Source: a virus. From it: a DNA stretch of 45,983 nt. This document shows positions 1-45,983 of this stretch, one piece after another; positions within the stretch are counted from its first letter, which is position 1; the number at the start of each line of letters is the position of its first letter. The DNA lies in IMG/VR virus record IMGVR_UViG_3300044980_000021, positions 1 through 45,983 of that record; one strand, written 5' to 3'. Below the pieces are notes generated by a model. The model did no database searches and was not told where the DNA came from. It worked only from the letters and a program-made list of their open reading frames with translations. Position numbers and translations under genes: made by a program.

Positions 1-127
1 CGGCGTTAACGAGGTACTCCAGCGCCGCTTCTTTCGTGCCTTTGAATTTACGGTTGTACTGCATTATCGCCTCGCAATCAGGGTCGCGGTCAGGTGCAAC
101 GCTGCCATCTGAGGCGCTGTCTGGGTA
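1..127. repeat. Terminal direct repeat copy 1 (identical to 45857..45983); circular-assembly overlap
   Basis: Bases 1-127 equal bases 45857-45983 base for base. ORFs are continuous across the join. Unique length is 45,856 bp. Confidence 0.95.
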
Positions 128-579
128 GGCAGAGCAGGCTTAACCAGTGAAGCGGTCAACGTAGGCGCTCCCAGCGTAGGCGCAAGCGGGCTTGCCGGAA
201 CAACCTGTGCCGTAGTCTCGTTCGATGGGCCGCTGGTTCCGGGGTTAGCTCCCGTCTGCACGGTATTGACCACGTAATAGGCAGTCAGGCCCGCTGCGGT
301 GGAGTCGGTGTAGGACGTACCGATAGCCGGTGACGCCTGGTTAAGCTGCGTCCATGCCGCGCTGTTCGACGTTACGCAAGTCGCTGCGGAGCCAGCGCAA
401 CGGCTGACGACATAAGAGCATGGCGAGGCCGAGACGCATCCAACCCAGGTGCTGCCCGATGCGGGTACTGGAGCAACCCAGGTCAGATTGACGACATAGC
501 TTGTGGGCGTTGGGAGCTGCGCTTTGCAGCCTGCGGAAATCAGCAGCAGAACGGGGAGAAGGAAGGCGATGCGTTTCAT
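64..579 (-). CDS. Secreted FN3-like protein with N-terminal signal peptide (possible lipoprotein), 171 aa
   Basis: Start trimmed from 705 to ATG 579 (MKRIAFLLPVLLLISAGC...), preceded by AAGGAG. Hydrophobic h-region is followed by Cys18. The LTWVAP...YVVSR...GTSYTDST...AYYVV pattern is typical of fibronectin type III domains. Its stop overlaps (TAATG) the ATG of the 45687..45920 gene across the join. Confidence 0.75.
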   Translation of the reverse strand: MKRIAFLLPVLLLISAGCKAQLPTPTSYVVNLTWVAPVPASGSTWVGCVSASPCSYVVSRCAGSAATCVTSNSAAWTQLNQASPAIGTSYTDSTAAGLTAYYVVNTVQTGANPGTSGPSNETTAQVVPASPLAPTLGAPTLTASLVKPALPTQTAPQMAALHLTATLIARR

Positions 580-587
580 GGTGCTCC

Positions 588-1004
588 TTACGGGAGGGTT
601 TCTGGCTTTACATCTTGCGCGATATTCGCTGCGGCGCCGGAAGTCGAGTCTGAGCGTTTGTACGTGAGAATGATCGTAGCCACTCCGAAGATAGCCGTGG
701 CCCATTTGGGGTGATCTGAGAGAGCGCCGACGATAAGGCTGCGAACCTGTTGATTGCCGACGATGAGTCCAGCCGCACTGACTATCAGAACCGCGATGCT
801 GTGAGAACTAAAGTTGTGGTCTTTTAGCCACGCAACGATAGGATTGGTGCTGCTCGGAACCTTGATGATGGCAGGCTGCGTAGCTACTGGAACACTGTTT
901 GTAAAGGTAGGCGGTATAAATTGCACCTCGGCGGGCTGCGGAGGAGGGTTAGGCGGATTCTTGCCGGGCTGAGGAATAGGATTTGGCCCCGAAGGTGTGC
1001 TCAT
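588..1004 (-). CDS. Membrane protein with Pro-rich N-terminus and two predicted TM helices (holin-like candidate), 138 aa
   Basis: ATGA overlap with the upstream gene. Contains a PNPIPQPGKNPPNPPPQP tract and hydrophobic stretches SIAVLIVSAAGLIVG and WATAIFGVATIILTY. Confidence 0.7.
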   Translation of the reverse strand: MSTPSGPNPIPQPGKNPPNPPPQPAEVQFIPPTFTNSVPVATQPAIIKVPSSTNPIVAWLKDHNFSSHSIAVLIVSAAGLIVGNQQVRSLIVGALSDHPKWATAIFGVATIILTYKRSDSTSGAAANIAQDVKPETLP

Positions 1005-1393
1005 CTTGTCACTCCATAATCAGGAACTTGAGAGTCTTGTGCGTCCTGCTGCATGTACTGGCGGCCAAACAGATCGTGTGGAATCAACTCAGCGTGCTTG
1101 GCGTAGTAAACCGTCACCATTATACCCGCGATTGTTGCCACCAAAGCAGCAAAAGCGATGAGGGCCATCATGATATTCAACTTGAATGAGTTCTCCCTGT
1201 GGCGGTCCTCGTTTACTTTTTCTCTCTCTTTTTCGATGACTTTAATATTGGACATAAAAGTTCGCACCTCTTCTAAGATAGGCCGCGAGGTCGTGTCAAT
1301 GTAAACCTGATGGTAGTTGACACGTTGCTCGATGCCATCCACTCTGCCTGCAAGTTGAGTCAATTCGATATGCACGTTTCCGCCTTCGGCCAT
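1001..1393 (-). CDS. Coiled-coil protein with single TM helix, 130 aa
   Basis: GAGGA SD upstream of ATG 1393. Charged helical N-half (IKVIEKEREKVNEDRHRE), then TM segment IMMALIAFAALVATIAGIMVTVYY. Confidence 0.7.
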   Translation of the reverse strand: MAEGGNVHIELTQLAGRVDGIEQRVNYHQVYIDTTSRPILEEVRTFMSNIKVIEKEREKVNEDRHRENSFKLNIMMALIAFAALVATIAGIMVTVYYAKHAELIPHDLFGRQYMQQDAQDSQVPDYGVTR

Positions 1394-1462
1394 CAGTCTG
1401 TCCTCTACTTAGATGCTCTCTACAGCCTGTTCCGAACGCAACGTTACCAAGGTCCAATAGAA

Positions 1463-4400
1463 TCAATACAGTCCATTTTGCGAATAAATGTACCAGCCGT
1501 TTGTTTCGAGGTGAACCGCTGTCGACGCCGCAGCCACATTCCACATGGCTGGAGATAAGGTTGTCGTTGAAGCCGGTAGCGTCGTGCTCACCGTAGCGCT
1601 TGTCGTTCCCACAGTGCAGACCGCCGAACTAGGCCCGATATTGATGTTCCAAGTGGTAAAAGTCGTAACAGGAATAACGGTACCAATTGGAGTTACGGTC
1701 TGCGAGGTTCCGTTGCTTGAAACACACTGATATTCCGCGTCTGCCGCAGTGTTTGAGTAGCGGATCATCACATACGCGCAAGCCGGGTTATCGCTGGCTT
1801 CCTGAGTAGCCGCAGTGCAGTTTGTAAGGCCGAACCAGATGCGCGATGAGGTTCCTGAGGCGAAGTCACTGCTGGCGTTGTAACCTATTCCTCCCTGCAT
1901 GACGGGCTGACGGTTCATATAGGAATTGGCAGCGGTTCCCATCCATCCCGCGCAGTTGCCAGCCGTAGCTGTCGATGTCGAAAATGCGACAGAAGGAGTA
2001 GCGGCTCCAGACCCGGTAGGAACATAGGTAGCAGAGGTGCAAGGATTAAATGCTCCTCCTAGCCCATTAAGAAGCCCTGTGGCGGCGGTGCCACCGACCA
2101 TGGCAACCTCTACGCACCCATTGAGGAAGTTGCAACTTCCGGTGACACTCAAAGCATTTGTGACGATGGAGTGAACTGTAGCTGTATTTGCAACTTTCGT
2201 GCTGTTGTCGCTGCTGGCAAGCGTTACAGACGTGCTTCCACTCGCAAGAGGAATAGGGCTACTGAAGTTCGGAACAAGAGATACGGTGCTGATCGACTCA
2301 TTACCCAAAACACCATTGAAATAGAAGACTTCGATTAGGTCTCCCGTGGGAACTGCGGAGGTATTGACGTTGCAGGCATCCGCAGACCCAAACTGACCGT
2401 GGTAAGCGAAGGTGTTTGCCGCAGTCACGGTGTAGTTGCAGGTCTGAATCGTAGTCGATGCCGTCGCATCACGAACAGTGAAAGATATGGTTCCGGTGGC
2501 AGATGTCTGCAACCCTACAACAAGATTCATGCTTGTCGTCAACGGAACCCTGTATCCAGGTCCAGCCAAAAACGGCTGTCCTTTTGCGATGAGAACTACC
2601 TGTCCGCTTGAGGTGGATGGGGAAAATAGATATCCACTTCCTTGCGGACTGCCATCTCCGGGGGTACTCAGCGCGAAAGTGACAGAGCCAGCTCCAGAGC
2701 CGCCTAGTGAAACTGTTGCGTAATCTAAAATCAATCCACAAAACGAAGTGAATGGGGTAGCGGTATATCCACTGAGAAATTCACCGTCGAACATCCCCGG
2801 CTGGCATCTGGCCTGATTGATAACCTCTGGGCTGGCGAGGCTGTTTGAGGGCGTAGCCTGCACATAATTGCCTACTCCGGTGTCGTTTACCATTGATGCA
2901 AGGGTGCTGTTTCCTGTTGATATCACTAGATCAAGAAAGGTATTTGCTGCCCCTGAAAGTTGTATAGGGGCAACTGCCGCCGTGCCTCCAGCCAAGCTTC
3001 CCATCTCCACGTCAGTCACAAAACTATTGCCGGCAGTCCACTGAATCTGCGGTCCGTTACACTGCATCAACGATGCCGCGTTAATAGTCCACTGCGTTCC
3101 CGCCCAGTAAGTTCCTGTACCGGAATTTCCGAAGGTTGAACCACCGTAGCATTCCCAATATAAGTGCGTTACGGTTGACGTGCCCGTTTTATTCTCTGGG
3201 CCATTGAACATCATGGCTCCGTAAGAAAAGGTCTGTCCGCCACCGTACAGGTTTACGCCGTCATATAGGCTGTGATTTCCCGCGATCTGAATCAAAGGGA
3301 ATCGGTTGCTCAGAGACATCGCAAACATGGTCCGCGTATCGGGAGTCCATGTGATATTGTTCGCGCTGGTAGGAATGGCATCCACGATTCCGTAATAAGT
3401 GAACTGCGAACTGATGTGCTCGAACTTCGCGTAATAAGGAGGCTGCTGGAAGAACATTGAGCAGGTATAGTTGGTTTCCTGTTGATTAGGGATGCTCGGA
3501 GTCAGAAAGAACAGGTCTTCAAACTGCATTTGAACACCGCCAACATTTGCTCCACTAGATGCTGGGAATACTACTCCACAGTTTCCTATAGGCCAGCCAG
3601 TCGAACCGGGGATGATGCCCGTAAGCACTCCCCCATTCAGAAACCCAAAGCTGCCGGATTGGTTCGTTCCTGCGGTGCCTCCGGTTACGGTCGCCGTAGT
3701 CGAGTTAACAATCGTAAATGAGGCATTGGTCAGGCCGAGACCTGAAGATGTAATCGCCAACTGCGCTGCGACGTTGGGAGCATAATTTGTCGGGAAATTA
3801 CAATGCGGGCAAGTCAGGGTAGTTCCTGAAAGCGTGGCATCATCAAAGACCACCGGGCCTGCCGCAACTGCCGGTGAAACGGCGGTGATTCCACCACTTC
3901 CATTTGCAGCGACTCCAGCAACACGATTTGCAGTGGTAACAAACCCCGGAGACCCTCCTACCACATACGGATTCCAGATTTGCCCCGCTCCGAAAGTGCT
4001 TGAAGACACGTCCTCGCTGCCGTCAACCTGAACTTTGAATCCCCGCCACGTCTGATAGCCGTTGTTTACTCTGATTCCATCCGGCCATTGGAATACGTCC
4101 TGCCCTGGAAGTCCAGCGATGGTAGTGACCATGGAGCCTTGTCCCATGATAGATACAGGGTTTGCTACGGTTCCACCGGCGCTGAGGTCGATAGTTCCCG
4201 TCAAGCATGCAAGCCCCTTATTGGAAGGAAACAGCAATACGGCATTGGCCGAGGCGGCAGCGTTGTATGCGGATTGGATTGCCGCTGTATCGATGGTTCC
4301 AATTTCAAATTGCCCCGTTACCGCAGTGGTAGCCGCATTCGCTAAAGTGGCCTGCGTACCTCCGCTCTGGACAGATACGACAGTCGTAATAAGCGGGCCC

Positions 4401-4972
4401 GGCGCTCCGTTGGCTCGCAAGGCTCCTGCTGCCCAGACAATCGCCGTACGTCCTACCATCGCAAAAGTGAATCCTGATCCGATGAGAGTTGTGGAATTGG
4501 CTGCAATGGTTCCTGTGGGAAAAACCTGCATATTACACTGCGCGTTGTAGGGAGGTGCCATCACGTTGATTTGGTTGTTTACGGATGCGGTGACTGAAGT
4601 AATGGTAATGGAGGCGCTTGCAGAAAACTGCACATCAGACGCAGAAATGACGTTTTGATCGGTATATGTCAGAAGTCCGGTGTATGGGCTGTTATAGGTT
4701 ACCGTGACGCATCCTTGCGCGGCATAAGCTACTGCATGGCCGAATCCGTCCGTGAGAAGCGGCTGATTGAGAGTCGTTCCGTTGGCTGTCGAATAAAGTT
4801 GCGCTAAAGTTCCCGTTTGAGCTGTTCCGCAAGCTGCCTGAGCATAGACAAAAATCTGCGCGCCTGGCACAGCTTGCCCCTGAGCCGTTTGCAGGCTGAA
4901 GTCAATGCGTCCATAGGTGTTCTGCGCGGCCAATGGTGCGGCAAATAGCAGCAATGCGAGAATCTTTTTCAT
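1463..4972 (-). CDS. Tailspike/tail-fibre-like protein with pectate-lyase-type beta-helix region and Sec-type signal-like N-terminus, 1169 aa
   Basis: N-terminus MKKILALLLFAAPLAAQ. The DTAAIQSAYNAAASANAVLLFPSNKG...IMGQG motif resembles Pectate_lyase_3 / tailspike depolymerase entry motifs. The rest is long, Gly/Ser/Thr/Asn-rich beta-type sequence. GAGGA SD. Confidence 0.7.
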   Translation of the reverse strand: MKKILALLLFAAPLAAQNTYGRIDFSLQTAQGQAVPGAQIFVYAQAACGTAQTGTLAQLYSTANGTTLNQPLLTDGFGHAVAYAAQGCVTVTYNSPYTGLLTYTDQNVISASDVQFSASASITITSVTASVNNQINVMAPPYNAQCNMQVFPTGTIAANSTTLIGSGFTFAMVGRTAIVWAAGALRANGAPGPLITTVVSVQSGGTQATLANAATTAVTGQFEIGTIDTAAIQSAYNAAASANAVLLFPSNKGLACLTGTIDLSAGGTVANPVSIMGQGSMVTTIAGLPGQDVFQWPDGIRVNNGYQTWRGFKVQVDGSEDVSSSTFGAGQIWNPYVVGGSPGFVTTANRVAGVAANGSGGITAVSPAVAAGPVVFDDATLSGTTLTCPHCNFPTNYAPNVAAQLAITSSGLGLTNASFTIVNSTTATVTGGTAGTNQSGSFGFLNGGVLTGIIPGSTGWPIGNCGVVFPASSGANVGGVQMQFEDLFFLTPSIPNQQETNYTCSMFFQQPPYYAKFEHISSQFTYYGIVDAIPTSANNITWTPDTRTMFAMSLSNRFPLIQIAGNHSLYDGVNLYGGGQTFSYGAMMFNGPENKTGTSTVTHLYWECYGGSTFGNSGTGTYWAGTQWTINAASLMQCNGPQIQWTAGNSFVTDVEMGSLAGGTAAVAPIQLSGAANTFLDLVISTGNSTLASMVNDTGVGNYVQATPSNSLASPEVINQARCQPGMFDGEFLSGYTATPFTSFCGLILDYATVSLGGSGAGSVTFALSTPGDGSPQGSGYLFSPSTSSGQVVLIAKGQPFLAGPGYRVPLTTSMNLVVGLQTSATGTISFTVRDATASTTIQTCNYTVTAANTFAYHGQFGSADACNVNTSAVPTGDLIEVFYFNGVLGNESISTVSLVPNFSSPIPLASGSTSVTLASSDNSTKVANTATVHSIVTNALSVTGSCNFLNGCVEVAMVGGTAATGLLNGLGGAFNPCTSATYVPTGSGAATPSVAFSTSTATAGNCAGWMGTAANSYMNRQPVMQGGIGYNASSDFASGTSSRIWFGLTNCTAATQEASDNPACAYVMIRYSNTAADAEYQCVSSNGTSQTVTPIGTVIPVTTFTTWNINIGPSSAVCTVGTTSATVSTTLPASTTTLSPAMWNVAAASTAVHLETNGWYIYSQNGLY

Positions 4973-4980
4973 TATTCCTC

Positions 4981-5769
4981 TTATGAGAATAAGTTGACGA
5001 TTAGTCCGGTAGTTCCATCTCCTCCGGTCATGGAAAGCACCTTGGCCCTCAGGAACTTGCCCATGATAAAGCTGTATTCCGCAGCGTTCTGGGTAACTGC
5101 ACTCGCTACAATTGTCGCAAGCGCATCGCTCTGCGCTACAGACCCGGAAGTGCTACATCCGAAGTTGTTCTGAAGAGTGTAATAACGCGCATCCTGATCG
5201 ACGTTGGCAGCCTGCAATACAACCGTCGCTGCAGTCGGAGTAGTACCGCTCCACACTGCCTCGCAGAACACGCACCGGGCGTTATCGCTGTCGTCAGGAG
5301 TAAAAGTTTGAGCCACTGGAATAGATGCTGTCCCTGCAGAGACCAGATCGGGATATTCTGCCGGCCAGACTACGAGAGTTCCAGAATCGGCGGTGACTGT
5401 TAGCGTAGTAGCATTGGCATACGAAATAGTGCCCGCTCCGCTTGAATTCAGCGAAACCGCCGTTACGGTGCCGGGGTCCGTATTAAATCCAGAATTCGAA
5501 AGTCCCTGTACGCCCATGACAGCGCCAACAACAGGTATGGGATTCGGAAGCAATGCAGAAGCAGAGCCGCCGACGCCTCCTCCACCGGAAATTAGTTGCA
5601 CCGTAGCCGTAGCCGTTGTTCCTGTGCCGACAATCTGCGTAATCTTGAACCGGAAGGGCTCTGTGTGCTGATCCTGTCGGCCAAAAAGGTAAACCGGCGT
5701 TACCCCAGTCTGCATACGCAGAGTTTCCTTGTATGGAGGACCAAAAGCGGTTTTGTTATAAATGCCCAT
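4981..5769 (-). CDS. Virion-associated protein, unknown function, 262 aa
   Basis: Uninterrupted ORF in the late operon between the ejection-protein genes and the tailspike-like gene. No motif recognised. Confidence 0.65.
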   Translation of the reverse strand: MGIYNKTAFGPPYKETLRMQTGVTPVYLFGRQDQHTEPFRFKITQIVGTGTTATATVQLISGGGGVGGSASALLPNPIPVVGAVMGVQGLSNSGFNTDPGTVTAVSLNSSGAGTISYANATTLTVTADSGTLVVWPAEYPDLVSAGTASIPVAQTFTPDDSDNARCVFCEAVWSGTTPTAATVVLQAANVDQDARYYTLQNNFGCSTSGSVAQSDALATIVASAVTQNAAEYSFIMGKFLRAKVLSMTGGDGTTGLIVNLFS

Positions 5770-5779
5770 GTCGATTCTC

Positions 5780-7309
5780 CTATTGATTGTCTCTGGCTTG
5801 CTTCAATGCTGTTTTGCGAACTTTTCCCTGCTCGCGTAAATTCTGCACTCTGGCTGCTTCCTGCGCTTCTGCATCGCGTGCTGCATTTTGCGCAGCGGAC
5901 AGATCCATAAACCTCTGAGTTCTGGCCTTCACTCCGGGCGATTGCATCGCGCCTTCAATATCTGGAACTATCGTCTGCAGTGCTGGCTGTCCAACCGATT
6001 GTATCCCGTTCCATAATGGAGCACGCTGCGGAACAGCCTCCGCTGCGACAGGAGGATTCAACGTTGGGAGCGGTTGAGCCTGTCCAGGGAAATTCCTGAT
6101 TGCGCGCTGGAATTGCCGGTCCGCTATCGCCGTTGGTCCGCCACGTACCATATCCAGCAATTTCGATGGCATCTGTGAAAGATGTAACGGTCCTTGTTCG
6201 GCCCTTCCTTCACTCTGCATTCTTGAGGTTACAGCAGCGTTCGTATCGTTCGCTAGTTCATATCCACGTCCTACGCGCTGGCGAAGATTGACAATATCAT
6301 CCGGCCGTAGACCAGTCGCCTGCGCAAGGTTTTGATGAAGAATATCCCGTAATTTCGATGCTTCCGCCTGCAAATCCTGCTTGCTGGCGAGTGCGCGCCT
6401 CGCATCGTCAGAGTTAAGGGCAGGCTTATCGAGTTGCTTGTTGATTTCTACCACGCGCTTGTCGATATCGCTCAAAGTAGCATAGGTATCAGGACTCTCC
6501 CCTTTGCGCTCACCGAATCCGGTTCCTGTCGTCTTCACCGTCCTATCATTCGGTTTGAGAATCTGGTTTTCGTAGAAATCTCTCGCCTCTTGTGCGCTTC
6601 CTTCTGCAGCCTTTGAAAACTCCAACTGAGTCCGCAGATTGTTCCCGGTTCGTTTCGCATAATCGAGCACATTGGGAACCTCATGCGGAGCTGCCTGGAT
6701 GAAATTCGAAGCATCTTTTGTTGCTGGCAAAATGGCTTGACTGAGTTTACGAGAAGCCATTTCTACTGGAGGAACAATATCGGCAGACGGCATAGGACGA
6801 AGATTGCGCAATCCATTCCCCGCCGCTTCCGCCGTACGCCCCACAAGAGGCCCAGCAGCTTCTCCAAGCGCGGCTCCTCCCATAAGATTGCCGAGTTGAT
6901 GCGGGAGTGCCTTTTCAGCGCCATTCTGAACGAAATCTTCTACCGCTGGCCGCGCCATCTCCCCCGCCACTCCCCACGGTGTACCTTGTCCGCGGCTAAT
7001 GGTTTCTCCAATCCCCTTTATAGTTTGGATTGGATGCATGAAAGGTGCCCCAATACCCTCTACGATGCCCGCTCCAACGCGGCCAGCAAAACGCCCCACA
7101 GGGCCGACACCTTGCTCGTCTTCTGGAGTGACAGTAGTAAACCTATCAAATCCTTTTTGAATAGCGTTACGAGTATCGGTAGGTGCTGCTGCTCCCGATT
7201 GCCAGAGCTTCCAATCCTGATTGCCAGCGGGCACAGATCCGCTTGACGCCTGCGGCTTGAAGTTCTTCGCCGCCTCTACCCAAGGATCGGTTTGCTGTTG
7301 CTGCTCCAC
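5780..7309 (-). CDS. Internal virion / ejection protein candidate, 509 aa
   Basis: GTG start shares one base with the upstream TAG. Gln/Ala/Arg-rich helical sequence. Third of three consecutive such genes, as in podovirus ejection-protein sets (positional inference). Confidence 0.6.
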   Translation of the reverse strand: MEQQQQTDPWVEAAKNFKPQASSGSVPAGNQDWKLWQSGAAAPTDTRNAIQKGFDRFTTVTPEDEQGVGPVGRFAGRVGAGIVEGIGAPFMHPIQTIKGIGETISRGQGTPWGVAGEMARPAVEDFVQNGAEKALPHQLGNLMGGAALGEAAGPLVGRTAEAAGNGLRNLRPMPSADIVPPVEMASRKLSQAILPATKDASNFIQAAPHEVPNVLDYAKRTGNNLRTQLEFSKAAEGSAQEARDFYENQILKPNDRTVKTTGTGFGERKGESPDTYATLSDIDKRVVEINKQLDKPALNSDDARRALASKQDLQAEASKLRDILHQNLAQATGLRPDDIVNLRQRVGRGYELANDTNAAVTSRMQSEGRAEQGPLHLSQMPSKLLDMVRGGPTAIADRQFQRAIRNFPGQAQPLPTLNPPVAAEAVPQRAPLWNGIQSVGQPALQTIVPDIEGAMQSPGVKARTQRFMDLSAAQNAARDAEAQEAARVQNLREQGKVRKTALKQARDNQ

Positions 7310-8643
7310 TATTGCACCGTCCAGCCAGCCTGCTTGGCCAATTCTTTCGCTTTCGCGGGGTCTCCGTTTGCTTGTCCAAGGTAATAATTGATCGTCGCCT
7401 TACCTGGAATCCTGTCTGGGCCATCATCTTTTGCGCCCAGGTATTTAGCTGTCGAGCGTGCTTTCTGCGTGTCCTCCGCATATCTCTCGTGTCCAAGGTC
7501 TACCATCTGCCGCATCTGATTTGGAGAAAGTGTTACGCCTGCCAAGTACCCATTGTTGTCGAATTTTGCTTCCATACCCTGCAACCAGGGTTGAGATTGC
7601 TGCGCTTCGTGAATAATATCCTTCGTCATACGAGCGCCCTTTTGCAGACCCATCGTCATTCCGAGATGGTTTGCGAGAAGATTTAACATGGCCTGCTGAT
7701 CGTGATTCTTGATTGCCTTTTCGTAGGCATCTGTCATCACGTTCATGCGTTCTGCTGATTCTTGCGCCGGAGTGTACGCCTTCAACGTCTCTTGCCTTAC
7801 AGCAACGTCCTGCTTGCCTTCTTCGCGGTTTCCGGTATAAATGTTGGTCGCCTGTTGACCAAGCGTTTTTCTGTCCCTGTATGCCTTAGCAAAGGCATTT
7901 TCTTCAGGAGTAACCGGCTGGCCTTCAATGTGCTTGGCTACAATACCCTCGTACTTCTGGTCATCTTCCGCTGCCGTATCCGGCTTATCCTTGGAGGGTG
8001 GCTCATATCGCTTGATTCCAGTAGGAGCATTTGGAACAACGCGCATTTGCCCGGTGAGTTTGTTTTCCTGTATCGGCTCTCCATTCGGACCTACATATTC
8101 CTTGTTGATTTCCCACGCGCTTTTTTCTACCGGATTTTCTAATGATTGCGCGCGCGCATCTGCCTCGTTAGCCTGCGATCCTTCCAATGACCGCTTACTC
8201 GAGTCATTCAGCCGCGTTTCCGACGCCTGTTGTTCGGTGCGGTCCTGAGCCTGCAATCCGGCCAACTGCCGCGCACGGAAGTTATTCGCTTCAGGTCCGA
8301 TTCCAACCTGACCCAGAGAATGCGTAACAAGCTCAGTCGTACCGGGAGCGACAATATCCCCAGCTACCCGGCCCACGGTTCCCGCGATATGCCGAAGGTT
8401 CTGCCAGAATCCCTGCGGCTTCTGCTGTAAGGCCTGCTGTAACTGCTGCTCCTGCTGTTGCCGTGGACTGGTAATGATAGGCTTCAGCATCGGCGGCATA
8501 GACGGCTGCGGAGCAGTTCCTAATGACGGAAGCGGGCCTAGCGATGGAATTCCACTATCGGGAGCACGCAAGCCGCCCAGTTTAGGAGCAAGTTTGCCCT
8601 GCGTAGGGTCATCTGGAAGCGGCAATATGGGAGTGAGGTTCAA
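7309..8643 (-). CDS. Internal virion / ejection protein candidate, 444 aa
   Basis: The ORF-track start 8721 would overlap the upstream gene by 82 nt. TTG at 8643 overlaps the upstream TGA (TTGA) and has GGAGGAGG 6 nt upstream. Pro-rich N-region, then helical sequence. Confidence 0.6.
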   Translation of the reverse strand: MNLTPILPLPDDPTQGKLAPKLGGLRAPDSGIPSLGPLPSLGTAPQPSMPPMLKPIITSPRQQQEQQLQQALQQKPQGFWQNLRHIAGTVGRVAGDIVAPGTTELVTHSLGQVGIGPEANNFRARQLAGLQAQDRTEQQASETRLNDSSKRSLEGSQANEADARAQSLENPVEKSAWEINKEYVGPNGEPIQENKLTGQMRVVPNAPTGIKRYEPPSKDKPDTAAEDDQKYEGIVAKHIEGQPVTPEENAFAKAYRDRKTLGQQATNIYTGNREEGKQDVAVRQETLKAYTPAQESAERMNVMTDAYEKAIKNHDQQAMLNLLANHLGMTMGLQKGARMTKDIIHEAQQSQPWLQGMEAKFDNNGYLAGVTLSPNQMRQMVDLGHERYAEDTQKARSTAKYLGAKDDGPDRIPGKATINYYLGQANGDPAKAKELAKQAGWTVQ

Positions 8644-9182
8644 CCCTGACCTCCTCCGTTCATCTTCGCCGCGGCTAGCCTGGTAGCGTCCTGACCAATA
8701 GACAAAATACCACTCAACCACGGAGGCATCTGATTCGCCGTCTGCAAGTCCTTAGCCTGCACCTCACCCTCTCCAGTCTGCGCGTTGGCAGCCATGCCGT
8801 AGAGCCTGGAAAGGTCGCCGGAAGCGGTGTTCTGCTGATTAAGTTTCACATCGGCATTGTTGGCTGCAATCTTCTCGCCAACCATCGCATTTCCCTTATC
8901 GGCAGATCGCGCGGCGGCGTCTAAGGCCCCAGAGAATCCCATCGGATTACGGGTATCCATACCCATTTTCCCTGCTGCTCCGGTAAGACCTGCGGTAGCG
9001 CCTCCGGTTCCTGCAAGCCCCTGAGTGATTTGCGCACCGATATCGCGCTGGCTCATGCCGGTGGGGTTGGTCATCTGGCGAGTCAAAAAGGGGATTACAT
9101 TCGATCCGATGCCGCCAGCCGTAGCGCCATAAGCGCCAGCCGCGGAGCCCGCTGTATTGGCTGCTGCCTGCGAGTCTCTCAT
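8640..9182 (-). CDS. Gly/Ala-rich internal virion protein candidate, 180 aa
   Basis: ATGA overlap with the upstream HNH gene stop. AAANTAGSAAGAYGATAGGIG-type low-complexity N-terminus. First of the three-gene ejection-protein-like set. Confidence 0.6.
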   Translation of the reverse strand: MRDSQAAANTAGSAAGAYGATAGGIGSNVIPFLTRQMTNPTGMSQRDIGAQITQGLAGTGGATAGLTGAAGKMGMDTRNPMGFSGALDAAARSADKGNAMVGEKIAANNADVKLNQQNTASGDLSRLYGMAANAQTGEGEVQAKDLQTANQMPPWLSGILSIGQDATRLAAAKMNGGGQG

Positions 9183-9658
9183 TGCACCCTCGCAAATTCA
9201 CCATGAAGAGCCTTTGCGGCGGCGCCATAGGCATCCGCGGCCTCCTCTAGTGAATTAAAAAGTCCTAAATCATAACGCTTCTTGTCTTTATGGATCATGG
9301 CTCGATATTTGCCGTCTGCATGGATATGCACGCCCTTGACTCCAAGCCGATTATTTTTATGTGCTCCCCTATTGCACTTATTTTGCGAGCTGCTAGCAAT
9401 CCTTAAATTATGGCGCTGATTGTCCAGTCCGTTTTCAGATCGATGCTCTCCTTCTCGCTTATCCCCGAAAGCGAGACCCAATATCTCCCTGTGCATATAG
9501 TGCGCAAAGGTTTTTCCATACTGATAGGTGAATCTGACAGCATAAAACCGATTTGATCGGTTGCTTTTGTATGCCGTCCATTCAAATTTATTGAGAACAT
9601 CGAAATCGCAGTCATCTACCAGTGCGATCTTTCCGTTTTTTAGGGAAATCTCACGCAT
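9179..9658 (-). CDS. HNH-AP2 homing endonuclease, 159 aa
   Basis: HNH core HREILG...GEHRSENGLDNQRHNLRIASSSQNKCN, then an AP2-type DNA-binding domain GVKGVHIHADGKYRAMIHKDKKRYDLGLFNSLEEAADAYGAAAKALHGEFA. Start set to ATG 9658 (MREISLKNG), which overlaps the GNAT gene stop by 8 nt. Confidence 0.85.
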   Translation of the reverse strand: MREISLKNGKIALVDDCDFDVLNKFEWTAYKSNRSNRFYAVRFTYQYGKTFAHYMHREILGLAFGDKREGEHRSENGLDNQRHNLRIASSSQNKCNRGAHKNNRLGVKGVHIHADGKYRAMIHKDKKRYDLGLFNSLEEAADAYGAAAKALHGEFARVQ

Positions 9659-10049
9659 GAGTCGATATGCTCCACGGATGCCACCCGCTGCGGTTTGGCG
9701 TCCATCCAAGTTGAGCTAGGCGCTTCTGGAAGCGTCGTTCGATGGTCTCAGGGATTCGAGCTTCAATGTCATCTAAACCATTCTGCCACGCCGCGCGCAA
9801 AACCTCTGGCTGCATCAGGTTCATTGCATCCATCTTACAACGAGGCGATAATTCAGGCGCAAGCCATAAATATGTTTCCGCACAGATTCTCAGAAAGCAT
9901 GCCCCCACGACCTCACCGCCATTTTCAACAACCTTGCGAACGAAGAATAAGGGATGCCCTAACTCTGGAAGCCGATAGTCAGACCCCATAGCCTCGTGGA
10001 TTCCTGCGATCCTCGAAAAATCGCTCGAATCTGCATCTCTGACTATCAT
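9651..10049 (-). CDS. GNAT-like N-acetyltransferase-fold protein, 132 aa
   Basis: Size and pattern (IVRDADSSDFSRIAGIHEA...FFVRKVVENGGEVVGACFL...ETYLWL) resemble small GNAT proteins. The canonical Q/RxxGxG/A motif is not obvious. ATGA overlap with the upstream gene. Confidence 0.5.
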   Translation of the reverse strand: MIVRDADSSDFSRIAGIHEAMGSDYRLPELGHPLFFVRKVVENGGEVVGACFLRICAETYLWLAPELSPRCKMDAMNLMQPEVLRAAWQNGLDDIEARIPETIERRFQKRLAQLGWTPNRSGWHPWSISTHA

Positions 10050-10660
10050 TGGCGCACCTGATTTTTTCCTAACCCCTGACCTGCGGACTCTCCGGTATTT
10101 GGAGCCGTGCCGCTGCCATTTGAAGGCAATAAAGTGAGCTTCGTGGTTCCACTCATCGTAAATGGCCCTCCCTGAGCCACTGTGGCCTCTGAGGCCGGAC
10201 CTCCGGGGTTTTGAGCATACGACCTCACTGAATAGCTATATGGATTTCCTGAGCCGTCCTGCGTGGGCAGCGTGAACGGTTCTGGCGTCCTGCTTGTACC
10301 GTGATCTTTCACAATAGGCTGTCCGAAAGTCGGAGTTCCTGTTGTTGAATAACCAATCTCCGTGAAATATCGAATTCCCCTGGAAACTGGCCCATTATGG
10401 TTAATCGACACGTGCATTTGCTCCCCGCCGACTGACACAGACACCGAATCGGGAGGCTTCGGTGCCGCAATATCTCCCGTAGCCGAAACACCGGCATTCG
10501 CCGCGATTCTGTTGATCGCATCGACAATATCCTGATGAACTTGCGCATGGCGAGGGTCTTTTGATTGAATTTCTGCCTGAAGTCCTCCAATATCAAGCTG
10601 GCCGCTAACGGTAGCCTGATTGGTTCCTTTGGTCGCGTTTGCTTTATTACCGAGTCCCAT
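10046..10660 (-). CDS. Tail-associated protein with Ig/FN3-like C-half, 204 aa
   Basis: ATG 10660 overlaps the TGA of the giant gene (TGATG). The ORF-track start 10684 would overlap it by 25 nt. No catalytic motif recognised. Confidence 0.6.
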   Translation of the reverse strand: MGLGNKANATKGTNQATVSGQLDIGGLQAEIQSKDPRHAQVHQDIVDAINRIAANAGVSATGDIAAPKPPDSVSVSVGGEQMHVSINHNGPVSRGIRYFTEIGYSTTGTPTFGQPIVKDHGTSRTPEPFTLPTQDGSGNPYSYSVRSYAQNPGGPASEATVAQGGPFTMSGTTKLTLLPSNGSGTAPNTGESAGQGLGKNQVRQ

Positions 10661-13600
10661 CAAAACCCTCTCAGCGGAGACCATGCGTCAGCTTGCGCCA
10701 CTAGCGTCATGCGCGAAATATTGAAATAGCACCCAACCCCAAATGTCGATATCTCGACAAAGAGTCTCTGCGCAAATTCATCCAGCGGCCCTTCAATATC
10801 ATTTGCCGCGGGGTCAGACAAAGTTACGCCGCCCGGCACGGAAAACGGGTAAGGAGCCTGCAGAACATTTTGAAAGAACGTGATTGAGAGCGTTCCAGAA
10901 TTGATATCTCCGCTGCCTGAAATCAGAAAATCCCAATATACGTAACGCTTATTGTGAAGTCCGAAGACGGGATTTTCCTTCGCTTTCTTCTGATCGACAA
11001 ACCCATAAGTACAGTACGAAGATGGGAACGGCACACCGTCATCGGCTCCTGCCTGATACGAACCAAGAGAGTAAATCTTGCTCGATCCAATTCCATTGCA
11101 GAACAACATCTCCGAGAATAGTTCGCTGCGCTTGCAGATCGCCATGTACGGCGTTGGAATCGACCAGAGAGAGTACTTCATCCTCAGATCGTGAACGGCA
11201 AGCTGCCCCATGATCGTCACATGCAGCGGCTCTGAAGCCATTAAAGACTCTATGTTACCGATGCCGTCATAGTTGATGTAAAGGATGACATTATTGCCGC
11301 CTGTACCGTCGTTTTCCTCAAAAGACGGGCACCATTGATTCGGGGTAGCCATTGGGCAGGCAATAAAGAACCTATTATTGGCCGTATCGTTTCTGACAAC
11401 AAGACCTTGAGCATTTGACCAGTTGATCGCGGCCCAGATGTCGGGAATGTCCAACTCGATCTGCGTAGGCTCCCCGCCGTTGAAAAGAAACAGGCCGTTC
11501 TGGTTCGCCATGATCGCCCATTTCTTCGAGGCATCCCATGCATTGATTCCGCAAGCTCCCGCGATAGGCGAAACTTGCTTAAAGGGATTCCACGCAGTAG
11601 GCTCCTGATTGGGCGTGTCTGAAATGTACCCCAGAGAACTTTCTTTGAGAACGTAAAACAACCCATTCATCTCAAATCCGCCGTTGGCCGGTTGCGCGTT
11701 CACCGTGGTAGTCGTAGCGTTTCCGGTGTCCTGATCGAAGGATTCAAGATCGTTCTTGTAGCTGATCGTCAAATCGGTAAGATTCGTTGGTGCAAGCGTC
11801 GGATAGACCTCGATGCGGTCAATTTCGATGTCTGCGCCATTAGGCAGATTCTGCGCCCACACTCTCAAAAGCAGTCCAGGAGGAATGCTCGCCAGTGGCG
11901 TAGCGAGCAACACCCCGGAATAGGTTTCCATGCTGGAAGTCATGGAAGACGTTGGAAGAACATAAGACCCGTAGGTCTGCCCGTATCCCGTCGATGAATT
12001 GAAGTCGGTAAGGTCGATAACTAAAGCGCCGCCCGTCGCGCTCGAAGGAGTTCTCACCGTAACTCTGACGGAATAAGCAACCGGCTCCGTGCCTGGATTC
12101 AAGATGGCGACGTTGTTGTAATCCTGATACGCCGACTGCGTAATCATGCCGAGTTGAGTCTTAGTAGAACCGGTATTGTTGTTGATGTAATAGGAATTTC
12201 CGAACACCGGAGAAACCAGAAGCGTTGGTATGCCGATTGGTGCGGTAGCCGCATTGAGGCCCCAGCCTAAGGGCAGGATATTCCCACCGGGATTCGGGTT
12301 ATAGCCTCCATCAAAACTCATGTTGACGAAGTTTGGAACCTTGTTTCTTACCCTGCCCCAAACGGACCTTCCGGCGTACTGCGCGCACCACGCCGAATCG
12401 CCTAATTCTTCGAGCGCGAAAAGGTCGTTACCCTGAATGTCGATTTCTTCCGCGTTTAGTAAAACCGAGTCAGGGAAGGTGAACTTGGCAGTGGTCGTAA
12501 CGTTGTCGTTGATGACTGTCGAAGACGATAGATATGTGACACCGTTAAACACAAACTGCTGCGGAACGGCGATGAAGTAGTAGCTCGCTCCGGGCTGTCC
12601 TTCCTGTCCGGCCTCAGTAAATACGATGGCGCGGGCGATGACATTCGGCGGCCCGATAGGGATATTTGAAACGAGGATGTAATTCGTATTGTCGGCGGTG
12701 TTGAACTGCACCGTTGGCGCCGGAGCGGTGTAATAACCGTTGCGAGTGATGAAAAAGCATGTTCCTTTCCGCGTGCCGGTTCCAACTACCACAGAGGAAG
12801 AACCAACGAGCGTGATGAATCCTCCACCGGAATTTCCATAAATCGGAGAATTGCTTGCGACCTCGCCTAAAGTCAGAGGGCCGGGGTCAATGAGGAATTC
12901 CGTTCCTGAAGTCGTCGCCTGCGCAACTTCTGTTTCGGACGAGAAAGTCTGATTCCCGAATCCGTTGATCGTAAAAGTTCCTGAACTTGTCCCGGTCACC
13001 GAAGCAATGACTGCATCGGTAACGTTGAAAATTCCGTTTCCGTTCAAAGTTCCTGTAACAGTGACAAGCTGACCCACTACCGGAGGGCTTGTCGTAGATC
13101 CAGAAATCTGCCAACTATACGTCGCAGTCCCCGCAGCCATAGAAGTTTGGGAAATAGCGTAAGACCCGCTATTCAAAGCCTCAAGGACTAACCAGGTCTC
13201 ATTCCATGACGCTACAGGATCGCCGGTGATGGTGATCTGGTCGTTAGCCGTAACTCCCGGCAGCGGTAGAGTCGTAGTTACAGTGGCAACGGTCAGTTGG
13301 TATTGCCCCGGCTGCGCATTTGACCCTCCACCGAGATTTGCATAGCTGCTGGATGCCACGTTGTATGTGAAATAGAACCTCTGATCCCCTCCACCCGGAG
13401 GAGTTCCGATGCCAATCGAAGTGACGAGAAACGTTCCATTCGCTACGGGCTGATTCGTTCCAGATACGTATACATAAACCGGGAATTGCTGCTGCTGGAA
13501 ATACTTAACGAGATTAGCGTCTTCGTCGCCCTGATGTGTGAACGCATTGAGATAGTAAACAGTGATGACGGGGCCGGAATTAGTCGATCCCGCACCGGAG

Positions 13601-15783
13601 CTCCAGAGAATATCATCCAACTGCGACTGAAACCCCTGCGCCTGATTCCAGAACGGGAACTGAGTAATTCCGAGAGGCGAGGCGGCAATCGGATAGGTAT
13701 ACTGAGCGGCTGCCGTGGCCGTTGTCGTCCCACTTCCCGTGACAGCCGTTTCCGAAATCTCAAATTGTGTTCCTGAAAGCCCCGTTCCGAGCACATTGAA
13801 AAGCTGATTATTGAGCGGGAAAAGAGGGTCGCTGCTGATCGCAATGATCCGAATGACTTCACCGGCAGTCAAACTGTTGGCCGCGGTCAATGTAAGGATT
13901 CCACCTGAATACGAATAGGCCGTTATCGTTACAGTGGAACCAGCAGAGAGAGTTCCCTGAAATGACGGAGGCGCTCCGGGGCCGACCTGCGATACACGGT
14001 CATTCCACCCGGTTTGACCCGCTGCTGTGCCGATGATTTGCTGTGGAGGATAGTTCCCCTGCAAAAGATCGGAAATCGCAAGATACTGCCTTGAATTGGC
14101 CACAAAAGCAGATGCGTAGCTGTTGACTGGAGGGCCTGTAAAGAGAGGGGTAAGAACGCCTGGATTCGCACTTAGGTTTTCAAGCCAGAAATCACCCTTT
14201 GAATCGAGGGCTACATTGTAGATATTCCCGAAATTATCTTCGTAGGTTCCGATGAAATTGTAGTTTTCCTGCGTAGGAACAAAATAAGCAAGGATGGTCA
14301 CATAGCCCAGAAAAACTGTAGTCCCTGATCCTGAGGCAGTAAACTGCACGCCGAACGAAGTATTATTCAGGTCCGAATAAACCCATGAAGCATTAAACAG
14401 GTTTCCAGTACCTCCAAACCGTATCGGTTGCGTTGAATTTGCGGGCACCTGGATGGGCTGCGGCGATCCTACCGGCACTCCAGCCTTAACCATCTGCGCC
14501 GTGAGCGTGTAGGGCTCTGTAGACGCATTGGTGTTCACTGAAACAACAAATCCCTGCGGAGTAGCCGTGCTTGCAACCGAAAATCCGAACTGAGTAACAC
14601 GCAAGGCATCGGTTGAAGCGTTTCCGGAATAGCTGTAGTAGACGGTTACTACCAGCTTGTTTACGTTGATTGTGCAGGTCGCAGAGGAAGAGCCGAAGAA
14701 ATTCACGATGAGACTGGAAAGGGTTGCTTGCGACCATGAGGAATACCCCCACAGCGACCCATTGCCTCCAGCAGTAAATGTCATTGGGCTAGTAGTCAGA
14801 GTCTCCGGCTGAGTCACGTTGCCAACATTTAGTCCTACCTGAAAACTAGGCTGCGACCCTGAGTAGTCTGCCGTGAATGAAATTCCCAATCCTGTGATCG
14901 AAGCGCCCGAAGGGATGGAAAGACCTGAAATCGCTGCCTGAAGGGTCTGAGCCGTTAACCCTGATCCCCCGGCAACCGTGGCATACCATGAAGTCACCTG
15001 ACCCGTAACATTGGCAAATCCAGTAGGCGAGCAACCCGCAGTAGCTTCGATCTGAAGTTGAATCGTATCAAGGTTTGTTATTCCGGAAATGGCAATGGGA
15101 ATCGTTGCCGAACTACTGGCTCCATAACCTCCAGCCGCAGTCCATGTGGCACCATTGTTTGTCGAATAATTAATCAGGAATGTTGCGCCGCCCTGATTGG
15201 ACGAAATCACCACATTGACATTCACATAAAGCGTGCAGGCTGTAGCGGGTACAGAAGCAAAGCCTGAAAGAGTCGCATAAATCGGAGCGGGAGATGTATT
15301 CGATGCGCTGGCAGAATTAGAGACTGAGCCGCTCTGCTGAGAAGGCGAGTAGTTTGTTCCTCCAGAAGACAATGAAACCGTGGCAAATGAAACGCTTGAA
15401 TCGACATTCTGCGGGTTAGCCCATGCAACACCGCCACCTGAATTCGATCCTGCGGAAGTAGAGGAGGCATTAGAACCGGAAGACACCAGATTGGCGCTCG
15501 AGAAAACCCCCGTATTGGAAAGAACGTTTGCAGGGCTTGACCAGGCTGTTCCGGTGACAGGAATGTCTGCGGCTGCTCCTCCACCATCCGGCCCCGCGCT
15601 TCCACCTTCGTAGGTGAACACGTCTTCAAGACCCTGCCTGGTAAAGGTTGAACCGACCGAGAAGTCTTGGTTTTGATTGCGCGGACTCGCTCCTTCGGGA
15701 AGGTCATGCGGTTGTGCAAGCGTGACCGTTCCCGAAAAGGTTTCGAGCTGTGCCGACATGCGGCCCTGAAGGGTATGCCCCAC
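10660..15783 (-). CDS. Giant tail/fibre structural protein, 1707 aa
   Basis: GTG start 3 nt after the upstream TAG, with AAGGGG SD. Ser/Thr/Gly/Asn-rich beta-type sequence. N-terminal tandem modules begin W-x-[NS]-P-x-N-V. An internal module is shared with the neighbouring 217-aa protein. Confidence 0.75.
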   Translation of the reverse strand: MGHTLQGRMSAQLETFSGTVTLAQPHDLPEGASPRNQNQDFSVGSTFTRQGLEDVFTYEGGSAGPDGGGAAADIPVTGTAWSSPANVLSNTGVFSSANLVSSGSNASSTSAGSNSGGGVAWANPQNVDSSVSFATVSLSSGGTNYSPSQQSGSVSNSASASNTSPAPIYATLSGFASVPATACTLYVNVNVVISSNQGGATFLINYSTNNGATWTAAGGYGASSSATIPIAISGITNLDTIQLQIEATAGCSPTGFANVTGQVTSWYATVAGGSGLTAQTLQAAISGLSIPSGASITGLGISFTADYSGSQPSFQVGLNVGNVTQPETLTTSPMTFTAGGNGSLWGYSSWSQATLSSLIVNFFGSSSATCTINVNKLVVTVYYSYSGNASTDALRVTQFGFSVASTATPQGFVVSVNTNASTEPYTLTAQMVKAGVPVGSPQPIQVPANSTQPIRFGGTGNLFNASWVYSDLNNTSFGVQFTASGSGTTVFLGYVTILAYFVPTQENYNFIGTYEDNFGNIYNVALDSKGDFWLENLSANPGVLTPLFTGPPVNSYASAFVANSRQYLAISDLLQGNYPPQQIIGTAAGQTGWNDRVSQVGPGAPPSFQGTLSAGSTVTITAYSYSGGILTLTAANSLTAGEVIRIIAISSDPLFPLNNQLFNVLGTGLSGTQFEISETAVTGSGTTTATAAAQYTYPIAASPLGITQFPFWNQAQGFQSQLDDILWSSGAGSTNSGPVITVYYLNAFTHQGDEDANLVKYFQQQQFPVYVYVSGTNQPVANGTFLVTSIGIGTPPGGGDQRFYFTYNVASSSYANLGGGSNAQPGQYQLTVATVTTTLPLPGVTANDQITITGDPVASWNETWLVLEALNSGSYAISQTSMAAGTATYSWQISGSTTSPPVVGQLVTVTGTLNGNGIFNVTDAVIASVTGTSSGTFTINGFGNQTFSSETEVAQATTSGTEFLIDPGPLTLGEVASNSPIYGNSGGGFITLVGSSSVVVGTGTRKGTCFFITRNGYYTAPAPTVQFNTADNTNYILVSNIPIGPPNVIARAIVFTEAGQEGQPGASYYFIAVPQQFVFNGVTYLSSSTVINDNVTTTAKFTFPDSVLLNAEEIDIQGNDLFALEELGDSAWCAQYAGRSVWGRVRNKVPNFVNMSFDGGYNPNPGGNILPLGWGLNAATAPIGIPTLLVSPVFGNSYYINNNTGSTKTQLGMITQSAYQDYNNVAILNPGTEPVAYSVRVTVRTPSSATGGALVIDLTDFNSSTGYGQTYGSYVLPTSSMTSSMETYSGVLLATPLASIPPGLLLRVWAQNLPNGADIEIDRIEVYPTLAPTNLTDLTISYKNDLESFDQDTGNATTTTVNAQPANGGFEMNGLFYVLKESSLGYISDTPNQEPTAWNPFKQVSPIAGACGINAWDASKKWAIMANQNGLFLFNGGEPTQIELDIPDIWAAINWSNAQGLVVRNDTANNRFFIACPMATPNQWCPSFEENDGTGGNNVILYINYDGIGNIESLMASEPLHVTIMGQLAVHDLRMKYSLWSIPTPYMAICKRSELFSEMLFCNGIGSSKIYSLGSYQAGADDGVPFPSSYCTYGFVDQKKAKENPVFGLHNKRYVYWDFLISGSGDINSGTLSITFFQNVLQAPYPFSVPGGVTLSDPAANDIEGPLDEFAQRLFVEISTFGVGCYFNISRMTLVAQADAWSPLRGF

Positions 15784-15786
15784 GGA

Positions 15787-16440
15787 CTACCCCTTTACGT
15801 AACTCGCCACGAAATGAACAATGTCCGCAATAACAGCAGCGGGAAGCGCCCCAGCCGCAAGCTCGTTTTCCGCATCCCCCGAAGCTGTTCCTGTGGTGAA
15901 AATCTGGATACTCGCATTCGCCTTGTTGTAGCGGTACTCGTATCCTGATCCAGAAAGGCTCTGCAACTGAATCATCGTATCCGGCCCGATAACAAGAACA
16001 GCAGAGCCAGCCTCAGCAGCGGACGCGACGTTAGCATGCGTGAAGTTCACCTCGAACTGCGTCGCGGAAAGTCCGGTTGCAATGACCTGAAGAGTGAGAC
16101 CATTCAGGAATGGCAAATTTGTCATGCCCTGGAACGTGACCCACTGGAGAGCAGTCAAAGAATTCGCCGCTGTGATCGTCACCACATTTGACGTTAACGC
16201 GCTGTTGGTGATCTTGAAGGATGATGGCTGAGTGTACCGCGCCAGAAGCAGGTTTTCTCCATCCGTGTACTGAAGCGGGCCAAGTACGTTGGCCACCTGT
16301 TCTCCCCAATTAGGCAGAAGTCCGCCCGTAATATAGTTTCCGGCAACAAATGTCATCTTGCCGAATACTTCCCAGCGCTTCGCAGTCTGGTCGAGGCCGT
16401 AGGGCTCATTGAATGCGGTCATCGTGAGTACTGAAGCCAT
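15787..16440 (-). CDS. Tail structural protein sharing a ~50-aa module with the giant protein, 217 aa
   Basis: VVTITAANSLTALQWVTF...PFLNGLTLQVIATGLSATQFEV parallels ILTLTAANSLTAGEVIRI...FPLNNQLFNVLGTGLSGTQFEI in the 1707-aa protein. Confidence 0.7.
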   Translation of the reverse strand: MASVLTMTAFNEPYGLDQTAKRWEVFGKMTFVAGNYITGGLLPNWGEQVANVLGPLQYTDGENLLLARYTQPSSFKITNSALTSNVVTITAANSLTALQWVTFQGMTNLPFLNGLTLQVIATGLSATQFEVNFTHANVASAAEAGSAVLVIGPDTMIQLQSLSGSGYEYRYNKANASIQIFTTGTASGDAENELAAGALPAAVIADIVHFVASYVKG

Positions 16441-16449
16441 GATGTTCTC

Positions 16450-17277
16450 CTAGTAGAGGACTCGTGCTGGATCTCCAGCCATCCCCGCTCTGCTCCCGCC
16501 ATATACGGGGCGCTGGTAATCGATTTTCTGCCGGTCTCGCGTAATCTGCTGCCTCAGTTTAAAAAGACTTGCCTTTGCGTCGGTTCTTGCTTCGGTCAAG
16601 GCGCTTCCGCCCAGCCGCGCCGAATACATCACTGCAATCTTATCAGCCACTGCATCTTGACAATCAAGAATCGGAACGTAGGTAGTGCTCCAGTCAATGT
16701 TAGGGCTTGCAAGGTCTGCAAAAGTGAAAATCCACCGCAGGCGAATGTCCCTATACTCAATCGCTCCGTTCATCCAGATTCCATCCGTTCTCCACTCCCA
16801 CTCACCAATCGCTTGAACCTGATTGCGAGGAGACAATGGACCCGAAGCCTGTTTCATTTCCCCAAACGGGTTATTGGTGCCGCTCTGCCGCTCCCACATT
16901 TCCAGCGGATAAAGCATATTCTGCGGAAGAGTGAAATTCGGCCACATCAGAAGGCCATCGAAGTATCCGACAAACTGCAGTGCGGTCTGAACTGCAGGGT
17001 TCATGACGCCGACGCCGAGCGACGAGTTTACAGGCGGAAGGTTATACAGAATGTAGTTGTCGCCGATTAGAGTAGGTTGCCCCATGATACGCACATCGCG
17101 GTAGGTGTCGCGGATGGCCGAATTCATGAAGTTCTGGAGCGTAACACTTGAATTCGTGAGAATCTGGCCCTCGCCGGGAGTGCCTGTGGCGCCAGCCTTG
17201 TCGTCATTCACTTTTGAGCGCGCAAGATTGGCGATGACTCCGAGACTCGGATAAGCGGCTTGTCCTCCGATTGCCAT
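16450..17277 (-). CDS. Virion morphogenesis protein (adaptor/tail-tube candidate by position), 275 aa
   Basis: GAGG SD. Long ORF in the late operon between the head and tail genes. No motif recognised. Confidence 0.6.
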   Translation of the reverse strand: MAIGGQAAYPSLGVIANLARSKVNDDKAGATGTPGEGQILTNSSVTLQNFMNSAIRDTYRDVRIMGQPTLIGDNYILYNLPPVNSSLGVGVMNPAVQTALQFVGYFDGLLMWPNFTLPQNMLYPLEMWERQSGTNNPFGEMKQASGPLSPRNQVQAIGEWEWRTDGIWMNGAIEYRDIRLRWIFTFADLASPNIDWSTTYVPILDCQDAVADKIAVMYSARLGGSALTEARTDAKASLFKLRQQITRDRQKIDYQRPVYGGSRAGMAGDPARVLY

Positions 17278-17373
17278 ATAACCTCAACATCCGTGGGCTC
17301 TACAAGGTCCGAGTATAGCCGAGACCAGTCTGCCTAACCCGCCGATAACTGACCCGCTCGGCCCACGGAAGAT

Positions 17374-18177
17374 TTACGCTGCGTCAGCGGCTGGGCGACC
17401 CGGCCCGCGACGAAAGCGGTCTGGAAATAGTCTCCTTGCCTTCTCTTCATCCAAAACAGCATCGCAATGACGGCACACCGCAGCCGAAGCAGAAATAAGC
17501 TCTTCGCAGTTGGGGCAATTCGCGGTTGCGCCAGCCTTCGCGCCTTTCGGAATCAAATCGCTGCGATGCCACGAATGCGAAGTTTCAAAGTAGTTCGCCG
17601 CGGCATGGGAGATATTGTTGGCGCGTGCCTGGGCTTCCGCAGTCCCGCCTGGGCCAGATTCGATCTTCGACATCTCCGCGAGTTCGGCTTTGAACGTCTT
17701 GACAAGCCTGTTGCGCGCCGCATCCAGCTCTTCCTGAGTCGGCGGGTTGTTCACGCTCCAGAAGACGCCGAAATTGTTGAGATTTCCGCCCACATTGAGC
17801 GGGTTGAATTCCTCGAAATTCTGATCCGTTCCAGGATTGGCCGGGGAAAGCATCTTCGTCGCTTCCTTGAAGCCATTCGTGAACCGAACCAGCAGATTGC
17901 CATTCTCATCGCGGTAGTTCTCGGAAAACGGATGATTGATTGCATTGCAGAGGACATATTCCTTAGCCAGAGGGCATGGCTTAATCCACATATGCGGATG
18001 ATTCGGGTAGCGCGGCTCGTTGAATTCCAGCGGGCTGACGTTGTAAATGTAGATCGGCGTCACAGCCGGAGAAAAGCTGTCCTGAATCTCTGCGATCGCA
18101 TTGGGGAAATAGGCTTCGTTGCGTTTGTGGGCCTGCGCGCTGGCTACGTCTGGGCGTTCGATTACGTTGTCTGCCAT
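17374..18177 (-). CDS. Virion morphogenesis protein with C-terminal CxxC...CxxC zinc ribbon, 267 aa
   Basis: Overlaps the upstream gene's stop codon by 1 nt. Contains CPNCEELISASAAVCRHC near the C-terminus. The antisense 237-aa ORF is Arg-rich and was rejected. Confidence 0.65.
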   Translation of the reverse strand: MADNVIERPDVASAQAHKRNEAYFPNAIAEIQDSFSPAVTPIYIYNVSPLEFNEPRYPNHPHMWIKPCPLAKEYVLCNAINHPFSENYRDENGNLLVRFTNGFKEATKMLSPANPGTDQNFEEFNPLNVGGNLNNFGVFWSVNNPPTQEELDAARNRLVKTFKAELAEMSKIESGPGGTAEAQARANNISHAAANYFETSHSWHRSDLIPKGAKAGATANCPNCEELISASAAVCRHCDAVLDEEKARRLFPDRFRRGPGRPAADAA

Positions 18178-18911
18178 TAGTTTGGTCTCCTGAGCTGGTT
18201 TTGGGCCTGGAAACGGCGATTCCTCGCCATCATCGTTACCAGGCCAACGTTGAAGTGCCTTTCCATCGAGCGCATCTTGTCTTCAAGCCATGAAGTTGAG
18301 GCCAGAGACGCCTTGCGCTTGACGCCGTGGTAAATATCGTCTACGCGTTTGCCGAATTCGATATCGTCCTTCTCTTCGCACTCTTTCATGAATCGCATCT
18401 TGCATTCGAGCGACAATTCCAGCGATGCCTTGATGATCGGAACCATCATTTCCACAATTTCCGTCGAAAGCGGGAAGGCTTCGATGTAAAGCTGGCCCTT
18501 GTCGAAGATTTTGGCTACCAGCGGAAGAGCAATCTGGTAGGAACCGTGATACGGATACTCGCCGAGTATCTGAAGTCCTGTTTTTGCGCAGCGATTCTCC
18601 TGATAGAACCATTCTGCCGACTGTGGCTGGATATGCGGCATTTCAATCGACATTCCGGCATCCACCCACTGCATCAGCATCCAGTGCGGCAGGCCATCGC
18701 CCTTGTACACCTCGCGGTAGCCTACGAACATAGTCTCGGAGTCGCCGTCATAGGGAAATTCCCCGCCCTGCCGAGTCGTCTCCGCTTGTGCCCATGCCAG
18801 TTTGAAGCGAGGCTTCCTGTAGCGATTCAATCCGCCGACCTGCGTAATGCGCCTCTGGAAGTTATCGGGCGCATGGAGGCGCTCTGGATGGGCGCTATAT
18901 GCCGACTGCAT
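18177..18911 (-). CDS. Head-module protein, unknown function, 244 aa
   Basis: Start overlaps the 3' end of the GroES-like gene by 17 nt. No motif recognised. Confidence 0.6.
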   Translation of the reverse strand: MQSAYSAHPERLHAPDNFQRRITQVGGLNRYRKPRFKLAWAQAETTRQGGEFPYDGDSETMFVGYREVYKGDGLPHWMLMQWVDAGMSIEMPHIQPQSAEWFYQENRCAKTGLQILGEYPYHGSYQIALPLVAKIFDKGQLYIEAFPLSTEIVEMMVPIIKASLELSLECKMRFMKECEEKDDIEFGKRVDDIYHGVKRKASLASTSWLEDKMRSMERHFNVGLVTMMARNRRFQAQNQLRRPN

Positions 18912-19362
18912 GGCTCACTCCAAGCGCAAAGCTGACTTTTTCGATGAGCTTGAGGTCGAAGACGCTGCAAAGCGTAAACACTTCGCCATCGCAGTCAATG
19001 TCCTCCGTATTGAAAGCAGAGAATGTGACCACATCGCCGGGCTTGACCACATTTACCATCGGAAAGGACTGACCTTCGATGATGTAAAAATCCGCGCAAG
19101 CGACCACAACCCCGCGATTGGCTGACTTCTGCGCCGATTCAGGGATGACAAAATGTGTTCCGCCCCAGGTTGTCTCTTTGGCATTGCGGCGAATCAGAAC
19201 GCGGTCGAAGATTGGAACCGGATCAGAATAAATGCGGTCAACTTCCGCAAGGCTGATTGGCTCAACAAGAGCATCGATCTCGTTTTCAGGCGGTTGTGGC
19301 TCTGCGGACTCATCGGCGGCCTTGGTACGCCGGTCCACTATCTCAAAAGGTTCGTGTCTCAT
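18895..19362 (-). CDS. GroES/Cpn10-like co-chaperonin with ~50-aa acidic N-terminal extension, 155 aa
   Basis: PIFDRVLIRRNAKETTWGGTHFVIPESAQKSANRGVVVA...VVKPGDVVTF...GEVFTLCSVFDLKLIEK aligns by eye with the whole length of bacterial GroES. ATGA overlap with the GIY-YIG gene stop. Confidence 0.7.
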   Translation of the reverse strand: MRHEPFEIVDRRTKAADESAEPQPPENEIDALVEPISLAEVDRIYSDPVPIFDRVLIRRNAKETTWGGTHFVIPESAQKSANRGVVVACADFYIIEGQSFPMVNVVKPGDVVTFSAFNTEDIDCDGEVFTLCSVFDLKLIEKVSFALGVSHAVGI

Positions 19363-19970
19363 TCTGGTCTCCTGTACGGTCCGCGTTTAACGCCTGTGCG
19401 GGTCTGCGCTGATTTCAGTTGCATGGCCGAACCCGATTGCATATCCGGCCTCTTGCGTCCTAGCTTACCATTACGAATTGCTTGCCGGTATTCTTCTGAT
19501 CTTGGCGGCTTAGGTCTTCCCCTCAGAGCTGCTGATTGTTTAGCTATCTGCTCTGGTGCTTTTTTCCTGCCACGATTTCCTGCTGCGATATTAGCGTTCC
19601 ATTCTGGTGGGTTAGGTCCGCGCTTCTTGCCTAGTTTTGCGGCTGCCATCTTTGCTTTTGCTTCTTCGGAATGACTACCACCCTTGAATCTCTTCTCCCC
19701 TCCATCGGTTCGATTCGCTAAGCATCCAGTCCCCCTGTCGATCCTTCCTAAAAGATGGATCTGAAGCATTTCAATCTGTAGGGCATCTTTCTCGCTCAAA
19801 TCCTGAGCGATGAATTCAATTAGCGACTCATCGCTCGGAGGATGTACGTGGTGATCTCTAGACCATGCTCTTTTTCCGCATCCTTTTCCTACGTAAAAAG
19901 CAGTTCCCGATACTCCATATCTCGAATTTGATGAGCGGAGGTAACGATAAACATAGAATTTTTTGTCCAT
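19359..19970 (-). CDS. GIY-YIG homing endonuclease with NUMOD3-type repeats, 203 aa
   Basis: N-terminal FYVYRYLR...AFYVGKGCGKR GIY-YIG motif. Four basic helix repeats follow (SEEAKAKMAAAKLGKK, EWNANIAAGNRGRK, EQIAKQSAALRGRPK, EEYRQAIRNGKLGRKR). Free-standing between the capsid and GroES-like genes. Confidence 0.85.
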   Translation of the reverse strand: MDKKFYVYRYLRSSNSRYGVSGTAFYVGKGCGKRAWSRDHHVHPPSDESLIEFIAQDLSEKDALQIEMLQIHLLGRIDRGTGCLANRTDGGEKRFKGGSHSEEAKAKMAAAKLGKKRGPNPPEWNANIAAGNRGRKKAPEQIAKQSAALRGRPKPPRSEEYRQAIRNGKLGRKRPDMQSGSAMQLKSAQTRTGVKRGPYRRPE

Positions 19971-19976
19971 GCAATC

Positions 19977-20005
19977 ATTTTACATCCGCTCACTGGAAAT
20001 TTCAA
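19977..20005 (-). promoter_or_regulatory. Sigma70-like promoter of the GIY-YIG gene, leaderless geometry
   Basis: On the minus strand: TTGAAA (20005..20000), 17 nt, TAAAAT (19982..19977), 6 nt, ATG 19970. There is no SD. Confidence 0.45.
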
Positions 20006-20053
20006 CAACTTAAATCTGTCTTACGCTAATAATGAGCAACAGGTTTGTTTTCA

Positions 20054-21388
20054 TCAAATTGTAGGCTGAGAGGCACCATACACATAGAGCTGATGACGCG
20101 GTGCACTACAGGCAAGATTGAAACTGCACTCATAGGCGAACTGGTTTGAGGTCAGCCATCCGTTTCCGGAGGGGTCTGGGACTGGCATGGTGGTATTTCC
20201 GCCTCCGAAATCGTACAGTTGCAGCGGGCAGAGTTCCCCGATGTACCAATCCGAGGTCAGAAGCATATCCACGCGGCCCAGCGGCTGAACGTAGGACAGA
20301 TGAACGTCCCTGCCGCCATAGGTGCCTTGGAAATACTTCTTGCTCACATCCGGCACTTTCCCAGTGCTGCCTTCGCTGTTCGACTGCTGCAGGACGATCT
20401 GCTTGTTGTAGTAGTTCGTCTGCGCAACCGCGTAGCTCTGGTCTTCACCGAAAAGGTAGATGCCAGAGTCTTTGGTCTTGTTAGATCCGCCCATTGCCCT
20501 ACCCAACAGAGCCTCGATGCGCGCCGATAGCGAAGCGGTAATGCTGCCGCCGTTCAGGTTGATCGAGGGAGTTGAAATACGGCTGGGATAGGTTGCCCGG
20601 TTGATGCCAGCCTGGATGCCAGTTGTCGCCGAGTTGTTCCACGAGGTTGTGCCGAAAACGCCCTCACCATAAGCGCCGGAAGAGCCGGCAATCATGATGT
20701 AGTCGCCTGCAGCAGTCGCCCCGCCTGTCGAGGGCAGGACAGTAGAGAAGAACAACGTCGAAGTGACCGGATCGTTGATCGAGATGGTGGCATTGCCGCG
20801 AGTGCTTCCACCCTCGGACGGGAAAATCTGTACTACCTGATTGTCCGTGAAGGCCATCGCCCGAACGCCGGTAATGAAGCTGGTCTGATTACCAGTGCCG
20901 GAGTTCGAGGAAACGGTAGCTGTCGAGGGAATCTGCGTGATGGCTCCCGAAGAGTCACCGTACATGATGCCTTCAATGCCTGCCATCGCCGAATCGAGCG
21001 AGTTCTTCAGTTCCTCAGCTTTGAGAGAGATGAGACCGCGCTTCTTGCCGTTTACGGCGAGCTGCGAGAGGTGCGTCATCTCGTTCACGGCATAGTGCCA
21101 AATCGGGGAAAGATTGAAATCATTCCAGATCGACATATTGCCGCGGCCAAGAGCATTGCCGTCGCCGGTTCCCTGCGAGATGTAAGCGCCGCCCTGCACG
21201 CGGAAAGGAACGCGGAAGGATGGGCGGGTGGTTGTGCCTGCTGTCGTCTGGAAGGAGACCGGAACCTTAGTGAAGCGGTCCTGCGCCAGCGCGTACAGCG
21301 TCTTGCTCATGGGGATGAGCGATGGGATTTCGGTGCTAAAGGCTTCGATTTCAACCGCTTCTACGGCTGCTTCTGTGCCGAGTGCCAT
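20054..21388 (-). CDS. Major capsid protein (by position and size), 444 aa
   Basis: Follows the scaffold-like gene. GGAG SD. Size and composition are compatible with an HK97-fold capsid protein carrying an insertion domain. No search was possible. Confidence 0.65.
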   Translation of the reverse strand: MALGTEAAVEAVEIEAFSTEIPSLIPMSKTLYALAQDRFTKVPVSFQTTAGTTTRPSFRVPFRVQGGAYISQGTGDGNALGRGNMSIWNDFNLSPIWHYAVNEMTHLSQLAVNGKKRGLISLKAEELKNSLDSAMAGIEGIMYGDSSGAITQIPSTATVSSNSGTGNQTSFITGVRAMAFTDNQVVQIFPSEGGSTRGNATISINDPVTSTLFFSTVLPSTGGATAAGDYIMIAGSSGAYGEGVFGTTSWNNSATTGIQAGINRATYPSRISTPSINLNGGSITASLSARIEALLGRAMGGSNKTKDSGIYLFGEDQSYAVAQTNYYNKQIVLQQSNSEGSTGKVPDVSKKYFQGTYGGRDVHLSYVQPLGRVDMLLTSDWYIGELCPLQLYDFGGGNTTMPVPDPSGNGWLTSNQFAYECSFNLACSAPRHQLYVYGASQPTI

Positions 21389-21563
21389 TGGAGTTCTCCG
21401 AGCCGCATGGCTCAGCTAAAGTAGTGGTCTCAACTCAGTTGGCATCGGATAACGCTCGAAGGGGCGGCCAGTAGACGGGTTGGCTGTTTCGCTGAAAATA
21501 AATATAGCACAGCTTGTCAAGTGCACCATATAATCAACTCATTCCTGAATCTTTCTCTCACAT

Positions 21564-21591
21564 GGGCCTCTTTGCCGAGGCCCTCTTTTTA
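21564..21591 (+). terminator. Intrinsic-terminator-like hairpin oriented on the plus strand
   Basis: GGGCCTC-tttgcc-GAGGCCC followed by TCTTTTTA on the plus strand. On the minus strand the same hairpin follows the small-ORF stop codon but lacks a U tract. Confidence 0.5.
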
Positions 21592-21735
21592 TCTCGTTCT
21601 GCGTCGAAATGTAGTCTGCTCAATAATCCAATGATCGAGAGCCGCGAAGCCATCGTATATCTTGCCTGCGATCAGCGGCAACGCTTCCCATGCGGCTAAT
21701 CCAAGCACTATTCCCAATGCGATCTTGAAGATCAT
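21589..21735 (-). CDS. Small membrane protein, 48 aa (below ORF-track cut-off)
   Basis: Hand translation gives MIFKIALGIVLGLAAWEALPLIAGKIYDGFAALDHWIIEQTTFRRRTR. ATGA overlap with the scaffold gene stop. One TM helix. Confidence 0.45.
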   Translation of the reverse strand: MIFKIALGIVLGLAAWEALPLIAGKIYDGFAALDHWIIEQTTFRRRTR

Positions 21736-23006
21736 GCGCGGCCTCTTAGATGAGCCCAGCTTACAAACATCCCGTTTTTCAAATACCCCTGCCCCTTGAT
21801 ACGCATTTCCGTGAAATCAGGGCGTGAAGTATCGAGTTGTTCATTGGTCGGGATCGACGATACCTGCAACGGGCCTCCACCTGGAGCGGTCTTAGGCTGT
21901 CCAGGCTTCACCGCTCCGGTTCCAGTGGCAGTTGATTTACCAGACGATCCAAACAGGTTCTTGCATTCCTTCGACACTTCCAGAGCTTTATCCTTGGCGC
22001 GCCGAGAGAATTCCCCTGCCGCGTAAGTCGCTACAGTGTCATGCGTCCTCTGCTTATTGGCAAAGCGAAGGTCAATCTGCTGCTTGTAACCGTTATCGCC
22101 ATTCATTTCCTCAATCACAGCGTTTTCGAGTGCGGTCCTATAGTAAGCGGCCTGCTTTTCGTTCCATCCGTTTGCCTTGACGTACTGATCGACAAGAGAC
22201 TTCATCGGAGCCTGAATGGAATCGTTGACCTTAGTTTGCACCGCAGACCGGAAAATGCCTTCTTCGCGCTGATTGAGTTGCGTTTCGCGCTCTTTCAGTT
22301 TGTCTGTACCCGGAGCAGGCTTGGCAGTGTTTTTCACTGCGTCCGCGTTCTGCATCTGGCCCTTCAGCCAGTTATCCATCGTTGTCAGGCCGGCCTTGAT
22401 TCTCGCGGGATCGGTTTCAGCTAATAGGCCCTGTACGAATTGCGGTATCTGGGCATCTTTCAGCATCTGTACCGCATGCGGTCCTACTGCGGCGCCATAG
22501 GCTTCAGGATTCATCTTCTGCAGGCGTTCAAGATAGTGCGGAGCCAGCGCAGCCGCGCCTTCAGGAAAGTCCTTGAACATCGCGTCCAGCACTTCCGGAT
22601 TGCCTTCTTTTAGCCCGGCATCCTGCATATCGTATGTCTGAAGTCTCTGCGTGGCCTGAGAAATGCCCTCAATCCCGCCAGCGGACTCGATAATGCTTTT
22701 GGCCTCGGCAGCCTTCTGCGGGGTTTCAAACGCGCCCTTCCAGCCTGTAGCCTCGCGGAAATGTGTATCGGCGAGCTGGCGAAGAATCTTCGCATGAGCT
22801 GGATTAGCCGCGGCTAATTGCTTTACCGCATCCCGAATCGACTTTCCGCTCAAATCTTCAGATACTTGCGCCTGTTGAGTTTCTTGATTCCCTGGCTGAA
22901 TTTCCGCGGTTTGCGTTTCCGGATGTTGCGTCTCAACTGATTCAGTTTCGGTTTGCGTCGTGTCCGTTGCTTCCAAGGACGAAAGATCAATCATGTCAGT
23001 TGCCAT
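21732..23006 (-). CDS. Scaffolding protein candidate, 424 aa
   Basis: Acidic Thr/Glu/Gln-rich N-terminus and a long helical, charged body. Lies upstream of the capsid gene. AGGAG SD. Confidence 0.55.
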   Translation of the reverse strand: MATDMIDLSSLEATDTTQTETESVETQHPETQTAEIQPGNQETQQAQVSEDLSGKSIRDAVKQLAAANPAHAKILRQLADTHFREATGWKGAFETPQKAAEAKSIIESAGGIEGISQATQRLQTYDMQDAGLKEGNPEVLDAMFKDFPEGAAALAPHYLERLQKMNPEAYGAAVGPHAVQMLKDAQIPQFVQGLLAETDPARIKAGLTTMDNWLKGQMQNADAVKNTAKPAPGTDKLKERETQLNQREEGIFRSAVQTKVNDSIQAPMKSLVDQYVKANGWNEKQAAYYRTALENAVIEEMNGDNGYKQQIDLRFANKQRTHDTVATYAAGEFSRRAKDKALEVSKECKNLFGSSGKSTATGTGAVKPGQPKTAPGGGPLQVSSIPTNEQLDTSRPDFTEMRIKGQGYLKNGMFVSWAHLRGRA

Positions 23007-23015
23007 TGCGGTCTC

Positions 23016-23243
23016 CTATCGAATCACTGCTATTTTCTTGCCTTCCAAACTCAATCCCAGAATTGATCCATTGCACTCGATCCAGCAGCACGGTTCGGTT
23101 TTACTGCCGCGCTTGGATAAATCCACGACCGTCTTGCTGCTCACAAGAATCGTCACTTCATCCCATTGCGTTTCCGTACTCAAATCGCCATCGTCCACGC
23201 TCCAGATGTGCTGCGCGTCAAAGCGGTTGATGTAAACCCTCAT
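23016..23243 (-). CDS. Small protein, unknown function, 75 aa
   Basis: ATGA overlap with the phosphatase gene stop. Sits between the phosphatase and scaffold genes. Confidence 0.6.
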   Translation of the reverse strand: MRVYINRFDAQHIWSVDDGDLSTETQWDEVTILVSSKTVVDLSKRGSKTEPCCWIECNGSILGLSLEGKKIAVIR

Positions 23244-23848
23244 GATCCACCAAATACAGCTTCTTCAGGCTTTCCGAAGATCGGCTCAACCGTGTGATTT
23301 TTTCCGTTCCAGTAGATCGCGGCAATTCCACCCGGCTTTACCGTCTCACCAAATTCCGGTTCCGTGCGCTCTGCTCCTTCTGTGAAATTGACCAGCGCAA
23401 CAACATTCGAAGTGTGCGCCACAAACAGCGTCAGACCCTCAGTGCGCGCCTTTTTCAAGGCGGCTTCCCAGAAGGCATACTGGCGCTCCTCGAAGTCGTC
23501 CAGAGACTCGCCACCCGGCACGCAAACCTCAGGATTTTCGGCGAACAGTCTCAAGGCATCTTGATTTTCGTTCTTAGGCAGACCGGAGAAGATGCCTAGA
23601 CGCCAAGGCAGCAATCCCCTATGCTGGAAGACCATCAGGCCCTGAGAGCAAATATCCGCAGTAACGAACGCCCTCAGCAGTGGCGAGCAAATTATGTTCT
23701 TGATATCGTATTTCTTCAGCTCTTTAGCGGCGGCATGGGCTTGCTCAATCCCTTCATCGCTCAACGGAACATCGAGCCATGAACGAAAGCATCCGCGCTC
23801 ATTTAGCTCTGTAGAGCCGTGCCTAAGAATCAGTGCGACAGGCTTCAT
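23240..23848 (-). CDS. Histidine phosphatase superfamily (PGAM/SixA-like) protein, 202 aa
   Basis: Motifs LILRHGSTELN, SPLLRAFVTA, PGGESLDDFEER and LFVAHTSNV. ATGA overlaps with the portal gene upstream and the 75-aa gene downstream. Confidence 0.8.
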   Translation of the reverse strand: MKPVALILRHGSTELNERGCFRSWLDVPLSDEGIEQAHAAAKELKKYDIKNIICSPLLRAFVTADICSQGLMVFQHRGLLPWRLGIFSGLPKNENQDALRLFAENPEVCVPGGESLDDFEERQYAFWEAALKKARTEGLTLFVAHTSNVVALVNFTEGAERTEPEFGETVKPGGIAAIYWNGKNHTVEPIFGKPEEAVFGGS

Positions 23849-26328
23849 AGCTTGCGTTTCGTCCTCGTCTTTATTTCCGCATTTGACGTTCTCTGTATCG
23901 TTTCCTGCTCCTGCTCTGTCGGTCCGCCAGCCTGCTCTGGAGCTACTTGTATGCCGGCCTTCGACAAAGCCTGAGATTGCGCGGCACCGACGAGCTTATC
24001 TACCGCAATGTTGATCGAAGTCTTAGGCGGAATCGGCTGCTGATTTTCTGCGGCCAGTTTCGCTGCTACCTGCTTATGTCCCTGCCAATACAGAAAAACA
24101 TTCGTCCACTTCTTCCAGCTATCACCTTGCCCAGGCTTATCCTTCTCAGCCTTGCGCCGCAGGGATCGTCCGTCTGATTCGCCCATCCAGCTAAACACAG
24201 TCGCTGCGATGGTCGCATGGTCTTCTGAATCGTCCTGAGCTACTGTCACGCTGGGAAGGTACTGCGGAGTCTTATGAATCTGCTCCTGTAACTGGCCTAC
24301 CTGCTGCTCTAAAGCCTCGCCCTGCTGAATTTCCGACTCATCTAAAGCAATGCCTGACTCGGTAGCAGTCTGCGCGAGAGACTTGGCCATCTCATGCGTC
24401 TGGCTCATCTGTTCTAGTTGATCGTTTAACTTCTGCCATTCTGGGTTGATAAGCGGCTCGGAATCAAGCAGTCTTTCAATATCCTCGAGCGCTCCGTCTT
24501 CCCAGTTGGCCTCATCGACCGTAATCACGTCCTCCAGCGAAAGAGCCTTCACGATTTCCCGCGTGTTCGACGGGCGCGCCACAACAGCCGCCACTTCCTG
24601 ATTCTGCATCGCCATGTCGAGAACCTGTAGCACCTTGGCTTCACGTTGCGCTCCACTTTCAGGAATTGCGTTGATCGTCTCAGGACGGCATTTGGCGTTG
24701 CCCTTGAGGTTTTCCGGATTGACTGCAATATCACCGTAACCCTCAACCGTATCGCTGATTTCACCCTGCCCGTTCTGAGAGCAACAACGGGCAGCCTGGC
24801 CGATTGCAGTAGCGAACATGACGTTTGCCACTATCCACGCGGCGCCCAGCCTCTCAAGCGCCTGCTGCAGACGAATCTGCGTAGCCCCTACCGTGTTGTC
24901 TGAACCTTCAGCCTCTCCGAATAGGGCAGGCGTGCAGCCGTCAATCGACTGGATAAGCGGGCCGACATACCACTGAAACATCTCAGCCATGCCCTGATGT
25001 AGCTGGGCCTGAGGCATCTGGCTGAATAAATCCGTTATTGGTCTTCCCTCTGGCACGGAAACAGGAATAAAGCGTTTAGGAGATGCCTCAAGTTCGGTCA
25101 GAGCCTCCATGTTGAAAGCCTGATCGTCAACCGCTGTAGCCGCAATTGCGCCTCGTACCGTAATATCCCACAGGTCTGCCCAGATATTGATTCGTTTTTG
25201 AATCGGAATATCCGAGCTACCCAGCGAACGGCGATTCTGGCCGAATCCCCTGCAGAACATGCCCAGCGCCAAGTGATCGTCCATGCTCTCAGTCCACGCA
25301 CAGGTGAACTCTTTTCCGTGCATGATCATGAAAACGCCTTCTGGGAACTCTTTTAGAAGCCACTCGCGCTGAGAATCTGTAATTCGATCATCGAAGTACA
25401 TGCCTGGGCGATACCACTGATAGCCTACCGTTGCTTCCCGTATCCCCGAAGTGCCAGTAATATATTTTCCGACAATTCCGATGCGCGTATTGATTCTGGC
25501 GATACGCTCAAACTCAAGCTCGCCGGCAGTTCCCCATGAGGGCTTGATCTTCGTCCCCATCCACGGATATTTTGCCCTCTCAATTGCATAATCCGACTCC
25601 TCAAAGATCTGAAAATAGCCCATTTCCTTGAGGCAGTCGTTCATCATTGGGCCTTTGGTTTCAAGGACTCCATGCAGCGTAGTAATCTCGCGCCTGCGGA
25701 TATTGCCATCATCGTCAAGGCCGAAACTCTTGTCTGCTACCGTGCGCGTCCAGAAAACGCCCCTGGGATCAGTCCACGCCAGCCCCGCAAGCTCTCTTTG
25801 CTTCGTGATTGAATCGTTAGTTTCATACCATAAGTGCTTGTATTTGTTCGATTCATCAGAGCACGCAACATCAATTGGAGACTTGCTCTTATTGGGCGTG
25901 AAGTTGACCTTGATCTTCCCGCGGCATAAGGCAGAAGTCGAAATATCACCCTGCGCGCTCAGGATATTCGTTGCGTAGAGATTCGCGTCATTGTTCGCGG
26001 CGAGGCCATTTTTGTTCTTGCCGACACCCGCGCCGATAATCTCCCAGCCACCGCCCTGACCGCCATCTAGATACTGGTAGCCGCGATCCATGTGACGCTC
26101 TTCCCAGACCTGAAGCACAGAAAACCGGCGTGCAGCCTCATCTGCCTGAGAGCATTGCTCGGCCATTGTGGTGAAAACCGCTATGAGTGTGGGGTCAACC
26201 TTCTTGATGTCGTCGGGCTTCCAGACTTTCTTCGACGTGATGATAGCGGAGGCTAGTTCGCCGGGCGCGAACTCCTGAGCCTGTGCGGATACGGCTTCAT
26301 CTGTGTTTTCTGCTACATCCTCAGCCAT
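23845..26328 (-). CDS. Portal protein (by position and size), 827 aa
   Basis: Largest head-module ORF, downstream of terL and upstream of scaffold and capsid. Acidic helical C-terminal region. No search was possible. Confidence 0.6.
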   Translation of the reverse strand: MAEDVAENTDEAVSAQAQEFAPGELASAIITSKKVWKPDDIKKVDPTLIAVFTTMAEQCSQADEAARRFSVLQVWEERHMDRGYQYLDGGQGGGWEIIGAGVGKNKNGLAANNDANLYATNILSAQGDISTSALCRGKIKVNFTPNKSKSPIDVACSDESNKYKHLWYETNDSITKQRELAGLAWTDPRGVFWTRTVADKSFGLDDDGNIRRREITTLHGVLETKGPMMNDCLKEMGYFQIFEESDYAIERAKYPWMGTKIKPSWGTAGELEFERIARINTRIGIVGKYITGTSGIREATVGYQWYRPGMYFDDRITDSQREWLLKEFPEGVFMIMHGKEFTCAWTESMDDHLALGMFCRGFGQNRRSLGSSDIPIQKRINIWADLWDITVRGAIAATAVDDQAFNMEALTELEASPKRFIPVSVPEGRPITDLFSQMPQAQLHQGMAEMFQWYVGPLIQSIDGCTPALFGEAEGSDNTVGATQIRLQQALERLGAAWIVANVMFATAIGQAARCCSQNGQGEISDTVEGYGDIAVNPENLKGNAKCRPETINAIPESGAQREAKVLQVLDMAMQNQEVAAVVARPSNTREIVKALSLEDVITVDEANWEDGALEDIERLLDSEPLINPEWQKLNDQLEQMSQTHEMAKSLAQTATESGIALDESEIQQGEALEQQVGQLQEQIHKTPQYLPSVTVAQDDSEDHATIAATVFSWMGESDGRSLRRKAEKDKPGQGDSWKKWTNVFLYWQGHKQVAAKLAAENQQPIPPKTSINIAVDKLVGAAQSQALSKAGIQVAPEQAGGPTEQEQETIQRTSNAEIKTRTKRKL

Positions 26329-26545
26329 TATTCAGCCCCACGAGAGATGGTATCCAGTCTATCTCTTCGCCAGTTGTCTGCGCATTTATTACTTCAACGC
26401 GACCATATTTGGAAATTACATTCGCAATTAAGGCCAGATTCCACGCAGTAAGAGGTGAACCGTTCAGATCAATGGGCTGATCGCGAAGAAAACGAGTGTC
26501 GCCCTTAATCCGATGCAAGTTTTCTATAAACTTCGACTCAGCCAT
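26321..26545 (-). CDS. Small head-module protein, 74 aa
   Basis: Start moved to ATG 26545 (MAESKF...), downstream of the terminator hairpin and a GGGGG SD. The 3' end overlaps the portal start by 8 nt. Confidence 0.6.
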   Translation of the reverse strand: MAESKFIENLHRIKGDTRFLRDQPIDLNGSPLTAWNLALIANVISKYGRVEVINAQTTGEEIDWIPSLVGLNNG

Positions 26546-26552
26546 CTTGCCC

Positions 26553-26587
26553 CCAAAAGAAAGCCAGCCCACCGAAGCAGGCTGGCT
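26553..26587 (-). terminator. Intrinsic terminator/attenuator inside the late operon
   Basis: Minus-strand RNA reads AGCCAGCC-(10 nt loop)-GGCUGGCU followed by UUCUUUUGG. It lies 7 nt after the TAA of the 26594 gene and just before the next SD. Confidence 0.6.
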
Positions 26588-26593
26588 CAATCA

Positions 26594-27043
26594 TTACACG
26601 TTCTGCACGATGGGAGTAAAGCCGGTAATGTCCGGCGATGGCGCGGCAACGATTACGAAGGTTGCGCTCTGCGTTGCAGTCGTTTCATCCGCATTCGTAT
26701 ACGTGATGGTCAGCGTGAATTGCGCGCCAACCGCCGCAGACGAAGGAATCGCAACGAAAGTGCTCAGGCCGGTCGAATCTGCCGGGTTAGGCTGAATAGG
26801 CGCGTTGGTTGAGTCGGAACTGGTCCAAACCGGCAAAGATGCGGGATTGGGGACGGTTCCAGCGGGTAGAGTTGTGGTTTCGAATCCGGGCGTAAATCCA
26901 GGTGCAATCGGTAGCAGTGCCATAATGTACCTCGCTTCACGAATCGGCGTGAATCCGGTTATATAGTGAGGATGCCTTCTGCGCCAGTGTTCCCGGTGCA
27001 GACTGAATGCTTCGTTCAAATCCCACTCGATTGGGTATCTCAT
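26594..27043 (-). CDS. Protein with Ig-like C-terminal half, 149 aa (alternative start ATG 26923)
   Basis: ATGA overlap at 27043 with the upstream stop. The internal ATG 26923 has a GAGG SD. The ITGFTPI peptide occurs near both ends. Confidence 0.55.
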   Translation of the reverse strand: MRYPIEWDLNEAFSLHREHWRRRHPHYITGFTPIREARYIMALLPIAPGFTPGFETTTLPAGTVPNPASLPVWTSSDSTNAPIQPNPADSTGLSTFVAIPSSAAVGAQFTLTITYTNADETTATQSATFVIVAAPSPDITGFTPIVQNV

Positions 27044-27234
27044 TGAACCACCGAGAACCTTCCAACGAACTCATTCACCTTGGCAATCAGGCGTTCACAT
27101 TTGCGGCCCAATTCTTCAAACTCATGCCGCATGCGGGAATTGTCAGCAGTCACGTCAGCCAGATTAGACCTCAGCACATTGTTATCGTGTTCGAGGTCTT
27201 CAAGCCTCTGGTGAACTGTTCTGGTCTCGATCAT
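27040..27234 (-). CDS. Small coiled-coil protein, 64 aa
   Basis: ATGA overlaps at both ends. Charged heptad-like sequence. Confidence 0.6.
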   Translation of the reverse strand: MIETRTVHQRLEDLEHDNNVLRSNLADVTADNSRMRHEFEELGRKCERLIAKVNEFVGRFSVVQ

Positions 27235-27497
27235 TGCATCCCCACGCCTGGAATGTTCAGCGGGGCAGCTTTGGTTGCTTCGGCTCCCTTATCTTCCATC
27301 TGCGAGCCGTCATCCATCGCCTGAGATACTTCCTCGCCGGTATAGCCCATCTGCTTCAGATCATCAACCGCCTGCATCGCCTTCGGGTTGTCCTGAATGC
27401 TGGGTTTTTCCTGACTGTCTTCCGCAGGCTTCTGGCCGGCCTGAAACGCTGCCATCTGGCTGGGGTGCGAACTTCCATCATTTGCTTTGAACTGCAT
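27231..27497 (-). CDS. Small acidic protein, 88 aa
   Basis: Start moved to ATG 27497 (MQFKAND...), with GGAGG about 7 nt upstream. Confidence 0.6.
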   Translation of the reverse strand: MQFKANDGSSHPSQMAAFQAGQKPAEDSQEKPSIQDNPKAMQAVDDLKQMGYTGEEVSQAMDDGSQMEDKGAEATKAAPLNIPGVGMQ

Positions 27498-27789
27498 TCG
27501 GTTCCTCCTCGATTTTGTAGGGGCCTTCAATCGCTTCTGGTTGTTCTGGTGGATTTACTCGGCGCGCTGCTCGAACCGCATCAATGCCAAGCGGCTGGCG
27601 CACAATCTTGGTTTCAACTGGAGGCATGATAACTTTAGGGGCAGGTTTCTTCAGTTCTATCAGTGCTTCCTGCAGCTCATCAATCCTGCGCTGTTTCTGG
27701 GCTACCTGAGCGCGGAGATAGTCAATCTCTTCGGCCAAATGAACGCGCATCGGAAAGAGGATATTCATCAACTCTTTTAGCCACTTCAT
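27478..27789 (-). CDS. Coiled-coil protein, 103 aa
   Basis: The ORF-track start 27966 lies inside terL. ATG 27789 (MKWLKEL...) forms an ATGA overlap with the terL stop. Confidence 0.65.
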   Translation of the reverse strand: MKWLKELMNILFPMRVHLAEEIDYLRAQVAQKQRRIDELQEALIELKKPAPKVIMPPVETKIVRQPLGIDAVRAARRVNPPEQPEAIEGPYKIEEEPNAVQSK

Positions 27790-29393
27790 AAGCGCCCCTT
27801 CCAGCTCGGCGGCAATACCTGCCGCTTCTTCTTTGTGGTTTTGTTCACGTGCCTGAATGCGATCATCATTCGATCCACCGGCTTTGCCGCATCCATCTGC
27901 TCTGAGAATACTTCCTGCTCTGTCTTCTTTCTCGGCAACAGCATGGATTTTAGCAAATACCTGCAACCGTCTCCGCAGTCCTGCTCAATCTTAGCTGCAG
28001 AAAGGTCCGTTTTCAACACATCATCCAAGTTTTTAGGGTCGCGCAGCAGACTTGGTATAGCATTCAGCAACTCGGCACACTCGCTTGAAATCAGTACCGC
28101 GTCATCATACTGAAACCTCTGGCCCTCTTTGTCTACACCCCAACCTTGCCCCTTGGAGGCTTTAAACAAGGCTCCCATCAATCCCCAACCGCCCTTGCGG
28201 TCATTGTCGGCCTTGATGAATCCAGGCATTCCATTCTGCTTTAATCGCTTGTTCTGCTGGCTGCCGATGGAATTAGGATCGTCTGTTACTTCTTCCGGGC
28301 TAAGAAACGCTGTTTTGTGCTTCGGCCTCTCAGTCGGAGGGGTTGAGTCGGTAATGTCCTGAGCGACTTCTACGGCCTCCTTCTCATTGATTATCATCTC
28401 CCGGTAAATGACCGTCACGTGAATCGGCTTGGTAAGCTCCCATCCAAGCATCTCTTTGGCCTCGGAAGGCTTCAACGCCACTCGGAACGCCCAGAACGTA
28501 GCACACCAGTGAGACTTGCCCCAATCCTGCGCAAACCAGTGAACCGACCACGGCTTTCTGAGTGACTCGACTAAAACAGGACCTATCCGCGTTGATTCCA
28601 GATCGAAGCTATTCGCAAAATACGCACCTTCGAGCGAATCCCAATCGCCTTCCCAATCAGCTTTGCGAATGACCTCATCATCGGTCGCAAGCTGGCGAGT
28701 ATAAGGCCCACGCTTCGCCGCATAGTCCTTCCTCTGCTCATCCGTCCAGCGATAGTAGTCGTCAACCGTGTATCCGTCCTGCTTCAGCGCCGTGCGAACC
28801 CATTCCACGTTATCCCACGGATTGAACTTGATATACGTGTATTCCGCAGGGTCTTCGTCCTTGTTGACTTCCTTGAGGTAAAACCATTTGCGCAGCTCTT
28901 GAATCGAAGCGCCACGCATATTGAAGACGAGTACAACTTTCGCCGCGTCGAGCTTCGTTGAACGCGCGGCTTTACGTATCTCTCGTATCTCACGCCCTGA
29001 GAACTGTTCCGCCTGATCGATGATGATGATGTCGTAATTGCCTGACCTGAAAGCCTCAACAACCGAGTCGTAGTTCTCGGCGTACTTGAATTCCATCGTC
29101 GAGCGCCCAATTGTCAGAACGGCCGGCGGAGATGACTTCAGATTCTCAGCAAGCCACGGAAAGTCTCTCCGAATCGCAGAGATGTGGAACGGCACCATCT
29201 GCTTGACCCAGGTTCTCATTACAAGGCAGATCGTAAGCCCTTGAATCTCGTACATCAGCGTGATTGCAGCTCTATCGACCCCAGAAGACTTGGCCGACCC
29301 TCGACCACCGCAAGCACCGATAACTGTTGCGCGATGCTCTTTGATTGTCTTCAGGAGCTTGGACTGTTTGGGCTGGAGAAGTATCTCAGGCAT
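27786..29393 (-). CDS. terL: Terminase large subunit, 535 aa
   Basis: Walker A-like GACGGRGSAKS and Walker B YDIIIIDQAE, with a C-terminal nuclease-like half. Position downstream of terS. Confidence 0.9.
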   Translation of the reverse strand: MPEILLQPKQSKLLKTIKEHRATVIGACGGRGSAKSSGVDRAAITLMYEIQGLTICLVMRTWVKQMVPFHISAIRRDFPWLAENLKSSPPAVLTIGRSTMEFKYAENYDSVVEAFRSGNYDIIIIDQAEQFSGREIREIRKAARSTKLDAAKVVLVFNMRGASIQELRKWFYLKEVNKDEDPAEYTYIKFNPWDNVEWVRTALKQDGYTVDDYYRWTDEQRKDYAAKRGPYTRQLATDDEVIRKADWEGDWDSLEGAYFANSFDLESTRIGPVLVESLRKPWSVHWFAQDWGKSHWCATFWAFRVALKPSEAKEMLGWELTKPIHVTVIYREMIINEKEAVEVAQDITDSTPPTERPKHKTAFLSPEEVTDDPNSIGSQQNKRLKQNGMPGFIKADNDRKGGWGLMGALFKASKGQGWGVDKEGQRFQYDDAVLISSECAELLNAIPSLLRDPKNLDDVLKTDLSAAKIEQDCGDGCRYLLKSMLLPRKKTEQEVFSEQMDAAKPVDRMMIAFRHVNKTTKKKRQVLPPSWKGRL

Positions 29394-29829
29394 GATTTTT
29401 TGTATGGCAAGTAGAGCACCAGTCTACTCCTGAGCGCTTGAAGATGAGATGTCCTGCTTTCCGGCATTCTTCGATGACCGACGCTGTTCCTCTACCATCT
29501 GCCTGTATCGGGCGATTTTCGGGTCCTTGTCCAAGTCCTCCCCGTTGAGCCAATTCACCCCGCATGGATTGCACCGTACGTAATCGCTTCGTTGAACCCT
29601 TGGCACTCCGCACAGCGGGCAGGGCGGAAGATTTCCCACTTCGATCAATCGTTCCTGGCGAGTCTGTTCCTGTTCTTCGTATGTCAGCATATTTGCCTCC
29701 ACATTCAGATAAGGCAAACCACAGCGCTTCGACACAGAAAGACTTCAGCGTCTTTCCATCATCAATAGCTCTCTTTTTGAGTGATGTTACAAGTGTGTCA
29801 TCGACGCAGCGAAGGTTGAGGGTTGCCAT
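29386..29829 (-). CDS. RHH (FitA/VapB/Arc-like) N-terminal domain ORF that reads through the Zn-ribbon gene in another frame, 147 aa
   Basis: MATLNLRCVDDTLVTSLKKRAIDDGKTLKSFCVEALWFAL is a typical ribbon-helix-helix. The remaining ~100 codons are Arg/Gly-rich and overlap 29424..29690 out of frame. The stop overlaps the terL ATG by 8 nt. Confidence 0.45.
   Translation of the reverse strand: MATLNLRCVDDTLVTSLKKRAIDDGKTLKSFCVEALWFALSECGGKYADIRRTGTDSPGTIDRSGKSSALPAVRSAKGSTKRLRTVQSMRGELAQRGGLGQGPENRPIQADGRGTASVIEECRKAGHLIFKRSGVDWCSTCHTKNHA
29424..29690 (-). CDS. Zinc-ribbon protein, 88 aa
   Basis: ATG 29690 has GGAGG 5 nt upstream. Sequence MLTYEEQEQTRQERLIEVGNLPPCPLCGV...CNPCGVNW has a CxxC...CxxC pattern and a protein-like composition. 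Confidence 0.65.
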   Translation of the reverse strand: MLTYEEQEQTRQERLIEVGNLPPCPLCGVPRVQRSDYVRCNPCGVNWLNGEDLDKDPKIARYRQMVEEQRRSSKNAGKQDISSSSAQE

Positions 29830-29844
29830 GTAACAAGTGTAACA

Positions 29845-30270
29845 CTATTCTTCCTTCGACTCGCTGCCAATGTGGCGCACTACCAGCTCAATTGCCCCGC
29901 CATTCTCGCCTGTATGTGCTAGCTTATCGCCGTACTTCTTCGGGGCCAGCTTGGATGCTCTCCACTGATACGCGCTGATCTTAACCTTTGTGCTTTGATA
30001 GTTTTCCTCGTCACACGCCTCAGCGGCTTCGATGATCTTGTCGTCCATCAAATCAGCCTGCATTTCCCTCGCGCGCGCGCACTTGGCCTCAAAATCTTTA
30101 TTGTCTGCCATCCATCTCAACACTGAAGCACGAGACGGAAAACCTTCAGATTGACAGATTTGCCTCATACTCTCGCCTTCTATGAGACGTTCACATATTT
30201 TTTCGGCAATAGATTCTGAGTAGTGCATTAATGGGGATATCCTTTGAAGCCCGTCTTTCCGAGCTGCCAC
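29845..30270 (-). CDS. terS: Terminase small subunit, 141 aa (alternative start ATG 30228)
   Basis: SIAEKICERLIEGESMRQICQSEGFPSRASVLRWMADNKDFEAKCARAREMQADLMDD...WRASKLAPKKYGDK matches the HTH-type small-terminase family seen in many podophages. The ORF-track start is GTG. Confidence 0.7.
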   Translation of the reverse strand: MAARKDGLQRISPLMHYSESIAEKICERLIEGESMRQICQSEGFPSRASVLRWMADNKDFEAKCARAREMQADLMDDKIIEAAEACDEENYQSTKVKISAYQWRASKLAPKKYGDKLAHTGENGGAIELVVRHIGSESKEE

Positions 30271-30364
30271 CGTTGCTTAGTTAACCCTACGGTTGGGAAT
30301 GAAAGCGGGTTGCTAAGTTCAAACCACGGCTCAAGGCCGTCCCCCTCGTAAAACTCATGGGGAT

Positions 30365-30393
30365 ATATTAGCACCTCGACTGAAAATAGTTAC
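30365..30393 (-). promoter_or_regulatory. Candidate leftward (late operon) promoter
   Basis: On the minus strand: weak -35 GTAACT (30393..30388), 17 nt, TAATAT (30370..30365), 6 nt, ATG 30358 of a 23-codon ORF upstream of terS. Confidence 0.25.
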
Positions 30394-30401
30394 GATTTTT
30401 C

Positions 30402-30430
30402 TTGACAAGTAATCCCTCATGTCCCATATT
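30402..30430 (+). promoter_or_regulatory. Sigma70-like rightward early promoter, leaderless geometry
   Basis: TTGACA (30402..30407), 17 nt, CATATT (30425..30430), 6 nt, ATG 30437. There is no SD. Confidence 0.55.
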
Positions 30431-30436
30431 ACCTAC

Positions 30437-30583
30437 ATGACGCAAATAACCGTTGACTTTAAGGTTCTTAAATGCCCAATTGATGTGGCGAAGGAGTTGA
30501 AGCACGCTGCTATTGAGAAGGGCTTGACCCGTAATGAGCTCGTAGTCCAAATTTTGACTGCGGCTGCGGAGAAATTGAAATGA
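30437..30583 (+). CDS. Ribbon-helix-helix (Arc/CopG-like) regulator, 48 aa (below ORF-track cut-off)
   Basis: Hand translation gives MTQITVDFKVLKCPIDVAKELKHAAIEKGLTRNELVVQILTAAAEKLK, a beta-strand plus two helices. First gene after the promoter. Confidence 0.65.
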   Translation: MTQITVDFKVLKCPIDVAKELKHAAIEKGLTRNELVVQILTAAAEKLK

Positions 30584-30726
30584 AAACAGTAGACGGAAAT
30601 TACGTTCCAACACAGCACGAATTGGAGCATATTCAATACTTGCGTAGCGAAGTTGAGTCAGCCTACCGCAAACTCGAAGATGCTCGGCGTGAGCTTGATG
30701 AGTATTCCAAAAGGATCGCATCATGA
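30580..30726 (+). CDS. Small coiled-coil protein, 48 aa
   Basis: ATGA overlap with the RHH stop. Sequence MKTVDGNYVPTQHELEHIQYLRSEVESAYRKLEDARRELDEYSKRIAS. Confidence 0.5.
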   Translation: MKTVDGNYVPTQHELEHIQYLRSEVESAYRKLEDARRELDEYSKRIAS

Positions 30727-30824
30727 TCCTCTGGCTAGCAGCATCACCGTCCATCGTTGCGCTCATCCTGGGCTTGTTTGGGTATACCAGGCAGGCTTGG
30801 GTGGGCGGCAGAAAGTGGGAGTAA
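30723..30824 (+). CDS. Small membrane peptide, 33 aa
   Basis: ATGA overlap with the upstream stop. Sequence MILWLAASPSIVALILGLFGYTRQAWVGGRKWE has one TM helix. Confidence 0.4.
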   Translation: MILWLAASPSIVALILGLFGYTRQAWVGGRKWE

Positions 30825-30828
30825 GAGC

Positions 30829-31023
30829 ATGAATAACAACAATTTATCGATGAAGAGATTTGCCTATGTCCCAATGCAAGGAAAGTTCAGATTTGGCGTA
30901 AGCGGAACTGTAACATTTACTAAAATCGACGAGGATTACGCCACGTGTCCAGAAGGCCTTAGGCAACGCTTCGATTTGTACGATCACTGCTGGATGATCG
31001 ATCAACTAATGAAGCAGGAGTAA
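30829..31023 (+). CDS. Small early protein, 64 aa
   Basis: Start moved to ATG 30829 (MNNNNLSMKRF...), with GGGAG 7 nt upstream. Confidence 0.6.
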   Translation: MNNNNLSMKRFAYVPMQGKFRFGVSGTVTFTKIDEDYATCPEGLRQRFDLYDHCWMIDQLMKQE

Positions 31024-31033
31024 AGGAGTTAGC

Positions 31034-31216
31034 ATGGCCTCGAAAGATGTGGTTTTAAGCATTTATCCAGACGCACAGGTTGAGGAGCGCTTTCACGGTA
31101 CAGGAAGGCGTAGATATTGGGTAGTATTCCCGGCTCCGTGGCAGAATCCAGAACTTGGAAGGGGATTCAGCGCTTCCGAAGCATGGGATAACGCAGCTGC
31201 CGCTTTGATCGCTTAA
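31034..31216 (+). CDS. Small early protein, 60 aa
   Basis: AAGGAG SD. Uninterrupted ORF. Confidence 0.65.
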   Translation: MASKDVVLSIYPDAQVEERFHGTGRRRYWVVFPAPWQNPELGRGFSASEAWDNAAAALIA

Positions 31217-31241
31217 CCGCCCTTACCGGGCCTTATGGAGA
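31217..31241 (+). promoter_or_regulatory. Conserved intergenic motif copy A (CC...GGCCTTATGGAGA)
   Basis: TAA-CCGCCCTTACCGGGCCTTATGGAGA lies directly after a stop codon and upstream of ATG 31250. Confidence 0.4.
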
Positions 31242-31249
31242 GAGAAAAA

Positions 31250-31411
31250 ATGGCTGTGAAATGGACAACTTGGAAGCAAGTGGAGCAGTTTATCGCCAAG
31301 CATGACTTACCTTATCGGGTGGATCGCAGCATCGGAGGAATGCTTGTGGATACCTTTACCGGAAAAAGCGTAGCTTTCACTCCGCGTGATGCTCAGGAAT
31401 TGATATTTTAA
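31250..31411 (+). CDS. Small early protein, 53 aa (below ORF-track cut-off)
   Basis: Hand translation gives MAVKWTTWKQVEQFIAKHDLPYRVDRSIGGMLVDTFTGKSVAFTPRDAQELIF. Preceded by motif copy A, which contains GGAG. Confidence 0.55.
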   Translation: MAVKWTTWKQVEQFIAKHDLPYRVDRSIGGMLVDTFTGKSVAFTPRDAQELIF

Positions 31412-31437
31412 CCCCGGCCTAGTGTGGCCTATGGAGA
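31412..31437 (+). promoter_or_regulatory. Conserved intergenic motif copy B
   Basis: TAA-CCCCGGCCTAGTGTGGCCTATGGAGA lies directly after a stop codon and upstream of ATG 31443. Confidence 0.4.
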
Positions 31438-31442
31438 CGAAA

Positions 31443-31745
31443 ATGGCGAAGTTTTACAAGCTCAACGATCAAAGCGCATATCTCCTATTAGTTTTCATGG
31501 AGCGGGGTCCGCGAGGATTTACTCGTTCTTCTCGGCCTCCTAGTCTTGTTCAATTTGAGGCCCGCAAGTATTACAGTCCTAACGGGTTGTCGATGAGCAC
31601 AATACGAGGACTCCAGAAGCGCGGATGGATTACAGAAAATAACAATCACATCTTTTACCTAACACAAGACGGCGAGGACGCCGGAAAGCAACTGCTGATG
31701 GACCCTATATGGGAATCCGCACTGGCACAACCTTCTCAACTCTAA
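31443..31745 (+). CDS. Possible winged-helix DNA-binding protein, 100 aa
   Basis: Start moved to ATG 31443 (MAKFYKLN...). MSTIRGLQKRGWITENNNHIFYLTQDG resembles a recognition helix plus wing. Confidence 0.6.
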   Translation: MAKFYKLNDQSAYLLLVFMERGPRGFTRSSRPPSLVQFEARKYYSPNGLSMSTIRGLQKRGWITENNNHIFYLTQDGEDAGKQLLMDPIWESALAQPSQL

Positions 31746-31765
31746 CCCTTGTGGCCTTATGGAGA
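31746..31765 (+). promoter_or_regulatory. Conserved intergenic motif copy C
   Basis: TAA-CCCTTGTGGCCTTATGGAGA lies directly after a stop codon and upstream of ATG 31776. Confidence 0.4.
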
Positions 31766-31775
31766 ACTAAAAAAG

Positions 31776-31982
31776 ATGACTTGCGAATTATTGCCGTGTC
31801 CCTGTTGCGCAGGAAATGCACGGTTTGAAACATCTCCGCAAGGGCATTTCAAGGCTGGTGTTTATGTTCACTGCAAGCGCACCAGATGCGGAGTTAGAAC
31901 CAAACTGTGTAGAACAAGTTTTGAAGCTGCCGAAGTGTGGAACAAAAGAATTGAATCAACCGCCGCGCCGTCTCCACGGTAG
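31776..31982 (+). CDS. Lar-family restriction-alleviation-like zinc-ribbon protein, 68 aa
   Basis: Start moved to ATG 31776. ELLPCPCCAGNARFE...VHCKRTRCGVRT...FEAAEVWNKR matches the Lar pattern (CPxC...CxxC...A..WNxR). Confidence 0.6.
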   Translation: MTCELLPCPCCAGNARFETSPQGHFKAGVYVHCKRTRCGVRTKLCRTSFEAAEVWNKRIESTAAPSPR

Positions 31983-32016
31983 CGCAGAGAAAACAATAAT
32001 TTTGAGGAGAGATAAG

Positions 32017-32563
<547 letters not shown>

Positions 32564-32571
<8 letters not shown>

Positions 32572-32782
32572 CATTCGCCCCACCCGCATAACCGTCATCA
32601 ACCGCACAGGCGTAGACCTCGCAAATGAGCAGGATGAGCCAGACTGGCGCGAGATTCAGCACGAAGACTACGACCCTGCCTACAACTTCATTCGCAGCTT
32701 GATGTATGTGCTGGCTATTGAGTTTGCGGCTGTTCTGTTTTGCGCTGCAGTATTCATTACCACCTGGATTTGGAGGAAGTGA
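32564..32782 (+). CDS. Small protein with C-terminal TM helix, 72 aa
   Basis: Start overlaps the upstream stop (ATGATTGA). Contains the hydrophobic stretch LMYVLAIEFAAVLFCAAVFITTWIW. Confidence 0.65.
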
Positions 32783-33063
32783 TGAGCGGAACTAATTTTA
32801 CGCCTGGGCCGTGGAGATTTGAGATTTCAGCAGGATGGGGTAGAACTATACGAGCAATGAAAGATAAATACATTGCGTGGAATCTCAAAAACGACCATGA
32901 TGCTCATCTCATCGCGGCAGCTCCTGATCTGTACGAGGCTCTGAAGGATATGCGATCCGTTTGTATGTCTCTATTGGCTGGAATACCCGTACGCGATTGC
33001 GATGAAGTTTACACGAAATCTGATAACGCCCTCGCTAAAGCCGAAGGCAAGTCTCCGCAGTAA
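32782..33063 (+). CDS. Small phage protein with HLIAAAPDLYEALK motif, 93 aa
   Basis: Start moved to ATG 32782 (TGATG overlap, GGAGGAAG SD). The motif recurs in many uncharacterised phage proteins (from recollection). Confidence 0.65.
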   Translation: MSGTNFTPGPWRFEISAGWGRTIRAMKDKYIAWNLKNDHDAHLIAAAPDLYEALKDMRSVCMSLLAGIPVRDCDEVYTKSDNALAKAEGKSPQ

Positions 33064-33085
33064 TCCGCCCCACAGAAAGGAAACT

Positions 33086-33463
33086 ATGAACATCATTCAT
33101 CAGGACACCACAGCAACACAGACCATTTGCGAGAAGCCGCTTTCGCGCAAGAAACTGCGGCAACTCATGCCCCACAACAAAGAACTGACTGCGCATACTT
33201 TGCAGGTCGAATTCAAGCGCCCACATCACCCTCTTATTGGACGAATCAACGAGATTGCGGGATACGACCCTATGGGACTGTTTCTCGAAGCTCTGACCGC
33301 GCTGGGAGGCGAGTATAAGATCGAGCGCGACTTCAGAGACCCAAAGAAGCACACCGGAGGCAGGAAGCAGCCTCTACCTATCTATGACATTACCCGCAAG
33401 GTCAATGGCGTGAAACGCTACGCCTACGATCAGCGCGGTCAACTCCGCAGCCTATCCGCATAA
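33086..33463 (+). CDS. Early protein, unknown function, 125 aa
   Basis: Start moved to ATG 33086 (MNIIHQD...), with an AAAGGAA SD. Last gene of the rightward early operon. Confidence 0.65.
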   Translation: MNIIHQDTTATQTICEKPLSRKKLRQLMPHNKELTAHTLQVEFKRPHHPLIGRINEIAGYDPMGLFLEALTALGGEYKIERDFRDPKKHTGGRKQPLPIYDITRKVNGVKRYAYDQRGQLRSLSA

Positions 33464-33493
33464 CCAATCCTCGCTCTGCTCCCGCACACGTTC

Positions 33494-33925
33494 CTACCGA
33501 TCTTCACAGGCCTCTTCGGGGGCCTGCCTGCCTTTGTACTGAAGCGCGAGATTGTATTGAATCTTCCGCGAGGCTTTCCATTTGTTGCACTCAGCGTGAG
33601 CTGCTCCGTTCTGCCAAGCGCCATCTATCTCGATCCTGTCATCCCTCTTACCTCCGCCCATGCCGCGACCGTATTCGTGCTCAAATGTGGCCTCCCTGCG
33701 CGTCAGGAGGCCCGTACACATCGGCGCTACACCAAGAAGGCAGCAGAAGCCGTTCTGACGCTCCAGCATGGCGTAGACCCGCTGTCTGTACTCTTTCCAG
33801 CCTTCGGTAGTATCAGTGTCGATAACCTCTCGGCCACCGTTGAAGATTTTGATTGGATCTGCTTTGTGCTTGATCTGCCCAGGCTTCGGGAAAGCTGGGG
33901 TGTATTTGCGGTAGGCATGGCTCAT
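33494..33925 (-). CDS. HNH (beta-beta-alpha-Me) endonuclease-like protein, 143 aa
   Basis: Start moved to ATG 33925 (ATGA overlap). FCCLLGVAPMC...ATFEHEYGRGMGGGKRDDRI...NGAAHAECNKWKAS shows Cys pairs plus an H...N...H arrangement. Confidence 0.55.
   Translation of the reverse strand: MSHAYRKYTPAFPKPGQIKHKADPIKIFNGGREVIDTDTTEGWKEYRQRVYAMLERQNGFCCLLGVAPMCTGLLTRREATFEHEYGRGMGGGKRDDRIEIDGAWQNGAAHAECNKWKASRKIQYNLALQYKGRQAPEEACEDR
33507..33535 (+). terminator. Stable UUCG-tetraloop hairpin, candidate terminator of the rightward early operon
   Basis: CAGGCCUC-UUCG-GGGGCCUG (8 bp including one GU), followed by CCUGCCUUUGU. It lies inside the 3' end of the convergent HNH-like gene, and the U tract is weak. 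Confidence 0.4.
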
Positions 33926-34371
33926 GCAATCGCCCTCAATATCACATCTATCGCGCTTCCATCCTTCACCATCGCAGAGCTGAAAGCAAGCGTCCTGTAG
34001 CCCGCCAATACAGCCTCGTTCTGTTTCTCGAAGTCTCGTTCCTGACCTGATCCGCGGGAGTGAGCACCATGTACCCAGATGCCGCCGTGAATCTCTATGG
34101 CAAGCGTTCCGATAACAAAGTCCCAGCGCCATTTGCGGCCGGCAATGAGAGGCACTTCGCGCTCAAAATCTATGCCGTGCGCCCTGAGTTGCAAATCCAG
34201 CGTTTCTTCCGCTTCGCTCTTTGCTTTCGGAGCATACATTCTGTGACCGCCTACCCTGGGACTTCTCATGAAAATAAATCTCCTGAAGTCTCGATTTTCT
34301 CTTCTTTTTGCGGCCTTGGTTTCTCTGCGCATATTAGGCAATACTGCCGCCTTCCGTCTGCTATCTTCCAC
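33922..34371 (-). CDS. Vsr/DUF559-like PD-(D/E)xK-fold endonuclease, up to 149 aa (start uncertain: GTG 34371, ATG 34269 or ATG 34239)
   Basis: LDLQLRAHGIDFEREVPLIAGRKWRWDFVIGTLAIEIHGGIWVHGAHSRGSGQERDFEKQNEAVLAGYRTLAF matches the widespread phage Vsr-like nuclease pattern. Confidence 0.6.
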   Translation of the reverse strand: MEDSRRKAAVLPNMRRETKAAKRRENRDFRRFIFMRSPRVGGHRMYAPKAKSEAEETLDLQLRAHGIDFEREVPLIAGRKWRWDFVIGTLAIEIHGGIWVHGAHSRGSGQERDFEKQNEAVLAGYRTLAFSSAMVKDGSAIDVILRAIA

Positions 34372-34441
34372 ATTGTCTCTTTCATGCAGCGTGGGCAGAA
34401 AATAGCGGCCTCAATGGTTCCCTTAGTGAAATGGTGAGGCA

Positions 34442-34663
34442 TTATCGTATCCCCCTGATAAGCAATCTGCGGGCGCTGTCGTCGTAGCAGCGATCTAAAA
34501 TGTCCATGAATTTCTGCGTGAACTTGCGCCGAAGATGCTCTGAGTTCTCCAAGCCGAACTGAATTGCATACGTGGCTCGCCTGTCATCTACATGCCGGTG
34601 TCTCAGTGTGTTTGCGCTTACCGCAGATGCACAGCGCAGGGCTATTTCCTGTGAGTGTTTCAT
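34442..34663 (-). CDS. Small protein, 73 aa
   Basis: Start moved to ATG 34663 (ATGA overlap with the upstream stop). Confidence 0.55.
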   Translation of the reverse strand: MKHSQEIALRCASAVSANTLRHRHVDDRRATYAIQFGLENSEHLRRKFTQKFMDILDRCYDDSARRLLIRGIR

Positions 34664-34839
34664 GCTGTCCTCCGGCAATCCTTGCATTGATCCTCATGAG
34701 CGTGGCGGAGTTTCTGTAAATCGAGAGCATATTGGGCTAAATTAGCTAATTCCTCATCATCCATTCTGCCCGATTCAATAGTCACAACTCCCCTTGCGTA
34801 GTACTCGTGCATTTTCATCATCGTTCCTAGTCCGCACAT
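34660..34839 (-). CDS. Small protein, 59 aa
   Basis: Start moved to ATG 34839, 2 nt after the dnaB stop, with a GAGGGG SD. Confidence 0.5.
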   Translation of the reverse strand: MCGLGTMMKMHEYYARGVVTIESGRMDDEELANLAQYALDLQKLRHAHEDQCKDCRRTA

Positions 34840-34841
34840 AA

Positions 34842-36152
34842 TCACCCCTCGTATCGGTCTGTAAAGCCGCCCCAATTTTCAGCCTTAATTCCAAATGGCT
34901 TAAGTTGCTGAAGTTCTCTCATTTTTCCGAGAAAGCAGTAGTCCTCTCCGGTGTAAATCTTGTTATCTCGCGTCCTGTGCAGCATCAGGATCATTTGCGC
35001 CGCCTGCTCGAAGGCCGAGCTGCCCAAAATATCCTCAATGTCCGGGTAACGGTTGAGGTCGTTCGGTGGCGATCTGCGGAGCTGTGCAAGGGCTAATGTC
35101 CGGCAATAATCCCTCGCAATGTGCCTTAACGTCTCCGCTTGCTTCGGCGCTGCCTCGATAATCGAACGGGAACGGGGCACCATGAGGAGTTGAGCATAGT
35201 CAACGATGATCAGGTCCGCTTTCCATCTCCGAGCCGCCAGAACAGCCCTGGAGCGAAAATCAGAGATTGTCACTTCGTGTGTGTCGTCGATCATCAGCGG
35301 CATGTCTGCCAGTTCTTCCTGAGCATCCCGTATGGCTTGCCGGTAAACCGGACCCAAACACCGGGGATCGCGCATCGCCGCCACAGGGACTTTCGCCATC
35401 AAACGCCAGATGCGCCGAAGGATAGGCGTCCGCTTCATTTCAAGCGACTGAAGGTAAACTCTCTTTCCCCCTCGCAGGTTCTTCAGCGCGATTTGTAAAG
35501 CCGCTTCCGTCTTGCCTTGGCCTGGCCGCGCCGCCAATAAGCAAAGCTCCCCTTCCATCAAGCCTGCAGTGCAGCCGTCAATGTCGGGTGTCAGCAACGG
35601 ACAACCGAGAATTCCACTCATGGGCGCATTGGCATCGCGCTCAAACTTGGCAGATTCATCACTCAGAAATTCGGAGACTTCTTTACCCCGCCCATTCTCC
35701 CGGTAGGTTCCCTGAAGTTCCAACTCTGTAGCGCCTAAAACTTCCTGAGCAGACTCGCCTTGGTCTGCGGCCCTGTAGTAAGCATTCCGAGCAATGGTCA
35801 TGATACGGCGCGCCATGCTCTTATCGCGCACGATCCGCGTATAGTCGGCAGTTGCAGGGCGGCGCGGCATTCCCTCTTCCATCGACATAAGGTAGGTGGC
35901 TCCCCCGATGGATTCAAGCCATTTGCGCCGCTTTAGCTCTTGTAGAATAGTCACACTATCGACGCTGTGACCTGCATCCATCAATTCCACGATGACAATC
36001 CAGAGACGCTTATGCGAGTCAAGCGAGAAATCATCCGCTCCTAGACCACCCTCGGTGACTTCATAAAATGCCCGGTTGTCCCCCATCACCGCGGCGATCA
36101 GAACCTTTTCCGCGTGAATGTTGGCGGGCAATGAAACCATGTCATCAATCAT
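34842..36152 (-). CDS. dnaB: Replicative DNA helicase, DnaB family, 436 aa
   Basis: DnaB-type N-domain (HAEKVLIAAVMGDN), Walker A AARPGQGKTE and Walker B-like LIIVDYAQLL. ATGA-coupled to the initiator gene. Confidence 0.9.
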   Translation of the reverse strand: MIDDMVSLPANIHAEKVLIAAVMGDNRAFYEVTEGGLGADDFSLDSHKRLWIVIVELMDAGHSVDSVTILQELKRRKWLESIGGATYLMSMEEGMPRRPATADYTRIVRDKSMARRIMTIARNAYYRAADQGESAQEVLGATELELQGTYRENGRGKEVSEFLSDESAKFERDANAPMSGILGCPLLTPDIDGCTAGLMEGELCLLAARPGQGKTEAALQIALKNLRGGKRVYLQSLEMKRTPILRRIWRLMAKVPVAAMRDPRCLGPVYRQAIRDAQEELADMPLMIDDTHEVTISDFRSRAVLAARRWKADLIIVDYAQLLMVPRSRSIIEAAPKQAETLRHIARDYCRTLALAQLRRSPPNDLNRYPDIEDILGSSAFEQAAQMILMLHRTRDNKIYTGEDYCFLGKMRELQQLKPFGIKAENWGGFTDRYEG

Positions 36153-36988
36153 GCGATGGCTCCAGGTCCGCTTATGGGCATCTTGAGTATCTGCGGCTTA
36201 GGCTGAGAGTTTTTAGCTTCAATGGGTTTTCCGAATTGGTCTAATGGGCCAGCGGCGTAGTTGTGGACGTATCCCATCCAACGCCCCGGCCTCTCGGCGT
36301 GATTCACCAGAGATTTAAAGCGATTACGAAGCAATGACCTCATGCGCTCGCCGTCCATCTTCGGGTCTGAACCTAACAGCATCCCTAGAGCTTTCCCCTC
36401 TTGACCATTCCAAGGAGGTTCGTTGCCGTTGTTCTTCGAGCGGTAATAGTCGAAGATTGCGTTTTTGCAACCAAGGTGCCTTGGATCTGAAGAGTGTTTC
36501 ATTCCATCATCCGAAGCGCTCTTTTTGCGCGTCTTCGGAGAAGAGTCTTTTGTATTTGTTTCTGTAGTTGTTACTGTTAGTGTTCTTGTGTCGGCTGAGC
36601 GATTCGCTACCTCATCGGTCACCGATCGGTCACCGATAGACCACCGAACAGTGTTCGTTCGCTTAGCGCTCGATTGACGAGCCTCATAAATTTTTCTGGC
36701 TTCATCCCATTCGATTTTAAGTATATGATTAAAAAGACGATCATCAGGACCTCTACCGAATTTGCGAAGAATCCTATCGCCGTGAATAGACCACAACTCA
36801 TCTCCTAGTCCGCTTAATTCTGAAAGGATCTCATCGTCTCCGGGAATGGTGCAATCGTCAGATTGCCAGCAGCAAGACAAAAGATATAAATACCCTATGC
36901 GAGCTGCCGGGGGCATAGCCTGAACTGCTGGGCTGGCTTTGAAACGGTCGATATGGAATGGCATCCATTGTTGCCATTTAGCTGGCAT
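36149..36988 (-). CDS. DUF1376/YdaU-type replication initiation / helicase-loading protein, 279 aa
   Basis: WMPFHIDRFKASPAVQAMPPAARIGYLYLLSCCWQSDDCTIPGDDEILSELSG matches the DUF1376 N-domain. Directly upstream of dnaB. Confidence 0.6.
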   Translation of the reverse strand: MPAKWQQWMPFHIDRFKASPAVQAMPPAARIGYLYLLSCCWQSDDCTIPGDDEILSELSGLGDELWSIHGDRILRKFGRGPDDRLFNHILKIEWDEARKIYEARQSSAKRTNTVRWSIGDRSVTDEVANRSADTRTLTVTTTETNTKDSSPKTRKKSASDDGMKHSSDPRHLGCKNAIFDYYRSKNNGNEPPWNGQEGKALGMLLGSDPKMDGERMRSLLRNRFKSLVNHAERPGRWMGYVHNYAAGPLDQFGKPIEAKNSQPKPQILKMPISGPGAIA

Positions 36989-37106
36989 TTAATCCCCTTC
37001 CTACAAAGGCGGTGGAGCGGAAGGTGTAGGCCCTCCGCTCACCTAACCCCAGTGATCAAGCTGGGGCTGAAAATCACGCAGGCGCAGTGATTACTACTAT
37101 TCTACC

Positions 37107-37877
37107 CTAAAACCCTTCTAAGGCAATAGAGCGGTTCAGCATTTCGTTCAGGTCGGCCATTGCTTCTGCCTCGCTTGCCACATAATGCACAACCGGATTT
37201 CCCGTCACATCCCAGACTGTAGGCGGCAGTCCAAGCTTGGATATCATCGCCTCTACTTCGTCGTTCATCTTGATGGCTTCGGCCTCCAGTTCCGCGATCC
37301 GGGCGCTGTCCTTGTCCACCATGCGGATGAGGTTGCGGATGGACTCAGGTTGACGAGAATCCCTCGCGTGGAAAATTCCATGCTCCCTGTTGTCGCAGCA
37401 TCGAATCTGCCATTGAATCTGGTCGTAGTGATCCTCTGGAACCGTATCGGAAAAGTACCATTCCAGGAATGTGGTGCTTTCGGGATTCTTTGCTTCGTAT
37501 ACAGCCTGCGGCAAAAGAGCGTCAGGGCTTGCCCCTGCCCAATCGTAGACCGGATGCAGTACAAACCCTATCGGCATCAACATCTCGCCCGTAGCAAGCT
37601 CATAGGCGCGTTTCGCTTCTTCCTCAGCTTCAATTCCCCACTCCATCGCAGGAGTTACGTAGTGGTTCTTGCGGCGCTTCGTGATGCGCTCGGAAAGTAG
37701 TTCAAAACGGTAGTTACGACGCGCTGCGGATTCCTTTCCCTGTGTAATGCCTTCTTTCTTCTGTGCTGCGGTAGGTTGGTTGTAAGCCATGAGGTCTTTC
37801 ATGCGGCTGGCGGATATGCGGCCTATCTTGTGCTCCGTCCAAAGATCGCCTTGTTGTGATCCAGGTAGCTCTCTCAT
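37107..37877 (-). CDS. YqaJ / lambda-Exo-type recombination exonuclease, 256 aa
   Basis: Motifs GRISASRMKDLMAY, WGIEAEEEAKRAYE and GASPDALL...VYEAKNP. Confidence 0.8.
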   Translation of the reverse strand: MRELPGSQQGDLWTEHKIGRISASRMKDLMAYNQPTAAQKKEGITQGKESAARRNYRFELLSERITKRRKNHYVTPAMEWGIEAEEEAKRAYELATGEMLMPIGFVLHPVYDWAGASPDALLPQAVYEAKNPESTTFLEWYFSDTVPEDHYDQIQWQIRCCDNREHGIFHARDSRQPESIRNLIRMVDKDSARIAELEAEAIKMNDEVEAMISKLGLPPTVWDVTGNPVVHYVASEAEAMADLNEMLNRSIALEGF

Positions 37878-38010
37878 GACTCACCTCTCACTGCCACCTG
37901 TATGGCAAGAGCAATTCTTTGGGCTTGTGGGTCACACGCGGGCATGATTGAAAGCGCCCAAGAAATCAACTGGAAAGCCGCTCCCATTCGGAAATCTATC
38001 ATCCCCTGTT

Positions 38011-38802
38011 TCACGCCTTGAACCCCTTCGCCCGCCATATCGCATTTTTCTTGGCCGTGAACCTCTTCGCTGCGGAATCATCTTTGTCGGCCCGGTTGAT
38101 AGCCTTTTTGTAACTTTCCTTCAGCTCCTCTGGGTTGGAAGACTCTTCCATCTTCGCCTCAAGGTCGCAAATATCGGATTCGCTCATCAAATCCTGCGGG
38201 GAAACCTTGTCCTCAGAACCGTCTTTATCTATTCCTTTTGGGACAATTCCGCACGTCGCAAGGAAGGTGTACCTTTCCAGATAGGAGGTTGACGATCCCA
38301 CGCCCTGTATTGGATTCTTTCCACCGCTCTGGTCCGCTGGTCCGGCCAAAGAAGCTCCTTCCTCTTCATAGCCAAGCTTATGTCGCAAATAGCAAGTAAC
38401 GCGAGTACGATCCCCAGGCAAATCGGAGGACTTCCAGCGATGAGTAATGTCCACCTTGAGAAGGGCGGGGATGAGTAAATCGCAGGCCTTGTCTAATTCT
38501 ACGTGCCAGTAATTTGTTTCTCCCCCGGTCTTGTTCGTGAAATTCACATGCTTGGTTTTGAGAATCTTCGGAGCATCATCCTTAAACTTCTTGAACGCTA
38601 TCGCGAAGGCCACTTTCGCTTCTCGGTCAAGCTTCTCCCACTCGAAACGATCTCTGTTTTGCCGTAGCGTCTCCCATTTGGTTTCGAGTTCCACGATCTG
38701 CTTTGCGATCTCGATTGCCGCTTGTGGATCGTTCACCTTGCGCGACAACTCAGCAAGCAAATCCATACCAGATGGACGCTGCACCGCCAACTCATTTTCC
38801 AT
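38011..38802 (-). CDS. erf: ERF-family single-strand annealing protein, 263 aa
   Basis: Start moved to ATG 38802 (GGAGGG SD). GKNPIQGVGSSTSYLERYTFLATCGIVPKGIDKDGSE parallels the conserved P22 Erf core (QVTGATSSYARKYCLNGLFGIDD). Paired with the exonuclease gene. Confidence 0.7.
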   Translation of the reverse strand: MENELAVQRPSGMDLLAELSRKVNDPQAAIEIAKQIVELETKWETLRQNRDRFEWEKLDREAKVAFAIAFKKFKDDAPKILKTKHVNFTNKTGGETNYWHVELDKACDLLIPALLKVDITHRWKSSDLPGDRTRVTCYLRHKLGYEEEGASLAGPADQSGGKNPIQGVGSSTSYLERYTFLATCGIVPKGIDKDGSEDKVSPQDLMSESDICDLEAKMEESSNPEELKESYKKAINRADKDDSAAKRFTAKKNAIWRAKGFKA

Positions 38803-38845
38803 GATGGCCCTCCGCCAACCGTATATCGCTGCCCATATCTCCCTC

Positions 38846-39232
38846 TCAAAAAGGTAAATCTTGCGTTTCTGTGGTATCGGCAGCAATCTCGATGATTTCC
38901 TTGATTGAACCATTGCCGCCAATTTCCCCTGTTATTTCCGTTTCCGTGCAAGGGTTTATAGCAAACACTGCGGCCAAACCTACAATCCTACTCTTGCCGG
39001 GGATTGCAGACTTGCGCACTTTGGAGCCAACTGGAAGGTACTGGATCTGGGGTTCGTACACTCTCACGCCGCACATCAGAATCACTTCCCGCTCAGGAAT
39101 AGCAGGAGTTTCGATATGAAACATGGCTTGATTACCAAAATACTTCGTGGTGACATATCCAAGTTCCCGCGTATGGCCGAATAACTCAACCACCGCCCAT
39201 CCTTCAACCGTTGAATACTGCGGTTCTGACAT
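38846..39232 (-). CDS. Early protein, unknown function, 128 aa
   Basis: GGGAG SD. Uninterrupted ORF upstream of erf. Confidence 0.65.
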   Translation of the reverse strand: MSEPQYSTVEGWAVVELFGHTRELGYVTTKYFGNQAMFHIETPAIPEREVILMCGVRVYEPQIQYLPVGSKVRKSAIPGKSRIVGLAAVFAINPCTETEITGEIGGNGSIKEIIEIAADTTETQDLPF

Positions 39233-39430
39233 ATCTCCCTCTCATAACTACAAAGCTTTGCGCGGGCCGGGCTTGATACCGGCTATCCCAGTTAACCTCC
39301 GATTGATTACGGAGTACCGTTAGCTAGTTGGCCTGCATTTCTGCTACCAACGGACGCACTGGGGAATCTCACGGTGCCAACGCGTGTCCAATCCACGCCG
39401 CCGCGCATTCCAGCACTCTCGTGCCAGAAG

Positions 39431-39676
39431 TTAAGACTTGGATTTAGGTTGTACCAGATATTGCCTAGACAAATTCTCCATCGCGTAAAGCACCTCATGC
39501 ACGTCTCTCTGATTAACTCCAGAAGAATGAGAAATGAGTAGTTTGATAGCTTTGAAGTTGAGCCCAGATCGCAATAATGCACTGGTAGCGTTGGAAATCT
39601 TGACGATAGACTGCGCAATCACCTGGGCAGCTACTTCCTCTTCGCCTGGTTTCTGTACCACATTTACCTTGCTCAT
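39431..39676 (-). CDS. Small early protein, 81 aa
   Basis: Start moved to ATG 39676 (GGAG SD, ATGA overlap with the upstream stop). Confidence 0.6.
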   Translation of the reverse strand: MSKVNVVQKPGEEEVAAQVIAQSIVKISNATSALLRSGLNFKAIKLLISHSSGVNQRDVHEVLYAMENLSRQYLVQPKSKS

Positions 39677-39903
39677 TTCACTCCATTCCACAGCGCATCA
39701 AAGCTGCGCAGCCATCCCGATACAGGGCAGCAGTCCTTATGGCCAGTTGGGTCTTCAGGGTGCGAGGTCATGCAGCCGCAGATGCAGCGGTATAGATTGC
39801 CCTCAAGAACGTAGAAGTAGCGCATCATGGTGTTGCCTGCAAATCCGGCTACGGTTACCAGGTCGCGGATATCGGGCTTAGTCTTCATCTGAAACAGCGG
39901 CAT
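39673..39903 (-). CDS. Small Cys-rich protein, 76 aa
   Basis: Start moved to ATG 39903 (GAGGAGG SD). Contains CICGC...CC Cys clusters. Confidence 0.6.
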   Translation of the reverse strand: MPLFQMKTKPDIRDLVTVAGFAGNTMMRYFYVLEGNLYRCICGCMTSHPEDPTGHKDCCPVSGWLRSFDALWNGVK

Positions 39904-40111
39904 CGTCTTCCTCCTCAAGAAGACCGCAAATGCAATTATGAAATGATGAATTACATGTGTAACACCAATCATCATCCTCATCGCAAATGCACGGAAACTT
40001 CTCGCAATGCGCGCATATTTCATCTTCGCCCTCTGCGCTGTACGGACCCATCGCCGAGAATTGGCTATCGAACCTATCCCAGCGGTCCCTCATGGCGTCT
40101 TCTGCGTACAT
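39878..40111 (-). CDS. Highly acidic Cys-rich (double CxxC/CxC) small protein, 77 aa
   Basis: GGAGGG SD. 23 Asp/Glu against 4 Arg/Lys. Eight Cys arranged CxxC..CxC..CxxC..CxC. Confidence 0.7.
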   Translation of the reverse strand: MYAEDAMRDRWDRFDSQFSAMGPYSAEGEDEICAHCEKFPCICDEDDDWCYTCNSSFHNCICGLLEEEDDAAVSDED

Positions 40112-40120
40112 GGTGCCCTC

Positions 40121-40294
40121 CTAGGATTCTCTCAGTTTGGCGGTAACAAGAATGTCCAACTCTTTCTCGATGTGCTGTCGGGCGTGCATCAGGTAGTACC
40201 CCTCAGCTCCATATGTCCTATCCAGCTTGATCTGCGTGCTTGTAATTAATGCGCACGCTTCCGAAAGAGACGCTATCAAATCTTCGGGCTCCAT
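40121..40294 (-). CDS. First gene of the leftward early operon, 57 aa (below ORF-track cut-off)
   Basis: Hand translation gives MEPEDLIASLSEACALITSTQIKLDRTYGAEGYYLMHARQHIEKELDILVTAKLRES. GGGAGAGA SD. The stop lies 9 nt before the next start. Confidence 0.55.
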   Translation of the reverse strand: MEPEDLIASLSEACALITSTQIKLDRTYGAEGYYLMHARQHIEKELDILVTAKLRES

Positions 40295-40320
40295 TCTCTC
40301 CCTCTCAATGCAGCGTTGCT

Positions 40321-40339
40321 GCGTATGAACAACATACGC
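40321..40339. promoter_or_regulatory. Perfect inverted repeat, candidate operator
   Basis: GCGTATG-aacaa-CATACGC lies in the divergent region and overlaps the -10 of the candidate leftward promoter. Confidence 0.45.
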
Positions 40340-40360
40340 GCAGATTATTTCGCTTGTCTA
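40331..40360 (-). promoter_or_regulatory. Candidate leftward early promoter
   Basis: On the minus strand: TAGACA (40360..40355), 18 nt, TATGTT (40336..40331), upstream of the 57-aa gene. Confidence 0.3.
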
Positions 40361-40385
40361 CATAAATTTTCATCTTTTTTTATGC

Positions 40386-40415
40386 TTGACGTGCACACTG
40401 GATTCGTGGGACTAT
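40386..40415 (+). promoter_or_regulatory. Candidate rightward promoter, leaderless geometry
   Basis: TTGACG (40386..40391), 18 nt, GACTAT (40410..40415), 6 nt, ATG 40422. There is no SD. Confidence 0.4.
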
Positions 40416-40421
40416 TGGCGC

Positions 40422-40577
40422 ATGGGAAATAAAGACGCAGTTCGCACGGGCATCAACTTAACGGCAGCGGACAAGCAAATCATCCGCAGGCTGCAAAGAC
40501 AATTCGAGGCCGAACATGGAAAACAGACAGTAACTGGAGTGATTCGCATTTCCATAAGGAAGGCAGTAGAACAATGA
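40422..40577 (+). CDS. Ribbon-helix-helix regulator, 51 aa
   Basis: Start moved from TTG 40386 to ATG 40422. MGNKDAVRTGINLTAADKQIIRRLQRQFEAEHGKQTVTGVIRISIRKAVEQ has a CopG/Arc-like pattern. Confidence 0.65.
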   Translation: MGNKDAVRTGINLTAADKQIIRRLQRQFEAEHGKQTVTGVIRISIRKAVEQ

Positions 40578-40927
40578 AAATAAGCGACTTTCCAAATGTG
40601 TGCTGCGTGTATTTTCTTCTTGAGGATGGCGTTTGCGTTTATGTGGGTTCAACCTATCACCTCAGAGAGCGGCTTAATGGCCACAAATTAAGAGATGGCG
40701 TTATCTCCGGAAAATTCACTGTTGCCTGGTGGGAAATGTCCGAAGAGGTAGCGCGCGGGATGGAAGCGCAATTTATTTGCGCATTACTTCCCAAATTCAA
40801 TAAGGTAATTCCACGAAAAAGCAATCATGGGGCGTGTGGCTGGCATCCTCATGATAAAAGCTCTATAAAAGTCTGGATAGACTACCATAATAGTCTTCCA
40901 AAAAGGTATCGGTATATCAATGTATAA
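40574..40927 (+). CDS. Stand-alone GIY-YIG nuclease-domain protein, 117 aa
   Basis: CVYFLLEDGVCVYVGSTYHLRERLNGH...EAQFICALLPKFN fits the GIY-YIG pattern, and no NUMOD or other DNA-binding extension is present. ATGA-coupled to the RHH gene. Confidence 0.7.
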   Translation: MKISDFPNVCCVYFLLEDGVCVYVGSTYHLRERLNGHKLRDGVISGKFTVAWWEMSEEVARGMEAQFICALLPKFNKVIPRKSNHGACGWHPHDKSSIKVWIDYHNSLPKRYRYINV

Positions 40928-40990
40928 GGTGGCGTTCTATCAGATTTCCGGCATTCGACTGACTGACGGACTCGTGGAGGTTGATAAGAA

Positions 40991-41227
40991 ATGACTATTG
41001 CGGTCTGTACCGTAGCCTTTCTTATCGTCGCCTACGCAGCCTTCCGCATACTCGCGCACTGGTCTTGTAGCGATATTGGCATTCACGAAGATCAGCCAGT
41101 GTTTGAGCGCCAATGGCGGCGCAAGGCCGGAAGGTGGTTCTGCAAAACGTTCCACCGGCACGTGATTGCGGACGGCTACAAGCGTTGCACTGTACGTGGC
41201 TGCGGCGAGATGTGGCGGCTTAAATGA
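40991..41227 (+). CDS. Small membrane-anchored Cys/His-rich protein, 78 aa
   Basis: GGAGG SD. N-terminal TM segment TIAVCTVAFLIVAYAAFRIL. Confidence 0.65.
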   Translation: MTIAVCTVAFLIVAYAAFRILAHWSCSDIGIHEDQPVFERQWRRKAGRWFCKTFHRHVIADGYKRCTVRGCGEMWRLK

Positions 41228-41334
41228 GCAGGAAAGAACTAATCTGTATCGTGTTTCACCGCATATTTCATCGCAAGATAATTTACCCCCGGATTTGGAT
41301 GTGCGAGAAGTGCGGCAGGAAATGGATTCGGTAG
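41224..41334 (+). CDS. Possible 36-aa basic peptide
   Basis: ATGA overlap with the upstream stop. Sequence MSRKELICIVFHRIFHRKIIYPRIWMCEKCGRKWIR. It competes with the TTG-initiated 60-aa ORF 41166..41348 in another frame. Confidence 0.3.
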   Translation: MSRKELICIVFHRIFHRKIIYPRIWMCEKCGRKWIR

Positions 41335-41344
41335 GAGAGAATAC

Positions 41345-41533
41345 ATGAAGTTTTCGGAAAATGTAGGGCGCTTCATGATGCTTATATCTGCAATAGCTTT
41401 ACGCTGGCTTATTGTGCAGTGTGTATGGGCGGTAGTGCGAGGAACGCCGGATAGGAAAGCGGATCTTGTGTGCATGGTAGTCGCGGTACTCTGGATACTT
41501 TCAGACATGCTGATTTTGGAGGTCAAGCGATGA
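41345..41533 (+). CDS. Small membrane protein (2 TM), 62 aa
   Basis: AGGAGAG SD. Hydrophobic stretches FMMLISAIALRWLIVQCVWAVV and LVCMVVAVLWILSDMLIL. Confidence 0.65.
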   Translation: MKFSENVGRFMMLISAIALRWLIVQCVWAVVRGTPDRKADLVCMVVAVLWILSDMLILEVKR

Positions 41534-41712
41534 ATTTCAGCTTTAAGATGCTTCCGGCTGTTATATTTTCAGCTTTCTCATTAGGGATTGACCTGGCCTG
41601 CGCTTTTGGATATACATGTACGTTTCAACAGGGCATATCCTTGGCAATCATATCGGCATGCCTTCTTGTCGCATCTACTATCTGGGGCTTTGTCCAAATA
41701 GAAAGGAATTGA
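41530..41712 (+). CDS. Small membrane protein (2 TM), 60 aa
   Basis: Start moved to ATG 41530 (ATGA overlap, GGAGG SD). Hydrophobic stretches LPAVIFSAFSLGIDLACAF and ISLAIISACLLVASTIWGFV. Confidence 0.65.
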   Translation: MNFSFKMLPAVIFSAFSLGIDLACAFGYTCTFQQGISLAIISACLLVASTIWGFVQIERN

Positions 41713-41713
41713 G

Positions 41714-42124
41714 ATGACGGAACGAGAGCAGTTGATTGAGAAGATGGCGAGGGTGATGCAAGGCTCACTTGATAGCACAGCTAAGGTGTCCGATTACACA
41801 GCGGCGTCTAGTAAGGTGCTCGACGTTGCGGCTCCGGTGCTGCTGGCCATAGATGTCAGCACACACAGAGACCGCAGCATATGGGATAAATGCTTCGACG
41901 ACAACGAGGACAAAACAAATAGATACCCCCGCGATAAAGGATTCTGCGTAATGGAGAATTTTATGAATCGCCGCCTCGCGCAGTACACCTACGCTCCCGA
42001 TCCGCGCAGGGAAGTAACAATCAAATACATCACAGAAAATATCCCAGGCGGAAACGCGCAACAAATCTATGATCTTGCTGACGGCCTGCTGGCAGCTATC
42101 GACGCGGCGAAGAGGGCGAAGTGA
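41714..42124 (+). CDS. Protein of unknown function, 136 aa
   Basis: Uninterrupted ORF starting 1 nt after the upstream stop. Confidence 0.65.
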   Translation: MTEREQLIEKMARVMQGSLDSTAKVSDYTAASSKVLDVAAPVLLAIDVSTHRDRSIWDKCFDDNEDKTNRYPRDKGFCVMENFMNRRLAQYTYAPDPRREVTIKYITENIPGGNAQQIYDLADGLLAAIDAAKRAK

Positions 42125-42285
42125 TTAGACGAATAGCCTTCATCCTCCTACTATTTCCTAATCTGGCGCTTTTTGTCTGTACCACATGGCCCGCAATTGC
42201 AGTCTGGTTGTTTACAGGCAGAGAACTTTTCTCCGATGGACTTTTGGCAACGTACAGGGATTGGCCGCTGAAGGAGAAGCTATGA
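42121..42285 (+). CDS. Small membrane protein (2 TM), 54 aa (below ORF-track cut-off)
   Basis: GTG 42121 forms a GTGA overlap with the upstream stop, and the TGA 42283..42285 forms an ATGA overlap with the next start. Sequence (M)IRRIAFILLLFPNLALFVCTTWPAIAVWLFTGRELFSDGLLATYRDWPLKEKL. Confidence 0.5.
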   Translation: MIRRIAFILLLFPNLALFVCTTWPAIAVWLFTGRELFSDGLLATYRDWPLKEKL

Positions 42286-42731
42286 AAGAAGAATCTCGCG
42301 ACGATTTTGGCATGCTCAAATCGGCCATGCTCAATGATCCGAGAACCGGATATTGGCCGTACATCGTACTTGAACGAGACGGCAATCAAATATGCGCTCA
42401 CCTAAACGAGTTTACTAACCTGCAAGAATGTCCTGCCGGATTTGGTGATACAGCTAAAGAAGCGGTATCAGCATTTCTGATCGACATGAAGAGAGTCTGT
42501 GGCAGGGCAATGTGGACGGGTTACGGAGCACCCGCTGGAGTTTGCGGAGAGCCTGCATACACGTCAGAAATACATCCAAACTCAATTGCCATGATTCTCT
42601 GTAAGGATATTGGTCGTTGCCCTAGACACGGAGGTTTTGATGTACAAGCGGCAGCTTCACTAGCTCTGTTCTATAGAACCCCAAATAGAGCCGACTTCGT
42701 GGACGCCTACCTGAAGGAGCAAGCGAAATGA
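42282..42731 (+). CDS. Cys-rich protein, unknown function, 149 aa
   Basis: Start moved to ATG 42282 (AAGGAG SD). Confidence 0.65.
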   Translation: MKEESRDDFGMLKSAMLNDPRTGYWPYIVLERDGNQICAHLNEFTNLQECPAGFGDTAKEAVSAFLIDMKRVCGRAMWTGYGAPAGVCGEPAYTSEIHPNSIAMILCKDIGRCPRHGGFDVQAAASLALFYRTPNRADFVDAYLKEQAK

Positions 42732-43141
42732 GCGATGCGATGCAATTCGATGACAAAGTGATTCTGCTAGATCGTCTCCTTGAGCGAGTGAACTTCACAT
42801 TGGTTAGAGATTTTAATTATGGCGGATTCGATGGACGTGTTACCGATCTGGATGAAATTGAAGCTACAGGGGTTGTAGCCATTGAACTGATGCGGGAAGC
42901 TGAAAGGTGGCGAGTTCTCAATCAACGTCGCCTGATAGCACTGGAATCAGTTGAGTGGATCATGGTCGATGGTCGCGTCCAGTGCCCTTCATGCCTAAAG
43001 AGCCGAGAGGAAGGACACGGCGTCCTCTGTTTGCTTGATGAATCTCTCCGCCCAACAGCAGAGAAATTAAAACTGCGAGAGGAACAAGAGGCTTTGTACA
43101 CCGCTTGCCGTACCACATCGCCAGAGGAGCAAGCGAAATGA
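42728..43141 (+). CDS. Protein of unknown function with CPSC motif, 137 aa
   Basis: ATGA overlap. It shares a 21-nt junction sequence with the next gene boundary. Confidence 0.65.
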   Translation: MSDAMQFDDKVILLDRLLERVNFTLVRDFNYGGFDGRVTDLDEIEATGVVAIELMREAERWRVLNQRRLIALESVEWIMVDGRVQCPSCLKSREEGHGVLCLLDESLRPTAEKLKLREEQEALYTACRTTSPEEQAK

Positions 43142-43425
43142 GCGAAGAAATCAGAACATGTGCCTATTGTGGCGCAGAAAAGTGTGAACATTCTTACCAT
43201 TATGCGAGGAAATTTCTTGGCTATAAGAAGGGATTTTCAATCAAGTCGGAAAATGTTTCCGCGCAGACGACTATCGGAGAGCTAAAGGAATCATTGAATG
43301 AGTGGGTTTCACGTATGAGCGATGACACTCCCGCGACGTGGATGTTCAGTATCACTAAACGCGGCGCTGCAATAGACCCGGTCCCCGCACCGCCATCAGT
43401 AACCCAGAAAGAGGGTAAAGAATGA
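43138..43425 (+). CDS. Small protein with N-terminal CxxCxxxxC motif, 95 aa
   Basis: Start moved to ATG 43138 (ATGA overlap). Confidence 0.6.
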   Translation: MSEEIRTCAYCGAEKCEHSYHYARKFLGYKKGFSIKSENVSAQTTIGELKESLNEWVSRMSDDTPATWMFSITKRGAAIDPVPAPPSVTQKEGKE

Positions 43426-43778
43426 TTATTGTAGCGAAAATGGTGTTATTTACCAGTATGTTCATCAATCAAGTTCCTGCTAACGTACAGGCTATGAATG
43501 AACTGTCTAATGCGGCAGAACTTTATCTTGTTTACTGCTCCCCACGCAATAAGGCGTGCGTCACACGGAGAGCCATTTGCTACGGGCAGTGTGGCGACCA
43601 AAGTACTGCCGACGAGATGGGATACGGTTGCTCTGGTGACATCGAGGGCCACGTGCCAAATGGATTTCGCTACGCCAGATGGTTTTCTGCTGCTTACGCG
43701 ACCGGCAAAACAATCGGTGGCCTGGCAACGAAAAACTACAGAAGTCCAGATCACCTCGCCTGCACTAATAGGCACTGA
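43422..43778 (+). CDS. Cys-rich protein with hydrophobic signal-like N-terminus, 118 aa
   Basis: ATGA overlap. N-terminus MIIVAKMVLFTSMFINQVPANVQA, followed by six Cys. Confidence 0.55.
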   Translation: MIIVAKMVLFTSMFINQVPANVQAMNELSNAAELYLVYCSPRNKACVTRRAICYGQCGDQSTADEMGYGCSGDIEGHVPNGFRYARWFSAAYATGKTIGGLATKNYRSPDHLACTNRH

Positions 43779-43814
43779 ATTTCACGCTACACAGCTATAC
43801 ACGGGAGGGAAGAG

Positions 43815-44252
43815 ATGACGGAAGAAAACGAAGTTGATTTGAAACCTTGCCCATTTTGCGGAAGCGATGACATTGACGCAGAAGGATGGCGTAATAGCGA
43901 AGGTATTACAGGTCCGTCTTGCAATCAATGCGGAGCGTCAGCCGGGGGAGTGTCAACCACATCTGAGGAAAATATTCTCGCTTGGAATATACGCGCAGCA
44001 GAGGTCCGCATAGCCTTACTTGAGGGCGTCGATAAGGACCAAGAGCAGCGCCTCAAAGACAGCGAACTAGCCCTCCAGCATTCCCGCCACCGCGAAGAGC
44101 AGTTCATTGCCGCTCTCGAACAGATGAAGATGACGCTGGAAATCCCCGTATCCTGGGCAGAGAACACACAGACCGCGCAGGACATATTCAACTTCCACAA
44201 GACCTCAGGGATGTATCTGTATGCACAGATGATGAAGGGAGATGGGCAGTGA
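43815..44252 (+). CDS. Lar-like zinc-ribbon N-domain fused to a coiled-coil C-domain, 145 aa
   Basis: GGGAGGGAAG SD. LKPCPFCGSDDIDAEG...CNQCGASAGG...ENILAWNIR fits the Lar pattern, followed by a helical EQRLKDSELALQHSRHREEQFIAALEQMK region. Confidence 0.6.
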   Translation: MTEENEVDLKPCPFCGSDDIDAEGWRNSEGITGPSCNQCGASAGGVSTTSEENILAWNIRAAEVRIALLEGVDKDQEQRLKDSELALQHSRHREEQFIAALEQMKMTLEIPVSWAENTQTAQDIFNFHKTSGMYLYAQMMKGDGQ

Positions 44253-44491
44253 AACGTGGACCTAAGGCAGCGCACATGGCTATTCACGAAATAGCCAAGA
44301 AACTAGGTTGTCCTGTAAGCACCATACAGCGCAATCTTAGGACGGCTACGCAAAAGCTTTCTCTATTCGATGATTATTCCTTGATACTGGAATGCTTGTG
44401 CGCGTGCGTCGAAGATCCGCATCCTATCCTGCAAGCTGGAAGTTTGGAATGTGATAAGGATTTCATTGCTCTGTATGGTGATGGCCGATGA
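44249..44491 (+). CDS. Helix-turn-helix DNA-binding protein (sigma region-4/LuxR-like HTH), 80 aa
   Basis: GTG start with a GTGA overlap. HEIAKKLGCPVSTIQRNLRTATQKL is a typical HTH. Confidence 0.55.
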   Translation: MKRGPKAAHMAIHEIAKKLGCPVSTIQRNLRTATQKLSLFDDYSLILECLCACVEDPHPILQAGSLECDKDFIALYGDGR

Positions 44492-44826
44492 CTCAGACAG
44501 TCGATATCGTATGCGTATCAATGGCCAAGTGCTTTGAAGCAGATCGTGGAGAAATCACCTCCACTCGAACAACTCTGTCGAGCGGTAATACGTACCTTGT
44601 ATCCCAGGTTGACAACGGCAAGATAGTCATCATCACGCACGACGATACCGCCGCAATTCAGAGTTGGTATACCTCCGCTGACGGCGTTGCGGCCTACAAA
44701 TCTGCCTTCGAGTTCGGACGCGCACAAGGTATAAAACAGTGTTTGGGTGTGGTATTACTGTTTGTTCTGGTGTGCACGATGCTGGCGATAGTGTTCAATC
44801 TTCATGTTTCGAGGAGACCTAGATGA
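44488..44826 (+). CDS. Protein with C-terminal TM anchor, 112 aa
   Basis: ATGA overlap. C-terminal hydrophobic stretch CLGVVLLFVLVCTMLAIVF. Confidence 0.6.
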   Translation: MTQTVDIVCVSMAKCFEADRGEITSTRTTLSSGNTYLVSQVDNGKIVIITHDDTAAIQSWYTSADGVAAYKSAFEFGRAQGIKQCLGVVLLFVLVCTMLAIVFNLHVSRRPR

Positions 44827-45020
44827 TCTGGCTCCTGCGCCTTATACTCGGCCTCACGCACGATGAACTGGTAGACGCAGCAGTAGAGCGCACGAATGCC
44901 GACCGCGCGCACGTCAAGGCTATCGCAGAGAGCGTGTGGCAAAATCACGATGCGAAGGCGCGGTGGTACGGGGCTGGGCATGTGTATGCGCTGGCTAGGA
45001 TCGTGCGAGAAGAGATTTAA
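44823..45020 (+). CDS. Small protein, 65 aa
   Basis: ATGA overlap. Last gene before the bidirectional terminator. Confidence 0.55.
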   Translation: MIWLLRLILGLTHDELVDAAVERTNADRAHVKAIAESVWQNHDAKARWYGAGHVYALARIVREEI

Positions 45021-45050
45021 GCGGCATCTAATTTTCGCACCCAACACAAA

Positions 45051-45087
45051 GGCCCGGAGTGATTGCTCACTGCCGGGCCTCTCTTAT
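45051..45087. terminator. Bidirectional intrinsic terminator between convergent operons
   Basis: GGCCCGGAGTGA-ttgc-TCACT(g)CCGGGCC is a 12-bp stem with one bulge. It is flanked by TCTCTTAT on the plus strand and TTTGTGTT on the minus strand. Confidence 0.75.
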
Positions 45088-45096
45088 GCCATGAAG

Positions 45097-45684
45097 TTAG
45101 ATAGTAGCTTTGGCAATTGCAGGATGCTGAGCTGCGATTGCGTTGTGGGCCGTTTTGTATTCTGCGGCTGTCATCGGAACCGTCACGGACACGGTTGATC
45201 CGCCCGGCGCCGTGGCAATCTGGAAGGTGCTGATCCAAGCCTCCATCTGCGAAATGATGAGCTGAGCAAGATTCACAAACGGCGCACTGGCTGTTGCGGG
45301 GATGCCAAAGTCAGCCAGCAGGTTCGATGCGTTGGAGATGACCGCCTGTGCAGCCTGCTCTACGTCTGTGAGCGGCGTGGTGCCAGGATTGGCCTTGTAT
45401 GCCGCCACCATCTGTTGAAGCGTCTGGATAGCGGATTCCACGGTTTTTCCGATGGCGTTCAGCTCGGCTACTGCGGCCCCGAATTCCGGGTTTCCCGTCA
45501 GAGAGCCGATAGCGGTGATGATTGCGCCTGCACTGAGCAGGATTTGCGGCACGATGGTTTCAGCGTCACTGAGCCATACAGGAAGGCCAGCGCAACCGGT
45601 CAGGTAGCAGGTAGCGCCGGCCATGAGCAGGAAGAATCCAAACCACACGATCTGGCGATGGTAAACAGACAAGAACTTTTTCAC
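45097..45684 (-). CDS. Lipoprotein (signal peptide with LTGC lipobox), 195 aa
   Basis: GTG start with AAGGAG 6 nt upstream. N-terminus MKKFLSVYHRQIVWFGFFLLMAGATCYLTGC. Ala-rich helical mature part. Last gene of the late operon. Confidence 0.7.
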   Translation of the reverse strand: MKKFLSVYHRQIVWFGFFLLMAGATCYLTGCAGLPVWLSDAETIVPQILLSAGAIITAIGSLTGNPEFGAAVAELNAIGKTVESAIQTLQQMVAAYKANPGTTPLTDVEQAAQAVISNASNLLADFGIPATASAPFVNLAQLIISQMEAWISTFQIATAPGGSTVSVTVPMTAAEYKTAHNAIAAQHPAIAKATI

Positions 45685-45686
45685 GA

Positions 45687-45920
45687 TTACTCCTTTTCGT
45701 AGGTTACTTCAATTAGCATTGCGCCACTTTCGGGAATCTCTGGATAGACCCCGTATGCGGCTGAAGCAGAAATGTTGACCTGTGAGCCTTCCGGCACACC
45801 TTTCACATAATCGAAGATGAACTGGCTTGTGGCTGCAGAGAACGTATCCGCATTTCCGGCGTTAACGAGGTACTCCAGCGCCGCTTCTTTCGTGCCTTTG
45901 AATTTACGGTTGTACTGCAT
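45687..45920 (-). CDS. Small protein, unknown function, 77 aa (start lies inside the terminal repeat)
   Basis: Its ATG overlaps the stop of the 64..579 gene once the contig is circularised. Confidence 0.6.
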   Translation of the reverse strand: MQYNRKFKGTKEAALEYLVNAGNADTFSAATSQFIFDYVKGVPEGSQVNISASAAYGVYPEIPESGAMLIEVTYEKE

Positions 45921-45983
45921 TATCGCCTCGCAATCAGGGTCGCGGTCAGGTGCAACGCTGCCATCTGAGGCGCTGTCTGGGTA
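45857..45983. repeat. Terminal direct repeat copy 2 (identical to 1..127)
   Basis: Base-for-base identity with 1..127. Confidence 0.95.

Follow-up and report, generated by a model that had tools for sequence, protein, structure and literature searches.

How does a phage lyse a diderm host when no endolysin can be recognized in its closed genome? Phage lysis of diderm bacteria is understood as a sequence of three steps, by holin, endolysin, and spanin, a picture for which proteobacterial phages have been nearly the sole source. We investigated this question in a soil phage represented by a stretch of 45,983 nucleotides (IMG/VR record IMGVR_UViG_3300044980_000021, positions 1 to 45,983; the whole stretch is called the window below), which has among its relatives a prophage found in the acidobacterium Terracidiphilus, with its left arm beyond a contig break. 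From their context and architecture, the last five genes of its late operon are, on balance, probably a phage lysis module without a recognizable wall-degrading enzyme.

Layout of the late-operon end and search for an endolysin

A sequence-only reading had placed these five genes at the end of the late operon of a closed genome, running across the circular join, and it was confirmed by the open reading frame calls, all five on the minus strand, and by an exact 127-bp overlap of the window ends, which gives a circle of 45,856 bp (Table 1). IMG/VR classes the genome among those with direct terminal repeats and rates it 100% complete. The cassette follows the tail-fiber gene and is itself followed by a strong terminator. 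Four of the five genes were preceded, at a distance of 5 to 9 nt, by a Shine-Dalgarno sequence of the GGAG/GAGG type, and the 77-aa gene, which has GAGG upstream, was also translationally coupled, its ATG overlapping the stop of the 171-aa gene in a TAATG that spans the join. The terminator expected after the 195-aa gene was recovered by RNA folding as a hairpin at about 45049-45081 (dG of -30.3 kcal/mol, z = -4.0) that none of 200 shuffles equaled; it separates the cassette from a convergent plus-strand early block.

Table 1. Positions of the cassette genes and neighboring features in the window (SD, Shine-Dalgarno sequence)
Feature	Position	Strand	Basis or remark
Assembly overlap	1..127	.	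Identical to 45857-45983; circular join inside cassette
171-aa lipoprotein (predicted)	64..579	-	ORF; strong SD AAGGAG
138-aa Pro-rich 2-TM protein	588..1004	-	ORF; hydropathy
130-aa tail-anchored membrane protein	1001..1393	-	ORF; hydropathy; SD GAGGA
1169-aa tail-fiber/tailspike-like gene	1463..4972	-	Directly upstream of cassette
Intrinsic terminator	45043..45081	-	Hairpin, then UUUGUGUU; RNA fold
195-aa lipoprotein (predicted)	45097..45684	-	GTG start; lipobox LTG-C31; SD AAGGAG
77-aa acidic soluble protein	45687..45920	-	ORF; TAATG-coupled to 171-aa gene

The sister genomes have a structural module, from TerS to a 262-aa protein, in common, and their cassettes are mosaic. Two of them, G002 (IMGVR_UViG_3300009618_000002) and G004 (IMGVR_UViG_3300029944_000021), are complete with terminal repeats and have the virion module in common with the window, with TerL proteins that are 67 to 73% identical. 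When 8 kb of the window was compared to GenBank phages by blastn in its distant mode, no match was obtained, and the proteome of this lineage was almost wholly unrecognizable by sequence. The 1169-aa protein had no Pfam or PHROG match; its N terminus is signal-peptide-like, and its conservation among the relatives was limited to approximately the first 106 residues. Neither this protein nor the 1707-aa virion protein matched any PDB sequence at an E value of ≤1 by phmmer.

All 68 open reading frames were compared to Pfam and to PHROGs, and no lysin family was matched in either. NCBIfam likewise gave nothing for the cassette proteins and their holin-like relatives. Six-frame scans were negative for GH24 (PF00959), GH108 (PF05838), Amidase_2 (PF01510), SLT (PF01464), and Peptidase_M15_3 (PF08291), and the positive controls for the GH24 scan, G002 and G004, were detected with PF00959 at E values of 6e-13 and 6e-11. 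The profile of every window protein was also aligned by hhalign with those of six types of lysin encoded in related cassettes, and the top probability was 4.7%. Structure models were made for the 195-aa and 171-aa proteins, 2 of the 68, and no lysozyme-, amidase-, or peptidase-like fold was present in either the helical bundle of the former or the FN3-like sandwich of the latter. A regular-expression scan for NlpC/P60, M15, SLT, GH24, M23, and HExxH motifs had a single match, a GCSG in a secreted, Cys-rich early protein of 118 aa (43422..43778). This protein was rejected as a lysin, its homologues in other phages adjoining ERF/YqaJ recombination genes. As a separate observation, one phage with such a homologue has a normal M15_3 endolysin elsewhere. 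Gene distribution was no more informative: no window gene was confined to the lysin-less relatives G003 and G015 and missing from the GH24 carriers. Taken together, these tests upheld the earlier claim that no endolysin is recognizable in this genome.

Cassette proteins and their relatives

Four of the five proteins had been described from the sequence as a coiled-coil protein with one TM helix (130 aa), a Pro-rich protein with two (138 aa), an FN3-like protein with a signal peptide (171 aa), and a lipoprotein with an LTGC lipobox (195 aa), and each description was sustained, the coiled coil by eye and the FN3 fold tentatively, on a model with a pLDDT of 66. The 130-aa protein begins with a charged, helical, coiled-coil-like domain of approximately 72 residues, continues with a single strong TM segment at approximately residues 73 to 96 by hydropathy, and ends in a conserved tail of approximately 34 residues. 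Six Lys or Arg residues lie just before the TM segment versus two after it, which suggests that the N terminus is inside. Homologues were found in L059/L060 (46%) and in L064 and L065 (31%), and in L065 a GH24 lysozyme gene follows three genes downstream. The equivalent position in G002, G003, G004, G015, L058, L061, L063, and L069 is taken by proteins with this architecture, and an alignment of tail-anchored proteins from five phages contained zero conserved columns; as judged from these comparisons, the likeness lies in the architecture and extends to the sequence only for the true homologues from L059, L064, and L065. The XhlA profile PF10779 had no match at an E value of ≤1 in the scan of the window open reading frames, nor at ≤10 in six frames of G000-G004, G008, and G015, and membership of the 130-aa protein in the XhlA sequence family was rejected. 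It does have the architecture of XhlA, being small, with an N-terminal helical domain, a C-terminal TM segment, and a gene directly upstream of a 2-TM gene. We consider it a candidate holin or holin partner of XhlA-like architecture.

The 138-aa protein contains 20 prolines, with a Pro-rich N-terminal stretch of 60 residues, and two hydrophobic segments by hydropathy, a strong one at residues 69 to 83 and a weaker one at 101 to 115. It is 57% identical to its homologue in L059/L060. Residues 57 to 128 match a 2-TM domain that forms the N-terminal part of three fusion proteins (P0023, P0026, and P0036). The C-terminal half of each matches the 195-aa lipoprotein, a Rosetta-stone link between the 195-aa and 138-aa proteins. 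Because the fusions place the lipoprotein signal peptide after both TM segments, the 2-TM domain is predicted to have both termini inside. No holin family in Pfam, PHROGs, or NCBIfam was matched, and no endolysin gene adjoins the gene here; the protein is best described as a holin-like candidate of the class II type.

The 195-aa protein has a signal sequence up to the LTGC and, by hydropathy, a second hydrophobic helix at residues 43 to 62. Its mature part of approximately 165 residues forms a bundle of about five helices, the first of which (36 to 62) is strongly hydrophobic, in an all-helical AF2 model (pLDDT 84, pTM 0.69) that had no fold match in PDB or BFVD (best E values of 0.6 and 0.4). 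The protein belongs to a family of helical-bundle lipoproteins of about 200 aa with 133 representative clusters at an E value of ≤0.001, whose members are covered by no Pfam family. All 130 aligned members have the lipobox Cys, with Gly or Ala before it, and the only other near-invariant residues are W37, G64, Y96, L105, I108, and N181; the alignment contains no conserved Glu, Asp, His, non-lipobox Cys, or catalytic-type residue. Eleven members carry strict Tat motifs, 8 or 9 are fused behind a 2-TM domain, one such natural fusion being the 292-aa protein of L061, and the L059 homologue has no signal peptide. Family members were found in L063, L069, L071, L061, and G003, and pattern scans of viral, metagenome, and genome contigs returned either nothing or the prophage G003 alone. 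A helical 161-aa cassette protein of G002 that had looked like a relative by eye was rejected (BLASTP E value of 1.8). We regard the 195-aa protein as a candidate for a spanin-equivalent lysis factor of the outer membrane or periplasm.

The 171-aa protein is also a predicted lipoprotein, a point missing from the sequence-only reading. Behind a signal peptide with the lipobox SAG-C18 come an FN3-like beta-sandwich rich in disulfides and then a Pro-rich linker; the protein closes with a conserved C-terminal strand, which has only about 8 to 10 hydrophobic or alternating residues and ends in a basic one. All 11 homologues retain G17, C18, and three further Cys. In the AF2 model, with a pLDDT of 66 overall and 73 to 85 across most of the domain, residues 163 to 170 were modeled as a strand, and the top 18 Foldseek matches of this model in PDB were all FN3 domains (E values of 0.01 to 0.15, probabilities of 0.9 to 1.0), the best of them with E values of 0.01 to 0.1, probabilities of about 1.0, and TM scores to the target of 0.5 to 0.64; the Pfam fn3 profile had no match to the protein at an E value of ≤1. 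The FN3 lipoprotein lies one or two genes from a 130-aa-type protein in the window, L059/L060, G003, L058, L064, and L065; the two always travel together.

The 77-aa protein had no hydrophobic segment or signal sequence by hydropathy and no family match in Pfam, PHROGs, or NCBIfam. Its only homologue is the 83-aa product, 35% identical, of the gene in the same cassette position in L059/L060, and no other turned up when viral contigs were scanned with a pattern.

The cassette of five genes recurs, again with no lysin, in L059 and L060, which come from two independent metagenomes and have the same gene order (131, 118, 178, 83, and 179 aa). In other soil phages, related and unrelated, its parts recur in shuffled order beside four classes of peptidoglycan hydrolase. 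The order in L063 is GH108, a tail-anchored protein of 87 aa, the 2-TM domain as a free gene of 71 aa, and a family lipoprotein of 197 aa; in L069, a tail-anchored protein of 80 aa, a 2-TM-lipoprotein fusion of 306 aa, and a Tlde1-domain protein of 128 aa; in L071, a family lipoprotein, two genes, and Hydrolase_2; and in L065, an FN3 lipoprotein, the 130-aa homologue, two small genes, and GH24. In G002 and G004 a GH24 gene occupies the slot after the tail fiber, in G004 overlapping the stop of the tail-anchored gene, and Pfam and PHROGs recognized the lysozymes alone among the cassette proteins of these two genomes. The earlier suggestion of a lysis slot, with the TM proteins and the lipoprotein as cassette parts, was thus supported by homologues or architectural equivalents that adjoin endolysins in G002, G004, L065, L063, L069, and L071.

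Explanations for lysis

We propose that, late in infection, the 130-aa tail-anchored and 138-aa 2-TM proteins would form an inner-membrane holin system analogous to XhlA/XhlB. Both lipoproteins would be exported via Sec and signal peptidase II and, whether in the periplasm or at the outer membrane, would carry out the final step in place of spanins. For this the 195-aa protein would use its buried hydrophobic helix, and the FN3 protein would be a partner of the periplasmic tail of the 130-aa protein. The slot that holds GH24 in the complete sisters G002 and G004 is empty in the window. Because the sisters and other carriers of the same parts encode ordinary endolysins, the cassette parts are expected to work with an enzyme. 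The muralytic activity most likely resides in a protein too divergent for recognition, probably located outside the three cassette proteins tested for it; this cryptic enzyme is assumed rather than located, because the structure models cover 2 of 68 proteins. Recruitment of host autolysins ranks second for the peptidoglycan step, as the next most likely source.

Lysis that is wholly endolysin-independent appears unlikely. Here the phage would have no peptidoglycan hydrolase; the holin-like pair would collapse the membrane potential, host autolysins would degrade the wall or a cassette product such as the 77-aa protein would block its synthesis in the manner of the amurins of small ssDNA and ssRNA phages, and the lipoproteins would finish the outer membrane. 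This would account for the negative outcome of every sequence and profile lysin test of a complete genome and for the recurrence of the lysin-less cassette in independent samples. The relative G015, which is 97% complete and lysin-free by Pfam, also agrees with it but fits a cryptic enzyme equally well. However, tailed dsDNA phages whose hosts have a wall are not known to lyse without a muralytic enzyme of their own, ordinary endolysins accompany the same parts in the sisters and other carriers, and the proteome of this lineage is nearly all unrecognizable by sequence. Nor is it rare, even among cultured phages, for an endolysin to go unidentified: of 58 phages with a u-spanin, one could be assigned in no more than 46 (PMC6139136). 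The strong form of this idea, in which a tailed dsDNA phage with a diderm host would need only a holin pair and two lipoproteins, host autolysins being unleashed or wall synthesis blocked, perhaps with the involvement of the coupled 77-aa protein, strikes us as quite unlikely. If it were true, the helical lipoproteins of about 200 aa would form a new class of lysis proteins that disrupt the envelope, delivered in some phages as a holin-lipoprotein polyprotein.

It is very unlikely that the cassette serves not lysis but superinfection exclusion or receptor masking, as "moron" lipoproteins like T5 Llp or Cor that are encoded, together with membrane proteins, beside the receptor-binding protein. 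Lipoprotein genes do lie directly after tail-fiber genes, the FN3 lipoprotein gene of L058 even overlaps the end of the tail-fiber gene, relatives encode several further signal-peptide proteins in the same region, and G003 is a prophage, in which exclusion genes would be expected. Yet the window genes lie inside the late operon, where no promoter of their own was detected, and proteins of the 130-, 138-, and 195-aa types repeatedly adjoin endolysins and are found fused to holin-like domains. A role as exclusion factor is possible for the FN3 lipoprotein only.

The sequence-only reading had also proposed that the 195-, 171-, or 77-aa protein could itself be a muralytic enzyme of a new fold, which now seems highly improbable. 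These candidates sit where the missing enzyme belongs, the 195-aa and 171-aa proteins are predicted to be exported to the peptidoglycan compartment, and nothing in PDB or BFVD has a fold like that of the 195-aa protein. Nevertheless, the 195-aa protein is a poor candidate, as a helical bundle with no lysin fold match, from a family without a conserved Glu, Asp, His, or Cys pair that coexists with GH108, Tlde1-like, and SleB-like enzymes in other phages; so is the 171-aa protein, a plain FN3-like sandwich with a linker, which coexists with GH24 in L065. The 77-aa protein lacks an export signal, is absent from the lysin-less cassettes of G003 and L058, and is smaller than known catalytic domains of endolysins. 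That the genome is defective or helper-dependent, or that its assembly lost an endolysin gene, is likewise highly improbable: the metagenome assembly is closed only by the 127-bp k-mer overlap and the join falls inside the cassette, but the join is in frame and keeps the TAATG coupling of two conserved genes, the gene order is the same at the equivalent point in L059 and L060, which come from other samples, all open reading frames are intact in a genome rated complete, and G015 is lysin-free as well.

If lysis relies on the cryptic enzyme that we favor, this would be a new type of endolysin from a phylum with almost no characterized phages. The cassette parts of this Acidobacteriota phage lineage fall outside all named families and include an unannotated lipoprotein family of at least 133 clusters, whose fusion in some phages to a holin-like domain makes it a candidate new outer-membrane or periplasmic lysis factor. 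The choice between endolysin-free lysis of a tailed phage and an undiscovered muralytic fold has become a testable question.

Comparison with known lysis systems

By sequence, the five cassette proteins all fall outside the named families of holins, spanins, and XhlA. Single-gene lysis proteins, or amurins (phiX174 E, Qbeta A2, and phage M Lys), bring about lysis without a phage-encoded muralytic enzyme and are not known outside small ssDNA and ssRNA phages; their parallel with the window would be enzyme-free lysis, which is relevant only to the endolysin-independent alternative. The exclusion and receptor-masking proteins T5 Llp and phi80/N15 Cor resemble the cassette in that a small lipoprotein gene lies beside the tail-fiber gene. 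They differ in having no sequence relation to the window lipoproteins, which sit among holin-like genes and one of which, the 195-aa type, is elsewhere fused to a holin-like domain and found beside endolysins.

Like the spanins of phages with diderm hosts (two-component lambda Rz/Rz1 and unimolecular T1 gp11; Kongari et al. 2018, PMC6139136), the window has lysis-cassette proteins with a lipobox after the putative holin, whose action, as for spanins, is presumed to be at the outer membrane. In both lipoprotein families the lipobox Cys expected of a signal peptidase II substrate is invariant (130/130 and 11/11), and lipidation is predicted. The FN3 lipoprotein also has, like many o-spanins, a Pro-rich segment and periplasmic cysteines (three invariant Cys), but it contains a folded domain and has no i-spanin partner. 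Whereas o-spanins are short, Pro-rich, and largely unstructured, the mature part of the 195-aa protein is far larger and more ordered. In contrast to i-spanins, which have an N-terminal TMD and a periplasmic coiled coil and of which the window has none, the coiled-coil 130-aa protein is anchored C-terminally. U-spanins such as T1 gp11 combine an N-terminal lipobox, a C-terminal TMD, and beta structure, whereas neither window lipoprotein has a C-terminal TM segment by hydropathy.

The two putative holins of the Bacillus subtilis element PBSX are XhlA and XhlB, the former being essential for lysis (PMC6834076). In xhlA-xhlB-xlyA, which closes the late operon behind the tail genes, a small, tail-anchored protein with an N-terminal coiled coil is paired with a multi-TM holin, and the 130-aa and 138-aa genes of the window present these architectures in the same order. 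The window differs in its diderm host, in having two lipoproteins in place of the amidase, with no enzyme gene recognized, and in its proteins not being XhlA members by sequence. The nearest comparison is with the sister genomes G002 and G004, which have a cassette in the same slot whose first gene likewise encodes a tail-anchored protein; they differ in having a T4-type lysozyme and in lacking homologues of all five window cassette proteins. The lineage provides a natural experiment, its sister genomes combining the same virion with either GH24 in the slot or no recognizable enzyme anywhere in the genome.

Cassette, genome and host

The two ends of the window share an exact 127-bp overlap, so the window is a closed 45,856-bp circle; the collection classes the record as a virus that is 100% complete and has direct terminal repeats. 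Minus-strand coding runs from the small terminase gene down through position 1 and over the join as far as 45097, forming a single long late operon. The five cassette ORFs at its end were all present as the sequence-only reading had described them, and their membrane and signal features were confirmed by hydropathy. Good Shine-Dalgarno sequences precede four of the five genes, a TAATG overlap couples the 77-aa gene to the 171-aa gene over the join, and the operon terminator is a strong hairpin with a U-tract behind it (dG -30.3 kcal/mol, z -4.0). The 171-aa protein carries the signal peptide claimed for it and was reclassified from secreted protein to lipoprotein, since the Gly-Cys ending the signal peptide was invariant in 11 homologues, as were three more Cys residues.

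Positions of the features discussed
Feature	Sequence	Position
Small terminase (minus)	window	29845..30270
Tail-anchored protein, 130 aa (minus)	window	1001..1393
2-TM protein, 138 aa (minus)	window	588..1004
FN3 lipoprotein, 171 aa (minus)	window	64..579
77-aa protein (minus)	window	45687..45920
Family lipoprotein, 195 aa (minus)	window	45097..45684
Homologue of 195-aa protein, 179 aa	L059	1736-2275
Tail fibre/tailspike (minus)	window	1463..4972
Tail fibre/tailspike counterpart	L047	308-4156
Tail fibre/tailspike counterpart	L036	6642-8123
Tail fibre/tailspike counterpart	L043	4950-6227
Tail fibre/tailspike counterpart	L056	10782-13172
Tail fibre orthologue	L039 (G004)	7118-8365
Helical protein, 509 aa	window	5780..7309
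HEATH-motif protein, 231 aa	L039 (G004)	9172-9867
132-aa protein	window	9651..10049
Three small membrane proteins (plus)	window	40991..41712
Cys-rich early protein, 118 aa	window	43422..43778
'NWKTT' gene	G015	39302-39493
'GDCTCAAV.H' protein	L063	3834-4022
'GDCTCAAV.H' protein, 251 aa	L071	6591-7346
G003 provirus (L068)	DASRHE010000016.1	21817-38401

No GenBank phage resembled the window at the DNA level. Pfam and PHROGs recognised few of its proteins: an Sf6-type small terminase, a weakly matched large terminase, DnaB, ERF, YqaJ, Lar, a GroES-like protein, a histidine phosphatase and three homing endonucleases. The lineage is highly divergent, to the point that no profile matched its portal or capsid. 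A TerL search yielded 33 related metagenomic viral contigs, among them two complete genomes, G002 (43,678 bp) and G004 (44,436 bp), and the provirus G003; G015 (42,164 bp, 97% complete; IMGVR_UViG_3300032893_000122) came from a later search. Within a Terracidiphilus sp. MAG, one 390-kb contig carries a prophage identical to G003 over the compared region, which indicates that the lineage infects Acidobacteriota. Left of terS, the MAG contig and the G003 metagenome contig stop at nearly one point, which leaves the prophage's left arm unassembled.

In the early region of the window, the plus-strand block opens with three adjacent membrane proteins, all small (78, 62 and 80 aa) and each having one to three TM segments, for which homologues were found in no relative. 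The Cys-rich early protein has an apparent signal peptide and homologues on phage-sized contigs (41 to 57 kb), and the homologous gene adjoins ERF or YqaJ recombination genes in both of the contigs inspected (L072 and L073).

The lysis slot in related genomes

The structural module, which extends from TerS through a 262-aa protein, is conserved among five relatives (G001 to G004 and G015) together with the first ~106 residues of the tail fibre, and the region beyond the fibre is mosaic. Directly past the fibres of G004 lies the gene of a 134-aa protein, helical in its N-domain and with a TM segment at its C-terminus; the stop of this gene and the start of a GH24 lysozyme gene (157 aa) overlap. 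The order in G002 is a tail-anchored protein (124 aa), a 2-TM protein (100 aa), two more proteins and a 162-aa GH24 lysozyme, and the late operon of G015 closes with a tail-anchored 115-aa protein alone, a 2-TM 'NWKTT' holin-like gene lying between terS and terL. These three cassettes identify the slot as a lysis slot, of which the tail-anchored protein is the constant element, and thereby support the proposal that the window genes are a lysis cassette. No lysin was found by Pfam in any non-shared gene of G015; two of the four near-complete lineage genomes therefore have a standard lysozyme in the slot and two have no recognisable lysin anywhere. The lysis genes of G015 are split, the 'NWKTT' gene being distant from the tail-anchored gene at the operon end.

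Several neighbouring genes were also compared. A signal-peptide-like segment opens the window tail fibre, and behind it comes a conserved ~100-residue N-domain that looks like the carboxypeptidase-regulatory type. G001, G002, G003 and G015 share this start, and the G004 orthologue opens with the N-domain itself. The fibre-to-lysis interval of relatives holds more signal-peptide genes, encoding 434-, 130- and 200-aa proteins in G002 and 267-aa LamG-like and 507-aa Kelch-like proteins in G003. Within the presumed ejection or internal virion protein block, the 509-aa helical protein had a homologue in none of six relatives, each of which has a different protein there; the G004 occupant bears a HEATH metallopeptidase motif. 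The 132-aa protein in the middle of this block is conserved across all relatives (38 to 72% identity) and by eye looks like a small GNAT-like acetyltransferase; nothing in Pfam or PHROGs matched it.

Cassette protein families

Homologues of the 171-aa protein were found on short metagenomic contigs. Two of these, L059 and L060, come from independent samples and have the identical five-gene order (131, 118, 178, 83 and 179 aa), with 46%, 57%, 47% and 35% identity to the first four cassette proteins; among the 17 genes of this contig, the sole Pfam match recorded was HNH. On contig L065, an FN3 lipoprotein is followed by a 130-aa homologue (31% identical), two small genes and a GH24 lysozyme, and in G003, L058 and L064 the tail-anchored protein directly follows the FN3 lipoprotein. 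These contexts show the FN3 lipoprotein and the 130-aa type to be a constant pair compatible with a normal lysozyme. The AF2 model of the 171-aa protein (pLDDT 66 overall, 73 to 85 across most of the domain) shows a beta-sandwich in which a Pro-rich loop is disordered and the conserved C-terminal strand takes strand form, and its top PDB matches were all FN3 domains. In the 130-aa protein, six K/R residues just ahead of the TM segment and two behind it suggest a cytoplasmic N-domain and a periplasmic 34-residue tail; this tail is near-identical in L059. The 77-aa protein has no export signal, and its gene is missing from the remaining lysin-less cassettes.

A word-index search with the 195-aa protein found a single relative. 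With a full HMMER profile, 133 representative clusters were recovered, almost all of ~200 aa, and 59 had E<=1e-10. No Pfam family covers the members. In the 134-member alignment, the lipobox Cys was present in all 130 sequences spanning that column and W37, G64, Y96, L105, I108 and N181 were strongly conserved. Conservation was seen at no acidic or His position and at no second Cys. Strict twin-arginine motifs occur in 11 members, and Asp almost never directly follows the lipobox Cys. The AF2 model (110 sequences) is a confident all-helical bundle (pLDDT 84, pTM 0.69), its first mature helix matching a TM segment in hydrophobicity, and Foldseek returned nothing significant (best E 0.6 in PDB and 0.4 in BFVD). 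The L059/L060 homologue has a hydrophobic segment in mid-protein and no signal peptide or lipobox, and starts with MCPNP right behind the stop of the 83-aa gene; either the family can switch its mode of membrane anchoring or the start is mis-set through a frameshift.

Family members recur in other cassettes. The order on L063 is a GH108 endolysin, tail-anchored protein (87 aa), 2-TM protein (71 aa) and family lipoprotein; on L069 a tail-anchored protein (80 aa) precedes a 306-aa 2-TM/lipoprotein fusion and a Tlde1-domain protein; on L071 a SleB-type hydrolase lies two genes after the lipoprotein; and on L061 a 292-aa fusion adjoins the tail-anchored gene. Such fusions make up 8 or 9 of the 134 sequences. 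In three of them, the N-terminal 2-TM domain matches residues 57-128 of the 138-aa protein and the C-terminal part matches the 195-aa protein, making these two genes a Rosetta-stone pair. Judged from sequence, the tail-anchored protein, 2-TM protein and helical lipoprotein are a recurrent lysis module whose attached hydrolases vary, with none in this genome. In two unrelated cassettes, a 'GDCTCAAV.H' protein, with no match in Pfam, lies directly behind the family lipoprotein and may be an uncatalogued lysis enzyme of the cysteine peptidase type.

The missing enzyme and a proposed mechanism

That the genome has no recognisable endolysin was borne out by each approach. All 68 ORFs, the entire genome, were scanned against Pfam and PHROGs, with small ORFs joined by X spacers, and no muralytic family was found, a result that extended to E<=1 for the cassette and neighbouring tail genes. 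Six-frame scans of the genome found no Phage_lysozyme, Glyco_hydro_108, Amidase_2, SLT or Peptidase_M15_3; positive controls for the Phage_lysozyme scan were detected (G002, E 6e-13; G004, E 6e-11). Profiles of each window protein, built from homologues in six relatives, were compared by hhalign to six hydrolase types of related cassettes (GH24, GH108, Tlde1-like, SleB-like, 'GDCTCAA' protein and YiiX-like), with a top probability of 4.7%, and motif scans of the window gave no credible lysin. Structure models covered the 195-aa and 171-aa proteins. The absence is robust at the sequence and profile level, which is not proof of absence.

We favor a cryptic muralytic protein encoded somewhere in the genome, because hardly any of the proteome can be recognised and because an endolysin was identified in just 46 of 58 u-spanin phage genomes surveyed by Kongari et al. 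(PMC6139136). Two earlier candidates are now unlikely to be that protein: the 195-aa family lacks conserved acidic, His or second Cys positions and is found with GH108, Tlde1-domain and SleB-type hydrolases, and the FN3-like fold of the 171-aa protein and the presence of a GH24 lysozyme in the L065 cassette count against an enzyme. Lysis driven by host autolysins or by inhibition of wall synthesis remains a second explanation and fits the lysin-less G015, and the window cassette is not yet evidence of enzyme-free lysis. An assembly error or defective genome is unlikely, as the join is in frame and L059 and L060 have the identical gene order. The most useful yield is a lipoprotein family that lacks annotation and is linked to holin-like proteins, along with a natural comparison of cassettes with versus without a lysozyme.

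Because the signal peptide of the fused lipoproteins must span the membrane N-in/C-out, the two preceding TMs would be N-in/C-in, a context that suggests class II holin topology for the 2-TM domain. For the outer-membrane step, genomic context leaves the 195-aa and 171-aa lipoproteins as the sole candidates, and neither clearly fits the definition of an i-, o- or u-spanin (Kongari et al., PMC6139136). The 130-aa and 138-aa proteins may act as a holin pair in the manner of XhlA/XhlB of PBSX. The XhlA profile did not match the window, and the likeness is one of architecture alone, to a system whose XhlA and XhlB both count as holins, XhlA being essential (PMC6834076).

Follow-up and report, generated by a model that had tools for sequence, protein, structure and literature searches.

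What does a phage do with a GroES-like gene of its own, and is the product meant for the capsid protein encoded beside it? We addressed this question for a window of 45,983 nucleotides, a complete IMG/VR virus record of 46 kb with direct terminal repeats (IMGVR_UViG_3300044980_000021). The genes at the locus are the following:

20054 to 21388, minus strand: major capsid protein gene, 444 aa, HK97 fold, likely client of the co-chaperonin
19359 to 19970, minus strand: free-standing GIY-YIG/NUMOD3 homing endonuclease gene between the capsid and Cpn10 genes
18895 to 19362, minus strand: Cpn10/GroES-like co-chaperonin gene, 155 aa
18177 to 18911, minus strand: conserved 244-aa gene 3′ of the Cpn10 gene, at the same position in all relatives and apparently translationally coupled

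The 155-aa protein is a divergent Cpn10/GroES homologue

The Cpn10 ORF starts with ATG and covers exactly positions 18895 to 19362 of the minus strand, while the plus strand is closed by stop across this interval. A preliminary description of the window had aligned residues ~50 to 150 by eye with bacterial GroES, and the segments quoted there (PIFDRVLIRR..., ...NVVKPGDVVTF... and ...GEVFTLCSVFDLKLIEK) are all present. A search against the Cpn10 profile of Pfam (PF00166) gave 44.1 bits (E 2e-11) compared to a gathering cut-off of 21.1, with profile positions 4 to 88 of 93 corresponding to residues 50 to 136 of the protein; in the Pfam scan of the whole genome, Cpn10 was scored with 44.9 bits. 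PHROG 3188, ‘co-chaperonin GroES’, was the second family matched. When the protein was compared by phmmer to all PDB sequences, only Cpn10 chains were found, the top match being Thermus GroES 4v4o_O (E 2.9e-9) with an alignment that takes in the DRV start, the mobile loop with its GG and hydrophobic residues, and the VKxGD motif.

The AF2 model of the protein, for which 21 homologues served as input, had a pLDDT of ~90 over residues 50 to 147 and of ~50 over residues 1 to 49. In a Foldseek search of the PDB with this model, every one of the best 34 matches was a GroES/Cpn10 protein, with target-normalised TM-scores of 0.6 to 0.76 against GroES chains, and the best matches among the viral models of BFVD were annotated as viral GroES. 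The predicted fold is that of the GroES beta-barrel, and no other fold occurred among these 34 matches. The roof beta-hairpin is likewise present: residues ~88 to 105 align with the roof region of GroES with a length difference of 2 residues, strands are predicted at residues 92 to 95 and 98 to 101, and the region varies among sub-clades. These results confirmed the GroES-like reading of the preliminary description by profile, PDB and fold matches and show that the protein is a genuine Cpn10/GroES homologue. The best score obtained with the NCBIfam GroES equivalog and subfamily models (PRK00364 equivalogs) was 40.1 bits, far under the cut-offs of 96 to 215, which indicates that the protein is not an orthologue of cellular GroES and that we are dealing with a divergent paralogue rather than a housekeeping GroES. 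Its parts are as follows:

19216 to 19362, minus strand: acidic disordered N-terminal extension, codons 1 to 49, outside the Pfam domain, pLDDT ~50
19327 to 19344, minus strand: conserved short linear motif E-I-V-D-R-R, codons 7 to 12
18937 to 19215, minus strand: Cpn10 beta-barrel core, codons 50 to 142 (Pfam match 50 to 136, AF2 pLDDT ~90, all-beta secondary structure, Foldseek)
19117 to 19185, minus strand: mobile-loop equivalent NAKETTWGGTHFVIPESAQKSAN, codons 60 to 82, aligned to the GroES loops of Thermus, E. coli and the Terracidiphilus host
18895 to 18936, minus strand: C-terminal tail F-A-x-G, codons 143 to 155 plus stop, overlapping the start of the next gene (ATG 18911) by 17 nt

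The mobile loop of GroES is the part that contacts GroEL. In the window protein, G67-G68-T-H-F71-V72-I73-P74 aligns to the GG-IVL/III of Thermus, E. coli and host GroES, and the hydrophobic tripeptide F71-V72-I73 (positions 19144 to 19152) lies inside the mobile-loop equivalent. The loop ETTWGGTHFVIPESAQKS could be aligned with the host-type loop ETVRGG-IIIPDSAKEK, and I73 and P74 are invariant across the 21 family members. As far as sequence can indicate, the mobile loop is the strongest argument that the protein may serve as a lid for GroEL.

The gene is part of the capsid operon

The 444-aa protein encoded upstream belongs to no family in Pfam or PHROG and has more than 695 homologues. When its AF2 model was used in a Foldseek search, the best 50 of 201 matches (E ≤ 0.001) were all capsid proteins of phages, GTAs or PICIs, among them the HK97-fold capsid proteins of SU10 and A-1(L); this identifies the protein as the major capsid protein. 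NUMOD3 and homing-endonuclease families of PHROG were matched by the gene that separates it from Cpn10. The TGA stop of this endonuclease gene overlaps the Cpn10 start codon as ATGA, its GC content is 0.485 compared to 0.53 to 0.57 in the neighbouring genes, and in an alignment with relatives it stands in place of a spacer of ~50 nt. With these matches and the HK97 fold of the neighbour, the proposed position of the Cpn10 gene in the capsid operon, separated from the capsid gene only by a homing-endonuclease gene, was borne out.

The overlap of the Cpn10 3′ end with the 244-aa gene amounts to 17 nt in the window and to 14 to 17 nt in the relatives L001, L003, L004 and L006. The 244-aa protein was not assigned to any Pfam, PHROG or NCBIfam family; it is probably a head or neck protein. 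A scan for promoters and terminators around the Cpn10 gene gave counts at or below chance, and the sole noteworthy result was a promoter-like site preceding the endonuclease gene.

Other genes of the window code for a DnaB helicase, a YqaJ exonuclease and an Erf protein, which together are characteristic of temperate phages. The only pointers to a podovirus-like genome, as the preliminary description called it, are an Sf6-type small terminase in relatives and the lack of any recognisable match to a tail-tube or tape-measure protein. The source is probably an uncultured soil phage with an Acidobacteria host. As a tblastn search with the 155-aa protein against 50,697 GenBank phage records gave nothing at E ≤ 1e-3, the Cpn10 sub-family is absent from isolated phages and our comparison relied on metagenomic relatives. 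Twenty Cpn10 homologues with 47 to 65% identity were found, mostly on contigs of 40 to 47 kb. Six relatives share one gene order: small terminase, large terminase, a protein of ~830 aa, histidine phosphatase, a protein of ~425 aa, capsid protein of ~444 aa, Cpn10, and proteins of ~240, 267 and 274 aa. The capsid gene directly adjoins the Cpn10 gene in L001/L002, L004, L005, L006 and L027, with a junction free of any endonuclease in L001, L004, L005, L006 and L027.

The sole GTDB species genome with a Cpn10 of the window type was a Terracidiphilus (Acidobacteriota) MAG, in which the phage is present as a prophage inside a 390-kb contig. This MAG has one canonical groES-groEL operon of its own, and the window protein is 35% identical to the host GroES over 85 residues, which speaks against a recent capture of the gene from the host.

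Capsid protein and Cpn10 are linked and co-diverge across the phage group

The linkage of the two genes was analysed in 80 IMG/VR loci with capsid homologues of 40 to 80% identity and in the loci described above, all of which were scanned with an HMM of the Cpn10 core and with GroEL as query. This set contained 75 distinct capsid proteins, of which 51 had at least 2 kb of downstream sequence. A same-strand Cpn10-domain ORF was located within 2 kb downstream of the capsid gene in 44 of these 51 distinct loci, and within 300 nt in 26 of the 51. Capsid-Cpn10 gaps of more than 250 nt usually hold a free-standing endonuclease, which is of the Endonuclease_7 type in L003, L022, L045, L058, L064, L080 and L081 and of the NUMOD3 type in the window and L035.

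The Cpn10 gene is kept beside capsid proteins down to ~43% identity. Pairwise identities of the capsid proteins and the Cpn10 cores were correlated (Spearman 0.65), and none of 2000 permutations in a Mantel test reached the observed value, which shows that the two proteins co-diverge. The lid evolves faster than the capsid protein, as the mean identity of the Cpn10 core was 74% at capsid identities of 85 to 100% and 31% at capsid identities of 45 to 55%.

Three sister lineages (L028, L058 and L059) possess a full-length GroEL gene just 3′ of the Cpn10 gene. The GroEL of L028 matched PDB GroEL with an E-value of 1e-143, and its gene is followed by one for a 234-aa protein with 34% identity to the 244-aa protein of the window. 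GroEL and Cpn10 are thus placed between the capsid gene and the 244-aa-type gene, which points to a chaperonin slot shared across the phage group. A search for further GroELs of this clade yielded only generic viral GroELs with at most 46% identity. The tie to the capsid gene is therefore clade-wide and stronger than visible from the window sequence alone. Linkage to the capsid gene, co-divergence and the presence of GroEL in the same slot of sister lineages are the three strongest genomic arguments for the lid reading. In our literature searches we found no earlier description of such a strict, co-diverging slot for capsid protein, lid and, in some lineages, ring in an Acidobacteria-linked group.

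The N-terminal extension carries a conserved short motif

All 21 family members have an acidic extension, with net charges between -2 and -9 (-8 in the window protein). The extension lies outside the Cpn10 domain, and hhalign comparisons of short and long extensions with the Cpn10 core revealed no significant profile similarity, in agreement with the earlier statement that the extension of ~50 residues has no counterpart in GroES. We had also considered a degenerate second Cpn10 domain, as in tandem Cpn20-type proteins, and rejected it, as Pfam recognised a single domain and the hhalign probability was 0.1 to 0.2%.

Near the N terminus the 21 homologues share the consensus M-E-[IV]-x-D-R-R, in which D10 and R12 are invariant. 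The linker C-terminal to this motif varies in length and sequence, and a second block, A-E-V-D-R-V-Y-x-D-P-x-P-I, leads into the Cpn10 core. Long forms of 240 to 260 aa carry a motif of the E-[IV]-x-D-R-R type ~30 residues before the core and gain a second N-terminal motif, G-D-x-L-A-x-G-x-x-S-A-x-F; Pfam scans of these forms found no extra domain. When capsid-linked Cpn10 ORFs with an extension of at least 12 residues were counted, 26 of 42 contained the motif [ILVMT]-x-D-[RKNSHL]-[RK] upstream of the core, compared to 1.9 ± 1.3 expected from composition-preserving shuffles (maximum 7 in 1000). The extension is translated, and its sequence is constrained. When 1.84 billion representative proteins were searched with a profile, 4688 Cpn10 relatives were retrieved; among the top 150 representatives, roughly 35 aligned from the N-terminal motif onward, so that the tail architecture characterizes a family and is not a one-off. 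No earlier description of this conserved motif architecture was found in the literature, and searches for N-terminally extended phage GroES proteins or chaperonins of Acidobacteria phages gave nothing specific.

The idea that the motifs are a capsid-targeting tag common to other phage proteins was rejected, as both occur almost exclusively in the Cpn10 ORFs at these loci, and the handful of matches elsewhere are probably spurious ORFs. The presence of the motif was not correlated with the sequence of the capsid N-arm, which is near-invariant across all lineages. By eye, I-x-D-R-R resembles the first core strand P-I-x-D-R-V-L-I, a likeness without statistical support.

The Cpn10 proteins of L028 and L059 have no N-terminal extension, and that of L058 has a short degenerate one. 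It is suggestive that loss of the tail goes along with a GroEL of the phage's own in these three loci. The combination of an own GroEL with a missing tail in L028 and L059 hints at a role of the tail toward host GroEL, for which three loci are too few.

Proposed function and alternatives

We consider it likely that the protein is a phage co-chaperonin, a GroES-like lid acting on host GroEL with the capsid protein as principal client and the tail as a docking peptide. This reading builds on homology, fold, the conservation of loop and motif, synteny, co-divergence, and the finding that the host has just one groES-groEL operon. The divergent GroES paralogue would be transcribed together with the late head genes and assemble into a GroES-like lid, presumably a heptamer, that would cap host GroEL via the conserved mobile loop G67-G68...F71-V72-I73-P74. 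The phage would thereby gain its own supply of lids, or a lid with properties of its own, while the 47-kDa HK97-fold capsid protein folds in very large amounts. By analogy with T4 gp31/gp23 and RB49 CocO, the capsid protein would be the most probable principal client. It is plausible that it is an obligate GroEL client, as had been predicted for it. The 49-residue acidic disordered tail with E-[IV]-x-D-R-R would most likely act as a tethered docking peptide, present seven times per lid; a conserved stretch of few residues next to a variable acidic linker is what such a peptide usually looks like. Two candidate partners are GroEL, in which case the tail might help to out-compete host GroES, and the capsid protein. 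In GroES, the termini are found on the outer rim, where neighbouring subunits meet; should this also hold for the window protein, the arms would extend to the outside of the lid rather than along the cavity.

Some observations run counter to this reading. A 47-kDa client fits the ordinary GroEL/GroES cage, which leaves the need for a phage-specific lid unexplained, the NCBIfam equivalog cut-offs are far from reached, and the motif is uncorrelated with the capsid N-arm. Further phage proteins depend on GroEL, as in lambda portal assembly and the T5 tail, and the client could thus be another head protein, for example the 244-aa protein.

A protein of Cpn10 fold that has taken on a GroEL-independent role in head assembly (as a capsid-specific assembly chaperone, a scaffold accessory or a decoration-like protein), and that would directly bind the capsid protein via the N-terminal motif, might also occupy the slot right after the capsid gene and show the conserved coupling with head genes. 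N-terminal motifs that cellular GroES does not have, a Cpn10 that evolves faster than the capsid protein and scores far under the GroES equivalog cut-offs are in line with such a role. We nevertheless regard it as improbable, since no other part is as well conserved in comparison with cellular GroES as the mobile loop, which binds GroEL and contains the hydrophobic tripeptide, and since a genuine GroEL is found in the same slot of relatives. Moreover, we know of no sevenfold structural component of tailed-phage heads. A further alternative is a function in host takeover or counter-defence, in which the lid, aided by its acidic tails and the motif, would have no single dedicated client and would instead tie up or re-programme host GroEL, or else poison the rings of host GroES; folding capacity would be diverted in this way, or defences linked to chaperones weakened. 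The functional-looking groES-groEL operon of the host, next to which a second lid is not obviously needed, is in line with this, as is the resemblance of I-x-D-R-R to the core strand P-I-x-D-R-V, which forms the GroES subunit interface, and chaperone-linked toxin-antitoxin defences that sense capsid protein have been described. Placement in the late operon, the tight capsid linkage and the co-divergence favour a morphogenetic role, however, and the hhalign comparison of extension and core showed no significant similarity, so that a takeover function appears quite improbable.

Host chaperonin genes are captured by phages (Marine et al. 2017, PMC5649160), and the gene might accordingly be a recently captured host groES, serving as an auxiliary stress gene with no capsid tie or persisting as a non-functional relic. 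This explanation is extremely improbable. The frame is intact, with residues invariant in 21 homologues, and the gene is conserved across capsid proteins down to ~43% identity; a recent capture was rejected in view of the co-divergence with these proteins and the identity of 35% to GroES of the only identified host-type genome.

Beyond the preferred reading of a lid with the capsid protein as principal client, the family could represent a class of tethered co-chaperonins without earlier description, in which seven acidic arms with docking peptides (E-[IV]-x-D-R-R, and G-D-x-L-A-x-G-x-x-S-A-x-F in the long forms) would clamp the lid on host GroEL or capture nascent capsid protein for the cage. 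We put this forward tentatively and think it rather unlikely. If true, a general chaperonin would have been turned into a client-dedicated capsid-folding machine. Docking of the motif to GroEL or the capsid protein would be a new way of biasing a general chaperonin to one client and also a handle for the expression of difficult HK97-fold capsid proteins.

Comparison with known phage and cellular co-chaperonins

The occurrence of GroES in a genome of ~46 kb had been called unusual in the preliminary description. This is contradicted by a survey in which 976 GroES-only viral contigs were found in one virome, often near a head gene, and GroES or gp31 in 165 of 2178 phage genomes (Marine et al. 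2017, PMC5649160), and also by GenBank phages of 45 to 50 kb and by BFVD, which contains dozens of viral GroES models. With E. coli GroES as tblastn query, 123 GenBank phage records were matched, most of them jumbo phages. A GroES gene is also labelled in the genome map of CRP-901-type roseophages. GroES-only phages are thus well documented, including phages of 45 to 50 kb, so that the rarity claim is not supported and a GroES gene in a 46-kb phage is by itself unsurprising. In Shewanella phage 1/44 (49.6 kb) and Vibrio phage 1.049.O (45 kb), GroES is encoded inside the structural module and hence among virion genes, as in the window, in phages of similar size; their proteins, however, comprise ~100 aa without an extension, are encoded between the tail-completion and major-tail genes and are only 19 to 22% identical to the window protein.

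Phage GroES lids are a textbook case of viruses re-tooling a host machine, and to our knowledge functional study has so far been confined to T4 gp31 and RB49 CocO. In T4 gp31, similarity to GroES is not detectable by sequence, the mobile loop is longer and the roof hairpin is missing, by which the cage is enlarged for the 56-kDa gp23. The window protein resembles it in its proposed function, that of a phage lid on host GroEL serving specifically the major capsid protein. In contrast to gp31, it is clearly a Cpn10 by sequence, its loop is 1 to 2 residues longer than that of GroES, its roof has the usual length and the proposed client measures 47 kDa. It is thus not of the gp31 type, and Pfam and PHROG scans of the window detected no gp31 family.

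Both T4 gp31 and RB49 CocO are required with GroEL for folding of the capsid protein (cited in PMC5649160). With RB49 CocO and the marine GroES-only Cpn10 proteins (PMC5649160), the window family shares that it is phage-encoded with detectable GroES homology and no phage GroEL, has the loop glycine and the hydrophobic tripeptide and a nearby head gene, and is proposed to act in capsid folding on host GroEL. It differs from them by an acidic disordered extension of 30 to 80 aa with E-[IV]-x-D-R-R, a short C-terminal tail, its position directly after the capsid gene, and its origin from soil, Acidobacteria-linked, temperate phages of ~45 kb; in the marine set, GroES is followed by a kinesin-like gene (Marine et al. 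2017, PMC5649160). The own-lid strategy is thereby extended to a group of temperate phages linked to Acidobacteria.

Cellular GroES of Thermus (4v4o/1wnr), E. coli (1aon) and Terracidiphilus has the same fold, mobile loop, VKxGD motif and core length, whereas the window protein is only 30 to 35% identical to these proteins, stays under the NCBIfam cut-offs, has extra N- and C-terminal tails and is encoded outside a groES-groEL operon. The conserved short motif on a disordered arm is carried by the phage lid and is missing in cellular GroES. Viral operons with the order GroES>GroEL or GroEL>GroES (Marine et al. 2017, PMC5649160; many IMG/VR contigs) have their counterpart in the sister lineages L028, L058 and L059 with Cpn10 and GroEL after the capsid gene, whereas the window phage has the lid alone. 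The family therefore offers a compact natural system in which capsid protein, lid and, in sister lineages, the ring gene occupy one slot and co-diverge widely.

Homing endonucleases at the capsid-Cpn10 junction

Free-standing homing endonucleases have repeatedly inserted where the capsid gene meets the gene for the GroES-like co-chaperonin (Cpn10, the lid). They are of two kinds that are not related to each other, Endonuclease_7/HNH-type and GIY-YIG/NUMOD3, and occupy this junction in the window and in the related phage loci listed below; in most other relatives the junction holds a spacer of ~50-60 nt and nothing else.

Endonuclease-bearing capsid-Cpn10 junctions
window 19359-20053, NUMOD3
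L003:9451-10014, Endonuclease_7
L022:5479-5970, Endonuclease_7
L035:6399-7073, NUMOD3
L045:6384-6884, Endonuclease_7
L058:6444-7280, Endonuclease_7
L064:6466-7167, Endonuclease_7
L080:6735-7223, Endonuclease_7
L081:6618-7118, Endonuclease_7

A second free-standing HNH endonuclease gene of the window (9179-9709, minus strand; PHROG 99, E 2e-31) lies within the tail and late gene block.

Gene content, conservation and host

Judged by sequence comparison, conservation of the capsid protein within the phage group is unusually high. The window's protein (20054-21388) is 93% identical to its nearest relative, whereas identity of the lid (18895-19362) falls to 65% in the same genome pair, and the capsid N-arm motif E-x-A-V-E-x-V/I-E is near-invariant throughout the group.

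In three sister phages of ~45 kb with 48-54% identical capsid proteins (L028, L058, and L059), Cpn10 is directly followed in the capsid operon by a GroEL gene that is complete (528-564 aa). In L028 (L028:6439-8658), an uncharacterised 104-aa ORF stands between the lid and ring genes. The lids of L028 and L059 are without the N-terminal extension.

One group member is integrated in a Terracidiphilus MAG (L010, on the 390-kb contig G001:C16) and others in metagenome contigs of 150-230 kb (L001, L002), which indicates a temperate lifestyle and assigns the host to the Acidobacteriota.

At the large-terminase position of L005 (1-1883), an 846-aa gene product matches Intein_splicing (PF14890), suggesting that the terminase may be intein-interrupted in this phage group. 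In the long-read assembly L026 (7047-7377), the Cpn10 homologue downstream of the capsid gene is apparently split into two frames, probably by an assembly frameshift rather than as a pseudogene.

Long Cpn10 forms

Several relatives, including the following and similar ones, encode Cpn10 forms of 240-260 aa.

L061:7312-8055, long Cpn10 form
L086:8078-8857, long Cpn10 form
L093:9532-10308, long Cpn10 form
L069:9702-10433, long Cpn10 form

At their N-terminus stands a further conserved motif, GGDxLARGxxSAQFxxGG. An optional segment of ~35 aa (DFExD...KYGLS...Y) comes next, and after it [IV]xDRR. These forms also have mobile loops that are ~10 residues longer, which recalls T4 gp31.

Follow-up and report, generated by a model that had tools for sequence, protein, structure and literature searches.

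The window, that is, the whole stretch of 45,983 nt analysed here, ends in an exact 127-nt terminal overlap as found in circular assemblies, so that its initial annotation as a closed genome holds, with a length of approximately 45.86 kb. The head module is encoded on the minus strand. It starts with a gene for an Sf6-like small terminase subunit (29845..30270, minus strand; Pfam Sf6_terminase PF20901, E 8.9e-36), a family that is also found at the head of the module in a related prophage (L034). The next gene of the module encodes the large terminase subunit of 535 amino acids (27786..29393, minus strand), which shows a weak match to PHROG 3717 (E 6e-6). In related loci this gene is conserved, with 60-76% identity, and again precedes the portal gene on its upstream side. 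Further along the same strand are the genes for the portal protein (23845..26328), a protein of the histidine phosphatase superfamily (23240..23848), a variable 75-amino-acid product (23016..23243), a putative scaffolding protein (21732..23006), the major capsid protein (20054..21388) and a GroES/Cpn10-like co-chaperonin (18895..19362; Pfam Cpn10, E 2.1e-11). The GroES-like gene, a conserved member of the head block, also follows the capsid gene on related contigs and in the prophage. Genes for recombination proteins of the ERF and YqaJ types are also present in the window.

Neither the 827-aa portal protein nor the 444-aa capsid protein has a sequence-level match in Pfam, PHROG, NCBIfam or the PDB sequences, even when profiles are used. 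Both had nevertheless been named correctly in the initial annotation, as AF2 models and Foldseek searches of the PDB confirm. The portal model (pLDDT 79.3) is most similar to the portal of phage SU10 (7z44, E 4.4e-14), with further matches to the portals of Pan3, Pa223, N4, KHP30, T7, PaP3, P22 and Sf6, and represents the podophage SU10/T7/P22 type. The capsid model (pLDDT 76.6, pTM 0.75) has the HK97 fold and matches best the capsid protein of cyanophage A-1(L) (7f38, E 3.3e-11), followed by those of SU10, Pa223, PhiM1, P-SCSP1u and HK97 itself (1ohg). The 424-aa product encoded between the portal and capsid genes had been called a scaffold; its position agrees with this call and it is syntenic in all related loci, where it is the most divergent head protein (37-57% identity), but it has no family match in Pfam, PHROG or NCBIfam and is listed here as putative.

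The phosphatase gene begins with ATG and encodes 202 amino acids. Residues 6-164 match the Pfam family His_Phos_1 (PF00300) with an E value of 1.6e-30 and a score of 106.7 bits against a cut-off of 21.7, which bears out the proposed assignment to the histidine phosphatases and places the protein in branch 1 of the superfamily. The four strings on which that assignment had been based, ALILRHGSTELN, SPLLRAFVTA, PGGESLDDFEER and LFVAHTSNV, are all present in the open reading frame. The second family matched is PHROG 12933 (E 2.6e-18), which is annotated as 'unknown function'. Among the PDB sequences, phmmer and hmmsearch returned the phosphoserine phosphatase PspA, PhoE, dPGM and CobC, and a profile built from 40 family members gave near-full-length alignments to PhoE, PspA and dPGM (E 4e-17 to 4e-15), from which we infer an alpha/beta/alpha fold. 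Judged by these sequence comparisons, the product is a real member of the histidine phosphatase family. It consists of a single His_Phos_1 domain in Pfam, with no MuF or other recognisable docking domain. The gene is coupled to both of its neighbours by ATGA overlaps, as had been noted before: the plus strand reads tcat at 23845-23848, where the stop codon of the portal gene overlaps the phosphatase start, and again at 23240-23243, where the phosphatase stop overlaps the start of the 75-aa ORF. The latter has no match in Pfam, PHROG, NCBIfam or PADLOC, and the phosphatase itself is without a match in PADLOC.

The residues R9, H10, G11, N16, R22, R59 and H145 do not vary among the 40 family members aligned (50-73% identity), and in HMM alignments R9, H10, R59 and H145 fall on the catalytic residues of PhoE, PspA and dPGM. 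An Arg-His-Arg-His core is listed for the superfamily together with an Asn residue (PMC12051542). The glutamate that serves as proton donor (E83 in PhoE, E89 in dPGM) is absent from the phage protein, which has an invariant Pro81 at this position in the HMM alignments; the surrounding segment GLLPWRLGIFSG is aligned with LREIHLGDWEG of PhoE, IIEIDHGMWSG of PspA and LNERHYG of dPGM. GGES, which had been counted among the core motifs, is a common structural motif and does not provide the acid, since the general-acid position is that of Pro81. Across 143 representatives, the proton-donor position is occupied by Pro in 80, Ala in 21, Ser in 14, Thr in eight, Gly in five, and Cys and Asp in one each; the remaining 13, with Glu, are cellular two-domain proteins of about 400 aa that mostly have Gln instead of Arg22. 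We regard these proteins with Glu81 and Gln22 as cellular relatives outside the phage subfamily. Two further candidates, a tRNA-synthetase-like protein with several HP domains (P0369) and a triple dPGM (P0410), were likewise set aside as ordinary cellular relatives outside the subfamily.

Proton donors differ between the families of the superfamily (PMC12051542), so the missing Glu does not exclude membership and the phosphatase may still be active. We predict that it is an enzyme of a phage-specific subfamily and probably an active one. Lacking the Glu, it may favour labile phosphoryl substrates or take the acid from elsewhere; the basic pocket made up of R9, R22, R59, H76, R77 and H145, together with the missing acid, gives only hints as to the substrate. 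Another feature of the subfamily is the C-terminal tail, IFGKPEEAVFGGS in the window protein, which is conserved as (V/I)FGxxExAxFGGS and has the Ser as the last residue of the protein in 71 of 103 representatives. This tail is kept whatever type of portal gene adjoins the phosphatase gene, and also where the phosphatase is fused to the C-terminus of a portal (P0455), and is not present in the forms inserted into the portal wing domain that are described below. In dPGM the C-terminal tail is a lid of the active site; the tail of the phage phosphatases could be such a lid or, instead, a docking peptide.

Relatives of the phosphatase number at least 192 at cluster level. The best 118 of them share 50-73% identity with the window protein, have a length of 200-210 aa and are in many cases encoded on contigs of 40-48 kb. 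Portal proteins 58-79% identical to that of the window were found on 18 viral contigs. In all 16 that extend far enough, the phosphatase gene starts 9-26 nt past the portal gene, and a 17th shows the cut start of the gene, so that it follows the portal gene in 17 of 17 loci. The order downstream of it on the related contigs is scaffold, capsid, GroES-like gene and two further conserved genes. The 75-aa ORF and a NUMOD3 endonuclease-like ORF of the window are absent from all the related viral contigs; an immunity or partner gene was considered for the 75-aa ORF and rejected, as tblastn found a match to it in none of the 18 related loci. The same head block is present in the prophage L034, at the end of a 154-kb contig, and the source names of contigs with homologues include Terracidiphilus, Pseudacidobacterium and Acidobacteriaceae. 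Because of this prophage block and the acidobacterial contig names, the host is probably an acidobacterium and the phage is probably temperate. A comparison with 50,697 deposited phage records yielded no match to the 10-kb head region (megablast) or to the portal (tblastn). The phosphatase and two of its relatives likewise have no close relative in these records by tblastn, the matches being of 25-36% identity and confined to unannotated fragments or bacterial GpmB-like genes; there is no cultured phage to serve as a model.

The association extends beyond this clade. In a sister clade, the portal of which is 34% identical, the phosphatase gene lies directly downstream of the portal gene in one locus (L036) and two genes upstream of it in another (L023). 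Three loci with related portals (L024, L038 and L039) have no phosphatase gene downstream of the portal gene, so the linkage is not universal. Elsewhere, a homologue (P0359, locus L028) is encoded directly after an SU10_portal gene, which has PHROG portal matches too, and another (P0372, L030) between an SU10_adaptor gene and a gene whose 881-aa product weakly matches internal virion proteins, with a major head protein gene upstream. Two more are found directly after a TerL gene (P0437, L033) and 2.3 kb past a major head protein gene (P0399, L032).

Such a distribution bears on another functional assignment, namely that the gene encodes a late-expressed but unpackaged cytoplasmic enzyme, an auxiliary metabolic or signalling protein akin to CobC, PGM or PhoE that would condition the infected cell, its gene being a mere passenger of the late operon next to the portal gene. 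The best similarities in NCBIfam are indeed to the metabolic phosphatases CobC, dPGM and PspA, the source annotations name homologues 'broad specificity phosphatase PhoE', and a single-domain protein without a docking module would suit a cytoplasmic enzyme. However, the trusted cut-off of an NCBIfam equivalog, the test for functionally defined enzymes such as CobC, dPGM/GpmA, GpmB, PspA and SixA, is reached by none of the 19 matches of the phosphatase, the best being ribazole_cobC with 81.4 bits against 162.9. Moreover, the gene is a core syntenic member of its clade rather than a sporadic moron, it is placed in virion modules of unrelated phages, and its product has been fused repeatedly to portal or MuF proteins (see below). 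We therefore consider an unpackaged metabolic enzyme unlikely.

Two proteins, P0343 and P0493, are distant homologues of the window portal (27% identity, E 1e-53) with an inserted His_Phos_1 domain. In P0343, which is 1009 aa long, the insert takes up residues ~232-421 and is flanked in BLASTP alignments by segments that match residues 20-206 and residues from ~208 on of the window portal. Over residues 4-191 of the window phosphatase, the identity with this insert is 29% (E 2e-14). P0493 has the same layout and an intact catalytic set, and a third portal, P0342, contains a degenerate phosphatase copy. No separate phosphatase gene was detected on the contigs encoding P0343 and P0493; those of P0343 carry, in this order, a terminase gene, the portal gene with the insert, genes for products of 56 and 419 aa, a 68-aa gene on the other strand and a 439-aa gene. 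According to the AF2 model of the window portal, the insertion loop comprises approximately residues 199-211, between the strands 189-198 and 212-219; as the stem helix (371-393) follows C-terminal to it, the model would assign the loop to the wing domain. Long acidic inserts in the same loop are found in three other portals (P0341, P0323 and P0330). In all solved portals the wing domain is inside the capsid; we would therefore expect 12 copies of a phosphatase domain inserted there, all in the interior of the head.

A profile search over 1.84 billion representatives returned 94 proteins at E 1e-30 or better, among them additional and independent fusions of other layouts. P0455 combines Phage_portal (PF04860, E 5e-96) with a C-terminal His_Phos_1 domain, P0454 has Phage_portal, Phage_Mu_F and His_Phos_1 in one protein, and P0484 consists of Phage_Mu_F and His_Phos_1, all by Pfam. 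The phosphatase domain has thus been joined several times independently to portals of different families. A further apparent fusion, of a portal C-terminus and a phosphatase (P0119), was discarded as a frameshift or assembly artefact, because its phosphatase part is truncated and the segment that links the two parts has no relationship to either of them. Clade-wide conservation and several independent fusions, taken together, point to a phosphorylated host target of importance when the DNA enters the cell or while the head is assembled.

The same data speak to the idea, put forward in the initial annotation, that the phosphatase fills the slot of the prohead maturation protease in an HK97-type head module, and to the reading that it replaces that enzyme functionally. 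The position of the gene between the portal gene and the scaffold and capsid genes had suggested this, along with the apparent lack of a protease gene. Indeed, a Pfam scan of 36 ORFs, supplemented by PHROGs for 16 of these, matched no protease or peptidase family; many of the ORFs have no match of any kind, so that this part of the claim stands as a negative search result and the absence of a protease is unproven. The slot itself has not survived. The portal, the capsid protein and the small terminase all belong to the podophage SU10/T7/P22/Sf6 type, and head modules of P22 and T7 have the order portal, scaffold, coat, with a separate scaffold and no maturation protease. A head module of this type needs no such enzyme and therefore offers no protease slot to fill. 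In addition, the contig of P0455 (L026) has an HK97-type module with Terminase_4, TerL, the portal with the fused phosphatase, Peptidase_S78 and Phage_capsid, in which the phosphatase and the protease coexist; it follows that the phosphatase has been added at the portal and does not substitute for the protease. As the phosphatase fold also lacks peptidase chemistry, and the protein matches no peptidase, such as the S78/U35, S14/ClpP-like, S49 and S80 types of prohead protease, replacement of the protease is extremely improbable.

Alternatively, the protein might have a structural or assembly role at the portal vertex, with catalysis secondary or dispensable and nothing ejected; the fold would nucleate, size or stabilise the head, or would act on assembly proteins in the producing cell. 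The wing-loop insertions in P0343, P0493 and P0342, which fix the domain in the head, speak for this reading, and so does the location of the gene between those for portal and scaffold. Degenerate active sites are consistent with it as well. The insert of P0342 reads RHD and has lost the second Arg, while His145 is missing from the copy in L023, from P0455 and from about 10 of 130 subfamily representatives, a pattern that fits a partly non-catalytic role in some lineages. On the other hand, most of the subfamily, including the clade of the window, strictly keeps the Arg-His-Arg-His set, an argument that chemistry has been under selection; the MuF-linked forms match an effector architecture, and many related portals work without any phosphatase domain. 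A structural or assembly role appears quite unlikely.

The balance of probability tips slightly towards the window gene being the free-standing form of a portal-associated virion phosphatase, which would be located at the portal vertex of the head. Physical association with this vertex would be what all the architectures described above have in common. There are precedents in the literature for such an arrangement: muf genes lie directly downstream of portal genes, and the MuF protein gp7 of SPP1 binds the portal and is found in the capsid (PMC5576092), and enzymatic domains fused to MuF or portal proteins have been read as packaged and injected effectors (PMC5512222). Neither of these papers mentions a histidine phosphatase or PGAM domain, and the literature that we searched contains no description of a protein of the histidine phosphatase/phosphoglycerate mutase family in a phage or portal context. 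Several observations count against a portal-associated virion enzyme. The window protein has no docking domain, three loci with related portals lack a downstream copy, active sites are degenerate in the three cases named above and in the representatives without His145, and the canonical proton donor is missing, although donors vary (PMC12051542).

We propose that the portal-associated phosphatase would be made and used as follows. It would be translated together with the portal protein by way of the ATGA overlap, and binding to the portal or to the interior near it would bring the protein into the procapsid. Once packaged, it would count as one of the minor internal proteins of the virion, in the manner of SPP1 gp7 and other portal-bound proteins of the MuF type and of the internal proteins of podophages. 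The free-standing form could then leave the head with the DNA and dephosphorylate a host molecule as infection begins. In the reaction, the phosphoryl group would be transferred to His10, with Arg9, Arg59, His145 and Asn16 holding it in place. In the absence of the Glu, the enzyme may prefer substrates with good leaving groups, such as phosphohistidine, phosphoramidate, acyl phosphates or anhydrides, or it may obtain the acid from another part of the protein, possibly the conserved C-terminal tail.

The suggestion in the initial annotation that the phosphatase is a packaged cargo enzyme has gained considerable comparative support, as the insertions into portals and the portal and MuF fusions speak for a physical tie to the head, but still falls short of proof. 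Ejection is plausible for the free and MuF-linked forms. The portal remains in the capsid, and a domain inserted into its wing, as in P0343 and P0493, must remain with it; ejection is therefore not common to all architectures, and an action inside the head or at the stage of assembly is a live alternative to it.

Phages load enzymes into the head through ties to portal or MuF proteins, and the set described to date comprises toxins, nucleases, ADP-ribosyltransferases, alarmone synthetases and 2H phosphoesterases. The removal of phosphoryl groups by a histidine phosphatase would be a chemistry new to this set. It is possible, if somewhat doubtful, that the proteins described here are widespread and so far undescribed virion-borne effectors, docked at the portal or built into it, that erase a phosphorylated host signal early in infection. 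If so, the free-standing and MuF-linked forms would be released with the DNA, candidate targets would include a phosphohistidine/phosphoaspartate relay, a kinase-based abortive-infection signal and a phosphorylated nucleotide messenger, and the enzymes would have lost the Glu in adapting to substrates with P-N bonds or otherwise labile phosphoryl groups. Whichever function applies, the phosphatase is a core head-module gene across a whole clade of soil phages, probably of Acidobacteriota, and an enzyme domain in the wing loop of a portal would be a natural case for the study of portal structure and for engineering cargo into capsids.

The closest known systems include the structurally solved branch 1 enzymes PhoE (1h2e), PspA (4ij5), CobC and dPGM. 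The window protein shares with them the RHG nucleophile motif, the second Arg, the second His, Asn16 and the GES motif. In contrast to PhoE and dPGM, in which the catalytic Glu is embedded in the motifs LREIHLG and LNERHYG, it has the invariant Pro81 at that position, and it differs from the branch 1 enzymes in an extra invariant Arg22, a QHRG motif and the conserved tail ending in Ser. SixA is, like the window protein, a small single-domain member of the same superfamily. SixA, too, is described as having no canonical Glu for proton donation, and the bonds that it attacks are of the P-N type; this would fit the missing general acid in the phage protein. However, the similarity to SixA is weak (NCBIfam TIGR00249, 22.8 bits against a cut-off of 74.5), and the window phosphatase keeps two insertions that are absent from SixA.

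With regard to virion proteins, the podophage-type portal and capsid of the window phage invite comparison with the core proteins of T7 and the ejection proteins of P22, which form channels or have lytic domains. In the case of L030, moreover, the phosphatase gene adjoins a possible internal virion protein gene, the weak match noted above. Unlike in these points, there is no sequence relationship between the T7 and P22 proteins and the window phosphatase, and, by the papers searched, no podophage internal virion protein is known to be a phosphatase. Points of likeness also exist with SPP1 gp7 and with the MuF-fused effectors, which comprise MuF polymorphic toxins and 'polyvalent protein' effectors joined to MuF or portal. 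The phosphatase gene of the window is located directly downstream of the portal gene, as are the genes of the gp7 class, and homologous phosphatase domains are found at the C-terminus of MuF (P0484) and of a portal-MuF protein (P0454) and fused to portals (P0455, P0343 and P0493), an architecture from which packaging and delivery have been deduced (PMC5576092, PMC5512222). In contrast to the MuF effectors, the window phosphatase has no MuF or portal domain in the same polypeptide and no conserved immunity-like gene behind it, and the wing-loop insertion seen in some of its relatives differs from the C-terminal effector layout. Although not a member of the MuF/portal-linked class by architecture, the window gene would, to judge from its homologues, work like one.

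The wing-loop of the 827-aa podophage portal protein (residues ~199–211, window ~25696–25734, minus strand) corresponds to an insertion hot spot in its relatives. Acidic low-complexity inserts of 60–90 aa are found at this position in the portal homologues P0341, P0323 and P0330, and an entire phosphatase domain sits in the same loop in P0343, P0493 and P0342. In the free-standing histidine phosphatase of the window, the C-terminal 13 codons (window 23240–23281, minus strand) encode a conserved tail, IFGKPEEAVFGGS. Among the 40 aligned close relatives of this protein, 29 have FGGS at the C-terminus, and serine is the very last residue in 71 of 103 representatives of the phage phosphatase subfamily. 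This tail could serve as a lid or as a docking peptide.

Several members of the subfamily carry additional modules. Approximately 20 representatives contain a Cys-rich module of ~80–90 aa (GPFHCEDCIH...GCCRYV) that has no match in Pfam and may represent a zinc-binding targeting or regulatory domain. This module is N-terminal in most of its carriers, for example, in P0359 (residues 1–85; L028:8001–8867), a phosphatase whose gene directly follows a portal gene. In P0349 it is instead inserted (residues ~140–215), and the sequence directly after it shows weak similarity to EncFtn (E = 3e-4). A single representative, P0412 (349 aa), combines the phosphatase domain with a Sigma-70 region 4 domain (E = 1e-16), an architecture that is at odds with the portal theme.

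The ends of the window form an exact 127-nt direct repeat (positions 1–127 are identical to 45857–45983), as is typical of an assembly that closes into a circle; given such closure, the genome measures ~45,856 bp. The same type of phage is also found as a prophage in L034, a large ENA contig (153,835 nt), where it adjoins an IS1595 transposase. The names of the sources suggest that the hosts are Terracidiphilus and Acidobacteriaceae. In another related locus, L025, a ParE/RHH toxin-antitoxin pair is encoded just 5' of the portal gene.

Two plus-strand genes of the early or accessory region of the window are candidates for roles in inter-element conflict: one (31816–32571) encodes an Imm5_like putative immunity protein (E = 5e-8), and the other (43815–44252) encodes a restriction-alleviation protein of the Lar type (E = 9e-9). 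Two very large minus-strand ORFs, of 1707 aa (10660–15783) and 1169 aa (1463–4972), had no match in Pfam or PHROG. Judging by their size and position in this podophage-like genome, their products are candidate internal virion or tail proteins; in the L034 prophage, the corresponding position is occupied by an ORF of at least 1806 aa.

Downstream of the capsid gene, we identified two further minus-strand genes. The first, a 203-aa ORF (19359–19970) between the capsid gene and the second of these genes, encodes a protein whose N-terminus is GIY-YIG-like and which contains a NUMOD3 motif. This ORF is missing from all 18 related viral loci and therefore looks like a mobile homing endonuclease. Genes for Endonuclease_7 or LAGLIDADG proteins occupy similar spots in related phages (L019, L023 and L025). 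The second gene (18895–19362) encodes a GroES/Cpn10-like co-chaperonin (Pfam E = 2e-11), and its position just 3' of the capsid gene is kept in the related loci and in the L034 prophage. By analogy with gp31 of phage T4, this protein may aid the folding of the capsid protein.
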